Shown: in pieces, positions 1 through 64,000 of the stretch
How positions within the stretch are numbered: the first letter of the stretch is position 1
Layout of the letters: each line of letters opens with the position of its first letter
Source: Heterodontus francisci
Lineage: Eukaryota
DNA: 64,000 bases
Direction: 5' to 3'
NCBI RefSeq assembly: GCF_036365525.1
Contig: NW_027141363.1
Location: 496,001 to 560,000 of the forward strand
Program-made: the position numbers and the translations under genes
Notes under the pieces: generated by a model
The model's database searches: none
What the model saw: only the letters and a program-made list of their open reading frames with translations
Told to the model about the DNA's origin: nothing

Positions 1-289
1 AGTTCTGTTGAAAGATCTACGACCTGATATGCTAATGTTTTTTTCTCCCTCCACAGAGGCTGTCTGATCTGATTAACATTTCCATCCTTATTTATTTATA
101 ACCCAGAAAGGCAACGAGCACCAATATAGTGACAGAGCACCCAGAACCGAAACCATCCAGCATCTGCGGTACCTTGTGTTCAGTTCACCAGACTGTAACA
201 GGGATGTAGTTATTTAATTATCAGGAGATGTTCATGGACAAGTTTCAAAGTCCCTATTGAAACATCATCAATAATCTGATACTTATCAC

Positions 290-352
290 GGTCCTACACC
301 GCCCTCTGCTGTCCCTGTGGAGAAAGGCAACACTGTCAGTGAATAAAACACA
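290..352 (-). promoter_or_regulatory. Conserved element with CTCF-like core, downstream of V1 RSS
   Basis: Minus strand GACAGCAGAGGGCGG (313-299) resembles CTCF consensus CCASYAGRKGGCRS; paralogous to 2490-2555. Confidence 0.45.
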
Positions 353-361
353 ACAGTGTCT

Positions 362-892
362 GTATATCTATTTACCTATCTATCNNNNNNNNNNNNNNNN
401 NNNNNNNNNNNNNNNNNNNNNNNNNNNNNNNNNNNNNNNNNNNNNNNNNNNNNNNNNNNNNNNNNNNNNNNNNNNNNNNNNNNNNNNNNNNNNNNNNNNN
501 NNNNNNNNNNNNNNNNNNNNNNNNNNNNNNNNNNNNNNNNNNNNNNNNNNNNNNNNNNNNNNNNNNNNNNNNNNNNNNNNNNNNNNNNNNNNNNNNNNNN
601 NNNNNNNNNNNNNNNNNNNNNNNNNNNNNNNCTACCTATCTATCTNNNNNNNNNNNNNNNNNNNNNNNNNNNNNNNNNNNNNNNNNNNNNNNNNNNNNNN
701 NNNNNNNNNNNNNNNNNNNNNNNNNNNNNNNNNNNNNNNNNNNNNNNNNNNNNNNNNNNNNNNNNNNNNNNNNNNNNNNNNNNNNNNNNNNNNNNNNNNN
801 NNNNNNNNNNNNNNNNNNNNNNNNNNNNNNNNNNNNNNNNNNNNNNNNNNNNNNNNNNNNNNNNNNNNNNNNNNNNNNNNNNNNNNNNNNNN
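362..892. repeat. TATC/TACC microsatellite, largely N-masked
   Basis: tatctatc/tacctatc flanking the N runs. Confidence 0.6.
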
Positions 893-1169
893 CATTAAAC
901 CCTTTCAGAATCTCTCTAAGAACACTAAAGGTTTATCCTTCAGTCTTCTCTTTTCTGGTTCAGACTTCTTTGATCGCTATAACTTCTCAGTATCGGTTTC
1001 ATTCCTCGAAATTCTATCTCGCAATTTTCCACTGTCTCTAAATCTAATCTCGTTCTATTTAAATCCGCCCTGTCTTCTTGTGAAAAACATGTTCCCAATG
1101 ACAAAAACACCCAGCAGGATGCAGCACCGTCTGGGTTTATCTGAAACAGGTGTTTCCTGTTGCCTTTGG

Positions 1170-1208
1170 GGTTTTTGTTGAACTGCTCCATCTCTCTGAG
1201 TCACTGTT
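1170..1208 (-). promoter_or_regulatory. 23-RSS of V1 with non-canonical heptamer
   Basis: AACAGTG (1208-1202) + 23-nt spacer ACTCAGAGAGATGGAGCAGTTCA + perfect nonamer ACAAAAACC (1178-1170). Confidence 0.9.
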
Positions 1209-1504
1209 AGGACTCCAGGCACAGAAATACACGGCCGAGTGATTCTCCCGCAGGCTGGAGGACTCCAGGTTGAACTGGGAGTCAGTCGGCCTCTCGGCGG
1301 TGAAACCGCCCACCATCCCCTCTGGATCCACACAGTTAGCAGTACTGGAGTAAAACATCAACAGCGGCTCCTTCCCCGGGTATTGTCTGTACCAGTACAT
1401 TCCAGCAGTACTGGTGCCCTCCACTGTGCACCTCAGTTCCACTGCCTCTCCACGCAATCTGGAGACAGCGGCGGGAGTCTGGTGGATAGTCTGTGAGTTC
1501 ACAT
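1209..1504 (-). CDS. TRBV: TCR beta-type V exon (V1), TRBV30-like; open frame with Cys23, Trp41 (WYRQ) and Cys104 (YFCAWS)
   Basis: YVNSQTIHQTPAAVSRLRGEAVELRCTVEGTSTAGMYWYRQYPGKEPLLMFYS...RPTDSQFNLESSSLRENHSAVYFCAWSP closely recalls mammalian TRBV30 (SQTIHQWP..CTVEGTS..WYRQ..RPQDRQFIL..CAWS); leader-intron-V-RSS layout. Confidence 0.88.
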
Positions 1505-1624
1505 CTGGGAGGGAGATGGAGAGAAGAGCAGATCAGTAAACAGGAAACTTCTGGGAATGAAAGGGAGACAGGGAGAAGAGAGGAAAGTTATTAACGATAG
1601 TTTTTGTATTTCACACTCACTTAC

Positions 1625-1661
1625 AATGAAACAGGATTATCAGACCCAGTAACTGATACAT
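1625..1661 (-). CDS. TRBV: Leader exon of TCR V segment V1 (MYQLLGLIILFH, phase 1)
   Basis: ATG at 1661-1659, hydrophobic 12-codon signal peptide +1 nt, GTAAGT donor; splices in frame to the CAG acceptor at 1507-1505. Confidence 0.85.
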
Positions 1662-2489
1662 CTTTCACTATAACCTGTTCTCTTAATAGACACAGGAGTG
1701 AGATCAGGAGCTTCGAGTCTTGTAACGGTCCAAATCCACTCTTTTCAAATCATTGGGAGGAACATGAAGAGCATTAGGATGTGATACAATGTTGGAGACG
1801 CCCATTCACCCAGTTCAACAAATCAGAATTGAATTGGCTGCCATTCTGCTTCTCTCTCTCTCTCTCTATCTATCTCTATCTCAGTTTACCTTCCGCTCTC
1901 TTGCACTCTCTCTCTGTCTCTCTCTCTCTCTCCCCTCATGTGTCTAGGTTTATGTCTCCCACTCTCTTCCTTTCTCAGGCTCTCTCTCCCATTCTATCTC
2001 AGTCTATCTTCGCTCACTTTTTCTCTCTGACTCTCTGTCTCCTCATGTATCTAAGGTTATGTCTCCCATTCCCTCCTTCTCTCTGACTCTCCCTCTCTCT
2101 TACTCTTGTTATCTCTTCAGTTTATTTCCCTGTCTCTGTCTCTCTCTTGATCTATCTTCCTATCTGTCGCAGGCTCTTTAGCTCAGTCTCTCTTTCTCTC
2201 CATCTCTCTCTCAGTGTCTCTCTCTCTCTCTCATTATGTGTCTCTTGCTGTCTCACTGTCTTTGCCTCTATCTCTGTCTCCCTCTCTGTCTCAGTCTCTT
2301 TAACTCTACCTGTCGTTTTTTCTCTCTCTCACTGGATCTCGCTCTCTCTTTCACACACATACACTCTCTTTCTCTCTCTAAAGGAGTGGGTGTCCTTGTC
2401 CTGTTGATGTATATCAAGCTGGATCTGCATGATCTCCTGCTCTATTAGTTTTCTCACTAAATCCTTCTCAAAGCCATTGTCCGTTCCAT

Positions 2490-2555
2490 GGTCCTGGATC
2501 CCCCTCTGCTGTCCCTGTGGATAAGGTAAACACAGGGCCAGTGCATAAAAACCCA
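2490..2555 (-). promoter_or_regulatory. Second copy of the CTCF-like element, downstream of V2 RSS
   Basis: CCCTCTGCTGTCCCTGTGGA.AAGG shared with 290-352; minus core GACAGCAGAGGGGG. Confidence 0.4.
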
Positions 2556-2774
2556 GATTATTGTCATTGATTCCTGATAGTTACATTCTGAAATCTCGTG
2601 ACATCTTTATTAATCGTTCTCTGCACCCTCGGCAGTACCTGTAAATCTAGTGTGTCACTACAATCATAACTCAACTCTTTTTATTGTAATAAACACTGTC
2701 ACTCTGAATAAGGGAACAGTCGGTCAAGGTACCGAGCAATTTTATCTGAAACAGGTGTTTCCTGCTGCCTTTGA

Positions 2775-2813
2775 TGTTTTTGTTGAACTGCTCCATCTCT
2801 CTGAGTCACTGTG
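2775..2813 (-). promoter_or_regulatory. Canonical 23-RSS of V2 remnant
   Basis: CACAGTG (2813-2807) + 23-nt spacer identical to V1 + ACAAAAACA. Confidence 0.9.
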
Positions 2814-2903
2814 ATCTCTCCAGGCACAGAAATACACGGCCGAGTGATTCTCCCGCAGGCTGGAGGACTCCAGATTGAAGTCGTATTTATTTAGTCTTTG
2901 GGA
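2814..2903 (-). pseudogene. TRBV: 5'-truncated TRBV30-like V remnant (V2)
   Basis: Translates SQRLNKYDFNLESSSLRENHSAVYFCAWRD, near-identical to the 3' end of V1; a CR1 fragment starting about 2904 replaces the upstream part. Confidence 0.85.
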
Positions 2904-3235
2904 GTAGATAGAGAGAAACTATTTCCGCTGGTTTGGGAATCTAGGACTAAGAGGCCAAGACTAAAAATTAGAGCCAGACTTTTCAGGAGTGAAATTAGGA
3001 AACACTTTTACACACAATGGGTGGAGAGGTTTGAACTCTCTTCTGCTCACGGAAATTGATGCTGAATCAATTGTTAATTTGAAATCGGAGATGGATAGGT
3101 TTTTGTGATCCAAAATAAATATTAAGGGATATGGGGCAAAGGCGGGAATATGGAGTTAGATCACAGATCAGCCATGGTCTCATTGAATGGTGGTACGGAA
3201 TTGAGGGCCTGAATGGCCCCTTCCTGTTCCTGCCT
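2904..3235 (+). mobile_element. CR1-type LINE 3' fragment truncating V2
   Basis: GTAGATAGAGAGAAACTATTTCCGCTG (VDREKLFPL) and a typical CR1 3' tail. Confidence 0.7.
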
Positions 3236-3344
3236 TTGTCTTAGCAGTTCCTGCTGGCATTGAATTCTGTAATTTGGGTAAAGAATTCTCCTCAACTCCC
3301 TATCGGATTTCAGTTTTTCTCAGCTTTTATTCTCTGTTTTGTTC

Positions 3345-3860
3345 CTATCCTCTTCGTCCCCTAGTCTTTGTACAAACAGCTAATGGGAACAGTTTTTCTT
3401 TGTCTACTTTATCTAAACCTCTCTTCATTTTGTACACTTCTGTCAAATCTCCCCTCAATTTCCTTTGCTCCAAGGAGAACAACCCCAGCTTCACCAAACT
3501 AACCATGTAGCTAAAATCTCTCATCCCTGGAACCATCCCGGTAAATCTCCTCTGCACCCTCTCAAGGACCCTACATCCTTCCTAAAGTGTGGTGACCAGA
3601 ACCGGGCTCAGTACTCAAGTTGGGGCCTAACCAGAACCTCATATATGTTGAGCATAACCACCCTGCTTTTGTACTTTATACCTCTATTCATGAATCCCAA
3701 GATCCCATAAGCTTCGTGAACCTCTCTCTCAATATGTCTGCCACCTTCAAAGATCTATGCACATTAAGCCCCAGGACCCTCTGTCCTTGAACACTCTTTA
3801 GGCCTGTGTCATTAAGTCTGTATTTCCTCTCTGTCTCCCTTCTGCCAAAATGCATCACCT
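3345..3860 (-). mobile_element. CR1 LINE ORF2 C-terminal fragment
   Basis: QRRFTGMVPG..LGLFSLEQRKLRGDLTEVYK motif. Confidence 0.8.
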
Positions 3861-4499
3861 GAAAACAATGTAGTTCACTGTTAACTGCCTCTGAAATGGA
3901 CTAGCAATTCATTCAGTTAAGGGAAATTCAGCATAGGCAATGAATTCTGGCCTTGTCAGGAATGTGCACATCCCTGAATATGTGCTTCTTTATATAAAAT
4001 TCCTCCTTCTTCATTTTTCTTTCACTGTTTTCTCACTTTGCTTCCCCTCTTTACTTCCTTCAGATCATCTGTTTTAGGATATCACAAGTGTTGCTGAAAC
4101 CAGTCACTATGAACGAGCAGACTTGGGGAAATCCAGTTGTCTATTTTGTGTGGAATGGTTATGATTTGAATCTGTTTCAGAGTTAGTGGCATTGACGATT
4201 AGGTAGATGGGTCAAGTCACTGCTGCATTGCTCGCTCAGTCTTCACAGAAGCAAGTGGGACTCAGGCTGCGGTGGAGCTCCATCCCCACCTCGTGGCTGT
4301 CATGTGTAACTACAGGCACCTGTGGTTTGCACAGTGCAATTGATAAAATAGACATTATGAAGACATGCTTTGAAATTGCTCCGTCTTCCCATTTTTTATC
4401 CATTGCTTCGGCTGCTGACGCTAGTGACATCGAATTAGATAGAAGATGCAGCACAGATTCAGGCTATTCGGCCCGATAGGACCATGTTCCAGACTAGCC

Positions 4500-4775
4500 T
4501 GGGGCAGATGGCGGTGTACTTGTCATGTCACTGAGCTGGTAATCCAGAGGATGGGGCTAATCTCCAGGGGACATGCGTTCGAATCCCACCAGGTCAGATG
4601 GTGGAATTTAAATTCAAGTAATGAATAAATACAATTATTTCATTGGAAAATCTGCAATTGAATGCTAGTCTCAGTTAAGGCGCCCTGACACCCAGCTGGC
4701 TCACTCATGTCTTTTAGGGAAGGGAATCCACCGTCCTTACCTGGTCTGGTCTACATGTGACTTGAGACCCACAGA
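4500..4775 (+). mobile_element. tRNA-derived SINE, degenerate
   Basis: B-box-like GTTCGAATCCCACC followed by GATGGTGGAATTTAAATTC and a SINE-like body. Confidence 0.5.
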
Positions 4776-6164
4776 ACACAAGAAATAGGAGCAGGTGTAG
4801 ACCATATATCCCATCGAGCCTGCTCCGTCATTCAATACAATCATGGCTGATCTTGGGTTCCAATTCCACTTTCCTGCCTGCTCCCCATATCCCTTTATTT
4901 CCTGAGGGATCAAAAATCCCAGACTTAAATGTAATCAATGAAGGACCATCCACAACACTCTGGGATAGAGAATTCCAAAGATTCACAACCCTTTGAGTGA
5001 AGTCATTTCTCCTCATCTCAGTCCGGAATGATTGATCCCTTATCCTGAGATTTCTCGCTGCCTCATTTCTTGAAAAGCCGTGTAACATTTGTCAGCTTTC
5101 AATCCGATGGGACCATTCCTGAATCTTAGGAATTCTGGAAAATCATAACCAGCGCCCCCACTCTCTCTGCAGCTATCTCATTTAGAACTCTGGTATATAA
5201 TCCATCTGTTCCAGGGGACTTGTCAGATTTTAATCCCTCAAATTTCTCCAAAACTTTTTCTCAATTGATATGAATATCCTTAATTTCCTCACTCTTTTTA
5301 GGCCCCAGATAACTGCCTATTTCTGGGATGGAACTTTGTTTGATTGGCAGTGATAATATTTTTGGACCATTGTATCCAGTCCAATGGGTTGCAACCAGGA
5401 TTACTGGGTGATTTCTCTCTGCAACTTTTAATCTTTAATAAAGCTTATCTGGGCATTAAACTGCAATCTGTTTTTATATGTCTGACTCCACTCATTCTCC
5501 CGGGGATAAAGTTACTTTTGTCTGGTTGTCCACCCAATTAAATGACTGTTTGACACGGCAAGACTTTCTTTACTTTGAACGTGTGCTGATCTCTCTCTCT
5601 CTCTCTCCCACACACAAAGTCTCTCTCTGCCCACATCTATCCCGGACTTTTCCTCTCTCTCTGACGGACACTCTATCTCTCATTCATTTTTCACTCTTTT
5701 TGTACACCCTGTGTCTGCTCTTTTCCTCTAATTTCTCATTTTCCTTCCCACTCTCTCTCCATCTCTGTCTCTCTCTCGCTCTGTTACTCTCACCTCACCT
5801 TTATCTCTCCATTGATCTGTTCCCTCACTCTCAAACTCTACCTCTCCCTCACTCTCCACCTTCCTTTCTCTTTGATCTCTCTTCACATCTCTCTATCACA
5901 CTCTCTTCATCTCTGTCCAATTGAGGAGATTCTCCCTCCATTTCTCACCATCTCTTGCTCCCTCACTCTCTCCCCATCACCTATTTTCTCTCAGTCTCTC
6001 CATCTCTCTATTATTCTTTCAATCTCATTTCTCTTTCCTTCCATCACTCTCTCTTTTCTATTTCCCTCTCTATTACTTGCTCTCTAACTCTCTTGCTCTG
6101 TCTGTCCATGTTGGGTCCCTTTAAGAGTTTGGGACAGTTCTGGTGGTGCATGGTCCCTTTAAGA

Positions 6165-6600
6165 GTCTGGTGCGGACCCCTCCCCCACCCCGGGTGATCA
6201 CATGTCGCCCAAACCGCGGCTGCGCAGAGGCCGGAGGTACCTGTTGACCTCCAAACACGTGGGGCGACGCAGCCAATCAGAGCTCAGTGACGCCTTGGCG
6301 GGACTGAGGCGTCAAAAGCCGCCATGTTTGCGTGACGTCTCCCGCCGGCCGTTTATTATCGTAAAAAAGCAGCTGAAAGGAAAAGGAGAAGCGGATTCAG
6401 TTCTCGATCTCAATGGAGGAAACTTTAAAGTCTGAGCCGAGGGAGGATGCAAAAAAGCGGCGTTTAACGCGTTTGTGGAGGTGCGCATGTGCGGAACCTC
6501 CTCCCAGAGGGCAGCGCGGCCTGTCCTGCAGATAGGGGCCTTTCCTAGCCGCGGGGCATTGTGGGAGCCGCATGACGCCATTGCCCCCTCATTAACTCAA
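6165..6600. promoter_or_regulatory. CpG-island, housekeeping-type promoter
   Basis: Local CpG/GC enrichment; CACGTG 6256, CCAAT 6273, TGACG 6288 and 6333, YY1-like GCCGCCATGTTT 6318-6329, NRF1-like TGCGCATGTGCG 6482-6493, CTCF-like CTCCCAGAGGGCAG 6501-6514. Confidence 0.65.
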
Positions 6601-6799
6601 GTCAAAATCAACTCATTCCCTCTGAGCTCTCTATCCCTCCTTTTCATATTGCAGGCTGCAACGGGCTTTGTTGATAACAATTCCACCATCCCGGGTGTGA
6701 TCAGATACTCTGTCCCTTCGCAAACGATTTCCTGTCCCTCCAACAGCTTGTGCCAACGCCCGATTTATGGGTGTGTTTTCCCCTTCTGATGTTGAACTT

Positions 6800-7150
6800 T
6801 TTAGTGGCTTTTCTCCTACTGAAGTTGTTGTTTTATTTGTTTTTGTTTGTCCTCAGGAAGCTGTTCATTTCCCGTTGAAATTGTTGCATTTGTTGATGCT
6901 TTTTCTCCTGTTCAGGTTGTTGTTGCATTTGTTGGTGTTTTTCTCCTGTTCAGGTTGTTGTTACATTTGTTGGTGTTGCCCTCCTGTTGAGGTTGTTGTT
7001 GCATTTGTTGGTGTTTTTCTCCTGTTGAGGTTGTTGTTACATTTGTTTGTGTATCCCTCCTGTTGAGGTTGTTGTTACATTTGTTGGTGTTTTTTCTCCT
7101 GTTGAGGTTGTTGTTACATTTGCTGGTGTTTTTCTGCTGTTGAGGTTGTT
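6800..7150. repeat. About 39-bp minisatellite (GTTGTTGTTACATTTGTTGGTGTTTTTCTCCTGTTGAG)n
   Basis: Visible tandem units. Confidence 0.8.
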
Positions 7151-7392
7151 ATTGAATTGATTTGAAAAACACGTTTGCTAACACTTTTCAAGATGAGAAG
7201 CTGCATTCAACTGAACACCAGGATCTGATTCTCTGTCACGCTTAAAGCACTACCTTCGATTAGTGAGGAGTCAGTCTCTGAAATCAATGTCCCAGTGCTG
7301 TGGTAACATAAAATTGCCACTGAAAATAAAAACAGCTGACTGATGTTCGGAGAGAGGAGAGAAAGAGAGACAGACAGACAGAAAGAGACACA

Positions 7393-9463
7393 ATCTGTAA
7401 CCTCATGGCCTGGCATATCTGCCACTCTACCATGACCATCAAGCCAGGAGACCAACCCTGGTTCAATGAAGAGTGCAGGAGGGCATGCCAGGAGCAGCAC
7501 CAGGCATACCTCAAAATGAGGTGTCAACCTGGGGAAGCTACAACACAGGACTATCTGCATGCCAAACTGCGTAGGCAGCATTCTATAGACAGAGCTAAGC
7601 GATCCCATAACCAACGGATCAGATCTAAGCTCTGCAGTCCTGCCATAACCAGCCATGAATGGTGGTGGACAATTAAACAACTAACCGGAGGAGATGGCTC
7701 CACAAATATCGCCATCCTCAATGATGGGGGAGCCCAGCACATCAGTGCGAAAGATAAGGCAGAAGCATTTGCAAAAATCTTCAGCCAGAAGTGCCCAGTT
7801 GATGATCCATCTCGGCCTCCTCCTGAAGTCCCCAGCATTACAGAGGTCAGACTTCAGCCAATTCGATTCACTCCGCGTGATATCAAGAAACGACTGAAGA
7901 CACTGGACACTGCAAAGGCTATGGGTCCTGACAATATTTTGGCAATAGCACTGAAGACTTGTGCTCCAGAACTTGCCGCACCCCTCGCCAAGCTGTTCCA
8001 GTATAGCTACAACACTGACATCTACCCGGCAATGTGGAAAATTGCCCAGGTATGTCCTGTACACAAAAAGCAGGACAAGCCCAACCCGGCCAATTACCGC
8101 CCCATCAGTCTACTCTCAATCATCAGTAAAGTGATGGAAGGTGTCATCAACAGTGCCATCAAGCAGCACTTGCTTAGCAATAACCTGCTCAGTGACGCTC
8201 AGTTTGGGTCCCACCAGGGCCACTCAGCTCCTGACCTCATTACAGCCTTGGTTCAAAAATGGAAAAAAGAGCTGAAGTCAAGAGGTGAGGTGAGAGTGAC
8301 TGCCCTTGACATCAAGGCAGCATTTGACCGAGTATGGCATCAAGGAGCCCTAGCAAAACTGAGGTCAATGGGAATCAGGGGGAAAACCCTCCACCTGCTG
8401 GAGTCATACCTAGCGCAAAGGAAGATGGTTGTGGTTGTTGGAGATCAATCATCTGAGCTCCAGGACATCACTGCAGGAGTTCCTCAGGGTAGTGTTCTAG
8501 GCCAAACCATCTTCAGCTGCTTCATCAATGACCTTCCTTCAATCATAAGGTCAGAAGTTGGGATGTTCGCTGATGATTGCACAATCTTCAGCACCATTCG
8601 TGACTCCTCAGATACTGAAGCAGTCCGTGTAGAAATGCAGCAAGACCTGGACAATATCCAGGCTTGGGCTGATAAGTGGCAAGTAACATTCGTGCCACAC
8701 AAATGCCAGGCAATGACCATCTCCAACAAGAGAGAATCTAACCATCTCCCCTTGACATTCAATGGCATTACCATCGCTGAATCCCCAACTATCAACATCC
8801 TAGGGGTTACCATTGACCAGAAACTGAACTGGAGTAGCCATATAAACACATGGCTACAAGAGCAGGACAGAGGCTAGGAATCCTGTGGCTAGTAACTCAC
8901 CTCCTGACTCCCCAAAGCCTGTCCACCATCTACAAGGTACAAGTCAGGAGAGTGATGGAATACTCTCCTCTTGCCTGAATTGGTGCAGCTCCAACAACAC
9001 TCAAGAAGCTCGACACCATCCAGGACAAAGCAGCCCGCTTGATTGGCACCCCATCCACAAACATTCACTCCATCCACCACCAACGCACAGTGACAGCAGT
9101 GTGTACCATCTACAAGATGCACTGCAGCAATGCACCAAGGTTACTCAGGCAGCACCTTCCAAACCCGCGACCTCTACCAACTAGAAGGACGAGGGCAGCA
9201 AATGCGTGGGAACATCACCACCTGCAAGTTCCCCTCCAAGTCACCCACCATCCTGAATTGGAACTATATTGCCGTTCCTTCACTGTCACTGGGTCAAAAT
9301 CCTGGAACACCCTTCCGAACAGCACTGTGGGAATACCTACCTCACATGGACTGCAGTGGTTCAAGAAGGCAGCTCACCAACACCATCTGAAGGGCATTTA
9401 GGGATGGGCAATAAGTGCTGGCTTGGCCAGCGACGCCCTCATCCCATGAATGAATGAAAAAAA
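7393..9463 (+). mobile_element. 5'-truncated non-LTR retrotransposon (CR1/L2 group), RT ORF 7405-8877, frameshifted near its end, with 3' tail
   Basis: NYRPISLLS, LDIKAAFDRVWH, GVPQGSVLG, FADD motifs; ends in ATGAATGAATGAAAAAAAA. Confidence 0.92.
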
Positions 9464-9465
9464 AG

Positions 9466-10910
9466 GATGCTGGGAGGATGTTCCCCTTGTGGGGGAGTCT
9501 AGAACGAGGGGGCACAGTTTAAAAATAAAGGGTCTCCCATTTATGACAAAGATGGGGAGGAATTTTTTTTCTCTCAGTGGTTGATTAGACTTTGGAATTC
9601 TCTTCCCCAGAGAGCAGTGGAGGTTGGGTCATTGAATATATTCAAGGCTGAGTTAGACAGATTTATCATCGACAAGGGAGTCAAGGGTTATGGGGGGCAG
9701 ACAGGAAAGTGGAGTTAAGGTCACTATCAGATCAGTCATGATCTTAGAGAATGGCAGAACAGGCTCGATGGGCTGAATGGCCTGCTCCTGTTCCTATTTG
9801 TTCGGATCTTGTGGATAAAATGGAGGGTTTTCTCTCCACTTTTTAAGCCATTTTTACAGCAGAGACAGGGCCATGTGTAATATAAACAGAGACAGGGTCT
9901 AGTGCAGACCTAACTAGTGCATTGATAACTGAGACTGGTGTAAAAGGTATCGAGGATACAGAATTCTAAATATACATTCAGGGGAACTTTTTCAGGCCAG
10001 TACATAGCAAGGACAACAAGAGATGGGTCAGTTTTACACTTAGTTTTAGGGAATGAAGCTGGGCCGGTGGAAGGTGATTTAGAAAAAGTGGACTGGAAAA
10101 AGCTACTTGAAGGTAAATGAGTGTCAGAGCAGTGAGAGGGAATCATTTCAACTTGGAGGATTTATTATTCCAGAGTTATTTTTTATTTTCAGAGAAATTC
10201 AAATTCACAAGAACCCAATGTGGGATTTGAACTCCTGCTTTTTCAGTCATTAGCTCAGGCTTTCAGATTACAAACTGTAAAAGACATTCACCTTCCTCCT
10301 GTTGTTGTCTGACTGTCTCAGCTTTTGTATATTGTCCCCAATCTTGTTCTTTCATGTGTCTAAAGACTTTGATGTTATTCAGACATTGATAAACCACTTC
10401 ATTCTCTCAGGACATCGGCTTAAAGACATTCAGGGACACAATCCACAATCTAATTCACACCCTATTCAAGCAACCAAAATCTTCAACTCCATTCAAACAC
10501 CCCGATATCCTGTCCCTGCACAGATAACTGACAGTTCCACAAAGCAGGAATGTCTGAATGAGAAACCACATTTACCTGACACAATCCAAGCTCCAAATTG
10601 AATCATTAAGATATCGAAAATACCACAGAAATGTGACTTGTTCCTTGTAACAGTGAGACTGAAACATTTCAGGGAACTATTCAACCAAGAAGGATTCCGA
10701 GAAAAGTCAGGATCAGGATTGAAAGAGAGAGAGAGAGTGAAATGGGGAGAGAAAGAAAGAGACTGTCAGCTCCTGTATGTGTAAGGCCTCTCTCTTCCTG
10801 CACCCATTTTAACATTGTACCATTTAGTTTATATTGCCTCTCCCAGTCTTCCTTCCAAAATCCATCACTTCACATTTCTCAGCATTGAAGTTAACCTGCC
10901 TGTGTCTGTC
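9466..10910 (+). repeat. About 1.45-kb inverted segmental duplication, arm 1
   Basis: Reverse complement of 36920-38370; mirrored ORFs share the coordinate sum 47836. Confidence 0.92.
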
Positions 10911-11780
10911 CAATGATAGGTTGGATAGTAAACTGTCAAGAGGACATAAAGAGTCTACAAAGAGATTTCGATAGGTAAAGTGAGTGGACAAACATTTGGC
11001 AGATGGAGTAGAATGTGTCAGGAAGAATAAATAGCAGTATATTATTGAAATGGAGAGAGACTGCAGAACTGTACGGTACAGAGGGATCTGGGGGTCCTGG
11101 TACATGAATCACTAAATGTTACTATGCAGGTACAGCGAGTGGTTCGAAGGCAAATGGAACTGTGTTGCTTATTACAAGGGGAATAGAATATAAAAATAGT
11201 GAAGTGTTGTTACAGCTGTACAGGACCTTAGACCACATCTGGAGTAATGTGGACTGTTTTGGTCTCCTTACTTAATCAAGGATATAACTGCATTAGAAGC
11301 AGTTCAGAGAAGGTTCACTCGACTGATACCTGGGATGAAGGGGTTATCTTATGAGGAAAGGTTGAACAGGTTGGGCCGATACCCACTGGAGTTTAGAAGA
11401 ATGAGAGGTGATCTTATTGAAACATCTCAGGTCCTGAGGGGAACTGGACAGGGTGGATGCTGAGAGGATGTTTCCCCTTGTCGGGGAGTCTAGAACGAGG
11501 GGACACAATTTAAAATGAGGGCTCTCCCATTTAAGACTGAGATGAGGAGAAATGTTTTTCTCTCAGAGGGTGGTTAGTCTGTGGAATTCTCTTCCCCAGA
11601 GAGCAGTGGAGGCTGGATCATTGAATATATTCAAGGCTGAGTTAGATAGATTTATGATCAACCAGGGAGTCGAGGGTTATGGGGGGCAGACAGGAAAGTG
11701 GAGTTGAGTTCCCAATCAGATCAGCCATCGAATGGGAGAGCAGGCTCGATGGGCTGAATGGCCTACTCCTGCTCCTAATT
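10910..11780 (+). mobile_element. Degenerate CR1 LINE 3' portion
   Basis: GTTCAGAGAAGGTTCACT..GAGGAAAGGTTGAACAGGTTGGGC..GGTGATCTTATTGAAAC and CR1 tail. Confidence 0.8.
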
Positions 11781-13495
11781 CATTTGTTTGTGTGTGTTCC
11801 ATTTCACCAGACTGCCTCTATCCTCCTGAAGTCTGCTACTAGTCCCTTCCCTGTTTATTACATTATAGATGTCACAAACATTGGTAAACATTGAAGTTAT
11901 GCCCTGGAAACCCAAGTCCAAGTTATTAGTATATATCAAAAAGATCAGTGGTCCTAATAAGATCCTCCACTGTATATCTCCCTCCAGTCTGAAACAACCA
12001 TTGTCCACTCTCTCAGCCAATGTCATATCCACTCAGCCACTGCCCCTTTCATCCATGGAGCACCAATATTGATAACTAGTCAATTAGGAGGCACCATTAA
12101 GTCCTTCCCATGAGGACACTGGTCCCAGACCTCTCTGCTTGCACTCTCCCATCAAAATTCCCCAGACAGGTACAGCATGGATTAGATACAGAGTAATGCT
12201 CCTTCTACACTGTCCCATCCAACACTCCCAGGGCAGGAACATCATGGGGTGGATACAGAGTGAATCTCACTCTACACTGTCCGAAACAGACAGAGAGAGA
12301 GAGACAGAAAGAGAAAGAGAGAAAGAGAGAGACACAGACAGACAGGGTGACAGGGAGTGAAAGAAGGATATTTAACATCGGATATAGGAAGAGGAGGAGG
12401 CAATTTAACCCCTCAACCCTGTTCCCGCATTCAATGAGATCAGGGCTGATCTGTGATCTAACTAACACCATATATCCCACCTTTGACCCTTATCTCTTAA
12501 TACCTTTTGTTAACAAGAATCTATCAATCCCAGATTTAAAAATTAACAATGAAGCCAGCATGAATTCCTGTTTGCAGAAGAGAGATCTAAAATGACAAAG
12601 AAATCCAAAGGAATGATTGGACAGGCTGGGGTTGTTTTCTTTGGAACAGAGGAGGTTGAGGGGAGATGGAGTTGAGGTGTATAAAATTATGAGGGGCCTC
12701 GATAGAGTGGATAGGGAGGACCTATTTACCTTAGCACAGAGGTGCATAAAAAAGGGCACAGATTTCAAAATGTCCACAACCAATATCATGAGGGTGTGAT
12801 GGCTCCCGCAGTGGAATAGCTTGCTGGATGTTTAAAATGGAGGATATTCCCTCTGGATCTCTCCGGATGTTTCTCTCTCCATATCTATCTCTTATATGTT
12901 TGTACACACAGCAGTGAAGGATTACATCAAATTATTATATCTGACATTCTCCCTTTCAATCCACCCCAACAATATCTCTCTCTCCAACCTTGTCCCTCTC
13001 TACAGCCCTCTCTCTCTGTCTGCATATCTAACCCTCTCTCCCTCTGACTCTATCCTTGTGTCAGAGATAGCAGGAGGGAGAGACAGAGAGAGGAAGACAG
13101 AGAGAGAATGTTGAAGGAACTGTACTCTCTTCCTAAGCTGTGCTGAACCTGCTCTCGGAGTGTTTGATGGGCTACATTAATCGGCCGTGTGCAGTCCTGT
13201 ATCAGGCTGTGAAGAAGCAGAGCATGTTCAGTACACAACGGGTCAAAGGGAACGATTCACTCCTCTCTGCTACTGGGAAGAGAGACTGACCTTAACATCA
13301 AGGCAGCGTTTGACCGAGTGTGGCCTTGAGGAGCCCGAGTAAAACTGAAGTCAGTGGGAATCTGCTGGTTGGAATCAAACCGAGCACAAAGGAAGATGGT
13401 TGTGGTTGTTGGAGGTCAATCAGCTCAGTCCCAGGACATCACTGCAGGAAAATAGAGACAAGATAGATGAAAACTTTCAGTCTGTCATAAAAAGT

Positions 13496-14390
13496 CCATA
13501 CAAATAGGAAATGGTTGATCTTGGAACCTTTAATCATGTCTCTGATGATTCATACAGTGCAAAGGCGAAACACCTCTCCAGATCCGTCTCTGACTGGAAC
13601 ACCTGCCTCCAGACGGCGGCTTCAGCATCTGTTCAAAACTGTTAATCCACTTGTCTCTCAGTCTGTCGGTGTCTTTTGAAGAATTTTCACAATGACTGCA
13701 GTTCAGTGCGGTGAAGAACTTAACCCTATAACTCCCGTTTAGCAGAAGGGGGGGAAATGAAACTGTCTTGGCCCTGAAACAAGGCAGCAGGTTGACGGGT
13801 CTTATTGGATCATAGAATCATGCGGGATAAATCCAGGCCATTCAGCCCATCGATCCTGGCCTAGCTGTTTGAAAGAGCGACCTCCTCCCATCTCTCTTCA
13901 TCTTACCCTATCAACAGATTCTTCTATTCCTTTCTCACTCATGTATTTATTCAGCTCCCCTTTAACTGCATCGTCTCTATTCGACCTCAACCCATTCCAT
14001 TGGTCGCTAATTCCACATTCTCACCGCTCCCTGGGTTAAAGAACCTCCTCCTGAATTCCCAATTGGATTTATTAAGTACTACCTTAAATTTATGATCCCT
14101 GGTTTTCATCTTCCCTGTCCAATTACTGCCACTCCCTGTTCTTTCTGAATATCCCTGCACTTGATCTTGCAGCTTGTCTGTCTCCTTCCCTACATTACAA
14201 CAGTTACTGCATTTCAAAATATATTTGACTGGTTGAGGCTGGAGTGAAGCAGAGAGCTGTCGGGCCGAATGGCGCCGATCTGTGCATTAGCTTCCATCGA
14301 CTTCTGTGCCACAAGCGCCAACACGAGTCGAGTAGAAGATTATAACTAATGGCTGAAACAGGTTCAGGGTCTGACACTGAAACGCCTGCA
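13496..14390 (+). repeat. About 0.9-kb direct repeat, copy 1 (left of V3 cassette)
   Basis: Paralogous to 18032-18920; ORFs 13987-14217 and 18520-18750 are near-identical. Confidence 0.9.
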
Positions 14391-15059
14391 GAATCGGTGC
14401 TTGCAGTTACACCTGGAGCCACTAGGTGCCAGTGTTACTCCACTGTCGCCGCTGCCCAGAACATGCTCAGACAGAGTGAGCTTCACCCACAGCAGCTCCA
14501 CAGGTCAACTTGGCTGCTTCTGAAATGTTTCACTTCTCAACTATTTCACACAAAATATTCCGGCAATGGAAGATGAGGTAGATGAGTTTTTAATCTGATC
14601 GTTTACGGGTCATTAAGTATCAATTATGTCAGTGCAACCTTGAAATATTTGCACCCAGATGCCAGTTTGTAGATTTCCAGGTTCTATTTTACAATTGCAC
14701 TGTCCCAGGTGTTTGTAGGAAACTAGGAGAGAGCCTGAATGTCCATCCTGACTTTCGCACAACTCCCACATCTATCGTGCCAAGTGTAAAGTAACATTTT
14801 CCCCCCATGCTCCCTGTTTCCAGGTTGAATAACGGGAGATCTGGTGCTCACTTCATGTGATCAAGTGAGAGACAGTTTTCAGAACAGAAGGCTTCACACT
14901 GACATGTTGTGATATCCTCACCCTGCTGGTGGAAGGGCTGTATTAATCAGGTCTGTTCATTGAGGAGGTGAAACTCAGTATGTTGAGGTTTTAAGAGCGG
15001 ATTTGCTTTTGCAGAACATTGCAAAACATTAAATTAACACAGAAGCTGGAGAGAGTTCA

Positions 15060-15665
15060 CCTTCTTAGGCAGTTCCCCGGGGTTGAGGATGACTTGCTTC
15101 CACTCCGGTTCAATGGGTTCTGAGATGGCTGATGAGTCCAGTGTATGATCTGCAGACTCTGTCACATGAGGTGCAGGTGGTGCTTGTAGGATCAGGTAGG
15201 TGAGTAGTTTGCAGGTTTGTGCGCTCCCTCCGATGCCTCGGCCTTACCTCTGCATGTTCCTTAAGTTCCTCGAGGTGTCCAATGCCTTCCCGTATGTCCT
15301 TTCTCCATCTGGGCTTGGTCAGGAGCCAGGGTCTCCAAGGAGTTGACGCGGATGTTTCATCTCTCCAGGGATGTTGTGAGGACATCTCTGAAGCATTCCC
15401 GCTGTCCTCCTGGGAGTCTCCTGCAACGACCAAGTTCTGAGTAGATCAGTTGCTATGAGGAGTCTGGTGGCAGGAATGTGAATGACATGTCCCAGCCAGT
15501 GGAGCTCTTTTTGGGTGTTTCGCGCCCTGACACTAGACAGGTTGGTTTGGGAGAGGACGATGCTGTTGGACTATCTGTCTTGCCACTGGATTTGGTGGAT
15601 AATGCGGAGGCACCTCTGGTGCTACTTCTCCTGTGCTTCGAGGTGTCTACTGTCGGTTCTCCAAG
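15060..15665 (-). mobile_element. RTE-clade LINE 3' fragment
   Basis: C-terminal CTSCDRVCRSYTGLISHLRTH motif typical of RTE ORF ends. Confidence 0.7.
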
Positions 15666-16869
15666 GTAAGGTCAGTGTGGAGGTGTATTTGTGAGCAGTG
15701 ACTGACGGGACAAAGCAGTTCAGAGTTATCCACTGTCTGGACAAAGAATCACACACAGACTGACCTCAAACTCACGTAATTTTACCAAGGAGTCAAAGAG
15801 CAGGGCCTGATCCATAGTTTTATCCTCATGTACCTGGGTTCCACACTTGGACTGTACATATTTTTTGGTATCCAACCTCCTTGGTTAAAACACACTGGGT
15901 GCACTGTGAACATTTCAGGTCTCCTCATACCTTGGTTAGACTTCATTTGGAGAACCGTGCACAGTTCTGGTCTCATTATACTTTGGTTGGACGAAGACTG
16001 GAGCACTGTGCACAGTTCTGACCACATTTAGATCACGGTATAATTATACATAACAGTAAGGATCGAACAGGCTGGGGTCCTTCTCCAGAAATGAGGGGTG
16101 CCCAGATAAGAAGTCTTTAATATTATTCATAGGTTTGATAGGATAGATGTAGAGAAGATATTTTCACTTGAGGCCCAAGACCAGAATTATAAGCTATAAA
16201 ATAGTCACGAAAAATCCAAATTCAGGACAAACCTCATTTCCCAGAGATTGGTGAGAATGGGGAACTAACCACCATAGGCAGTGGTAGAGGCAAATAGTAT
16301 TCAGTGGGAAACTAGTAGACATACGAGGCAGAAAGGATTGACAGGAGATGCTGAGAAGATGAGATAAAGAGGGATGAAAGGATGTATCTGTGGAACATCA
16401 ACACCTGTATAGATCCGTTCACCTGATGCTGTGTTCTATATTGTCTGCAATTCTATATAGTCAACGTCAGTATCTGAAAGAGGGGAGAAAGTTGGAAAGC
16501 CGATCTGGAACTTCCCAAGGAGTTCTACAGCCAATGAAGTGCTTCTGTTGAATTACAGGCATATTGGTCTTTGTTGCAAGGGGGATGGGAGTACAAGAAT
16601 AAGGAAGTCGTATTACACTTGTATTGGGTCTTGGTGAGAACACACCTGGAATACAGTGTGCACATATTTGGACAGGGCTCCGAATGATCGGGCTGCACAT
16701 GTCAATGAAACAGAACTGCAGTTCCAGAAAGCGATTAACAGGCGTCTAACATTGGTCCGTCCCCGGAAATGAAAGAAAACTGGGTCCCGCCTATCCGAAT
16801 GATAAAGTGATGGAGAGGGAAGCTGTGAATTTCAGTCAGTGCCCAGAACTTTGAGATATTCGACAATAA

Positions 16870-16900
16870 AAGTGCTCAGTCATTTCATATAAAACCACAC
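16870..16900 (+). promoter_or_regulatory. Candidate V3 promoter (TATA box)
   Basis: TATAAAA at 16888-16894, about 27 nt upstream of the leader ATG; TCAGTCA AP-1/CRE-like word just 5'. Confidence 0.45.
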
Positions 16901-16920
16901 GGATCCTTCACCCTCCAGAG

Positions 16921-16963
16921 ATGTCTGTCTCTCAGCTCTGGGTTGTGTTGTTGGTGTTAAGGG
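16921..16963 (+). CDS. TRBV: Leader exon of V3 (MSVSQLWVVLLVLR, phase 1)
   Basis: Hydrophobic 14 codons +1 nt, GTAAGG donor, in frame with the TTACAG acceptor ending at 17235. Confidence 0.85.
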
Positions 16964-17235
16964 GTAAGGAGGTGTCTGAACTGTGAGGTTCCAATGATGT
17001 ACATGTGTCTCTGCTTCTCAGTCTCTGTCTGTCTTTGTCTCTCTCCTTCTCCCTCTATATTTCTTTCTCTGTCTCTCATTATCTCTCGCTCTCTGCCTCT
17101 CTGCCTCTAACTGGTCCCCACCGCTCTCTCTATCTCTGTCTGCCCGCCTCTACCACTTCTTGTTGATAACGATATAGATATTGTCCCTGGGTTAATCTCT
17201 TTCTTTCACTCTCTCTCTCCCTCTCTGTTTTACAG

Positions 17236-17534
17236 ATGTGGGGGCTGTGTTGATCCAACAGACTCCCTCTTCCATATCCCATTCCCCAGGCTCTCCAGTC
17301 AGGATCGAGCGTATTTACACTGAAGCAACAGCTGGCTCCTATTTCTACTGGTACCGGTGGCGTCCGGACCGTGAGCCCCAGAACCTTTTCTATTCCTACG
17401 GTGCTGGAACGGTCAGTCCCTCTGGTGAGGTGGACGGTTTCACCGCCAGGAGACCCGACAACACCCATTTTTACCTGGAGTCCTCCAGCCTGTGGATGAA
17501 TCAATCAACCATGTATTACTGTGCCTGGAGACAG
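17236..17534 (+). pseudogene. TRBV: TCR beta-type V exon (V3), TRBV30-related; open frame but first Cys replaced by Arg (ORF/pseudogene)
   Basis: DVGAVLIQQTPSSISHSPGSPVRIE[R]IYTEATAGSYFYWYRWRPDREPQNLFYS...FTARRPDNTHFYLESSSLWMNQSTMYYCAWRQ; CGT at 17310-17312 where TGT is expected. Confidence 0.8.
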
Positions 17535-17573
17535 CACAGTGACTCAGAAAGGCGCCGGAGTTCAGCAAAAACT
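17535..17573 (+). promoter_or_regulatory. 23-RSS of V3
   Basis: CACAGTG + 23-nt spacer ACTCAGAAAGGCGCCGGAGTTCA + GCAAAAACT. Confidence 0.9.
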
Positions 17574-18031
17574 CTAAACATTGACAGAACTCACTTATGG
17601 GAGATAGACCTGTCTATCTGGGGTGTCATTCTATCACTCTGACTATCTGTCAGTTTCTATGTCTACTGTCGAATGAACTGGCTCTTTGACAGAGTTGTCT
17701 GACCAGTTCCCATTCACTGACTAGTTCTCCATTGCACTAATAAATCTCCCCTTCATCTACTTCTCCAATTGACATCTGGAAGTTACTATTGGATGGTCTT
17801 CCACCGCCCTTTCAGTCAGTGTCCTCCACATCATAACAATTCACTGAGGAGAAAGATTCCACTCATCTCCCACTCTGGTTCCTTTCCCAATTACCTTCAA
17901 TTCTTGGTCCCTGGTTTATCGACCCTCCTGACAGTAGATACAACCATCTGGATACAGTTTCTCTATCAAGACACTTCTGACCACATCTTTCAAATCTCCC
18001 CTTACCCTCATTACTCTAATGGACACAAGTT

Positions 18032-18920
18032 CATACAAATAGGAAATGGTTGATCTTGGAACCTTTAATCATGTCTCTGATGATTCATACAGTGCAAAGG
18101 CGAGACACCTCTCCAGATCCGTCTCTGACTGGAACACCTGAATACAGACGGCGGCTTCAGCATCTGTTCAAAACTGTTAACCCACTTGTCTCTCAGTCTC
18201 TCGGGGTCTTTTGAAGAATTTTCACATTGACTGGAGTTCAGTGCGGTGAAGAACTTAACCCTTTAACTCCCGTTGATCGCAAGGGGGGAAATGAAACTGT
18301 CTTGGCCCTGAAACAAGGCAGCAGGTTGACGGGTCTTATTGGATCATAGAATCATGCAGGATAGATCCAGGCCATTCAGCCCATCGATCCTGGCCTAGCT
18401 GTTCGAAAGACGACCTCCTCCCATTCTCTTTATCTTACCCTATCAACAGTTTCTTCAATTACTTTCTCACTCATGTATTTATTCAGCTCCCCCCTAAACT
18501 GCATCGTCTCTATTCGACCTCAACCCATTCCATTGGTCGCCCATTCAACATTATCTCCATTCCCTGAGAAAAAGAACCTCCTCCTGAATTCCCAATTGGA
18601 TTTATTAAGGACTACCTTACATTTATGATCCTTGGTTTTCATCTTCCCTGTCCAATTACTGCCACTCCCTGTTCTTTCTGAATAACCCTGCACTTGAACT
18701 TGCAGCTTGTCTGCCTCCTTCCCTACATTACAACAGTGACTGCACTTCAAAATGTATTTGACTGGTTGAGGCTTGAGTGAAGCAGAGAACCGTCGGGCCG
18801 AATGGCGCCGATCTGTGCATTAACTTCCATCTAGTTCTGTGCCACAAGCGCCAACACGAGTCGAGTAGGAGAATATAACTAATGACTGAAAGAGGTTCAT
18901 GGTCTGACACTGAATGGCCT
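18032..18920 (+). repeat. About 0.9-kb direct repeat, copy 2 (right of V3 cassette)
   Basis: See 13496-14390. Confidence 0.9.
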
Positions 18921-19746
18921 GCACAGCACTGTGCACAGCACTGCAGATTTGGTCCAACCAAGGTCGATGGAGACCAGAACAGTGCACAGGGCTCCAGAAG
19001 AGCTCTAAGTAAGGTATTTGTAAGTATGAACTGTCCTCAGCACTTCAGGCGTCGTCAACACAAGGCATATCGAGCTGAGAATTGTGCACAGTGCTCCAGG
19101 TGTGGTCTATCTGAGGTTCTTTATATAAACTGGAGGTGAAAAGTGGAAGATCTTTAATACAATTTGTGTTAAATGTCCATTTCCCAGCTTTGTAAACCCT
19201 TGTAACATTAAACTGGTAAATGTTAAGAAGGTTTTTTGGATTGAATACAGGCTAATGGATAAATACAGCAGCAGCAAATAATGTGCAAAGTATCATTGAG
19301 AAATATAACTGTAAATATGGGTGAGAATTGTGTGAAATGTCACCAGTTGTTAAAGTTCTCTTGGCTGCACCATTTAACCTGTCTCTAGTTTCAGTCTTTG
19401 TAACACAGTGGAATTGAAAATCTGAATAAAAACTGCATGTTTATTCTGCAGTCAAACCGGCCTCTCCAGCAAAAACTCTTTTGTCACAATTTCAAGGTAA
19501 CTGCAGTGAGTCATTTTCTGAACTGTCTGTTAACTGGAGGTGAATAGTGAAAGACATTGAATACAATGAGTGTTAAATGGTCATTATCCAAACTGGTCCC
19601 TCCAGGTTTTAAATGACAGCAGCTTTTCTGCCCTGTGAATGAGGTTTTTGGGGGAGGGAGAGAGAGACAGACAGGTTTCTGTGTGGAATGGTCCATTTGG
19701 GATATGGCTGGAATATCCCTCTCTCCCTCACTCCCTGTTTCCACAG

Positions 19747-19960
19747 AGACTCACCTTGGACTGTCCCATACCTGGGAGGGAGTGTCCAGATGGAGGAAGC
19801 TGAATGCTGTATTTTGGGTGGACTGTCTGTTTTGAGTGACAGGTTCCGGGATATATTAGGAGAACATCAGTCTCCATTCTTTCTTTCCATGCGGCTGGTT
19901 TGTGAAGGTGAGTTTTTGTGTCTCAGTCTCTGTGCCCAGGTGAATTGCAAGCTGATTACA

Positions 19961-20009
<49 letters not shown>

Positions 20010-20155
20010 CAGTCTGAATCCCAAACTCTGTCCCACTCCTGACCCTTTTCTCCAATTCCCACCACAATCTCCCACTCCAGGATCTTTTCCCCATGGACAA
20101 GCTGATGGAGGGAAGGTGTTGGAGTCCAACGATGGAGCGCAGACCATGTGGGATG
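19747..20155 (+). other. Two phase-compatible candidate exons (19747-19907, 20081-20155) of unknown gene
   Basis: Pyrimidine-rich CAG acceptors, GTGAGT donors, continuous frame DSPWTVPYLGG...RLVCE-GSFPHGQADGGKVLESNDGAQTMWD. Confidence 0.4.
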
Positions 20156-20169
20156 GTGAGTATCACATC

Positions 20170-22435
20170 TTTATTGTCTCTCTCTCTGCCTTTTTCCCTC
20201 CTTCTCTCTCAGTCTCTCTCTCAATCTGTGTGTTTCACTGTGTGTTTTTTTCCCCTCTCTCTGTGTTTTCTCTCTCTCTCCCCGTGTTTCTCTTCCCCCC
20301 TCTCTGTTTTTTCTCTCTCGGTTTTTTTCTCTCGCTCTCCCCGTGTTTCTCTCCCGCTCTCTGTTTTTTCTCTTTCTCTCTCGTGTTTTCTCTCTCTCTC
20401 TCTNNNNNNNNNNNNNNNNNNNNNNNNNNNNNNNNNNNNNNNNNNNNNNNNNNNNNNNNNNNNNNNNNNNNNNNNNNNNNNNNNNNNNNNNNNNNNNNNN
20501 NNNNNNNNNNNNNNNNNNNNNNNNNNNNNNNNNNNNNNNNNNNNNNNNNNNNNNNNNNNNNNNNNNNNNNNNNNNNNNNNNNNNNNNNTGTTTTCTCTCT
20601 CTCTCTCTGGGTTTTCTCTCTCTTGTGTTTTCTCTCTCTCTCTGGGTTTTCTCTCTCTTGTGTTTTCTCTCTCTCCCCATGTTTCTCTCCCTCTCTGTTT
20701 TTTCTCTCTCGGTTTTTTTCTCTCGCTCTCCCCGTGTTTCTCTCCCGCTCTCTGTTTTTTCTCTTTCTCTCTCGTGTTTTCTCTCTCTCTCTCTGGGTTT
20801 TCTCTCTCTTGTGTTTTCTCTCTCTCTCTCTGGGTTTTCTCTCTCTTGTGTTTTCTCTCTCTCTCTCTCTGGGTTTTCTCTCTCTTGTGTTTTCTCTCTC
20901 TCTCTCTCTGGGTTTTCTCTCTCTTGTGTTTTCTCTCTCTCTGGGTTTTTTCTCTTTCTCTCTCTTGTGTTTTCTCTCTCTCTCTCTGGGTATTTTCTCT
21001 TTCTCTCTCTCGTGTTTTCTCTCTCTCTCTCTCTGGGTTTTTTCTCTCTCGTGTTTTCTCTCTCTCTCTCTGGGTATTTTCTCTCTCGTGTTTTCTCTCT
21101 CTCTCTCTCTGGGTTTTTTCTCTCTCGTGTTTTCTCTCTCTCTCTCTGGGTTTTCTCTCTCTCGTGTTTTCTCTCTCTCTCTCTGGGTATTTTCTCTCTC
21201 GTGTTTTCTCTCTCTCTCTCTCTGGGTTTTTCTCTCTCGTGTTTTCTCTCTCTCTCTGGGTTTTCTCTCTCTCGTGTTTTCTCTCTCTCTCTCGTGTTTT
21301 CTCTCTCTCTCTCTGGGTTTTCTCTCTCTCGTGTTTTCTCTCTCTCTCTCTGGGTATTTTCTCTCTCGTGTTTTCTCTCTCTCTCTCTCTGGGTTTTTTC
21401 TCTCTCGTGTTTTCTCTCTCTCTCTGGGTTTTCTCTCTCTCGTGTTTTCTCTCTCTCTCTCGTGTTTTCTCTCTCTCTCTCGTGTTTTCTCTCTCTCTCT
21501 CTGGGTATTTTCTCTCTTGTGTTTTCTCTCTTTCTCAGGGTTGTTTCTCTCTCTGGGTGTTTCTGCCCCCCCTGATCCAGACTCCTATCTAAATACAAGA
21601 CCCCCCGGGGACTGACCCCCCCCCCCCCCAGTAAATACCCCACAGGGACAGACCCCCATCTAAATACCCCTCCCCCCCTGGGAACAGACTCCTTTCTAAA
21701 TACCACCCCCCCCCCCCCAGGAACAGACTCTCTCGTGTTTTCTCTCTCTCTCTCTCTGGGTTTTTTCTCTCTCGTGTTTTCTCTCTCTCTCTCTGGGTAT
21801 TTTCTCTCTCGTGTTTTCTCTCTCTCTCTCTGGGTTTTTTCTCTCTCGTGTTTTCTCTCTCTCTCTCTGGGTTTTCTCTCTCTCGTGTTTTCTCTCTCTC
21901 TGGGTATTTTCTCTTTCTCTCTCTCGTGTTTTCTCTCTCTCTCTCTCTGGGTTTTTTCTCTCTCGTGTTTTCTCTCTCTCTCTCTGGGTATTTTCTCTCT
22001 CGTGTTTTCTCTCTCTCTCTCTGGGTTTTCTCTCTCTCGTGTTTTCTCTCTCTCTCTCTGGGTATTTTCTCTCTCGTGTTTTCTCTCTCTCTCTCTCTGG
22101 GTTTTTCTCTCTCGTGTTTTCTCTCTCTCTCTGGGTTTTCTCTCTCTCGTGTTTTCTCTCTCTCTCTCGTGTTTTCTCTCTCTCTCTCTGGGTTTTCTCT
22201 CTCTCGTGTTTTCTCTCTCTCTCTCTGGGTATTTTCTCTCTCGTGTTTTCTCTCTCTCTCTCTCTGGGTTTTTTCTCTCTCGTGTTTTCTCTCTCTCTCT
22301 GGGTTTTCTCTCTCTCGTGTTTTCTCTCTCTCTCTCGTGTTTTCTCTCTCTCTCTCGTGTTTTCTCTCTCTCTCTCTGGGTATTTTCTCTCTTGTGTTTT
22401 CTCTCTTTCTCAGGGTTGTTTCTCTCTCTGGGTGT
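20170..22435. repeat. CT-rich satellite (CTGGGTTTTCTCTCTCGTGTTTTCTCTCT)n
   Basis: Visible tandem units; internal duplication of about 0.87 kb. Confidence 0.9.
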
Positions 22436-23300
22436 TTCTGCCCCCCTGATCCAGACTCCTATCTAAATACAAGACCCCCCGGGGACTGACCCCCCCCCCC
22501 CCCAGTAAATACCCCACAGGGACAGACCCCCATCTAAATACCCCTCCCCCCCTGGGAACAGACTCCTTTCTAAATACCACCCCCCCCCCCCCCCCCCCCC
22601 CCCCCAGGAACAGACTCCTATCTAAATACCCCACCACCCCCGAGGACCAGACTCCCATTTAAATACCCCCCCCCCCCCCCCTGGGAACAGACTCCTTTCT
22701 AAATCACCCCCGCCCCCTGAACAAACTCCCATCTAAATACCCTCCCGGGAACAGACTCCTATCTAAATACCCCACCACCCCCGAGGAACAGACCCCCATC
22801 TAAATACCCCCCCCCCGGGAACAGACTCCTATCTAAATACCACCCCCCCCCCCAACCCCCCCTGATCCAGACGCCCATCTAAATACCCCCAGGAACAGAC
22901 CCCCCCCTTTCTCATTGTCTTTCTCCATCACTGTCTCTGTTTCTCTCTCTCTCTTTCTCTGTCCGTGACTCCATTTGTTCCTCCCTTACACCATCTCCCA
23001 CTCTCTCTGATTATGTCTCTCTCTCTCTCTCTCTCTGTGTCCCTCTCTTGTGCTGTCTGTCTCTCTCATTGCCTCTCTTTCTCTCCCTGCAATTTTTTAA
23101 CACCCCCCAGACTCACATCTAAATACCCCACAGGGACAGACTCCTATCTAAATACCCCCCGGGAACAGACTCTCATCTAAATACCCCCCGGGAACAGACT
23201 CTCATCTAAATGCCCCCCCGGGAACAGACCCCCATCTAAATAACCCCCCCCCCATTAACTGACCCCAATCTAATTCTCCCCCCCAATGTAAACACCCCCC
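22436..23300. repeat. Poly-C minisatellite (ATCTAAATACCCCCCCGGGAACAGACTCC)n
   Basis: Repeated CAGACTCC-ATCTAAATA-Cn units; G-run rich on the minus strand. Confidence 0.8.
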
Positions 23301-25261
23301 TCCTTTCTGAATACCGTCCCTGTCCCTTCCCCCATTGAGCCACAAGGAGACAGGCAGAGACAGTCGGGGAGCAGATACACAGAGAGGCAAAGAAACACTG
23401 GGCTGGACTCGGACTTGGTACCAATGGTGCAAACCAGGATGGAGGGCAGGAGGGTGGTTGTGAATCCGGCTGCCCGTTCAGCATCTCTCCCCTGTTTTTA
23501 CCTCAATGGGACCAAAACTGGGCAGAGATGGAAAGCAGGATCCCAGTTTACAATCACCCTGTGCACACACCAAGGCAGTGAGTTCAAATCCACCCCCAGA
23601 CAGAGGGACAGAGACACAGAAAACAGATCCTGGGATTAGGACAGAACAGAGAGAGAGAGAAATAAATGGAAAGAGAGATGGAGAATGACATGCAGGGAGT
23701 CCGAAACCAGTGAGAGAAACTCAGAACAGAGGGTCAGAATACCGAGAAGGACAGAGAGAGACATGGAGACATACAGAGAGAGAGAGCTGGAGGTGTAGTG
23801 AGAGAATGCAGCAGCGATGAAGATATTGAGAAAGATCCCAGACAAAGAGAGATACAGAGACAGAAAGATGTGGCGGGGCAGAGATACAAAGTAAGATGTG
23901 TTTACAGAATAGCAAGAGGTGTCCTGGGACAGGGGGGAGGGAAATGCAGAGATAATCTTGCAGGAAAGGAGGAGCAGAGATGGAAAGATTCAGGGATTTG
24001 GAAGTGATTGAGAGAACAAGTGGAGAGAGAGAGAGAGAAAGATGCAGAGAGTCGCAGAAAGAGTGGCAATGGAAACGTGAGACTCCAGAGACAGGCAGAG
24101 ATAGAAAGGATGTTGAGAGATACAGTGATAGGAATTTAAAGATGTGAAGAAACAGAGCTAGGAGGAAGGTGCAGGGAACAAGTGCAGCAAGAGATGGAGA
24201 GGGGGAAATCTAGGGGATTACATTGACTGTTCTGGAGCAGCTCTTTCCCAAACTATTCCCTTCGGGAGCTCCCTCCAGCCCCCTCCCTTGTGGCAAAAAA
24301 AAAAATCCACAGAGCCTCTGAAAACACAAAATCAAAATACTGCAGATGCTGGAAATCTGAAATAAAAAGTGTGTTAGAAATACTGAGCATTTCCAGCACT
24401 TTGTTTTTCTATCAGCCCCGAAAACACACCGTTTTCTTTTCTGTATCTTGAAATGAATTTGACAATGACACATATATATTTATTATTATTTTCCTCTCTG
24501 GTTATAGCTCTTGTCTGAGAATTCCAGGTGGCCAAACGATTCTTCCTCTGCATCATCACAGCTGCAGCTTCCGAAAAGATTCTCCTTGGGAATAAGAGAA
24601 ATAAAATTGATTCAAACACAGCAAAGCATTTTGGAACAGAAATAAAACACAGCAAGAGCCCAGAGCTCTTTCTCTCACTCACTGACATAAAACAATCTCT
24701 CAGTGACTCCCCGTCTTGCAAATACATCCCCCGACACAGAGCCAGAGACTGGGAAGTGTGGATGTGTTTACCCTGTCCTTTCCTGCTGTCTCTCAATTTC
24801 TCTCTCTCTCTATTTCTCTGTGTGTCTCTCTCATCTGTTTCTGCCTCATTCTAAAAACACACAAACACTGGTGACCCCCATCCCCTATCCTGTCGAAGGA
24901 TAGAAAGAAATTGCCACATTCCCATCCCTGAAAATCAGAATTCAAATGGCCCCCAGGTGTTTCATTTCACTGTCAAATTAACCCACAGTCTAAAACACCA
25001 GCATTATTCGGGAATGAGAACAAACCTTCACATTTCACCCATTTCATTGCTGATTCACAGAAGTATCTGACACTCAATGAATTCATTTTTAAAGTGGTCG
25101 GCAATGTTGGAAATGCTGTCGGCCACTGTTGCACAGCAAGATCCCACAAGCAGCAGTGTGATCAAAGTCGGCTATCCCTCCTCCCCCTCTAATTCCCTCC
25201 ATGTTTCCCTCACTCCTGCGTCTCTCCCTCCTGTTACTCTCATTCAGATGGGGAGAGAGAG

Positions 25262-26905
25262 AGAATCACAGAATAATACTGTGCAGAAGAGGCCCTTCGG
25301 CCCATCGAGTCTGCACCGATGCATTAAAGACACCTGACCTGTCTACCTAATCCCATTTACCAGCAATTGGCCCATAGCCTTGAATGTTATGACGTGCCAA
25401 GTGCTCATCCAGGTACTTTTTAAAGGATGTGAGACAACCTGCCTCTACCACCCTCCCAGGCAGGGCATTCCAGACTGTTGCCACCCTCTGGGTAAAAAAG
25501 CTCTTCCTCAAATCCCCCTTAAACCTCCCGCCCCTCACCTGAAACTTGTGACCCCCTCGGAACTGACCCTTCAACTAAGGGGAACAGCTGTTCCCTATCC
25601 ACCCTGTCCATACTCCTCATAATCTTGTACACCTCGATAAGGTCACCCCTCAGTCTTCTCTGCTCCAGTGAAAACAACCCAAGCCTATCCAACCTCTCTT
25701 CATAGCTTAAATATTCCATCACAGGCACCATCCTGGTGAATTGCCTCTGCACCCCCTCCAGTGCAATCACATCCTTCCTATAATGTGGTGACCAGAATTG
25801 CACACAGTACTCCAGCTGTGGCCTTACCAAAGTTCTATCCAACTCCAACATGACCTCCCTGCTTTTGTAATCTATGCCTCGATTGATAAAGGCAAGTGTC
25901 CCATATGCCTTTTTCACCACCCTATTAACCTGCCCTTCTGCCTTCAGAGATCTATGGACAAACACGCCAAGGTCCCTTTGTTCCTCGGAACTTCCCAGTG
26001 TCAGGCCATTCATTGAATACTTCCATGTCACATTACTCCTTCCAAAGTGTATCACCTCACACTTTTCAGGGTTAAATTCCATCTGCCACTTTTCTGCCCA
26101 TTTGACCATCCCATCTATATCTTCCTGTAACCCAAGACACTCCACCTCACTGTTAATCACTCGGCCAATCTTTGTGTCATCCCCGAACTTACTGATCCTA
26201 CCCCCCACATAGTCATCTATGTCGTTTATATAAATGACAATCAATCGGGGACCCAGCACAGATCGCTGTGGTACGCCACCGGACACTGGCTTCCAGTCAC
26301 TAAAACAGCCGTCTGACATCACTCTCTGTCTCCTACAGCTAAGCCAATTTTGAATCCACCTTATCAAGTTACCCTGTATCCCATGTGCATTTGCTTTCTT
26401 GATAAGTCTCCCATGTGGGACCTTGTCAAAGGCTTTGCTGAAATCCATGTAAAATACATCAACTGCACTACCCTCATCTACACACCTGGTCACATGCTCA
26501 AAAATTCAATCAAATTTGTTCGGCATGACCTCCCTCTGACAAAGCCATGCTGAATATTCCTAATCACATTTTGCCTCTCCAAGTGGAGATAGATTCTCTC
26601 CTTCAGAATTCTCTCCAATCGTTTCCCTACCACTAACGTGAGACCCACTGGTCTGTAGTTCCCTGGCTTATCTCTACAACCTTTCTTAAATAGTGGGACC
26701 ACATTAGCTGTTCTCCAGTCCTCTGGCACCTCCCCCTTGGCCAGAGAGGAATTAAAAATTTGGGTCAGAGCCCCTGCAATCTCCATCCTCGCCTCCCACA
26801 GCATCCTGGGAGACAAATGGTCCAGCCCTGGAGATTTGTCCACTTTTAAGCTGCCAAAACCTCCAATACCTTCTCACTCCCGATGACAATTTGCTCAAAA
26901 ACCTC
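25262..26905 (-). mobile_element. CR1 LINE ORF2 (RT) 3' part, frameshifted
   Basis: ORFs 26490-26843 and 25519-26493: NYRPVGLT, MDFSKAFDKVPH, GVPQRSVLGP, FGDD, LGLFSLEQRRLRGDLIEVYK. Confidence 0.92.
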
Positions 26906-28231
26906 AGTCAGATCCCAGCAATGGTGACACTTCAACATTCAGTTTACCAAGGTTTTGAGTGTGGATTTCTCTCTCTCTCTCTCTCTCTTTTTCTCTCCAT
27001 CTATTTCTGCCCCAGTGTTGTAATGTGGGAATGGATGCAAGGAATGTATGCACAGCAGGATCCCACAATGTGATGATAGCCAGATATCCCATCACAGTCC
27101 TCAGAAAATGCTAAACTCCATCTTTAAACTTTTCACAAGCCTTTATACAGCTTCACGTTCAGCTCTTGTAATTATTGGCCCTCAGGCGCAGTTGACACTC
27201 AATGAATTAATTTTGAAAGTGGTCTTCGCTGTTGTAATGCAGGAAACCAGCAGGCAATCTGTGCACAGAAAGATCCCACAGGCAGCAATATGATAACATG
27301 CAGATAATCTGTTTTTAGTGATGTAAGTTTGGAGATCCCAGAGAGAGGAACATTCCTGCTGTTTGAAAATCTCAAACACTCCTCTCCCTGTCTTTCTCCT
27401 GCTCTCCTCTCCTCCCCCCCCCCCCACACACTCATCCACATCTGTTTCTTTTTCTCTCGATCTGGCATTTAATCTGGATTGAAACGTCCTCTGCAGTGTT
27501 TCTGTCACCGTTTAAAATAACCACACGTCACATTGTGGCTCCTATTGATTAATGGTTAAAATAGAGAAAGTGCGGGGGGAGAGAAAAGCAGAGGAAGATG
27601 GAGAGAAAACAGAGAAATCCACACTCAGACCCTCAGGAAGCTGAATTTTAACGTGCCCTCATTGTTGTCATGTAGGAAATGCTCCAGGGCACTAGATGCA
27701 CAGCAAGATCCCACAAGCAGCCATGTGATATTTGCTAGATTTCAGTCCCCAGAAAGGGCAAAACACCCTCTTTAAACTGGGAACAAGCTGCAGATTCTGT
27801 CTCACCATTTCAAATAACGACAAATCACATTGCTGTGTGTGGCATGTTTTTTTATTTATTAAAGTTTGAAATGGAAAAGGTGAGTGTGAAACAGACAGAG
27901 AAGAGAAAGCATGGGGGGAGATGGGGACATAGGGAAAGAATGTGGAGACAGAGAGAAAGCTAACTTCAGAACTACAGTAAAATGAATTAAAATGGGCACC
28001 GTGCATCTTATTTAACTGTTAGCTTCATAGCATTGCCCAAAACAGCAGCAAACCTCACAGACAGGGCTGGAAGGAGCAAGTGGTAAATGGGACTCCCTCC
28101 TGGGGCTGCTCCTTTAACCCCAGGCTTTCAACCTGTTTAAAACTCCAGGGCCCCAATCCGACAGGAACTAGTTTAACCCAGGGCCCCAGAGAGGAAATTA
28201 AACCTCGGGCTAATAAACAGACACAACTCAC

Positions 28232-28364
28232 ATGGGCCCTTTGGGTGCAGCCTGTGGACAAGGCCTCAGTCTGTCCCCTCTGAAGGAAGCTCCTGTCCAA
28301 GGATTCCTCGTCCCAGACTTTCTCTCTTTTCAACTTCACCATGCAGTTTTCAGAGTGAAAATTC
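28232..28364 (-). other. Candidate coding exon of unknown gene (133 nt, phase 2-0)
   Basis: CCTTAG acceptor, GTGAGT donor, open frame NFHSENCMVKLKREKVWDEESLDRSFLQRGQTEALSTGCTQRAH; duplicated at 29231-29363. Confidence 0.5.
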
Positions 28365-29230
28365 CTAAGGCAATTGGGAAAGAGAGAAAATTGATTAAAA
28401 GGCATTGTTAATCAAAATAGCACAGCAAGAGCCCAGGAATTGCCCTCTGTTACACAGACACTCTCTCAACAACACCAATACAAACAAATCACAGTTAATA
28501 AACCAGACACTAAAAGGGTACAGACAGTTCCCTCCACCAGTGTGTGTCTGTCTCTTAATCTCTCTGTATCTCTCTCTCTCTCTCTGTCCGTATCAGGTTT
28601 TTTCCCCTGTATTTCATACATAGTCTTTATTGAAATAAGCTATGAAATATTTCTGTCTCACCATTTAAACAACAACAAATCTCTGTTTTGAACGATTAAA
28701 GGTTTAGATAGAGAGACAGAGGGAAAGAAAGCTGGAGAGAGACAGAGAGAGAAATCGAAACTCAGAACTTCAGTAAAATGAATTGAAATGAATCGGGAAC
28801 ATTTGACTCTCAGTGAGTTAATTTTTAAAGTGGTCGTCACTGTTGCAATGTTGGAAAAGCTGCAGGCCGTTTGTGAACAGCAAGATCCCACAAGCAGCAG
28901 TGTGATAACAGCTGGCTATCCCTCTCTCCCCCTCTCATTCAGTCCATGTTTCCCTCACTCTCCTGCCTCTCTCTCCCTCCTGTTACTCTCATTCAGAGAG
29001 ACAGATGGAGAGAGAGAGAGAGAGAGAAATTCACTCTCCTGCCTCACTCTCAATTCAAACGGCTGCTGCACATTTCATTTCACCCTCAAATTCCACAAAA
29101 CACCAGCATTATTCAGGAATTATAACAAGGCTTTAGACAGCTTCACCTTTCGGATGTTTAATTTCCTCGAGCAAGGTGGGCCCCAGAGAGAGGGAATTAA
29201 ACCTCGGCCTAATGAACAGACACAACTCAC

Positions 29231-29363
29231 GTGGGCCCACTGGGTGCAGCCTGTGGACAAGGCCTCAGTCCGTCCCCTCTGGAGGAAGCTCCTGTCCAAG
29301 GATTCCTCGTCCCAGACTTTCCCTCTTTTCACCTTCACCATGCAGTTTTCAGAATGAAAATTC
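29231..29363 (-). other. Duplicate candidate exon (133 nt)
   Basis: Same length, frame and splice sites as 28232-28364, with few substitutions. Confidence 0.5.
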
Positions 29364-29733
29364 CTCGGGAAAGAAGGAGAAAAAATTGCATTAAAATACA
29401 AAGCAAGGACATTTTAAAACAAAATAGCACAGCAAGAGCCCAGGGTTTCCCCTCTCAGTTACAGAGGCAATCAGCAATATTCAAAGCGAATCAAATCACA
29501 GTTATAAACCAGATTGAGACAGAGAGAACACACACACACAGATACACAGACACACACACTGAATCAGACTGGGGAATGTGTCTACTCTCGAGAGAGAGAG
29601 AGTGAAAGGTGGGTTTTGTGATTGGAACTGGGATCTTCCTACCCAGATATATACTGAGTGAGCTGTTTGTAAACTCCACCCCTTGAGTCTCTGACATGTT
29701 GGGCTGTCTCTCAATCTCTTGCCTCGGGGGCCT

Positions 29734-29901
29734 GTCCATTGATATGTTAATCCCAGGACAGGACCTTCCTGACTCTTCCAGTCCATTGATATGTTAATCC
29801 CAGGACAGGACCTTCCTGACTCTTCCAGTCCATTGATATGTTAATCCCAGGACAGGGCCTTCCTGACTCTTCCAGTCCATTGATATGTTAATCCCAGGAC
29901 A
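29734..29901. repeat. 47-bp tandem repeat, about 3.5 copies
   Basis: GTCCATTGATATGTTAATCCCAGGACAGGACCTTCCTGACTCTTCCA units. Confidence 0.9.
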
Positions 29902-31374
29902 GCAATGCTTTCAGCCATTTCTTGGTTAATTTTAAACCTTTAATGCTTTCCCTGCAGTTTGAAAATATCAAACACTGATCCAACACTCCCCCCTAAAACC
30001 TTCACACTAAACTTCTTTAAACTTTTCACAAGCCTTTATAAAGCTTCACGTTCAACTCTTGTAATTATTGGCCCTCAGGAGCAGTTGACACTCAATGAAT
30101 TAATTTTGAAAGTGGTCCTCAGTGTTGCAATGCAGGCACTGTGTGCACAGCAAGATCCCACAGGCAGCAATATGATAACATGCAGATAATCTGTTTTTAG
30201 TGATGTAAGTTTAGAGATCCCAGAAAGAGGAACATTCCTGCAGTTTGAAAATCTCAAACACCCCTCTCCCTGTCTTTCTCCTGCTCTCTGTGTGCCTGTC
30301 TCTCTCTCTCTCAATCTGTGTGTCTCTCTCTCTGTGCCTGTCTCTCTCCCTCTCTCTAAATCAGAGTCACTCTCTCTCTCTCTCTGCCTGTCTGTCTCTC
30401 TCTCTTCTCAGAATCTGTCTCTCCCTCCCTCTTTCTACCCATCTCTCCCTCCCTCTTTCTGCCTGTCTCTCCCTCGCTCTCTGTCTCTCTGAAGACCAAT
30501 ATCACGTATGTTTCGCCAATTACTCTCTTACTAAGTGCTGCCGCCTTCAAAGATCACTGCTCGTGAACCTCCAGCTCCCTCTGTACCTGCACACTCTTGA
30601 GAAATATGTCATAGTATCATCAAACAAAGTCAACATGGTTTCACGAAAGGGAAATCTCCTTTTAATCTTCTCTGCTCTAAGGAGAACAAGCCCAGCTTCT
30701 CCAGTCTATCAGTGTAACTGTAATAATCTCATCCAGGAACCGTTCCAGTAAATCTCTTCTACACATTCACCAAAGCCTCCATGTCCTTCCAAAAGTGTGA
30801 TCCCAGAATTGGACACAATACTCCAACTGGAGACAAACTATTATTTTATAAAGGTTTAACATCACTTCCTGACTTTTGCACTCTCGATCTCTGTTTATAA
30901 AGCTCAGGATCCCATCTGCTTTATTAACCCATCAGCGAAGAGAGAAATTCTCTCCATTGACCGGTTCCATTAGACATGAATCCTTGAGTCATTCCAAGGC
31001 TGGCGGGAGGGTTTAGGGGAGACCAGAGAGAACCCTGACCTGGTCAGTTTTTATCAAACAGGAAACCATCAGTACATTGGCACCAATGTGGTGGAAGGAA
31101 GCTTCCTATCGTGATAACATTCCCAGCTGCGGATCAGTGGATACAGGGGTCAAATCCATCTCCACACCATCCCAGTGACTGTACACTGGAGATCTGCCTG
31201 TCAATTCTGTGTAACATCTAGAGAGCTATTCAGCTGTGTGATCCATCCCACCTTTCTCTCACTACCTGTCCACCTCGCCCTCTGCCTCTCCCCCTCACTC
31301 GCTGTGTCTCTCCCTCTTTCAACACCACTTTCTCTCCCTCTCTCTCTCCCTCTCTCTATCTCTCTCTCTTTGCA

Positions 31375-32105
31375 GTGTCCCACTAGTCACAGCCTGCCAA
31401 CCTGAAAATGACCCATTTATTCCTACTCTCTGTTTCCTGTCCATTAACCAGTTCTCAATCCATGCCAGTATCTTCCCCCCAATCCCATGTGCTCTCATTT
31501 TGTTTACTAACCTCTTGTGTGGGATCTTATCAAAAGCTTTCTGAAAATCTAAATCTATCACATCCACCGGTTCCCCCTTATCTATTCCGCTAGTTACGTC
31601 CTCAAAAAAACTCCAACAGGTTTGTTAAAGATGATTTCCCTTTCATAAATCCATGTTTACTCTGACCAATCCTACCATTATTTTCGAAGTGTCTGCTTAT
31701 CACATCCTTTATTATAGATTTGAGAATTTTCCCTCTGACTGATGTTAGACTAACAGGTCCGTAGTTCCCCATTTTCTCTCTCCCTCCTTTTGTAAATAGT
31801 GAGGTTACAATTGCTACCTTCCAATCTGCAGGAACCATTCCAGAGTCTATTGAATTTTGAAAGATGACCACCAATACATCAACTATCTCTACAGCCACCT
31901 CTTTCAACACTCTGGGATGTAGATCATCAGGTCCAGGGGATTTATTTACTTTCAGACCCATTCATTTGTCTCGTACTTTTTTTACTAATATTTATATTTT
32001 GCAGTTCATCATTTACACTAGTTCCCTGATTCTCCATTATTTCTGGGAGGTTTTCAGTATGTTCCTCTGTGTAGACAGACACAAAGTATTTGTTTAGTTT
32101 CTCTA
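31375..32105 (-). mobile_element. CR1 LINE RT fragment
   Basis: KSPGPDDLHPRVLKE..NYGPVSLTS, LDFQKAFDKIPH; duplicated at about 42222-42955. Confidence 0.85.
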
Positions 32106-32148
32106 CCATTGTCCTAGGATGAGAGACTGAGTAAATTGGACCAGTATT

Positions 32149-32828
32149 CTCTGTTACCCTCTGAATCCCAGTCTCTCCCCCTCTGTTACCCTCTGAATCC
32201 CAGTCTCTCCCCCTCTGTTACCCTCTGAATCCCAGTCTCTCCCCCTCTGTTACCCTCTGAATCCCAGTCTCTCCCTCTCTGTTACCCTCTGAATCCCAGT
32301 CTCTGCCTCTCTGTTACCCTCTGAATCCCAGTCTCTCGCCCTCTGTTACCCTCTGAATCCCAGTCTCTCCCCTCTGTTATCCTCTGAATCCCAGTCTCTG
32401 CCCCTCTGTTACCCTCTGAATCCCAGTCTCTGCCCCTCTGTTATCCTCTGAATCCTAGTCTCTCCCTCTCTGTTACCCTCTGAATCCCAGTCTCTCCCTC
32501 TCTGTTACCCTCTGAATCCCAGTCTCTCCCTCTCTGTTACCCTCTGAATCCCAGTCTCTCCCTCTCTGTTACCCACTGAATCCCAGTCTCTGCCCCTCTG
32601 TTACCCTCTGAATCCCAGTCTCTCCCTCTCTGTTACCCTCTGAATCCCAGTCTCTGCCCCTCTGTTACCCTCTGAATCCCAGTCTCTCCCTCTCTGTTAC
32701 CCACGAATCCCAGTCTCTGCCCCTCTGTTACCCTCTGAATCCCAGTCTCTCCCTCTCTGTTACCCTCTGAATCCCAGTCTCTGCCCCTCTGTTACCCTCT
32801 GAATCCCAGTCTCTCCCTCTCTGTTACC
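32149..32828. repeat. 32-bp minisatellite (CTCTGTTACCCTCTGAATCCCAGTCTCTCCCT)n, about 21 copies
   Basis: Measured 32-nt period. Confidence 0.95.
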
Positions 32829-34456
32829 TAATCCGAAATTTATAAATGTTCAGCATAACCTCCCTGATAGAGGCGGTCTGGTGAAATGGAACACACAAGA
32901 ACACGAAACCCCCAACACCGGATTGGACAGAACATGGGAATATTTTATGAAGGGTCTGTTGGTTGATTTTTACTGATGTGTAGATTTTGCAGTCTCTGTG
33001 TGTCGGTTTGTGTGTGTATCGGTGTCTGTATCTGTGTGTGTGTCTCTGCTTCTGCTGCGTTTCACCCGGTCTCAGTTTGTGCTGCACAAGACCATTTCTC
33101 TGTTTATAATATAATAGGCCCTGTCTTTACTCTGTATCTAACCCCATGCTGCCCCTGTCCTGGGAGTGTATGATGGGACAGTGCAGAGGGAAATTTACTC
33201 TGTCTCACCCCACACTGTGCTTGGCTTGGGAGTGTTTAATGGGACAGTGTAGATGGAGCTTTACTCTGTATCCCTGGAATTTAGAAGATTAAGGGGCGAT
33301 TTGATCAAAGTTTTCAGAATATTAAGGTAAACTGATCGGGTGGACAGAGAGAAACTATTCCCACTGGCTGCAGAGTCTAGAACTTGTGGACATAGTCTAA
33401 AAATCTAAATGTAGTCTAAAAACCATTCATGAGTGAAATGAAGAAACATTTCAACACACCAGGTGTGGTATCAGTTTGGAACTCTCTTCCACAAACAGCA
33501 ATTGATGCTGAGACACTTGTTCATTTTTAAATCTGAGATTGATGGATTTTTACTGACAAAAGTTATGAAGTGATATGGGGCAAAGACAGGTATATGGAGT
33601 TAGATCACAGATCAGTCATGATCTCATTGAATGACAGAACAGGGTTGAGGGGCTAAATGGCCTCCTCCTCTTCCTCTGTCCTCTGACAAATATCCTGCTA
33701 TCACTCTCGGTGTCTGGGTCACTCTCTCGGTCTGTGTCTCCCTCTTTGTGTCTCTTTCTGTCTGTCTGTCTCTCTTTCCCTCCTCTCTCAGAACATCAGT
33801 CAGCCATTTTAGGTTTTCAGTGGCCATTTTATGTTACCACAGCACTGGGACATTTATATCAGAGACTGACTCCTCACTAATGTAAGGTTAGTGTTTTAAA
33901 CTTGACCGAGAAACAGATCCTGGGATTCAGTTGAATGTAGATTCTCATCCTGAAAAGTGTTAGCTAACGTGTTGGGAAATGTGTCAAAAGCTGTTTCCAT
34001 TCAGACATTCCTGCATTGTGGAAGTGTGAGCTATCTTTGCAGAGACAGGAAATACGGGTGTTTGAATGGACCTGTAGCTTTTGGTTGATACAATAAGGTG
34101 AGAATTTGAATTGTGTCCCTTGCAGATCCACAGAATGGAAGTTATTTACAGAACACCACATGAAGTAGTTTACCAATGTCTGACAAACTTCAAAGACTTC
34201 CGACACATGGAAGAAGAGAATGGAACAATATACAAAACCTGAGACAGTCAGACAACAGCAGTAGGAAAATGAATCTCTTTTTCTGGGTTTTAATTTGAAG
34301 GCCTGAGCTGATGATTGAAAAAGCAGGAGTTCAAATCCCACACAGGGATGTTGTGAATTTGAATTCTGTTATTACGCAAACAAGCCTCCCACTCTCTCAC
34401 TTGCCCTCCCTCTCTCCTTCCCACTCGCTCTCTCCTTCTCCCCCTCCCGCCCCCCC

Positions 34457-34488
<32 letters not shown>

Positions 34489-35339
34489 GTCTGTCTTTAC
34501 GTCAGTTCTTGCAGATATATGGAGATATTGGAGAGCTTGGGTTGTTCTCCACTGGTCCTTCCTATCTACTCTATCTGGGCCCATCATCATTTTACACACC
34601 TCCATTAAATCTCTCCTCAGCCTCCTCTGTTCCAAAGAAAACAATTCCAGCCTGTCCAATCTTTCCTCCTGGTTAAAATTCTCCATTCCTGACAACATCC
34701 TCTGTAAATCTCCTCTGTACCCTCTCTAGTGTGATCACATCCTTCCTGTAATGTGGTGACTAGAACTGTACACAGTACTCTAGCTGTGGTCTAACTAGTG
34801 TTTTATACAGTTCCAGCATAACCTCCCTGCTCTTATATTCTATACATCGGCCAATAAAGGAAATTACAATCGAAAATCCTGTGAGAAAAATAATCCCTAT
34901 TGTTAATTAAAAAAACAGCTAACAATTGTTACAGTGCAACACAAGTATGATTTATTAAACTTTAACACAACAGAGTTTGTTACTCGGTCGTGTAAAGTGC
35001 ATTGCACTATTACTGACCTTTATTCCAGTCCCTCAATCCCACTTCATCTCGGGGAGATTGTTATAAGATTCACCCCATCATTTCAAACATAAATATTACC
35101 CACATCAAACCAGAGCAATTAGAAATTGTACACAGCTGCTGATAGCTAGTAACAAGACCGAAGGGAATGTTCAGTCTTCCATCTGTAACCCAGACAAATA
35201 TATGTCTTCATTTATATTGATATCTGTCTGTCTGTCTGAATGGAATCAGATGGAGGCCAGGCGTCTCCCATAACAACATTGTTTGACCATTTCACTTTTT
35301 CTGACAGACTGAAAGTTTTCATCTATCTTGTCTCTATTT

Positions 35340-36435
35340 TCCTGCAGTGATGTCCTGGGACTGAGCTGATTGACCTCCAACAACCACAACCATCTTCCTT
35401 TGTGCTCGGTTTGATTCCAACCAGCAGATTCCCACTGACTTCAGTTTTACTCGGGCTCTTCGATGCCACACTCGGTCAAACGCTGCCTTGATGTTAAGGT
35501 CAGTCTCTCTTCCCAGTAGCAGACAGGAGTGAATTGTTCCCTTTGACCCGTTGTGTACTGAACATGCTCTGCTTCTTCACAGCCTGATACAGGACTGTAC
35601 ACGGCCGATTAATGTAGCCCATCAAACACTCCGAGAGCAGGTTCAGCACAGCTTAGGAAGAGAGTACAGTTCCTTCAACATTCTCTCTCTGTCTTCCTCT
35701 CTCTGTCTCTCCCTCCTGCTATCTCTGACACTAGGAGAGAGACAGAGGGAGAGAGGGTTAGATATGCAGACAGAGAGAGAGGGCTGTAGAGAGGGACAAG
35801 GTTGGAGAGAGAGAGATTGTTGGGGTGGATTGAAAGGGAGAATGTAAGATATATGAATTTGATGGAATCCTTCACTCCTGTGTACACAAACAGATAAAGA
35901 TAGGTGTGTAGAGTGAAATATTGGTGGAGAGGGAGAAATGTGGATGAAGTTGGGGCCCAAGCGACCCATTCTGATGATCCAGAAGGAAAGCACTCCATTG
36001 TAAACATCCAGCAAGCTATTCCACTGTGGGAGCCATCACACATTCATGATATTGTTGTGGAAATCTTGAAATCTATGTCCCTGGTTATTGACCCCTCTGC
36101 TAAGGGAAATGGGTCCTTCCTATCCACTCTCTCTAAGCCCATCAGAGTTTCACTCTGTATCTAACCCCGTGCTGCACCTGACCTGGGAGTGTTTGATGGG
36201 GACAGTGTAGAGGGAGCTTTACTCTGTATCTAACCCCATGCTGTATCTGTCCCGGGAGTGTTTGATGGGGACAGTGTAGAGGGAGCTTTACTCTGTATCT
36301 AACCCCATGCTGTATCTGTCCCGGGAGTGTTTGATGGGGACAGCATTCTCCATTTTCACTCTCTTTCTGCGACTCTCTACATCTTTATCTGTCTCTCTCT
36401 TTCCCTGTACCTGGACCCCTCCCTCTGGCCTCTTT
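35340..36435 (+). repeat. About 1.1-kb direct duplication (copy at about 48075-49165; partial inverted copy about 12850-13495)
   Basis: ORF pairs 35551/48286 and 35904/48639; 13050-13238 is the minus-strand copy. Confidence 0.85.
36150..36345 (+). repeat. 69-bp repeat (TTTACTCTGTATCTAACCCC..GGGAGTGTTTGATGGGGACAGTGTAGAGGGAGC); also near 12140(-), 33125, 40308, 45305, 47200, 48885
   Basis: Tandem and dispersed copies visible. Confidence 0.8.
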
Positions 36436-36919
36436 AGTTGTGATTCGGTGAGTTCACAGCGGACTGTCTTCAATCTCATTGAAAAACTGTTTCCTCTGGT
36501 TTGTGATTCTCCCTCGGAGCTTAACCCTTGGAGTGCAGGTATCATTCTACTCTCTTAATACCACCCAATATTTCACACTCCTCCTTAACCACAATGTTTG
36601 CCTCATCCCCCTCTTTTATGACTATTTCACAATATTGTTACTCCTGTGATTAAAGGGACAGGGACAGAGGGGTTACGACATTGGGTAAGAGACAGAACAC
36701 AGAGAGTAGTGGTGAACGGTTGTTTCAGACTGGAGGGAGGCATAGAGTGGTATCACCCAGAGATTTCTATTGGGACCACTGCTCTTTATGATGACATGAC
36801 TTAGGTTTACAGAGCAGAACTTCAAAGTTTGCAGATGACACAAAACTTTGGAAATGTAGTAAAGAGGGAAGAGAATAGTAGCAGACTTCAGGAAGCTATT
36901 GGCAGTCTGGTGAATTGAC

Positions 36920-38370
36920 AGACACATGGCAGGTTAAATTCAATGCTGAGAAATGTGAAGTGATGGATTTTGGAAGGAAGACTGGGAGAGGCAATATAAA
37001 CTAAATGGTACAATGTTAAAATGGGTGCAGGAAGAGAGAGGCCTTACACATACAGGAGCTGACTGTCTCTCTCTCTCTCTCTCTCTCCCCATTTCACTCT
37101 CTCTCTTTCTCTTTCAATACCGATCCTGACTTTTCTCGGAATCCTTCTTGGTTGAATAGTTCCCTGAAATGTTTCAGTCTCACTGTTACAAGGAACAAGT
37201 CACATTTCTGTGGTATTTTCGATATCTTAATGATTCAATTTGGAGCTTGGATTGTGTCAGGTAAATGTGGTTTCTCATTCAGACATTCCTGCATTGTGGA
37301 ACTGTCAGTTATCTGTGCAGGGACAGGATATCGGGGTGTTTGAATGGAGTTGAAGATTTTGGTTGTTTGAATAGGGTGTGAATTAGATTGTGGATTGTGT
37401 CCCTGAATGTCTTTAAGCCGATGTCCTGAGAGAATGAAGTGGTTTACCAATGTCTGAATAACATCAAAGTCTTTAGACACATGAAAGAACAAGATTGGGG
37501 ACAATATACAAAAGCTGAGACAGTCAGACAACAACAGGAGGAAGGTGAATGTCTTTTACAGTTTGTAATCTGAAAGCCTGAGCTAATGACTGAAAAAGCA
37601 GGAGTTCAAATCCCACATTGGGTTCTTGTGAATTTGAATTTCTCTGAAAATAAAAAATAACTCTGGAATAATAAATCCTCCAAGTTGAAATGATTCCCTC
37701 TCACTGCTCTGACACTCATTTACCTTCAAGTAGCTTTTTCCAGTCCACTTTTTCTAAATCACCTTCCACCGGCCCAGCTTCATTCCCTAAATCTAAGTGT
37801 AAAACTGACCCATCTCTTGTTGTCCTTGCTATGTACTGGCCTGAAAAAGTTCCCCTGAATGTATATTTAGAATTCTGTGTCCTCGATACCTTTTACACTA
37901 GTCTCAGTTATCAATGCACTAGTTAGGTCTGCACTAGACCCTGTCTCTGTTTATATCACACATGGCCCTGTCTCTGCTATAAAAATGGCTTAAAAAGTGG
38001 AGAGAAAACCCTCCATTTTATACACAAGATCCGAAGAGATAGGAACAGGAGTAGGCCATTCAGCCCATTGAGCCTGTTCTGCCATTCTCTAAGATCATGA
38101 CTGATCTGATAGTGACCTTAACTCCACTTTCCTGTCTGCCCCCCATAACCCTTGACTCCCTTGTCGATCATAAATCTGTCTAACTCAGCCTTGAATATAT
38201 TCAATGATCCAACCTCCACTGCTCTCTGGGGAAGAGAATTCCAAAGTCTAATCACCCACTGAGATAAAAAAAATTCCACCCCATCTTTGTCATAAATGGG
38301 AGACCCTTTATTTTTAAACTGTGCCCCCTCGTTCTAGACTCCCCCACAAGGGGAACATCCTCCCAGCATC
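36920..38370 (-). repeat. Inverted segmental duplication, arm 2
   Basis: See 9466-10910. Confidence 0.92.
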
Positions 38371-39969
38371 CGCCCTGTAAAGTCCCCTCAGAATCTTGTA
38401 TGTTTCAGTTCCATTAGACATGAATCTATGAGTCGTTCCAAGGCTGGCGGGAGGGTTTAGGGGAGATCAGAGAGAACCCCCGACCTGGTCAGCTCTTTTC
38501 AAACAGGAAACCATCAGTACATTGGCAGTGATATTACTAAAGCCCTGAGGAAGACAGGATGAGGCCATTCGGCCCCTCCAACCTGTCCATCCCATTCACC
38601 CAGGTCATGGCTGATTTACTCCTTCTCCACATCGAGCTGTCTCGGCTCCGTAAACATTAATACCCTTTCCTAACAAATCTCTACCGGCAATCAGGAATTA
38701 ATGTCACTGCCTGTTAACACTGGGGAATTCCGTCCCTCAACCTCTCCGTCTCTCTATCTCTCATTCCTGCTTAAAGACGGTCCTTAAAACTAACCTTTTT
38801 GACCAAGCGTTTGGTCATCAACCTTAATCTCAACTTCTGTGGGTTTGGGGTCAGGTTTTGTTTTATAATGTACCCTATGTAGCACCTTTGGGACTTTTTA
38901 ATCCTCACCTTCTCCCTCACCCAGTCCGTCTCTCTCTCTCTCTCTCTCCTCCTCACCTCTGAGACAAGTATATCCATCCTTCAGTACTGAGACCAGGACT
39001 GTACACAGTACTCCAGGTGTGGGCTCACCAAACCCTGTCCCATTACAGCAAGACTTCCTCACTCTTGTACTCTAACCCCTTTGCAATAAAGGCCAACACT
39101 CCATTTGTTGTACCTGTGTGTTAACTTTCTGTGCTTTGTGTACAAGGACACCCAAATCCCTCTGAACACCAACATTTCATCGTTTCTCACCATTTGAAAA
39201 ATGTTCTGTGTTTCTATTCTTCCTGCCAAAGTGAAGAACCTCCTCACCCGACTCTCTCTCTCTCACTCCCTCAACTTGTTTCTGTCTCTCTCCCTCAGCC
39301 CATCTCTCTCTCTCTAACTCTCCCTCTCTCTCTATCTTTCTCCCCCTCACCCTGTCTCTCTCTCTCCCCCCTCACCCTTTGTGTCTCTCTCTCCCCCTCA
39401 GCCCGTCTCTCTCTCTCTCTCTCTCTCTCTCTCCCCCTCCCTCACCCCATCTCTCTATCTTTCTCTCTCTCTCTCTCTCTCTCTCCCTTAATGCATCAAT
39501 GCAGTGGATCTGATGGGGGTAGTTTGGGAGAAACTATTTCGGTAGGTTGGGGACTCTGGGACAAGTGAGCATAGTCTAAAAATTCGAGGCAGACCTTTCA
39601 GGAGTGAAGTTAGGAAACACCTCTACACACTAAAGGTGGTGTTAGTTTGGAACTGTCTTCTGTAAACGCACGTTGATGTTAAATCAATTGTTCATTTTTA
39701 AATCTGAGATTCACCTTCTCGGATGCCTTTTGGAAATTGAAATATTCTGTTGTCACTCTCTGTCCCTTAGTTATACTGTTGTTTCTGTGTTTGTGTGAGT
39801 CTGTGTATGTGTGTGTGTGTGTGTCTATGCTTGTTTCTCTCTCCTCTCTCAGAACCTCAGTAAAACTCCACATACATCAGTTTGCCATTTTAAGTCGGCT
39901 ACTTTCGGTGACACCACATCTGCAGAGGGTGCACTTCCTTATGCAGGCTGGTAACAAACCCGTATCCAC

Positions 39970-41890
39970 AGCTGGCTCCAATGTTCCCGTGAAAATTTAG
40001 TTGTTGTTCGTAGCCATTTTTCTTTCGTGAACAGTCCCTTTAAACATTTGAAGAATCTTTGCAGACGTGTGTAATTTATCAGGGAACAGGACCTGCGTGG
40101 TACCTTCCAGGCTGCTGCACACAGCTTTGCAGGAACACTGACCGACACTCTCCATCCCAATCTCTTCCTCTTTCTCTCTGGTACTCTCTCCCCATTGCTA
40201 TCCTTCCCTCTCTCTCTTATTCTCTCTCTATATCTATCCCTGTCTTTCTCACTGTTACTCTCTCCATCTGGATGGAGGAGGAGAATGAGAGGCATATACA
40301 GAGGCAGCTTTACTCTGTATCTAACCCCACACTGTACCTGCCCTGGGAGTGTTTGATAGAACAGAGAAGACAGAGATTTACTCTGTAGATAACTTGGCTT
40401 GGCAGCATTTGATGGGACCGTGTAGACAGAGCTTTACTCTGTATCCCTGGAATTAAGAAGGGTAAGGGGTGAGTTGATCAAAGTTTATAAGATAATCCTG
40501 GAAGCTGATGGGGTAGACAGAGAGAAAGTCTTCTCACTGGTTGGGGGAACCTGGGACGAGGGGCAAAGTCTAAAAATAGAAAATTAATCTAAAATTCTTT
40601 CAGGCTGAAATCGATAAACATTTCTACACACAAAGGGTGGTAGAATTTTGGAATTGTCTTCCACAAATGACCCCTCCCTATCTCTGCAATCTCCTCCAGC
40701 TCCACAATCCTCCAATATCTGTGATCCGCTAATTCTGGCCTCTTGAACATCCCCAATTTGAATCGTTCCACCATTGGTGGCCGTACCTTCAAACTGCCAA
40801 GGCCCTAACTCTGGAATTCCTTTCCTAAACCTCTCCGTCTCAGTAACTCTCTTCCCTCTTTGAAGACGCTCCCTCAATCCAAGCTCTTTGACCAGGATTT
40901 TGGTCGTCTTGCCTAATAACTCCTTAAGTGACTCGGTGCTGAATTTTAATTTTTAAATTGATTGGAGTGAGGTGTGTGTCACTGGCCAGGCCAGCATTTA
41001 TTGTCCATCCCTAATTTCCCTTGAGAAGGTGGTGGTGAGCCATGTTCTTGAACCACTGCAGTCCATGTGGGGTAGGTAGACCCACAGTGCTGTTCGGAAG
41101 GGAGTTCCAGGATTGTAACACAGTGCAATATCGTTCCAAGTCAGGATGGTGTGTGACTTTAGTTGTTGTGTGTGGCCATCTTTATCAGTGCACGGTCCCT
41201 TTAAATTTGTGATATTTTTTAACGCAGTTAGATGTAAAAGTTCTACAATCTGCCTGTCTCTGCCCATCTCTCCCTTCCTCTTTCTGCCCATCTCTCCCTC
41301 CCTCTCTCTCTCTCTGCCTCTCTGAAGACCAACATCACATATGTTTCGCTAATTACTCTCTTACTCAGTGCTGCCGCCTTCAAAGATCACTGCTCGTGAA
41401 CCTCCAGCTCCCTCTGTACCTGCACACTCTTGAGAAATATGTCATAGTGTCATCAAACAAAGTCAACATGGTTTCACGAAAGGGAAATCTCCTTTTAATC
41501 TTCTCTGCTCTGAGGAGAACAAGCCCAGCTTCTCCAGTCTATCAGTGTAACTGTAATAATCTCATCCAGGAACCGTTCCAGTAAATCTCTTCTAAACATT
41601 CACCAAAGCCTCCATGTCCTTCCAAAAGTGTGGTCCCAGAATTGGACACAATACTCCAACTGGGGACAAACTATTATTTTATGAAGGTTGAGCATCACTT
41701 CCTGACTTTTGCACTCTCGACCTCTGTTTAGAAAGCTCAGGATCCCATCTGCTTTCTTAACCCAGCAGCAAAGAGAGAAATTCTCTCCATTGACCGGTTC
41801 CATTAGACATGAATCCTTGAGTCATTCCAAGGCTGGCGGGAGGGTTTAGGGGAGACCAGAGAGAACCCTGACCTGGTCAGTTTTTATCAA
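39970..41890 (+). repeat. About 1.9-kb direct duplication (copy at about 44965-46885)
   Basis: ORF pairs 40059/45057, 40584/45582, 41396/46390. Confidence 0.85.
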
Positions 41891-42221
41891 ACAGGAAACC
41901 ATCAGTACATTGGCACCAATGGGGTGGAAGGAAGCTTCCTATCGTGATAACATTCCCAGCTGCGGATCAGTGGATACAGGGGTCAAATCCATCTCCACAC
42001 CATCCCAGTGACTGTACACTGGAGATCTGCCTCTCAATTCTGTGTAACATCTAGAGAGCTATTCAGCTGTGTGATCCATCCCACCTTTCTCTCACTACCT
42101 GTCCACCTCGCCCTCTGCCTCTCCCCCTCACTCGCTGTGTCTCTCCCTCTTTCAACACCACTTTCTCTCCCCTCTCTCTCTCCCCTCTCTCTCTCCCCTC
42201 TCTCTATCTCTCTCTCTTTGC

Positions 42222-42955
42222 AGTGTCCCACTAGTCACAGCCTGCCAACCTGAAAATGACCCATTTATTCCTACTCTCTGTTTCCTGTCCATTAACCAGT
42301 TCTCAATCCATGCCAGTATCTTCCCCCCAATCCCATGTGCTCTCATTTTGTTTACTAACCTCTTGTGTGGGATCTTATCAAAAGCTTTCTGAAAATCTAA
42401 ATCTATCACATCCACCGGTTCCCCCTTATCTATTCCGCTAGTTACGTCCTCAAAAAAACTCCAACAGGTTTGTTAAAGATGATTTCCCTTTCATAAATCC
42501 ATGTTTACTCTGACCATTCCTACCATTATTTTCGAAGTGTCTGCTTATCACATCCTTTATTATAGATTTGAGAATTTTCCCGATGACTGATGTTAGACTA
42601 ACAGGTCCGTAGTTCCCCATTTTCTCTCTCCCTCCTTTTGTAAATAGTGAGGTTACAATTGCTACCTTCCAATCTGCAGGAACCATTCCAGAGTCTATTG
42701 AATTTTGAAAGATGACCACCAATACATCAACTATCTCTACAGCCACCTCTTTCAACACTCTGGGATGTAGATCATCAGGTCCAGGGGATTTATTTACTTT
42801 CAGACCCATTCATTTGTCTCGTACTTTTTTTTACTAATATTTCTACCTTGCAGTTCATCATTGACACTAGTTCCCTGATTCTCCATTATTTCTGGGAGGT
42901 TTTCAGTATGTTCCTCTGTGTAGACAGACACAAAGTATTTGTTTAGTTTCTCTAC
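42222..42955 (-). mobile_element. Duplicate CR1 LINE RT fragment
   Basis: ORF 42450-42809 near-identical to 31602-31961. Confidence 0.85.
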
Positions 42956-42996
42956 CATTGTCCTAGGATGAGAGACTGAGTAAATTGGACCAGTAT

Positions 42997-43710
42997 TCTC
43001 TGTTACCCTCTGAATCCCAGTCTCTCCCTCTCTGTTACCCTCTGAATCCCAGTCTCTCCCTCTCTGTTACTCTCTGAATCCCAGTCTCTCCCTCTCTGTT
43101 ACCCTCTGAATCCTAGTCTCTCCCTCTCTGTTACCCTCTGAATCCCAGTCTCTCCCTCTCTGTTACCCTCTGAATCCCAGTCTCTCCCTCTCTGTTACCC
43201 TCTGAATCCCAGTCTCTCCCCCTCTGTTATCCTCTGAATCCCAGTCTCTCCCTCTCTGTTACCCTCTGAATCCCAGTCTCTCCCTCTCTGTTACCCTCTG
43301 AATCCCAGTCTCTCCCTCTCTGTTACCCTCTGAATCCCAGTCTCTCCCCCTCTGTTACACTCTGCATCCCAGTCTCTCCCTCTCTGTTACCCTCTGAATC
43401 CTAGTCTCTCCCCCTCTGTTACCCTCTGAATCCCAGTCTCTCCCCCTCTGTTATCCTCTGAATCCCAGTTTCCCCCTCTCTGTTACCCTCTGAATCCCAG
43501 TCACTCCCTCTCTGTTACCCTCTGAATCCCAGTCTCTCCCCCTCTGTTACACTCTGCATCCCAGTCTCTCCCTCGCTGTTACCCTCTGAATCCTAGTCTC
43601 TCCCCCTCTGTTACCCTCTGAATCCCAGTCTCTCCCTCTCTGTTACCCACTGAATCCCAGTCTCTGCCCCTCTGTTACCCGCTGAATCCCAGTCTCTCCC
43701 TCTCTGTTAC
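42997..43710. repeat. Second array of the same 32-bp minisatellite, about 22 copies
   Basis: Same unit and same upstream flank as 32149-32828. Confidence 0.95.
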
Positions 43711-44269
43711 CGAATCCGAACTTTATAAATGTTCAGCATAACCTCCCTGCTTTTGTACTGACTGTATACAGTGTACATTGTGGTACAGGGGTATTCCCCA
43801 GGGGTTTGGATTAGGACCACTGATCTTTTTTGATATATATTAATAACTTGGACTTGGGTTTACAGGACATAACTTCAACATTGTGCCATCTGCAATGTAA
43901 TAAACAGGGAAGGGAATAGTAGTAGATTTCAGGAGGATAGAGGCAGTCTGGTGAAATGGTCAGACACGTGGCAGGTTAACTTCAATGCTGAGAAATGTCA
44001 AATGATGCATTTTAGAAGGAAGGCTGAGGAGAAGCGATATAAACTAAACGGTACAATGTTAAAATGGGTGCAGGGACAGAGAGATCTGGGATCTCATTTG
44101 GATCACTTTTTCTATCTTAAAGATTCAATTTGGAGCGTGCAATCTGTAAATTGAATTTAGCTTCATCCTGAAAAAGTGTTAGCAAACGTGTTGGGAAATG
44201 TGTCAAAAGCTGTTTCCATTCAGACATTCCTGCATTGTGGAAGTGTGAGCGATCTCAGTGGCGCAGTGG

Positions 44270-44427
44270 AGGGCAGCACAGTGGCGCAGTGGTTAGCACC
44301 GCAGCCTCACAGCTCCAGGGACCCGGGTTCGATTCCGGGTACTGCCTGTGTGGAGTTTGCAAGTTCTCCCTGTGTCTGCGTGGGTTTTCTCCGGGTGCTC
44401 CGGTTTCCTCCCACAAGCCAAAAGACT
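44270..44427 (+). mobile_element. tRNA-derived V-SINE (HE1-like), 3'-truncated
   Basis: A box TGGCGCAGTGG, B box GGTTCGATTCC, central GTGTGGAGTTTGCA..GGGTGCTCCGGTTTCCTCCCACA. Confidence 0.85.
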
Positions 44428-47400
44428 CTGGAACGCACTGCCTGAAGAGGTGGTAGAGGCAGGGATCCACACAACATTTAAGAAGTATTTAGATGAGCAC
44501 TTGAAATGTCATAGCATACAAGACACCGGGCCAAGTGATGGAAAATGGGATTAGAATAGTTAGGTGCTTGATGGTCGGCACGGACACGATGGGCCGAAGG
44601 GCCTGTTTCTGTGCTGTATAACTCTGACTCTAACTGTCATAGTATTCAGCTGAAAATTGATCAGTTACATTGTTATTTCAGTCATTTCAGTCCATATTTA
44701 CAGTACACACGGTACCTTACTGTTGTAATAAAGTCATATAGTATTTATTCATCCCACTGGGGCAAAATTTCACTGGCTCAACATTCTCACCAAATACTAA
44801 AACATTCCAGAAAGCGAGACGCACAAATTCAACACAAGTTTCCTTTTCTGAGTCTCGCTGGTCTGTTCTGATTTTCTGTTGGGTGGCATCTGCCTAGATT
44901 TTGTGTTCTGACCTGAACCCACAAACGGATAACTCAGAGGCAGGATTATTACCCACGGAGCCACAGCTGGCTCCAATGTTCCCAGAAAATTTAGTTGCCG
45001 CGCACGGCCAGTTATATTTTGTCCCGTGCGCTGTCCCTTTACATTTTTAAGAATCTTTGCAGCCGTGTGTAATTTATCAGGGAACAGGACCTGCGTGGTA
45101 CCTTCCAGGCTGCTGCACACAGCTTTGCAGGAACACTGACCGACACTCTCCATCCCAATCTCTTCCTCTTTCTCTCTGGTACTCTCTCCCCATTGCTATC
45201 CTTCCCTCTCTCTCTTATTCTCTCTCTATATCTATCCCTGTCTTTCTCACTGTTACTCTCTCCATCTGGATGGAGGAAGAGAAAGAGAGGCATATATAGA
45301 GGCAGCTTTACTCTGTATCTAACCCCACACTGTACCTGCCCTGGGAGTGTTTGATAGAACAGAGAAGACAGAGATTTACTCTGCAGATAACCTGGCTTGG
45401 CAGCATTTGATGGGACCGTGTAGACAGAGCTTTACTCTGTATCCCTGGAATTAAGAAGGGTAAGGGGTGAGTTGATCAAAGTTTATAAGATAATCCTGGA
45501 AGCTGATGGGGTAGAGAGAGAGAAAATCTTCTCACTGGTTGGGGGAACCTGGGACGAGGGGCACAGTCTAAAAATAGAAAATTAATCTAAAATTCTTTCA
45601 GGCTGAAATCTATAAACATTTCTACACACAAAGGGTGGTAGAATTTTGGAATTGTCTTCCACAAATAACCCCTCCCTATCTCTGCAATCTCCTCCAGCTC
45701 CACAATCCTCCAATATCTGTGATCCGCTAATTCTGGCCTCTTGAACATCCCCAATTTGAATCGTTCCACCATTGGTGGCCGTACCTTCAAACTGCCAAGG
45801 CCCAAACTCTGGAATTCCTTTCCTAAACCTCTCCGTCTCACTAACTCTCTTCCCTCTTTGAAGACGCTCCCTCAATCCAAGCTCTTTGACCAGGATTTTG
45901 GTCGTCTTGCCGAATAACTCCTTAAGTGACTCGGTGCTGAATTTTAATTTGTTTGATTGGAGTGAGGTGTGTGTCACTGGCCAGGCCAGCATTTATTGTC
46001 CATCACTAATTTCCCTTGAGAAGGTGGTGGTGAGCCATGTTCTTGAACCACTGCAGTCCATGTGGGGTAGGTAGACCCACAGTGCTGTTCGGAAGGGAGT
46101 TCCAGGATTGTAACACAGTGCAATATCGTTCCAAGTCAGGATGGTGTGTGACTTTAGTTGTTGTGTGTGGCCATCTTTATCAGTGCACGGTCCCTTTAAA
46201 TTTGTGATTTCTTTTTAACACAGTTAGATGTAAAAGTTCTACAATCTGCCTGTCTCTACCCATCTCTCCCTTCCTCTTTCTGCCCATCTCTCCCTCCCTC
46301 TCTCTCTCTGCCTCTCTGAAGACCAACATCACATATGTTTCGCTAATTACTCTCTTACTCAGTGCTGCCGCCTTCAAAGATCACTGCTCGTGAACCTCCA
46401 GCTCCCTCTGTACCTGCACACTCTTGAGAAATATGTCATAGTGTCATCAAACAAAGTCAACATGGTTTCACGAAAGGGAAATCTCCTTTTAATCTTCTCT
46501 GCTCTAAGGAGAACAAGCCCAGCTTCTCCAGTCTATCAGTGTTACTGTAATAATCTCATCCAGGAACCGTTCCAGTAAATCTCTTCTATACATTCACCAA
46601 AGCCTCCATGTCCTTCCAAAAGTGTGGTCCCAGAATTGGACACAATACTCCAACTGGGGACAAACTATTATTTTATAAAGGTTGAGCATCACTTCCTGAC
46701 TTTTGCACTCTCGATCTCTGTTTATAAAGCTCAGGATCCCATCTGCTTTATTAACCCATCAGCGAAGAGAGAAATTCTCTCCATTGACTGGTTCCATTAG
46801 ACATGAATCCTTGAGTCATTCCAAGGCTGGCGGGAGGGTTTAGGGGAGACCAGAGAGAACCCTGACCTGGTCAGTTTTTATCAAACACTGTGGGAGCCAT
46901 CACACCCTCATGATATTGGTTGTGTAAATTTCATGCTGGCTTATTGGTTAATTTTAACTCTGGAATTGATAGATTCTTGTTAACCAAAAGTATTAAGAGA
47001 TAAGGGTCAAAGGTGGAATACATGGTGTTAGTTCGATCACAGATCAGCCCTGATCTCATTGAATGCTGGAACAGGGTTGAGGGGTTAAATTGCCTCCTCC
47101 TCTTCCTCTGTCCGATGTTAAATATCCTTCTTTCACTCTCAGTCACCCTCTCGGTCTGTGTCTCTCTGTTTCTCTCTTTCTCTCTCTCTCTCTCTGTTTC
47201 AGACAGTGTAGAGTGAGATTCACTCTGTATCCACCCCATGATGTTCCTGCCCTGGGAGTGTATGATGGGACAGTGTCGAGGGAAATTTACTCTGTGTCTA
47301 ACCCAACATTGTGCTTGGATTGGGAATGTTTAATGGGACAGTGTAGCTGGAGCTTTACTCTGTATCCCTGCAATTTAGAAGGTTCTGAGGTGATTTGATG

Positions 47401-49164
47401 AATGTTTTCAAGATAATATGGAAATAATAAAGATTCAATTTGGAGCTTGCAAACTGTAAATTGAATTTAGCTTCATCCTGAAAACTGGTAGCAAACGTGT
47501 TGGGAAATGTGTCAAAAGCTGTTTCCATTCAGTTAAGTTTGATGTCAATGTTTCCCCAGGATGTTGATGCTGGGGGATTCAGCGATGGGATAATGCTTTG
47601 AATGCCAAGGGGAGGTGGTTGGATTCTCTCTTGTTGCAGATGCTCATTGCCTGGCACTTGTGTGACGTGAATGTTACTTGCCACTGGTCGGCCCAAGCCT
47701 GAATGTTGTCCGGGTCTTGGTGCATGTGGCTATGGATTGCTTCATTATCTGAGGCAAATTACTGTGGATGCTGGAAATCTGGAAACCATCGAGCTGAATC
47801 ACTAACTCTGTTTCTCTCTCCACAGATGCTGCCTGACCTGCTCAGTATTTCCAGCATTTTCTGCTGGGATTTCATTATCTGAGGAGGTGCAAATGGAACT
47901 GAACACTGTGCAATCATCAGTGAACATCCCCACTTCTGACCTTACAATGGAGGGCAGGTCATTGGGGAAGCAGCTGAAGATGGTTGGGCCTCGGACACTA
48001 CCCAAAGGTTGGAGAGAGAGATATTGTTGGGGTGGATTGAAAGGGAGAATGTAAGATATATTAATTTGATATAATCCTGCAGTGATGTCCTGGGACTGAG
48101 CTGATTGACCTCCAACAACCACAACCATCTTCCTTTGTGCTCGGATTGATTCCAACCAGTGGAGTCCCACTGACTTCAATTTTACTCGGGCTCTTCGATG
48201 CCACACTCGGTCAAACGCTGCCTTGATGTTAAGGTCAGTCTCTCTTCCCAGTAGCAGACAGGAGTGAATCGTTCCCTTTCACCCGTTGTCTACTGAACAT
48301 GCTCTGCTTCTTCACAGCCTGATACAGGACTGTACACGGCCGATTAATGTAGCCCATCAAACACTCCGAGAGCAGGTTCAGCACAGCTTCGGAACAGAGT
48401 ACAGTTCCTTAAACATTCTCTCTCTGTCTTCCTCTCTCTGTCTCTCCCTCCTGCTATCTCTGACACTAGGAGAGAGACAGAGGGAGAGAGGGTTAGATAT
48501 GCAGACAGAGAGAGAGGGCTGTAGAGAGGGACAAGGTTGGAGAGAGAGAGATTGTTGGGGTGGATTGAAAGGGAGAATGTAAGATATATTAATTTGATGT
48601 AATCCTTCACTCCTGTGTACACAAACAGATAAAGATAGGTGTGTAGAGTGAAATATTGGTGGAGAGGGAGAAATGTGGATGAAGTTGGGGCCCAAGCGAC
48701 CCATTCTGATGATCCAGAAGGAAAGCACTCCATTGTAAACATCCAGCAAACTATTCCACTGTGGGAGCCATCACACTTTCATGATATTGTTGTGGAAATC
48801 TTGAAATCTATGTCCCTGGTTATTGACCCCTCTGCTAAGGGAAATGGGTCCTTCCTATCCACTCTATCTCAGCCCATCAGAGTTTCACTCTGTATCTAAC
48901 CCCGTGCTGCACCTGACCTGGGAGTGTTTGATGAGGACAGTGTAGAGGGAGCTTTACTCTGTATCTAACCCCATGCTGTATCTGTCCCGGGAGTGTTTGA
49001 TGGGGACAGTGTAGAGGGAGCTTTACTCTGTATCTAACCCCATGCTGTATCTGTCCCGGGAGTGTTTGATGGGGACAGCATTCTCCATTTTCACTCTCTT
49101 TCTGCGACTCTCTACATCTTTATCTGTCTCTCTCTTTCCCTGTACCTGGACCCCTCCCTCTGGC

Positions 49165-50529
49165 CTCTTTCTCTCTCTGAATCTGTGTGTCTCTCTCTGT
49201 GCCAGTCTGTCTCTCTCCCTCTCTGAATCTGTGTGTCTCTTTCTTTGTGCCTGTCTCCCTCACTCTCTCTCTCACAATCTGTGTGTCTCTGTCTCTGCCT
49301 GTCTCTCACTCGGTCGCTCTGAATCTGTGTGTCCCTCTCTGTGCCTGTCTCTCTCTCTGAATCTGTGTGTCTCGCTCTGTGACTGTCTCTCACTCTCTGA
49401 ATCTGTGTGTCCCTCTCTGTGCCTGTCTCTCTCTCTGAATCTGTGTGTCTCGCTCTGTGCCTGTCTCCCTCCCTCTCTCTCTCTCTCTCTGTGCCTCTCT
49501 CTCTCTCTGAATCTGTCTCTCTCTCTCGCAGAATCTGTCTCTCTTTCTAAATCTGTGTTTCTCTCTCTCACTGAACCTGTGTGTCTCTCTGTGCCTGTCT
49601 CTTTTTCTCTGAATCTGTCTCTCTCTCTCACACTCTGAATCTGTGTGTCCCTCTCTGTGCCAGTCTCTCTCTCTCTATCTGTGTGTCTCTCTCTGTGCCT
49701 GTCTCTCTCTCTCTGAATCTGTGTGTGTCTCTCTGTGCCTGTCTCTCTCTCTCTCTGAATCTGTGTTTCTCTCTCTCTCTCTGAATCTGTGTCCCTCTCT
49801 GTGCCAGTCTCTCTCTCTCTCTCTCTGTGTCTCTCTCAGTGACTGTCTCTCTCTCGCTCACTCTGAATCTGTGTGTCTCTCTCTGTGCATGTCTCTCTCT
49901 CTCTCTCTGAATCTGTGTGTGTCTCTCTGTGCCAGTCTCTCTGTCTCTCTCTCTGAATCTGTGTCTCTCTCTCTGTGACTGTCTCGATCTCTCTGAATCT
50001 GTGTGTGTCTCTCTCTGTGCATGTCTCTCTCTCTCTCTCTGAATCTGTGTGTGTCTCTCTTTGCCTGTCTCTCTGTCTCTCTCTCTGAATCTGTGTGTCT
50101 CTCTCTCTGTGACTGTCTCTCTCTCTCTGAATCTGTGTGTCTCTCTCTGTGACTGTCTCGATCTCTCTGAATCTGTGTGTGTCTCTCTCTGTGCCTGTAT
50201 CTCTCTCTGAATCTGTGTGTGTCTCTCTCTCTCTGCCTGTCTCTCTCTCTCTCTCTCTCTCTGAATCTGTGTGTCTCTTTCTGTGCCTGTCTCTCTCTCT
50301 CTCTCTCTCTGAATCTGTGTCTCGCTCTGTGACTGTCTCTCTCTCTCTCTCACTGTGTGCCTCTCTCTCTCTCTGAATCTGTCTCTCTCTCTGCCTGTCT
50401 CTCTCTCTCTCAGAATCTCTCTCTCTCGCTCTCTCTCACTCTGAATCTGTGTTTCTCTCTCTGTGCCTGTCCCTCTCTCCCTCTGAATCTCTGTGTCTCT
50501 CTGTGCCTGTCTATATCTCTCTCTCAGAA

Positions 50530-50562
<33 letters not shown>

Positions 50563-51795
50563 GAATCTGTGTGTCTCTCTCTCTGTCTGTCTCTCACTCT
50601 CTCTGAATCTCTGTGTATCTCTCTGTGCCTGTCTCTCTCTCCCTCTGAATCTCTGTGTCTCTCTGTGCCTGTCTATATCTCTCTCTCAGAATCTGTCTCT
50701 GTCTCTGTCTCTCTCTCTCTGTCTCTCAATCTGTGTGTCTCTCTTTCTGTGCCTGTCTCTCTCCCTCTCTCTAAATCTGAGTCTCTCTCTCTCTGCCTGT
50801 CTGTCTGCCTGTCTCTCTCTCAGAATCTGTCTCTCGCACTCTCTCTCTCTCTCTCTGAATCTGTGTGTCTCTCTCTGTGCCAGTCTCTCTCTCTCTCTTA
50901 ATCTCTGTGTATCTCTCTGTGCCTTTCTCTCTGTCTCTCAATCTGTGTGTCTCTCTCTCTGTCCCTGTCTCTCTCCCTCTCTCTAAATCTGAGTCTCTCT
51001 CTCTCTCTGCCTGTCTGTCTGCCTGTCTCTCTCTCAGAATCTGTCTCTCGCACTCTCTCTCTCTCTCTCTGAATCTGTATGTCTCCCTCTGCGCCCGTCT
51101 CTCTCTCTCTCTCAGAATCTGTCTCTAACACTCTCTCTCTCTCTCTGAATCTGTGTGTCTCTCTCTGTGACTGTCTCGATCTCTGAATCTGTGTGTGTCT
51201 CTCTCTCTCTGCCTGTCTCTCTCTCTCTCTCTCTCCCTCTGAATCTGTGTGTCTCTTTCTTTGCCTGTCTCTCTCTCTCTCTCTGAATCTGTGTCTCGCT
51301 CTGTGACTGTCTCTCTCTCTCTCTCTCTCTCTCACTGTGTGCCTCTCTCTCTCTCTGAATCTGTCTCTCTCTCTCTCGCTCTCTCTCACTCTGAATCTGT
51401 GTTTCTCTCTCTGTGCCTGTCTCTCTCTCCCTCTGAATCTCTGTGTCTCTCTGTGCCTGTCTATATCTCTCTCTCAGAATCTGTCTCTGTCTGTCTCTCT
51501 CTCTCTCTCTCTGAATCTGTGTGTGTCTCTCTCTGTCTGTCTCTCACTCTCTCTGAATCTCTGTGTCTCTCTGTGCCTGTCTATANNNNNNNNNNNNNNN
51601 NNNNNNNNNNNNNNNNNNNNNNNNNNNNNNNNNNNNNNNNNNNNNNNNNNNNNNNNNNNNNNNNNNNNNNNNNNNNNNNNNNNNNNNNNNNNNNNNNNNN
51701 NNNNNNNNNNNNNNNNNNNNNNCTCTCTGTGCCTGTCCCTCTCTCCCTCTGAATCTCTGTGTCTCTCTGTGCCTGTCTATATCTCTCTCTCAGAA

Positions 51796-51828
<33 letters not shown>

Positions 51829-53016
51829 GAATCTGTGTGTCTCTCTCTCTGTCTGTCTCTCACTCTCTCTGAATCTCTGTGTATCTCTCTGTGCCTGTCT
51901 CTCTCTCCCTCTGAATCTCTGTGTCTCTCTGTGCCTGTCTATATCTCTCTCTCAGAATCTGTCTCTGTCTCTGTCTCTCTCTCTCTGTCTCTCAATCTGT
52001 GTGTCTCTCTTTCTGTGCCTGTCTCTCTCCCTCTCTCTAAATCTGAGTCTCTCTCTCTCTGCCTGTCTGTCTGCCTGTCTCTCTCTCAGAATCTGTCTCT
52101 CGCACTCTCTCTCTCTCTCTCTGAATCTGTGTCTCGCTCTGTGACTGTCTCTCTCTCTCTCTCTCTCTGAATCTGTGTGTCTCTCTCTGTGCCAGTCTCT
52201 CTCTCTCTCTTAATCTCTGTGTATCTCTCTGTGCCTTTCTCTCTGTCTCTCAATCTGTGTGTCTCTCTCTCTGTACCTGTCTCTCTCCCTCTCTCTAAAT
52301 CTGAGTCTCTCTCTCTCTGCCTGTCTGTCTGCCTGTCTCTCTCTCAGAATCTGTCTCTCGCACTCTCTCTCTCTCTCTGAATCTGTATGTCTCCCTTTGC
52401 GCACGTCTCTCNNNNNNNNNNNNNNNNNNNNNNNNNNNNNNNNNNNNNNNNNNNNNNNNNNNNNNNNNNNNNNNNNNNNNNNNNNNNNNNNNNNNNNNNN
52501 NNNNNNNNNNNNNNNNNNNNNNNNNNNNNNNNNNNNNNNNNNNNNNNNCTCTGTGCCTGTGTCTCTCTCTCGCTCTCTGAATCTGTGTCTCTCCCTGTGC
52601 CTGNNNNNNNNNNNNNNNNNNNNNNNNNNNNNNNNNNNNNNNNNNNNNNNNNNNNNNNNNNNNNNNNNNNNNNNNNNNNNNNNNNNNNNNNNNNNNNNNN
52701 NNNNNNNNNNNNNNNNNNNNNNNNNNNNNNNNNNNNNNNNNNNNNNNNNNNNNNNNNNNNNNNNNNNNNNNNNNNNNNNNNNNNNNNNNNNNNNNNGTCT
52801 CTCTCCCTCTCTCTAAATCTGAGTCTCTCTCTCTGTCTCTCTGCCTGTCTGGCTGTCTCTCTCCCTCTCTCTGAATCTGTGTGTCTCTCTCTCTGTGCCT
52901 GTCTCTCTCTCTCTCTGAATTTGTGTGTATCTCTCTGTGCCTGTCTCTCTCTCTCTCTGAATATGTGCATCTCTGTCCCCCCTCTCTCTCTCTCTGAATC
53001 TGTGCGTCTCTCTCTG

Positions 53017-53055
<39 letters not shown>

Positions 53056-53705
53056 CTGTGTTTATCTCCCTCTGCCAGTCTCTCTCTCCCTCTGAATCTG
53101 TGTGTCTCTCTCTGTGACTGTCTCCCTCTCTCTGAATCTGTGTGTCTCTTTCTTTGTGCCTGTCTCTCTCTCTCTCTCTCTCTGAATCTGTGTGTCTCTC
53201 TCTGTGCATGTCTCTCTCTCTCTGAATCTGTGTGTCCCTCTCTGTGCATGTCACTCTCTCTCAATCTGTGTGTCTCTCTCTGTGCCTGTCTCTCTCTCCC
53301 TCTGAATTTGTCTGTCTCTCTCTGTGCCTGTCTCTCTCTCTCAATCTGTGTGTGTCTCTCTCTGTGACTGTCTCTCTCCCTCTCTCTAAATCTGAGTCTC
53401 TCTCTCTCTCTCTCTGCCTGTCTGGCTGTCTCTCTCCCTCTCTCTGAATCTGTGTGTCTCTCTCTGTGCATGTCTCTCTCTCTCTGAATCTGTGTGTCCC
53501 TCTCTGTGCATGTCACTCTCTCTCAATCTGTGTGTCTCTCTCTGTGACTGTCTCTATCTCTCTGAATCTGTGTGTCTCTCTCTGTGCCTGTCTCTCTCTC
53601 TCTCTGAATTTGTGTGTATCTCTCTGTGCCTGTCTCTCTCTCTCTCTGAATATGTGCATCTCTGTCCCCCCTCTCTCTCTCTCTGAATCTGTGCGTCTCT
53701 CTCTG

Positions 53706-53742
<37 letters not shown>

Positions 53743-56700
53743 CTGTGTTTATCTCCCTCTGCCAGTCTCTCTCTCCCTCTGAATCTGTGTGTCTCTCTCT
53801 GTGACTGTCTCCCTCTCTCTCTGAATCTGTGTGTGTCTCTCTGTGCCTGTCTCTCTCTCTCTGAATCTGTGTGTCTCTCTCTGTGCCTGTCTCCCTCTCT
53901 CTCTGAATCTGTATGTCTCTCTCTGTGCCTGTCTCTCGCTCTCTCTGAATCTGTGTGTCTCTCTCTGTGCCTGTCTCCCTCTCTCTGAATCTGTGTGTCT
54001 CTCTCTGTGCCTGTCTCTCTCTCTCTGAATCTGTGTGTCTCTCTCTGTGCCTGTCTCCCTCTCTCTCTGAATCTGTATGTCTCTCTCAGTGACTGTCTCT
54101 CTCTCTCTGAATCTGTGTGTCTCTCTCTGTGCCTGTCTCTCTCTCTCTGAATCTGTGTGTGTCTCTCTGTGCCTGTCTCTCTCTCTCTGAATCTGTGTGT
54201 CTCTCTCTGTGCCTGTAACTCTCTCTCTCAATCTGTGCGTCTCTCTCAGTGCCTGTCTCTCTCTCTCACTGAATCTGTGCGTCTCTCTCTCTGCCTGTCT
54301 CTCTCTCTCTGAATCTGTGTGTCTCTCTCTGTGCCTGTCTCTCTCTCTCTGTATCTGTGCGTCTCTCTATGTGCCTGTCTCTCTCTCTCTGAATCTGTGT
54401 GTCACTCTCTGTCTGAATCTCTGTTTCTCTCTCTGAATCTGTGTTTCACTTTCTCTCTGAATCTGTGTGTCACTACCTCTCTGAACCTGTGTGTCTCTCT
54501 CTGAATCTGTGTGTCACTCTCTCTCTGAATCTGTGTGTCTCTCTCTGTGCCAGTCTCGCTCTCTCTCTCTCTCTGAGTCTGTGTGTCTCTCTCTGCGCCA
54601 GTCTCTCTCTCTCTCTCTCTGTGAATCTGTGTGTCACTCTCTCTCTGAATCTGTGTGTCTCTCTAAGTGACTGTCGCTCTCGCTGTCTGAATCTGTGTGT
54701 CTCTCTCTGTGCCTGTCTCTTTCTCTCTGAATCGGTGTGTCTGTCTCTGTGACTGTCTCTATCTCTCTGAATCTGTGTGTCTCTCTAAGTGACTGTCTCT
54801 CTCGCNNNNNNNNNNNNNNNNNNNNNNNNNNNNNNNNNNNNNNNNNNNNNNNNNNNNNNNNNNNNNNNNNNNNNNNNNNNNNNNNNNNNNNNNNNNNNNN
54901 NNNNNNNNNNNNNNNNNNNNNNNNNNNNNNNNNNNNNNNNNNNNNNNNNNNNNNNNNNTCTCTCACTCTCTATCTCTCTGAATATGTGTGTCTCTCTCTG
55001 TGCCTGTCTCTCTCTCTCTCTGTATCTGTGCGTCTCTCTCTGTGCCTGTCTCTCGCTCTCTCTGAATCTGTGTGTCTCTCTCTGTGCCTGTCTCTCTCTC
55101 TCTGAATCTGTGTGTCTCTCTCTGTGCCTGTCTCCCTCTCTCTCTGAATCTGTTTGTGTCTCTCTGTGCCTGTCTCTCTCTCTCTGAATCTGTGTGTCTC
55201 TCTCTGTGCCTGTCTCCCTCTCTCTCTGAATCTGTATGTCTCTCTCTGTGCCTGTCTCTCGCTCTCTCTGAATCTGTGTGTCTCTCTCTGTGCCTGTCTC
55301 TCTCTCTCTGAATCTGTGTGTCTCTCTAAGTGACTGTCTCTCTCGCNNNNNNNNNNNNNNNNNNNNNNNNNNNNNNNNNNNNNNNNNNNNNNNNNNNNNN
55401 NNNNNNNNNNNNNNNNNNNNNNNNNNNNNNNNNNNNNNNNNNNNNNNNNNNNNNNNNNNNNNNNNNNNNNNNNNNNNNNNNNNNNNNNNNNNNNNNNNNT
55501 CTCTCACTCTCTATCTCTCTGAATATGTGTGTCTCTCTCTGTGCCTGTCTCTCTCTCTCTCTGTATCTGTGCGTCTCTCTCTGTGCCTGTCTCTCGCTCT
55601 CTCTGAATCTGTGTGTCTCTCTCTGTGCCTGTCTCTCTCTCTCTGAATCTGTGTGTCTCTCTCTGTGCCTGTCTCCCTCTCTCTCTGAATCTGTTTGTGT
55701 CTCTCTGTGCCTGTCTCTCTCTCTCTGAATCTGTGTGTCTCTCTCTGTGCCTGTCTCCCTCTCTCTCTGAATCTGTATGTCTCTCTCTGTGCCTGTCTCT
55801 CGCTCTCTCTGAATCTGTGTGTCTCTCTCTGTGCCTGTCTCTCTCTCTCTGAATCTGTGTGTCTCTCTCTGTGCCTGTCTCCCTCTCTCTCTGAATCTGT
55901 ATGTCTCTCTCTGTGCCTGTCTCTCGCTCTCTCTGAATCTGTGTGTCTCTCTCTGTGCCTGTCTCTCTCTCTCTGAATCTGTGTGTGTCTCTATGTGCCT
56001 GTCTCTCTCTCTCTGAATCTGTGTGTCACTCTCTCTCTGAATCTGAGTGTCTCTCTCTCTCTCTGAATCTCTGTGTCTCTCTCTGAATCTGTGTTTCACT
56101 CCCTCTCTGAATCTGTGTTTCACTCCCTCTCTGAATCTGTGTGTCACTCCCTCTCTGAATCTGTGTGTCTCTCTCTGAATCTGTGTGTCACTCTCTCTCT
56201 GAATCTGTGTGTCTCTCTCTGTGCCAGTCTCGCTCTCTCTCTCACTCTGAATCTGTGTGTCTCTCTCTGTGACTGTCTCTATCTCTCTGAATCTGTGTGT
56301 CTCTCTCTGTGCCTGTCTCTCTCTCTCACTGAATCTGTGCGTCTCTCTCTCTGCCTGTCTCTCTCTCTCTGAATCTGTGTGTCTCTCTCTGTGACTGTCT
56401 CTATCTCTCTGAATCTGTGTGTCTCTCTCTGTGCCTGTCTCTCTCTCTCTCTGTATCTGTGCGTCTCTCTCTGTGCCTGTCTCTCTCTCTCTCTGAATCT
56501 GTGTGTATCTCTCTGTGCCTGTCTCTCTCTCTCTCTCTCTCTCCGCCTGTCACTCTCTCTCTCTCTCTCTATCTCTCTCTCTGAATTTGTATGTCTCTCT
56601 CTTTGCCTGTCTCTCACTCTGTCTCTNNNNNNNNNNNNNNNNNNNNNNNNNNNNNNNNNNNNNNNNNNNNNNNNNNNNNNNNNNNNNNNNNNNNNNNNNN

Positions 56701-57540
56701 NNNNNNNNNNNNNNNNNNNNNNNNNNNNNNNNNNNNNNNNNNNNNNNNNNNNNNNNNNNNNNNNNNNNNNNNNNNNNNNNNNNNNNNNNNNNNNNNNNNN
56801 NNNNNNNNNNNNNNTCTCTCTGAATCTGAGTGTCTCTCTCTCTCTCTGAATCTCTGTGTCTCTCTCTGAATCTGTGTTTCACTCTCTCTCTGAATCTGTG
56901 TGTCACTCCCTCTCTGAACCTGTGTGTCTCTCTCTGAATCTGTGTGTCTCTCTCTCTCTGAATCTGTGTGTCTCTCTCTGTGCCAGTCTCGCTCTCTCTC
57001 TCTCTCTGAATCTGTGTGTCTCTCTCTGCGCCAGTCTCTCTCTCTCTCTCTCTCTGAATCTGTGTGTCACTCTCTCTCTGAATCTGTGTGTCTCTCTAAG
57101 TGACTGTCTCTCTCGCTGTCTGAATCTGTGTGTCTCTCTCTCTGCCTGTCTCTCAGTTGGTCTCTCTCAATCTCTGTGTGTCCCTCTCTGTGCCTGTCTC
57201 TCTCTCTCTCAGAATCTGTCTCTCTCACTCTCTCTCTGAATCTGTGTGTCTTTCTCTCTGTGCCTGTCTCTCTCTCTCTCTCTAAATCTGAGTCTCTCTC
57301 TCTCTCTCTCTGCATGTCTATCTCTCTTCTCAGAATCTGTCTCTCTCACTCTTTCTCTCTTTGAATCTGTGTTTCTCTCTCTGTGCCTGTCTCTCTCTCG
57401 CTCTCTGAATCTGTCTCTCTCTCTGTGCCTGTCTCTTTCTCTCTGAATCGGTGTGTCTGTCTCTGTGACTGTCTCTATCTCTCTGAATCTGTGTGTCTCT
57501 CTGTGCCTGTCTCTCTCTCTGTCTGTATCTGTGCGTCTCT
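49165..57540. repeat. About 8.4-kb CT-rich satellite (CTGAATCTGTGTGTCTCTCTCTGTGCCTGTCTCT)n with higher-order duplications and N blocks
   Basis: Visible units; a 541-bp block repeated at about 54790 and 55330. Confidence 0.95.
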
Positions 57541-60500
57541 CTGGGTTTTTCTCTCTCGTGTTTTCTCTCTCTCTCTGGGTTTTCTCTCTCTCGTGTTTTC
57601 TCTCTCTCTCTCGTGTTTTCTCTCTCTCTCTCTGGGTTTTCTCTCTCTCGTGTTTTCTCTCTCTCTCTCTGGGTATTTTCTCTCTCGTGTTTTCTCTCTC
57701 TCTCTCTCTGGGTTTTTTCTCTCTCGTGTTTTCTCTCTCTCTCTGGGTTTTCTCTCTCTCGTGTTTTCTCTCTCTCTCTCGTGTTTTCTCTCTCTCTCTC
57801 GTGTTTTCTCTCTCTCTCTCTGGGTATTTTCTCTCTTGTGTTTTCTCTCTTTCTCAGGGTTGTTTCTCTCTCTGGGTGTTTCTGCCCCCCCTGATCCAGA
57901 CTCCTATCTAAATACAAGACCCCCCGGGGACTGACCCCCCCCCCCCCAGTAAATACCCCACAGGGACAGACCCCCATCTAAATACCCCTCCCCCCCTGGG
58001 AACAGACTCCTTTCTAAATACCACCCCCCCCCCCCAGGAACAGACTCTCTCGTGTTTTCTCTCTCTCTCTCTGGGTATTTTCTCTCTCGTGTTTTCTCTC
58101 TCTCTCTCTGGGTTTTTTCTCTCTCGTGTTTTCTCTCTCTCTCTCTGGGTTTTCTCTCTCTCGTGTTTTCTCTCTCTCTGGGTATTTTCTCTTTCTCTCT
58201 CTCGTGTTTTCTCTCTCTCTCTCTCTGGGTTTTTTCTCTCTCGTGTTTTCTCTCTCTCTCTCTGGGTATTTTCTCTCTCGTGTTTTCTCTCTCTCTCTCT
58301 GGGTTTTCTCTCTCTCGTGTTTTCTCTCTCTCTCTCTGGGTATTTTCTCTCTCGTGTTTTCTCTCTCTCTCTCTCTGGGTTTTTCTCTCTCGTGTTTTCT
58401 CTCTCTCTCTGGGTTTTCTCTCTCTCGTGTTTTCTCTCTCTCTCTCGTGTTTTCTCTCTCTCTCTCTGGGTTTTCTCTCTCTCGTGTTTTCTCTCTCTCT
58501 CTCTGGGTATTTTCTCTCTCGTGTTTTCTCTCTCTCTCTCTCTGGGTTTTTTCTCTCTCGTGTTTTCTCTCTCTCTCTGGGTTTTCTCTCTCTCGTGTTT
58601 TCTCTCTCTCTCTCGTGTTTTCTCTCTCTCTCTCGTGTTTTCTCTCTCTCTCTCTGGGTATTTTCTCTCTTGTGTTTTCTCTCTTTCTCAGGGTTGTTTC
58701 TCTCTCTGGGTGTTTCTGCCCCCCTGATCCAGACTCCTATCTAAATACAAGACCCCCCGGGGACTGACCCCCCCCCCCCCAGTAAATACCCCACAGGGAC
58801 AGACCCCCATCTAAATACCCCTCCCCCCCTGGGAACAGACTCCTTTCTAAATACCACCCCCCCCCCCCCCCCCCCCCCCCCCAGGAACAGACTCCTATCT
58901 AAATACCCCACCACCCCCGAGGACCAGACTCCCATTTAAATACCCCCCCCCCCCCCCCTGGGAACAGACTCCTTTCTAAATCACCCCCGCCCCCTGAACA
59001 AACTCCCATCTAAATACCCTCCCGGGAACAGACTCCTATCTAAATACCCCACCACCCCCGAGGAACAGACCCCCATCTAAATACCCCCCCCCCGGGAACA
59101 GACTCCTATCTAAATACCACCCCCCCCCCCAACCCCCCCTGATCCAGACGCCCATCTAAATACCCCCAGGAACAGACCCCCCCCTTTCTCATTGTCTTTC
59201 TCCATCACTGTCTCTGTTTCTCTCTCTCTCTTTCTCTGTCCGTGACTCCATTTGTTCCTCCCTTACACCATCTCCCACTCTCTCTGATTATGTCTCTCTC
59301 TCTCTCTCTCTCTGTGTCCCTCTCTTGTGCTGTCTGTCTCTCTCATTGCCTCTCTTTCTCTCCCTGCAATTTTTTAACACCCCCCAGACTCACATCTAAA
59401 TACCCCACAGGGACAGACTCCTATCTAAATACCCCCCGGGAACAGACTCTCATCTAAATACCCCCCGGGAACAGACTCTCATCTAAATGCCCCCCCGGGA
59501 ACAGACCCCCATCTAAATAACCCCCCCCCCATTAACTGACCCCAATCTAATTCTCCCCCCCAATGTAAACACCCCCCTCCTTTCTGAATACCGTCCCTGT
59601 CCCTTCCCCCATTGAGCCACAAGGAGACAGGCAGAGACAGTCGGGGAGCAGATACACAGAGAGGCAAAGAAACACTGGGCTGGACTCGGACTTGGTACCA
59701 ATGGTGCAAACCAGGATGGAGGGCAGGAGGGTGGTTGTGAATCCGGCTGCCCGTTCAGCATCTCTCCCCTGTTTTTACCTCAATGGGACCAAAACTGGGC
59801 AGAGATGGAAAGCAGGATCCCAGTTTACAATCACCCTGTGCACACACCAAGGCAGTGAGTTCAAATCCACCCCCAGACAGAGGGACAGAGACACAGAAAA
59901 CAGATCCTGGGATTAGGACAGAACAGAGAGAGAGAGAAATAAATGGAAAGAGAGATGGAGAATGACATGCAGGGAGTCCGAAACCAGTGAGAGAAACTCA
60001 GAACAGAGGGTCAGAATACCGAGAAGGACAGAGAGAGACATGGAGACATACAGAGAGAGAGAGCTGGAGGTGTAGTGAGAGAATGCAGCAGCGATGAAGA
60101 TATTGAGAAAGATCCCAGACAAAGAGAGATACAGAGACAGAAAGATGTGGCGGGGCAGAGATACAAAGTAAGATGTGTTTACAGAATAGCAAGAGGTGTC
60201 CTGGGACAGGGGGGAGGGAAATGCAGAGATAATCTTGCAGGAAAGGAGGAGCAGAGATGGAAAGATTCAGGGATTTGGAAGTGATTGAGAGAACAAGTGG
60301 AGAGAGAGAGAGAGAAAGATGCAGAGAGTCGCAGAAAGAGTGGCAATGGAAACGTGAGACTCCAGAGACAGGCAGAGATAGAAAGGATGTTGAGAGATAC
60401 AGTGATAGGAATTTAAAGATGTGAAGAAACAGAGCTAGGAGGAAGGTGCAGGGAACAAGTGCAGCAAGAGATGGAGAGGGGGAAATCTAGGGGATTACAT

Positions 60501-63500
60501 TGACTGTTCTGGAGCAGCTCTTTCCCAAACTATTCCCTTCGGGAGCTCCCTCCAGCCCCCTCCCTTGTGGCAAAAAAAAAAATCCACAGAGCCTCTGAAA
60601 ACACAAAATCAAAATACTGCAGATGCTGGAAATCTGAAATAAAAAGTGTGTTAGAAATACTGAGCATTTCCAGCACTTTGTTTTTCTATCAGCCCCGAAA
60701 ACACACCGTTTTCTTTTCTGTATCTTGAAATGAATTTGACAATGACACATATATATTTATTATTATTTTCCTCTCTGGTTATAGCTCTTGTCTGAGAATT
60801 CCAGGTGGCCAAACGATTCTTCCTCTGCATCATCACAGCTGCAGCTTCCGAAAAGATTCTCCTTGGGAATAAGAGAAATAAAATTGATTCAAACACAGCA
60901 AAGCATTTTGGAACAGAAATAAAACACAGCAAGAGCCCAGAGCTCTTTCTCTCACTCACTGACATAAAACAATCTCTCAGTGACTCCCCGTCTTGCAAAT
61001 ACATCCCCCGACACAGAGCCAGAGACTGGGAAGTGTGGATGTGTTTACCCTGTCCTTTCCTGCTGTCTCTCAATTTCTCTCTCTCTCTATTTCTCTGTGT
61101 GTCTCTCTCATCTGTTTCTGCCTCATTCTAAAAACACACAAACACTGGTGACCCCCATCCCCTATCCTGTCGAAGGATAGAAAGAAATTGCCACATTCCC
61201 ATCCCTGAAAATCAGAATTCAAATGGCCCCCAGGTGTTTCATTTCACTGTCAAATTAACCCACAGTCTAAAACACCAGCATTATTCGGGAATGAGAACAA
61301 ACCTTCACATTTCACCCATTTCATTGCTGATTCACAGAAGTATCTGACACTCAATGAATTCATTTTTAAAGTGGTCGGCAATGTTGGAAATGCTGTCGGC
61401 CACTGTTGCACAGCAAGATCCCACAAGCAGCAGTGTGATCAAAGTCGGCTATCCCTCCTCCCCCTCTAATTCCCTCCATGTTTCCCTCACTCCTGCGTCT
61501 CTCCCTCCTGTTACTCTCATTCAGATGGGGAGAGAGAGAGAATCACAGAATAATACTGTGCAGAAGAGGCCCTTCGGCCCATCGAGTCTGCACCGATGCA
61601 TTAAAGACACCTGACCTGTCTACCTAATCCCATTTACCAGCAATTGGCCCATAGCCTTGAATGTTATGACGTGCCAAGTGCTCATCCAGGTACTTTTTAA
61701 AGGATGTGAGACAACCTGCCTCTACCACCCTCCCAGGCAGGGCATTCCAGACTGTTGCCACCCTCTGGGTAAAAAAGCTCTTCCTCAAATCCCCCTTAAA
61801 CCTCCCGCCCCTCACCTGAAACTTGTGACCCCCTCGGAACTGACCCTTCAACTAAGGGGAACAGCTGTTCCCTATCCACCCTGTCCATACTCCTCATAAT
61901 CTTGTACACCTCGATAAGGTCACCCCTCAGTCTTCTCTGCTCCAGTGAAAACAACCCAAGCCTATCCAACCTCTCTTCATAGCTTAAATATTCCATCACA
62001 GGCACCATCCTGGTGAATTGCCTCTGCACCCCCTCCAGTGCAATCACATCCTTCCTATAATGTGGTGACCAGAATTGCACACAGTACTCCAGCTGTGGCC
62101 TTACCAAAGTTCTATCCAACTCCAACATGACCTCCCTGCTTTTGTAATCTATGCCTCGATTGATAAAGGCAAGTGTCCCATATGCCTTTTTCACCACCCT
62201 ATTAACCTGCCCTTCTGCCTTCAGAGATCTATGGACAAACACGCCAAGGTCCCTTTGTTCCTCGGAACTTCCCAGTGTCAGGCCATTCATTGAATACTTC
62301 CATGTCACATTACTCCTTCCAAAGTGTATCACCTCACACTTTTCAGGGTTAAATTCCATCTGCCACTTTTCTGCCCATTTGACCATCCCATCTATATCTT
62401 CCTGTAACCCAAGACACTCCACCTCACTGTTAATCACTCGGCCAATCTTTGTGTCATCCCCGAACTTACTGATCCTACCCCCCACATAGTCATCTATGTC
62501 GTTTATATAAATGACAATCAATCGGGGACCCAGCACAGATCGCTGTGGTACGCCACCGGACACTGGCTTCCAGTCACTAAAACAGCCGTCTGACATCACT
62601 CTCTGTCTCCTACAGCTAAGCCAATTTTGAATCCACCTTATCAAGTTACCCTGTATCCCATGTGCATTTGCTTTCTTGATAAGTCTCCCATGTGGGACCT
62701 TGTCAAAGGCTTTGCTGAAATCCATGTAAAATACATCAACTGCACTACCCTCATCTACACACCTGGTCACATGCTCAAAAATTCAATCAAATTTGTTCGG
62801 CATGACCTCCCTCTGACAAAGCCATGCTGAATATTCCTAATCACATTTTGCCTCTCCAAGTGGAGATAGATTCTCTCCTTCAGAATTCTCTCCAATCGTT
62901 TCCCTACCACTAACGTGAGACCCACTGGTCTGTAGTTCCCTGGCTTATCTCTACAACCTTTCTTAAATAGTGGGACCACATTAGCTGTTCTCCAGTCCTC
63001 TGGCACCTCCCCCTTGGCCAGAGAGGAATTAAAAATTTGGGTCAGAGCCCCTGCAATCTCCATCCTCGCCTCCCACAGCATCCTGGGAGACAAATGGTCC
63101 AGCCCTGGAGATTTGTCCACTTTTAAGCTGCCAAAACCTCCAATACCTTCTCACTCCCGATGACAATTTGCTCAAAAACCTCAGTCAGATCCCAGCAATG
63201 GTGACACTTCAACATTCAGTTTACCAAGGTTTTGAGTGTGGATTTCTCTCTCTCTCTCTCTCTCTTTTTCTCTCCATCTATTTCTGCCCCAGTGTTGTAA
63301 TGTGGGAATGGATGCAAGGAATGTATGCACAGCAGGATCCCACAATGTGATGATAGCCAGATATCCCATCACAGTCCTCAGAAAATGCTAAACTCCATCT
63401 TTAAACTTTTCACAAGCCTTTATACAGCTTCACGTTCAGCTCTTGTAATTATTGGCCCTCAGGCGCAGTTGACACTCAATGAATTAATTTTGAAAGTGGT

Positions 63501-64000
63501 CTTCGCTGTTGTAATGCAGGAAACCAGCAGGCAATCTGTGCACAGAAAGATCCCACAGGCAGCAATATGATAACATGCAGATAATCTGTTTTTAGTGATG
63601 TAAGTTTGGAGATCCCAGAGAGAGGAACATTCCTGCTGTTTGAAAATCTCAAACACTCCTCTCCCTGTCTTTCTCCTGCTCTCCTCTCCTCCCCCCCCCC
63701 CCACACACTCATCCACATCTGTTTCTTTTTCTCTCGATCTGGCATTTAATCTGGATTGAAACGTCCTCTGCAGTGTTTCTGTCACCGTTTAAAATAACCA
63801 CACGTCACATTGTGGCTCCTATTGATTAATGGTTAAAATAGAGAAAGTGCGGGGGGAGAGAAAAGCAGAGGAAGATGGAGAGAAAACAGAGAAATCCACA
63901 CTCAGACCCTCAGGAAGCTGAATTTTAACGTGCCCTCATTGTTGTCATGTAGGAAATGCTCCAGGGCACTAGATGCACAGCAAGATCCCACAAGCAGCCA
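57540..64000 (+). repeat. Large direct duplication, copy 2 (runs off the window end)
   Basis: See 21221-27723. Confidence 0.92.
61539..63182 (-). mobile_element. Duplicate of the CR1 LINE at 25262-26905
   Basis: Identical ORF translations, offset 36277. Confidence 0.92.

Follow-up and report, generated by a model that had tools for sequence, protein, structure and literature searches.

The 64,000-nt stretch of the Heterodontus francisci (horn shark) genome analyzed here, hereafter the window, carries three TCR-beta V (TRBV) segments of the TRBV30 clade, every one of them damaged. The most probable reading places them at the far end of a V array that follows a D-J-C unit, in an assembly where 23 such units derive from one V-D-Jn-C-inverted-V block through recent segmental duplication.

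An initial annotation had described three V segments ending in CAW[S/R], each with a 23-RSS. The three ends and their 23-bp spacers were recovered within the same limits (Table 1), but the V1 heptamer proved not to be intact; thus, V2 and V3 combine a CAC-starting heptamer with the 23-bp spacer, whereas V1 retains spacer and nonamer only. The AACAGTG variant recurs in 13 of 29 V1-like loci (among the loci listed). Because RAG cleavage requires the CAC of the heptamer, the V1 RSS is likely, judging from its sequence, to be cut poorly or not at all. The segments had also been counted as three members, and for V1 this is supported by the full TRBV gene structure (leader exon, phase-1 intron, and V exon with two Cys and Trp). 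The damage to all three had been overlooked: besides the altered V1 heptamer, V2 is a 22-codon stub and V3 has lost the first Cys.

Table 1. Features of the V segments in the window (positions counted from its first nucleotide; V1 spans 1170..1661).
Feature	Position	Strand	Description	Evidence
V1 23-RSS	1170..1208	-	AACAGTG heptamer (first C of CAC gone), 23-bp spacer, nonamer ACAAAAACC	sequence
V1 V-exon	1209..1504	-	frame open, both Cys and Trp, ends CAWSP, TRBV30 lineage	
V1 leader intron	1505..1624	-	120 nt, GT..AG	sequence; skipped in read contigs of family members
V1 leader exon	1625..1661	-	37 nt from ATG	
V2 23-RSS	2775..2813	-	CACAGTG-23-ACAAAAACA	
V2 stub	2814..2879	-	last 22 codons of a V1-family segment, ends CAWRD	
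V3 leader exon	16921..16963	+		sequence
V3 V-exon	17236..17534	+	frame open, Arg (CGT) in place of first Cys	
V3 23-RSS	17535..17573	+	CACAGTG-23-GCAAAAACT	

Homology of V2 to V1 is confined to positions 2741-2879, and a dispersed repeat occupies the expected place of its 5′ part. The same pair of V1 and stub is found again at 111 kb and 472 kb of the window contig (C1317). V3, in the opposite orientation to V1 and V2, belongs to a second TRBV30-lineage subfamily that is common to catshark. Both longer segments match the Pfam V-set (V1, 1e-12; V3, 1.1e-8), and they share 45 of 98 amino acids with each other (61% of nucleotides) and 44 (V1) and 35 (V3) of 97 with donkey TRBV30. The signature stretches that had first suggested this lineage (SQTIHQ, CTVEGTS, RPTDSQFNL, and CAWS) are all present in V1. 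Bamboo shark proteins are among the close relatives of V1, and a near-length protein search with V1 as query yielded no candidate. Beyond V1-V3, a scan of the window for V-type Y/F-C-A-W ends returned none, and Rfam gave no match within it. All three segments are probably non-functional or close to it, and are in themselves ordinary decaying copies.

The expected linkage to TRB D-J-C genes was evident on the window contig itself, which carries two D-J-C units. Across the assembly, 23 D elements and 21 constant genes were counted, together with ~590 V ends. All of these lie on seven small contigs (0.3-2 Mb, ~8 Mb together), whereas the contigs bearing other matches measure tens to hundreds of Mb. 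A D, 14 of the 23 being recovered by the initial D pattern, was located 20-29 kb upstream and on the same strand for all 21 constant exons. All eight units examined have a single D (12-RSS, 23-RSS) ahead of a J array, which numbers 15-17 segments where it was retrieved in full, and the J sets are not alike between units. The constant exon is 100% identical to that of the horn shark TCR-beta cDNA AAA61563.1 (row P0158), whose V is of the family found beside D, and 62-69% identical to TCR-beta records of other sharks. This multiplication of the whole D-J-C unit had escaped the initial annotation.

The 21 constant exons reduce to 11 distinct DNA sequences with nine variable columns, namely eight silent third positions and one Val/Ile. 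Among 20 copies (a motif filter removed copy L111, which is present in the 21-exon tally), variable sites amount to 7 of 279 in the exon vs 247 of 3000 in the flank. Constant copies within one contig are separated by 27-101 mismatches per ~3.2 kb, and divergence is 0.7-5% in 26 of 28 unit pairs; the two exceptions (0.01% and 0.68%) both involve unit C1317:28k or its near twin. Since differences between the constant copies are almost confined to silent sites, many of these copies are real paralogues, although some assembly redundancy may be present. A genuine but smaller amplification, with both haplotypes or overlapping ends on unplaced contigs and ~6-12 haploid units, comes only a little short of an even chance. 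Unit C1317:28k differs from C779:719k at 2 of 20,000 bases, one of the pair lying at a contig end, and five near-identical sets across contigs take in 12 of the 20 copies; hence, the unit count is perhaps inflated by haplotype or overlap copies. The 13 sequence types among these 20 copies (≤8 mismatches), the 7 of 23 units at or near contig ends, and the small size of the TRB contigs point in the same direction. Against this, contig C407 alone has six units, five of which were compared and lie 51-98 mismatches apart, and the 11 exon sequences require at least six loci even with both haplotypes present. Furthermore, the 15 Eph loci (17 matches) occur once each on large contigs, which argues that the assembly is not doubled throughout. 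None of these matches of the Eph ligand-binding exon falls on the seven TRB contigs, so that the EPHB6 synteny foreseen by the initial annotation was not recovered on these short contigs, and the 100 kb around a divergent Eph match on contig C44 hold no V. Read depth was discarded as a measure of copy number for want of a single-copy control and because read contigs drop variants. Constant regions in runs X1 and X3 collapsed into single long pieces (depth 42-73), a neutral outcome for the unit count, and all 26 listed differences in range in these read contigs are present among the constant copies of the genome. Returning to the favored scenario, recent segmental duplication of one V-D-Jn-C-inverted-V block would have generated the 23 units, with purifying selection or gene conversion presumably keeping the constant exons uniform while V copies were born and lost.

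TRBV30-type V ends number 354 in the genome vs none in the reversed-pattern control, and are therefore not due to chance; the multi-member family proposed at the outset was thus too modest a description, and the single-member trait of the TRBV30 clade fails here. A further 75 ends belong to a related family and 161 to four other families (reversed controls, 0). A looser V-end pattern (517 matches) was abandoned, as 23 among its first 100 entries lay outside the locus and the single one checked, on C204, was satellite. In all 17 units with enough flank (4 of the 21 C have a contig end no more than 20 kb away), the first V behind C is an inverted TRBV30-lineage segment, and in the six units scanned directly it is of the same gene type and 26-38 kb away. 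These 17 segments derive from a single ancestral unit and are not independent. V1 and V2 conform to this layout: from a distance of ~193 kb on its 3′ side, they point back toward the C at C1317:304 kb; V3 points away. The inverted orientation is not exclusive to the TRBV30 lineage: on C407, 71 of 80 TRBV30-clade V face a C end vs 20 of 32 V of other families. Many TRBV30-clade V also sit 5′ of D, and 13 of the 24 CAWS segments on C1317 face a D.

The inverted TRBV30-type V behind C was likely inherited from the common ancestor of sharks and bony vertebrates. That sharks gained this position independently, by duplication and inversion, with only the V lineage being ancient, is a rather unlikely alternative, to which the heavy shuffling of the region, with V and units on both strands, lends some weight, as do the axolotl clade members, which are not inverted according to the available part of PMC11754216. 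However, the same C-proximal gene type at 26-38 kb in six units indicates that the inverted V predates the amplification, and both bamboo shark C genes have opposed V arrays, of whatever V family, behind them in the portion of the published map consulted.

As for the V lineage itself, V1 and V3 cluster with donkey TRBV30 and bony-fish, amphibian, and turtle relatives in a 23-row clade (95/92), in agreement with the first assignment. Three methods returned this clade (89 in a 187-row tree, 96/91 in an 84-row tree, and 95/92) from an alignment of 92 columns that excludes the CAW end and in which mammals are represented by donkey TRBV30 (row P0154) and one mammal-like row, human and mouse being absent. 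AU tests rejected a shark-only (p 0.007) and a mammal-only (p 0.0003) TRBV clade, while keeping both a clade of the bony members (p 0.66) and a sister relationship of the V1 subfamily to mammalian TRBV30 (p 0.21). Sturgeon, tarpon, a reedfish gene named TRBV30, newt, caecilian, and turtle fall inside the clade, as does a second shark family. V3 clusters with a catshark gene (100/99), so V1 and V3 parted long ago, as their marked divergence had suggested. It is improbable that the TRBV30 likeness reflects slow evolution or kept ancestral residues instead of common descent: the alignment has only 92 columns, the inner branches of the clade are open, and the 84-row tree contains long-branch misplacements, yet the clade persists under three methods with the CAW end excluded, accommodates intermediate taxa from sturgeon to turtle, and is accompanied by a common position behind C that does not depend on the tree.

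The outgroup rows were assigned to TRG, TRA/D, and NAR-TCR by characteristic motifs instead of record names. Membership of the window segments in one of those loci, the outcome that the initial annotation had named as contrary to its proposal, is most improbable: the best stretch of the second-ranked solved-structure match is a TRAV-type domain and two TRAV-like rows on a long branch fall inside the clade in the 84-row tree, but a 98-support branch in the 187-row tree separates V1/V3 and the TRBV from those same rows, and both the position among TRB D-J-C units and the in-frame join of a family member to a TRB J establish TRB membership.

That join came from transcript data. The V1 leader intron is spliced out in three contigs of run X5 and one of X6, both regarded as RNA from their GT..AG joints, whereas neither X11 nor the DNA run X1 shows this; the check covers V1-family members at ≥88% likeness. 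In one X6 contig, the CAWS codons run in frame into a catalogued TRB J. V1-family V segments are thus spliced and joined to a TRB J, as observed in one sample and at the level of the family, without assignment to the V1 of the window or to an inversion. Intact members would be cut by RAG and joined to D-J by inversion, like TRBV30, or else, where the partner unit is farther away and oriented alike, by deletion.

Our literature search found no description of TRBV30-like inverted V arrays or multiplied TRB units for this shark. In the horn shark, Rast and Litman in 1994 and Hawke et al. in 1996 reportedly distinguished seven V families, noted several constant genes, and considered a cluster layout possible; to our knowledge, those reports provide no genomic map and do not give number, layout, or TRBV30 position. 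A shark TRB map is absent from the accessible parts of PMC5931798 and PMC5278385, and the five TRB terms sought are absent from PMC12227049. Mammalian TRBV30, mouse TRBV31, opossum TRBV28, and the amniote 3′-inverted TRBV share with the shark genes a common clade (described for mammals and amniotes in the portions available of PMC2275272, PMC11754216, and PMC11264764), the CAW end, the 23-RSS, and a member inverted just 3′ of C. What sets the shark apart is that the lineage, rather than being a single gene, runs to hundreds of copies, falls into at least two old subfamilies, and has many members 5′ of D as well. Single membership is not universal in the clade, since tuatara has five inverted V according to the partial source text. 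As far as the accessible sections go, the inversion has been traced to salmonids and some amphibians (PMC11754216), the origin of the reverse gene was called not elucidated in 2024 (PMC11264764), and TCR loci were described as translocons across all lineages (PMC2275272).

The bamboo shark (Chiloscyllium punctatum) TRB, in the part of PMC10322711 supplementary file 16 at hand, resembles the present locus in its two opposed D-J-C units and in the opposed V array that faces each C from the 3′ side, but comprises 2 C, 2 D, 14 J, and 35 V vs 21 C, 23 D, and ~590 V ends here. Repeated V(n)-D-J-C or D-J-C units, some of them opposed, also appear in the available extracts on bichir (five units; same file), axolotl (five D-J-C and six C; PMC12529555), and Atlantic salmon (four loci; PMC10464911). 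In comparison with these partially consulted maps, this assembly has four to five times more units, with 15-17 J each where counted, over ~8 Mb of contigs.

A count of 13-23 units would far exceed the largest multi-unit TRB loci in the published accounts compared (four to six). Shark antibody genes are multicluster arrays. We tentatively propose, as a reading that falls somewhat below probable, that the TCR-beta locus of this shark is a multicluster array of ~20 working V-D-Jn-C units, each with its own inverted TRBV30-type V, that this inverted gene is ancestral in jawed vertebrates, and that a T cell chooses among ~40 D-J-C copies for one beta chain. With as many as 13-23 units, allelic exclusion among many TCR clusters would become testable, since the constant exons can be told apart by their silent differences. 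The inverted V behind C also offers a concrete answer on the origin of the reverse gene, namely that the layout is likely older than the split between sharks and bony vertebrates.

The three V segments of the window are damaged members of an already known gene kind, TRBV. The initial annotation had correctly placed three V-type ends with 23-bp-spacer signals at their limits, as the window sequence confirms. A V segment is disabled by loss of CAC in the heptamer of its recombination signal or of a conserved cysteine. No segment here is therefore cleanly functional: the V1 heptamer reads AACAGTG, V2 retains the last 22 codons from a V1-type segment and has a sound signal of its own, and V3 has Arg at the first-Cys position, where close relatives retain Cys. 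All three are probably dead or nearly so. The V2 homology with V1-type genes ends at 2879, where a dispersed repeat adjoins, and the V2-V3 interval holds a reverse-transcriptase remnant that we take to be of LINE type. The V1-type gene and its 3' stub form a module that recurs on the window's contig, C1317. AACAGTG was common to 13 of the 29 V1-like copies displayed (genome loci L001-L030), across at least two sequence groups, and therefore the damaged signal was copied along. To the right of V3, beyond the array edge, begins a tandem unit of ~36.3 kb that is either a very recent duplication or an assembly artefact; its copies, C1317:560-600 kb included, are 99.98-100% identical, pieces of it still match in C1317 samples at 640 kb to 1.0 Mb, and the sampled stretches of this tandem region held no V segments.

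Features of the window and of contigs C1317 and C407 of the same assembly
Feature	Position	Strand	Remark
V1 leader exon	window 1625-1661	minus	sequence
V1 V exon	window 1209-1504	minus	open frame, both cysteines
V1-type gene plus 3' stub	window 1209-2879		frame intact; stub 1.6 kb off
Same module	C1317:111-112.7 kb; C1317:472.5-474.2 kb		
LINE-type remnant	window 7168-9460		sequence
V3 leader exon	window 16921-16963	plus	sequence
V3 V exon	window 17236-17534	plus	Arg replaces first Cys
~36.3-kb tandem unit	window 20594-27723; 56859-64000		
Lone V	C1317:165986-166306	minus	intact
Second small V group	C1317:1251799-1303328	both	
Constant-exon-like pieces	C407:320526, 503078, 1521557; C1317:320818		59-62% identical
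SNAD1-matching frame	C407:160002-160457 (L216:2-457)	plus	open; Pfam E 2.6e-10

The assignment of these segments to the TRBV30 lineage, put forward from the sequence alone, also holds. Their closest proteins are shark and ray genes, and the best single-domain matches among solved structures are the TCR beta chains of Mel5 and relatives, which presumably use TRBV30. For tree building, 384 V domains were reduced to 187 by redundancy filtering, then to a hand-picked 84 and finally to 48 TRBV-type rows; the alignments end at the second Cys and thus leave the CAW end out of the trees. V1 and V3 grouped with donkey TRBV30 with supports of 89 (187 rows), 96/91 (84) and 95/92 (48). Also in this clade are a reedfish gene named TRBV30, a second family from sharks, a gene of a side-necked turtle, and genes of sturgeon, tarpon, anchovy, newt, caecilian and turtle. 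Constraints uniting all 17 shark and ray rows or all 9 mammal-type rows were rejected by AU tests (p 0.007 and 0.0003, respectively). Two TRAV-like rows sat on a long branch within this clade in the 84-row tree, but instead joined other TRAV-like rows in the 187-row tree. Neither of the large trees placed the lone V of C1317 within the TRBV groups.

Searches of the genome with V1 and V3 each returned at least 150 matches on the same seven contigs, at 71-99% identity for V1 and, for ~125 of those listed, at ≥67% for V3. A D-type pattern matched 14 times on six of these contigs versus once in the control, and a spacer-based one 23 times versus none; all 23 D elements consist of a 12-RSS, a 13-nt core and a 23-RSS. 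J segments come after D in 8/8 units fetched, and 15-17 J precede a constant gene (C) in the three fetched far enough. The constant exon occurs in 21 copies on six contigs with 99-100% protein identity, every one with a D on the same strand 20-29 kb upstream, while the two further D elements sit at the ends of contig C761. Six records labelled Heterodontus francisci, among them a named T-cell receptor homolog, match this exon at full identity; seven records from other sharks are 62-69% identical, and five automatic gene models carry it. Tight genome-wide patterns uncovered 354 TRBV30-type V ends, while a related family contributed 75 and four other families together 161, each with 0 in the control; the first 100 matches listed for the TRBV30-type and four-family patterns all lie on locus contigs. 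The synteny with D, J and C that the initial annotation had proposed as a check was found, V families sharing contigs with D, J runs and constant exons. A stretch at C204:4687500-4690000 (L204) was rejected as a V end, being a short-period satellite that imitates CAWR codons and heptamer. A V-domain HMM gave 59 matches on C1317 1-600 kb, in seven families plus strays (by a crude rule 40 intact, 16 defective, 3 unclassified), and the second small V group of this contig lies ~950 kb from its nearest D-J-C. On C407, a frame matching SNAD1, a secreted AID/APOBEC-like deaminase, lies ~44 kb from the contig's first TRBV30-type V end, with a V fragment in the same 10-kb stretch.

We then weighed real copies against assembly redundancy. 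The 21 constant exons represent 11 distinct DNA sequences, with eight silent and one conservative variable column, and 7/279 sites vary in the exon versus 247/3000 in the flanks (20 copies). This variation is almost only silent, whereas sequence errors would also have altered the protein. Same-contig copies show 27-101 mismatches in ~3.2 kb. When eight units were compared in 28 pairs, divergence was 1.6-5.0% for 25 pairs, 0.7% for two and 0.01% for one. Five near-identical cross-contig sets take in 12/20 copies, leaving 13 types. The 11 exon sequences require at least six loci per haploid genome, with 13 types observed and 23 as the upper figure. Eph genes are each present once in the assembly.

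From a position ~193 kb on its 3' side, V1 and V2 are directed back toward the plus-strand constant gene at C1317:304 kb; V3 is directed away from it. Four of the 21 constant genes have a contig end within 20 kb on their 3' side; behind each of the remaining 17, an inverted TRBV30-lineage segment, 26-38 kb off, is the first V found, as revealed by direct scan for six (partly from 8 kb behind C onward), by complete pattern lists for six on C407, and among the matches listed for five on C761 and C779. In the six scanned units this V is of the same gene type, with open frame and perfect signal. Unit-facing V of the TRBV30 clade on C407 are directed at the C end in 71/80 cases versus 20/32 for other families (p 0.003, the copies not being independent); on C1317, unlike C407, the majority, 13 of 24 CAWS segments, are directed at a D. 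The short pieces resembling the start of the constant exon are on the strand opposite the nearest constant gene, ~16 kb from it in 3/4, and are perhaps relics of a second constant gene between C and inverted V.

Expression was assessed by comparing contigs of sequencing runs from one sample with V1 at 88% likeness, which informs on the V1 family rather than on the window copies. Exact skipping of the V1 leader intron is seen in contigs of X5 and X6 but not in those of X11 or of the DNA run X1, and in one X6 contig the CAWS codons run in frame into a J known from the fetched units. GT..AG joints between constant exons, from which X5 and X6 were taken as RNA, occur in these two runs and in neither X1 nor X3.

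Horn shark papers of the 1990s and a nurse shark paper of 2010 may already mention several constant genes or likeness to this V family. Outside these, and outside the supplementary tree of PMC11754216, which takes in nurse shark, the literature as far as searched held no paper placing shark V genes with TRBV30 or mapping this locus. A 3'-inverted TRBV clade is described in amniotes and also in salmonids and some amphibians (PMC11754216; PMC2275272), the origin of the reverse (inverted) gene is called unresolved (PMC11264764), and bichir, axolotl and salmon have multi-unit TRB loci of 4-6 units. In bamboo shark, two units stand in opposed orientation, and behind each C gene lies an opposed V array; the likeness is one of layout. 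What is new is the variant of layout around V1-V3, the segments themselves being of known kind.

Every unit would work as an ordinary TRB cassette, in which RAG would first join D to J and next V to D-J, a D-facing V by deletion and one facing the C end by inversion. Recent block duplications and inversions probably multiplied the cassette, the first inverted V behind it and portions of the arrays, the constant exons remaining uniform while V copies would decay. V1, V2 and V3 would then be three decayed V copies at the edge of the array.
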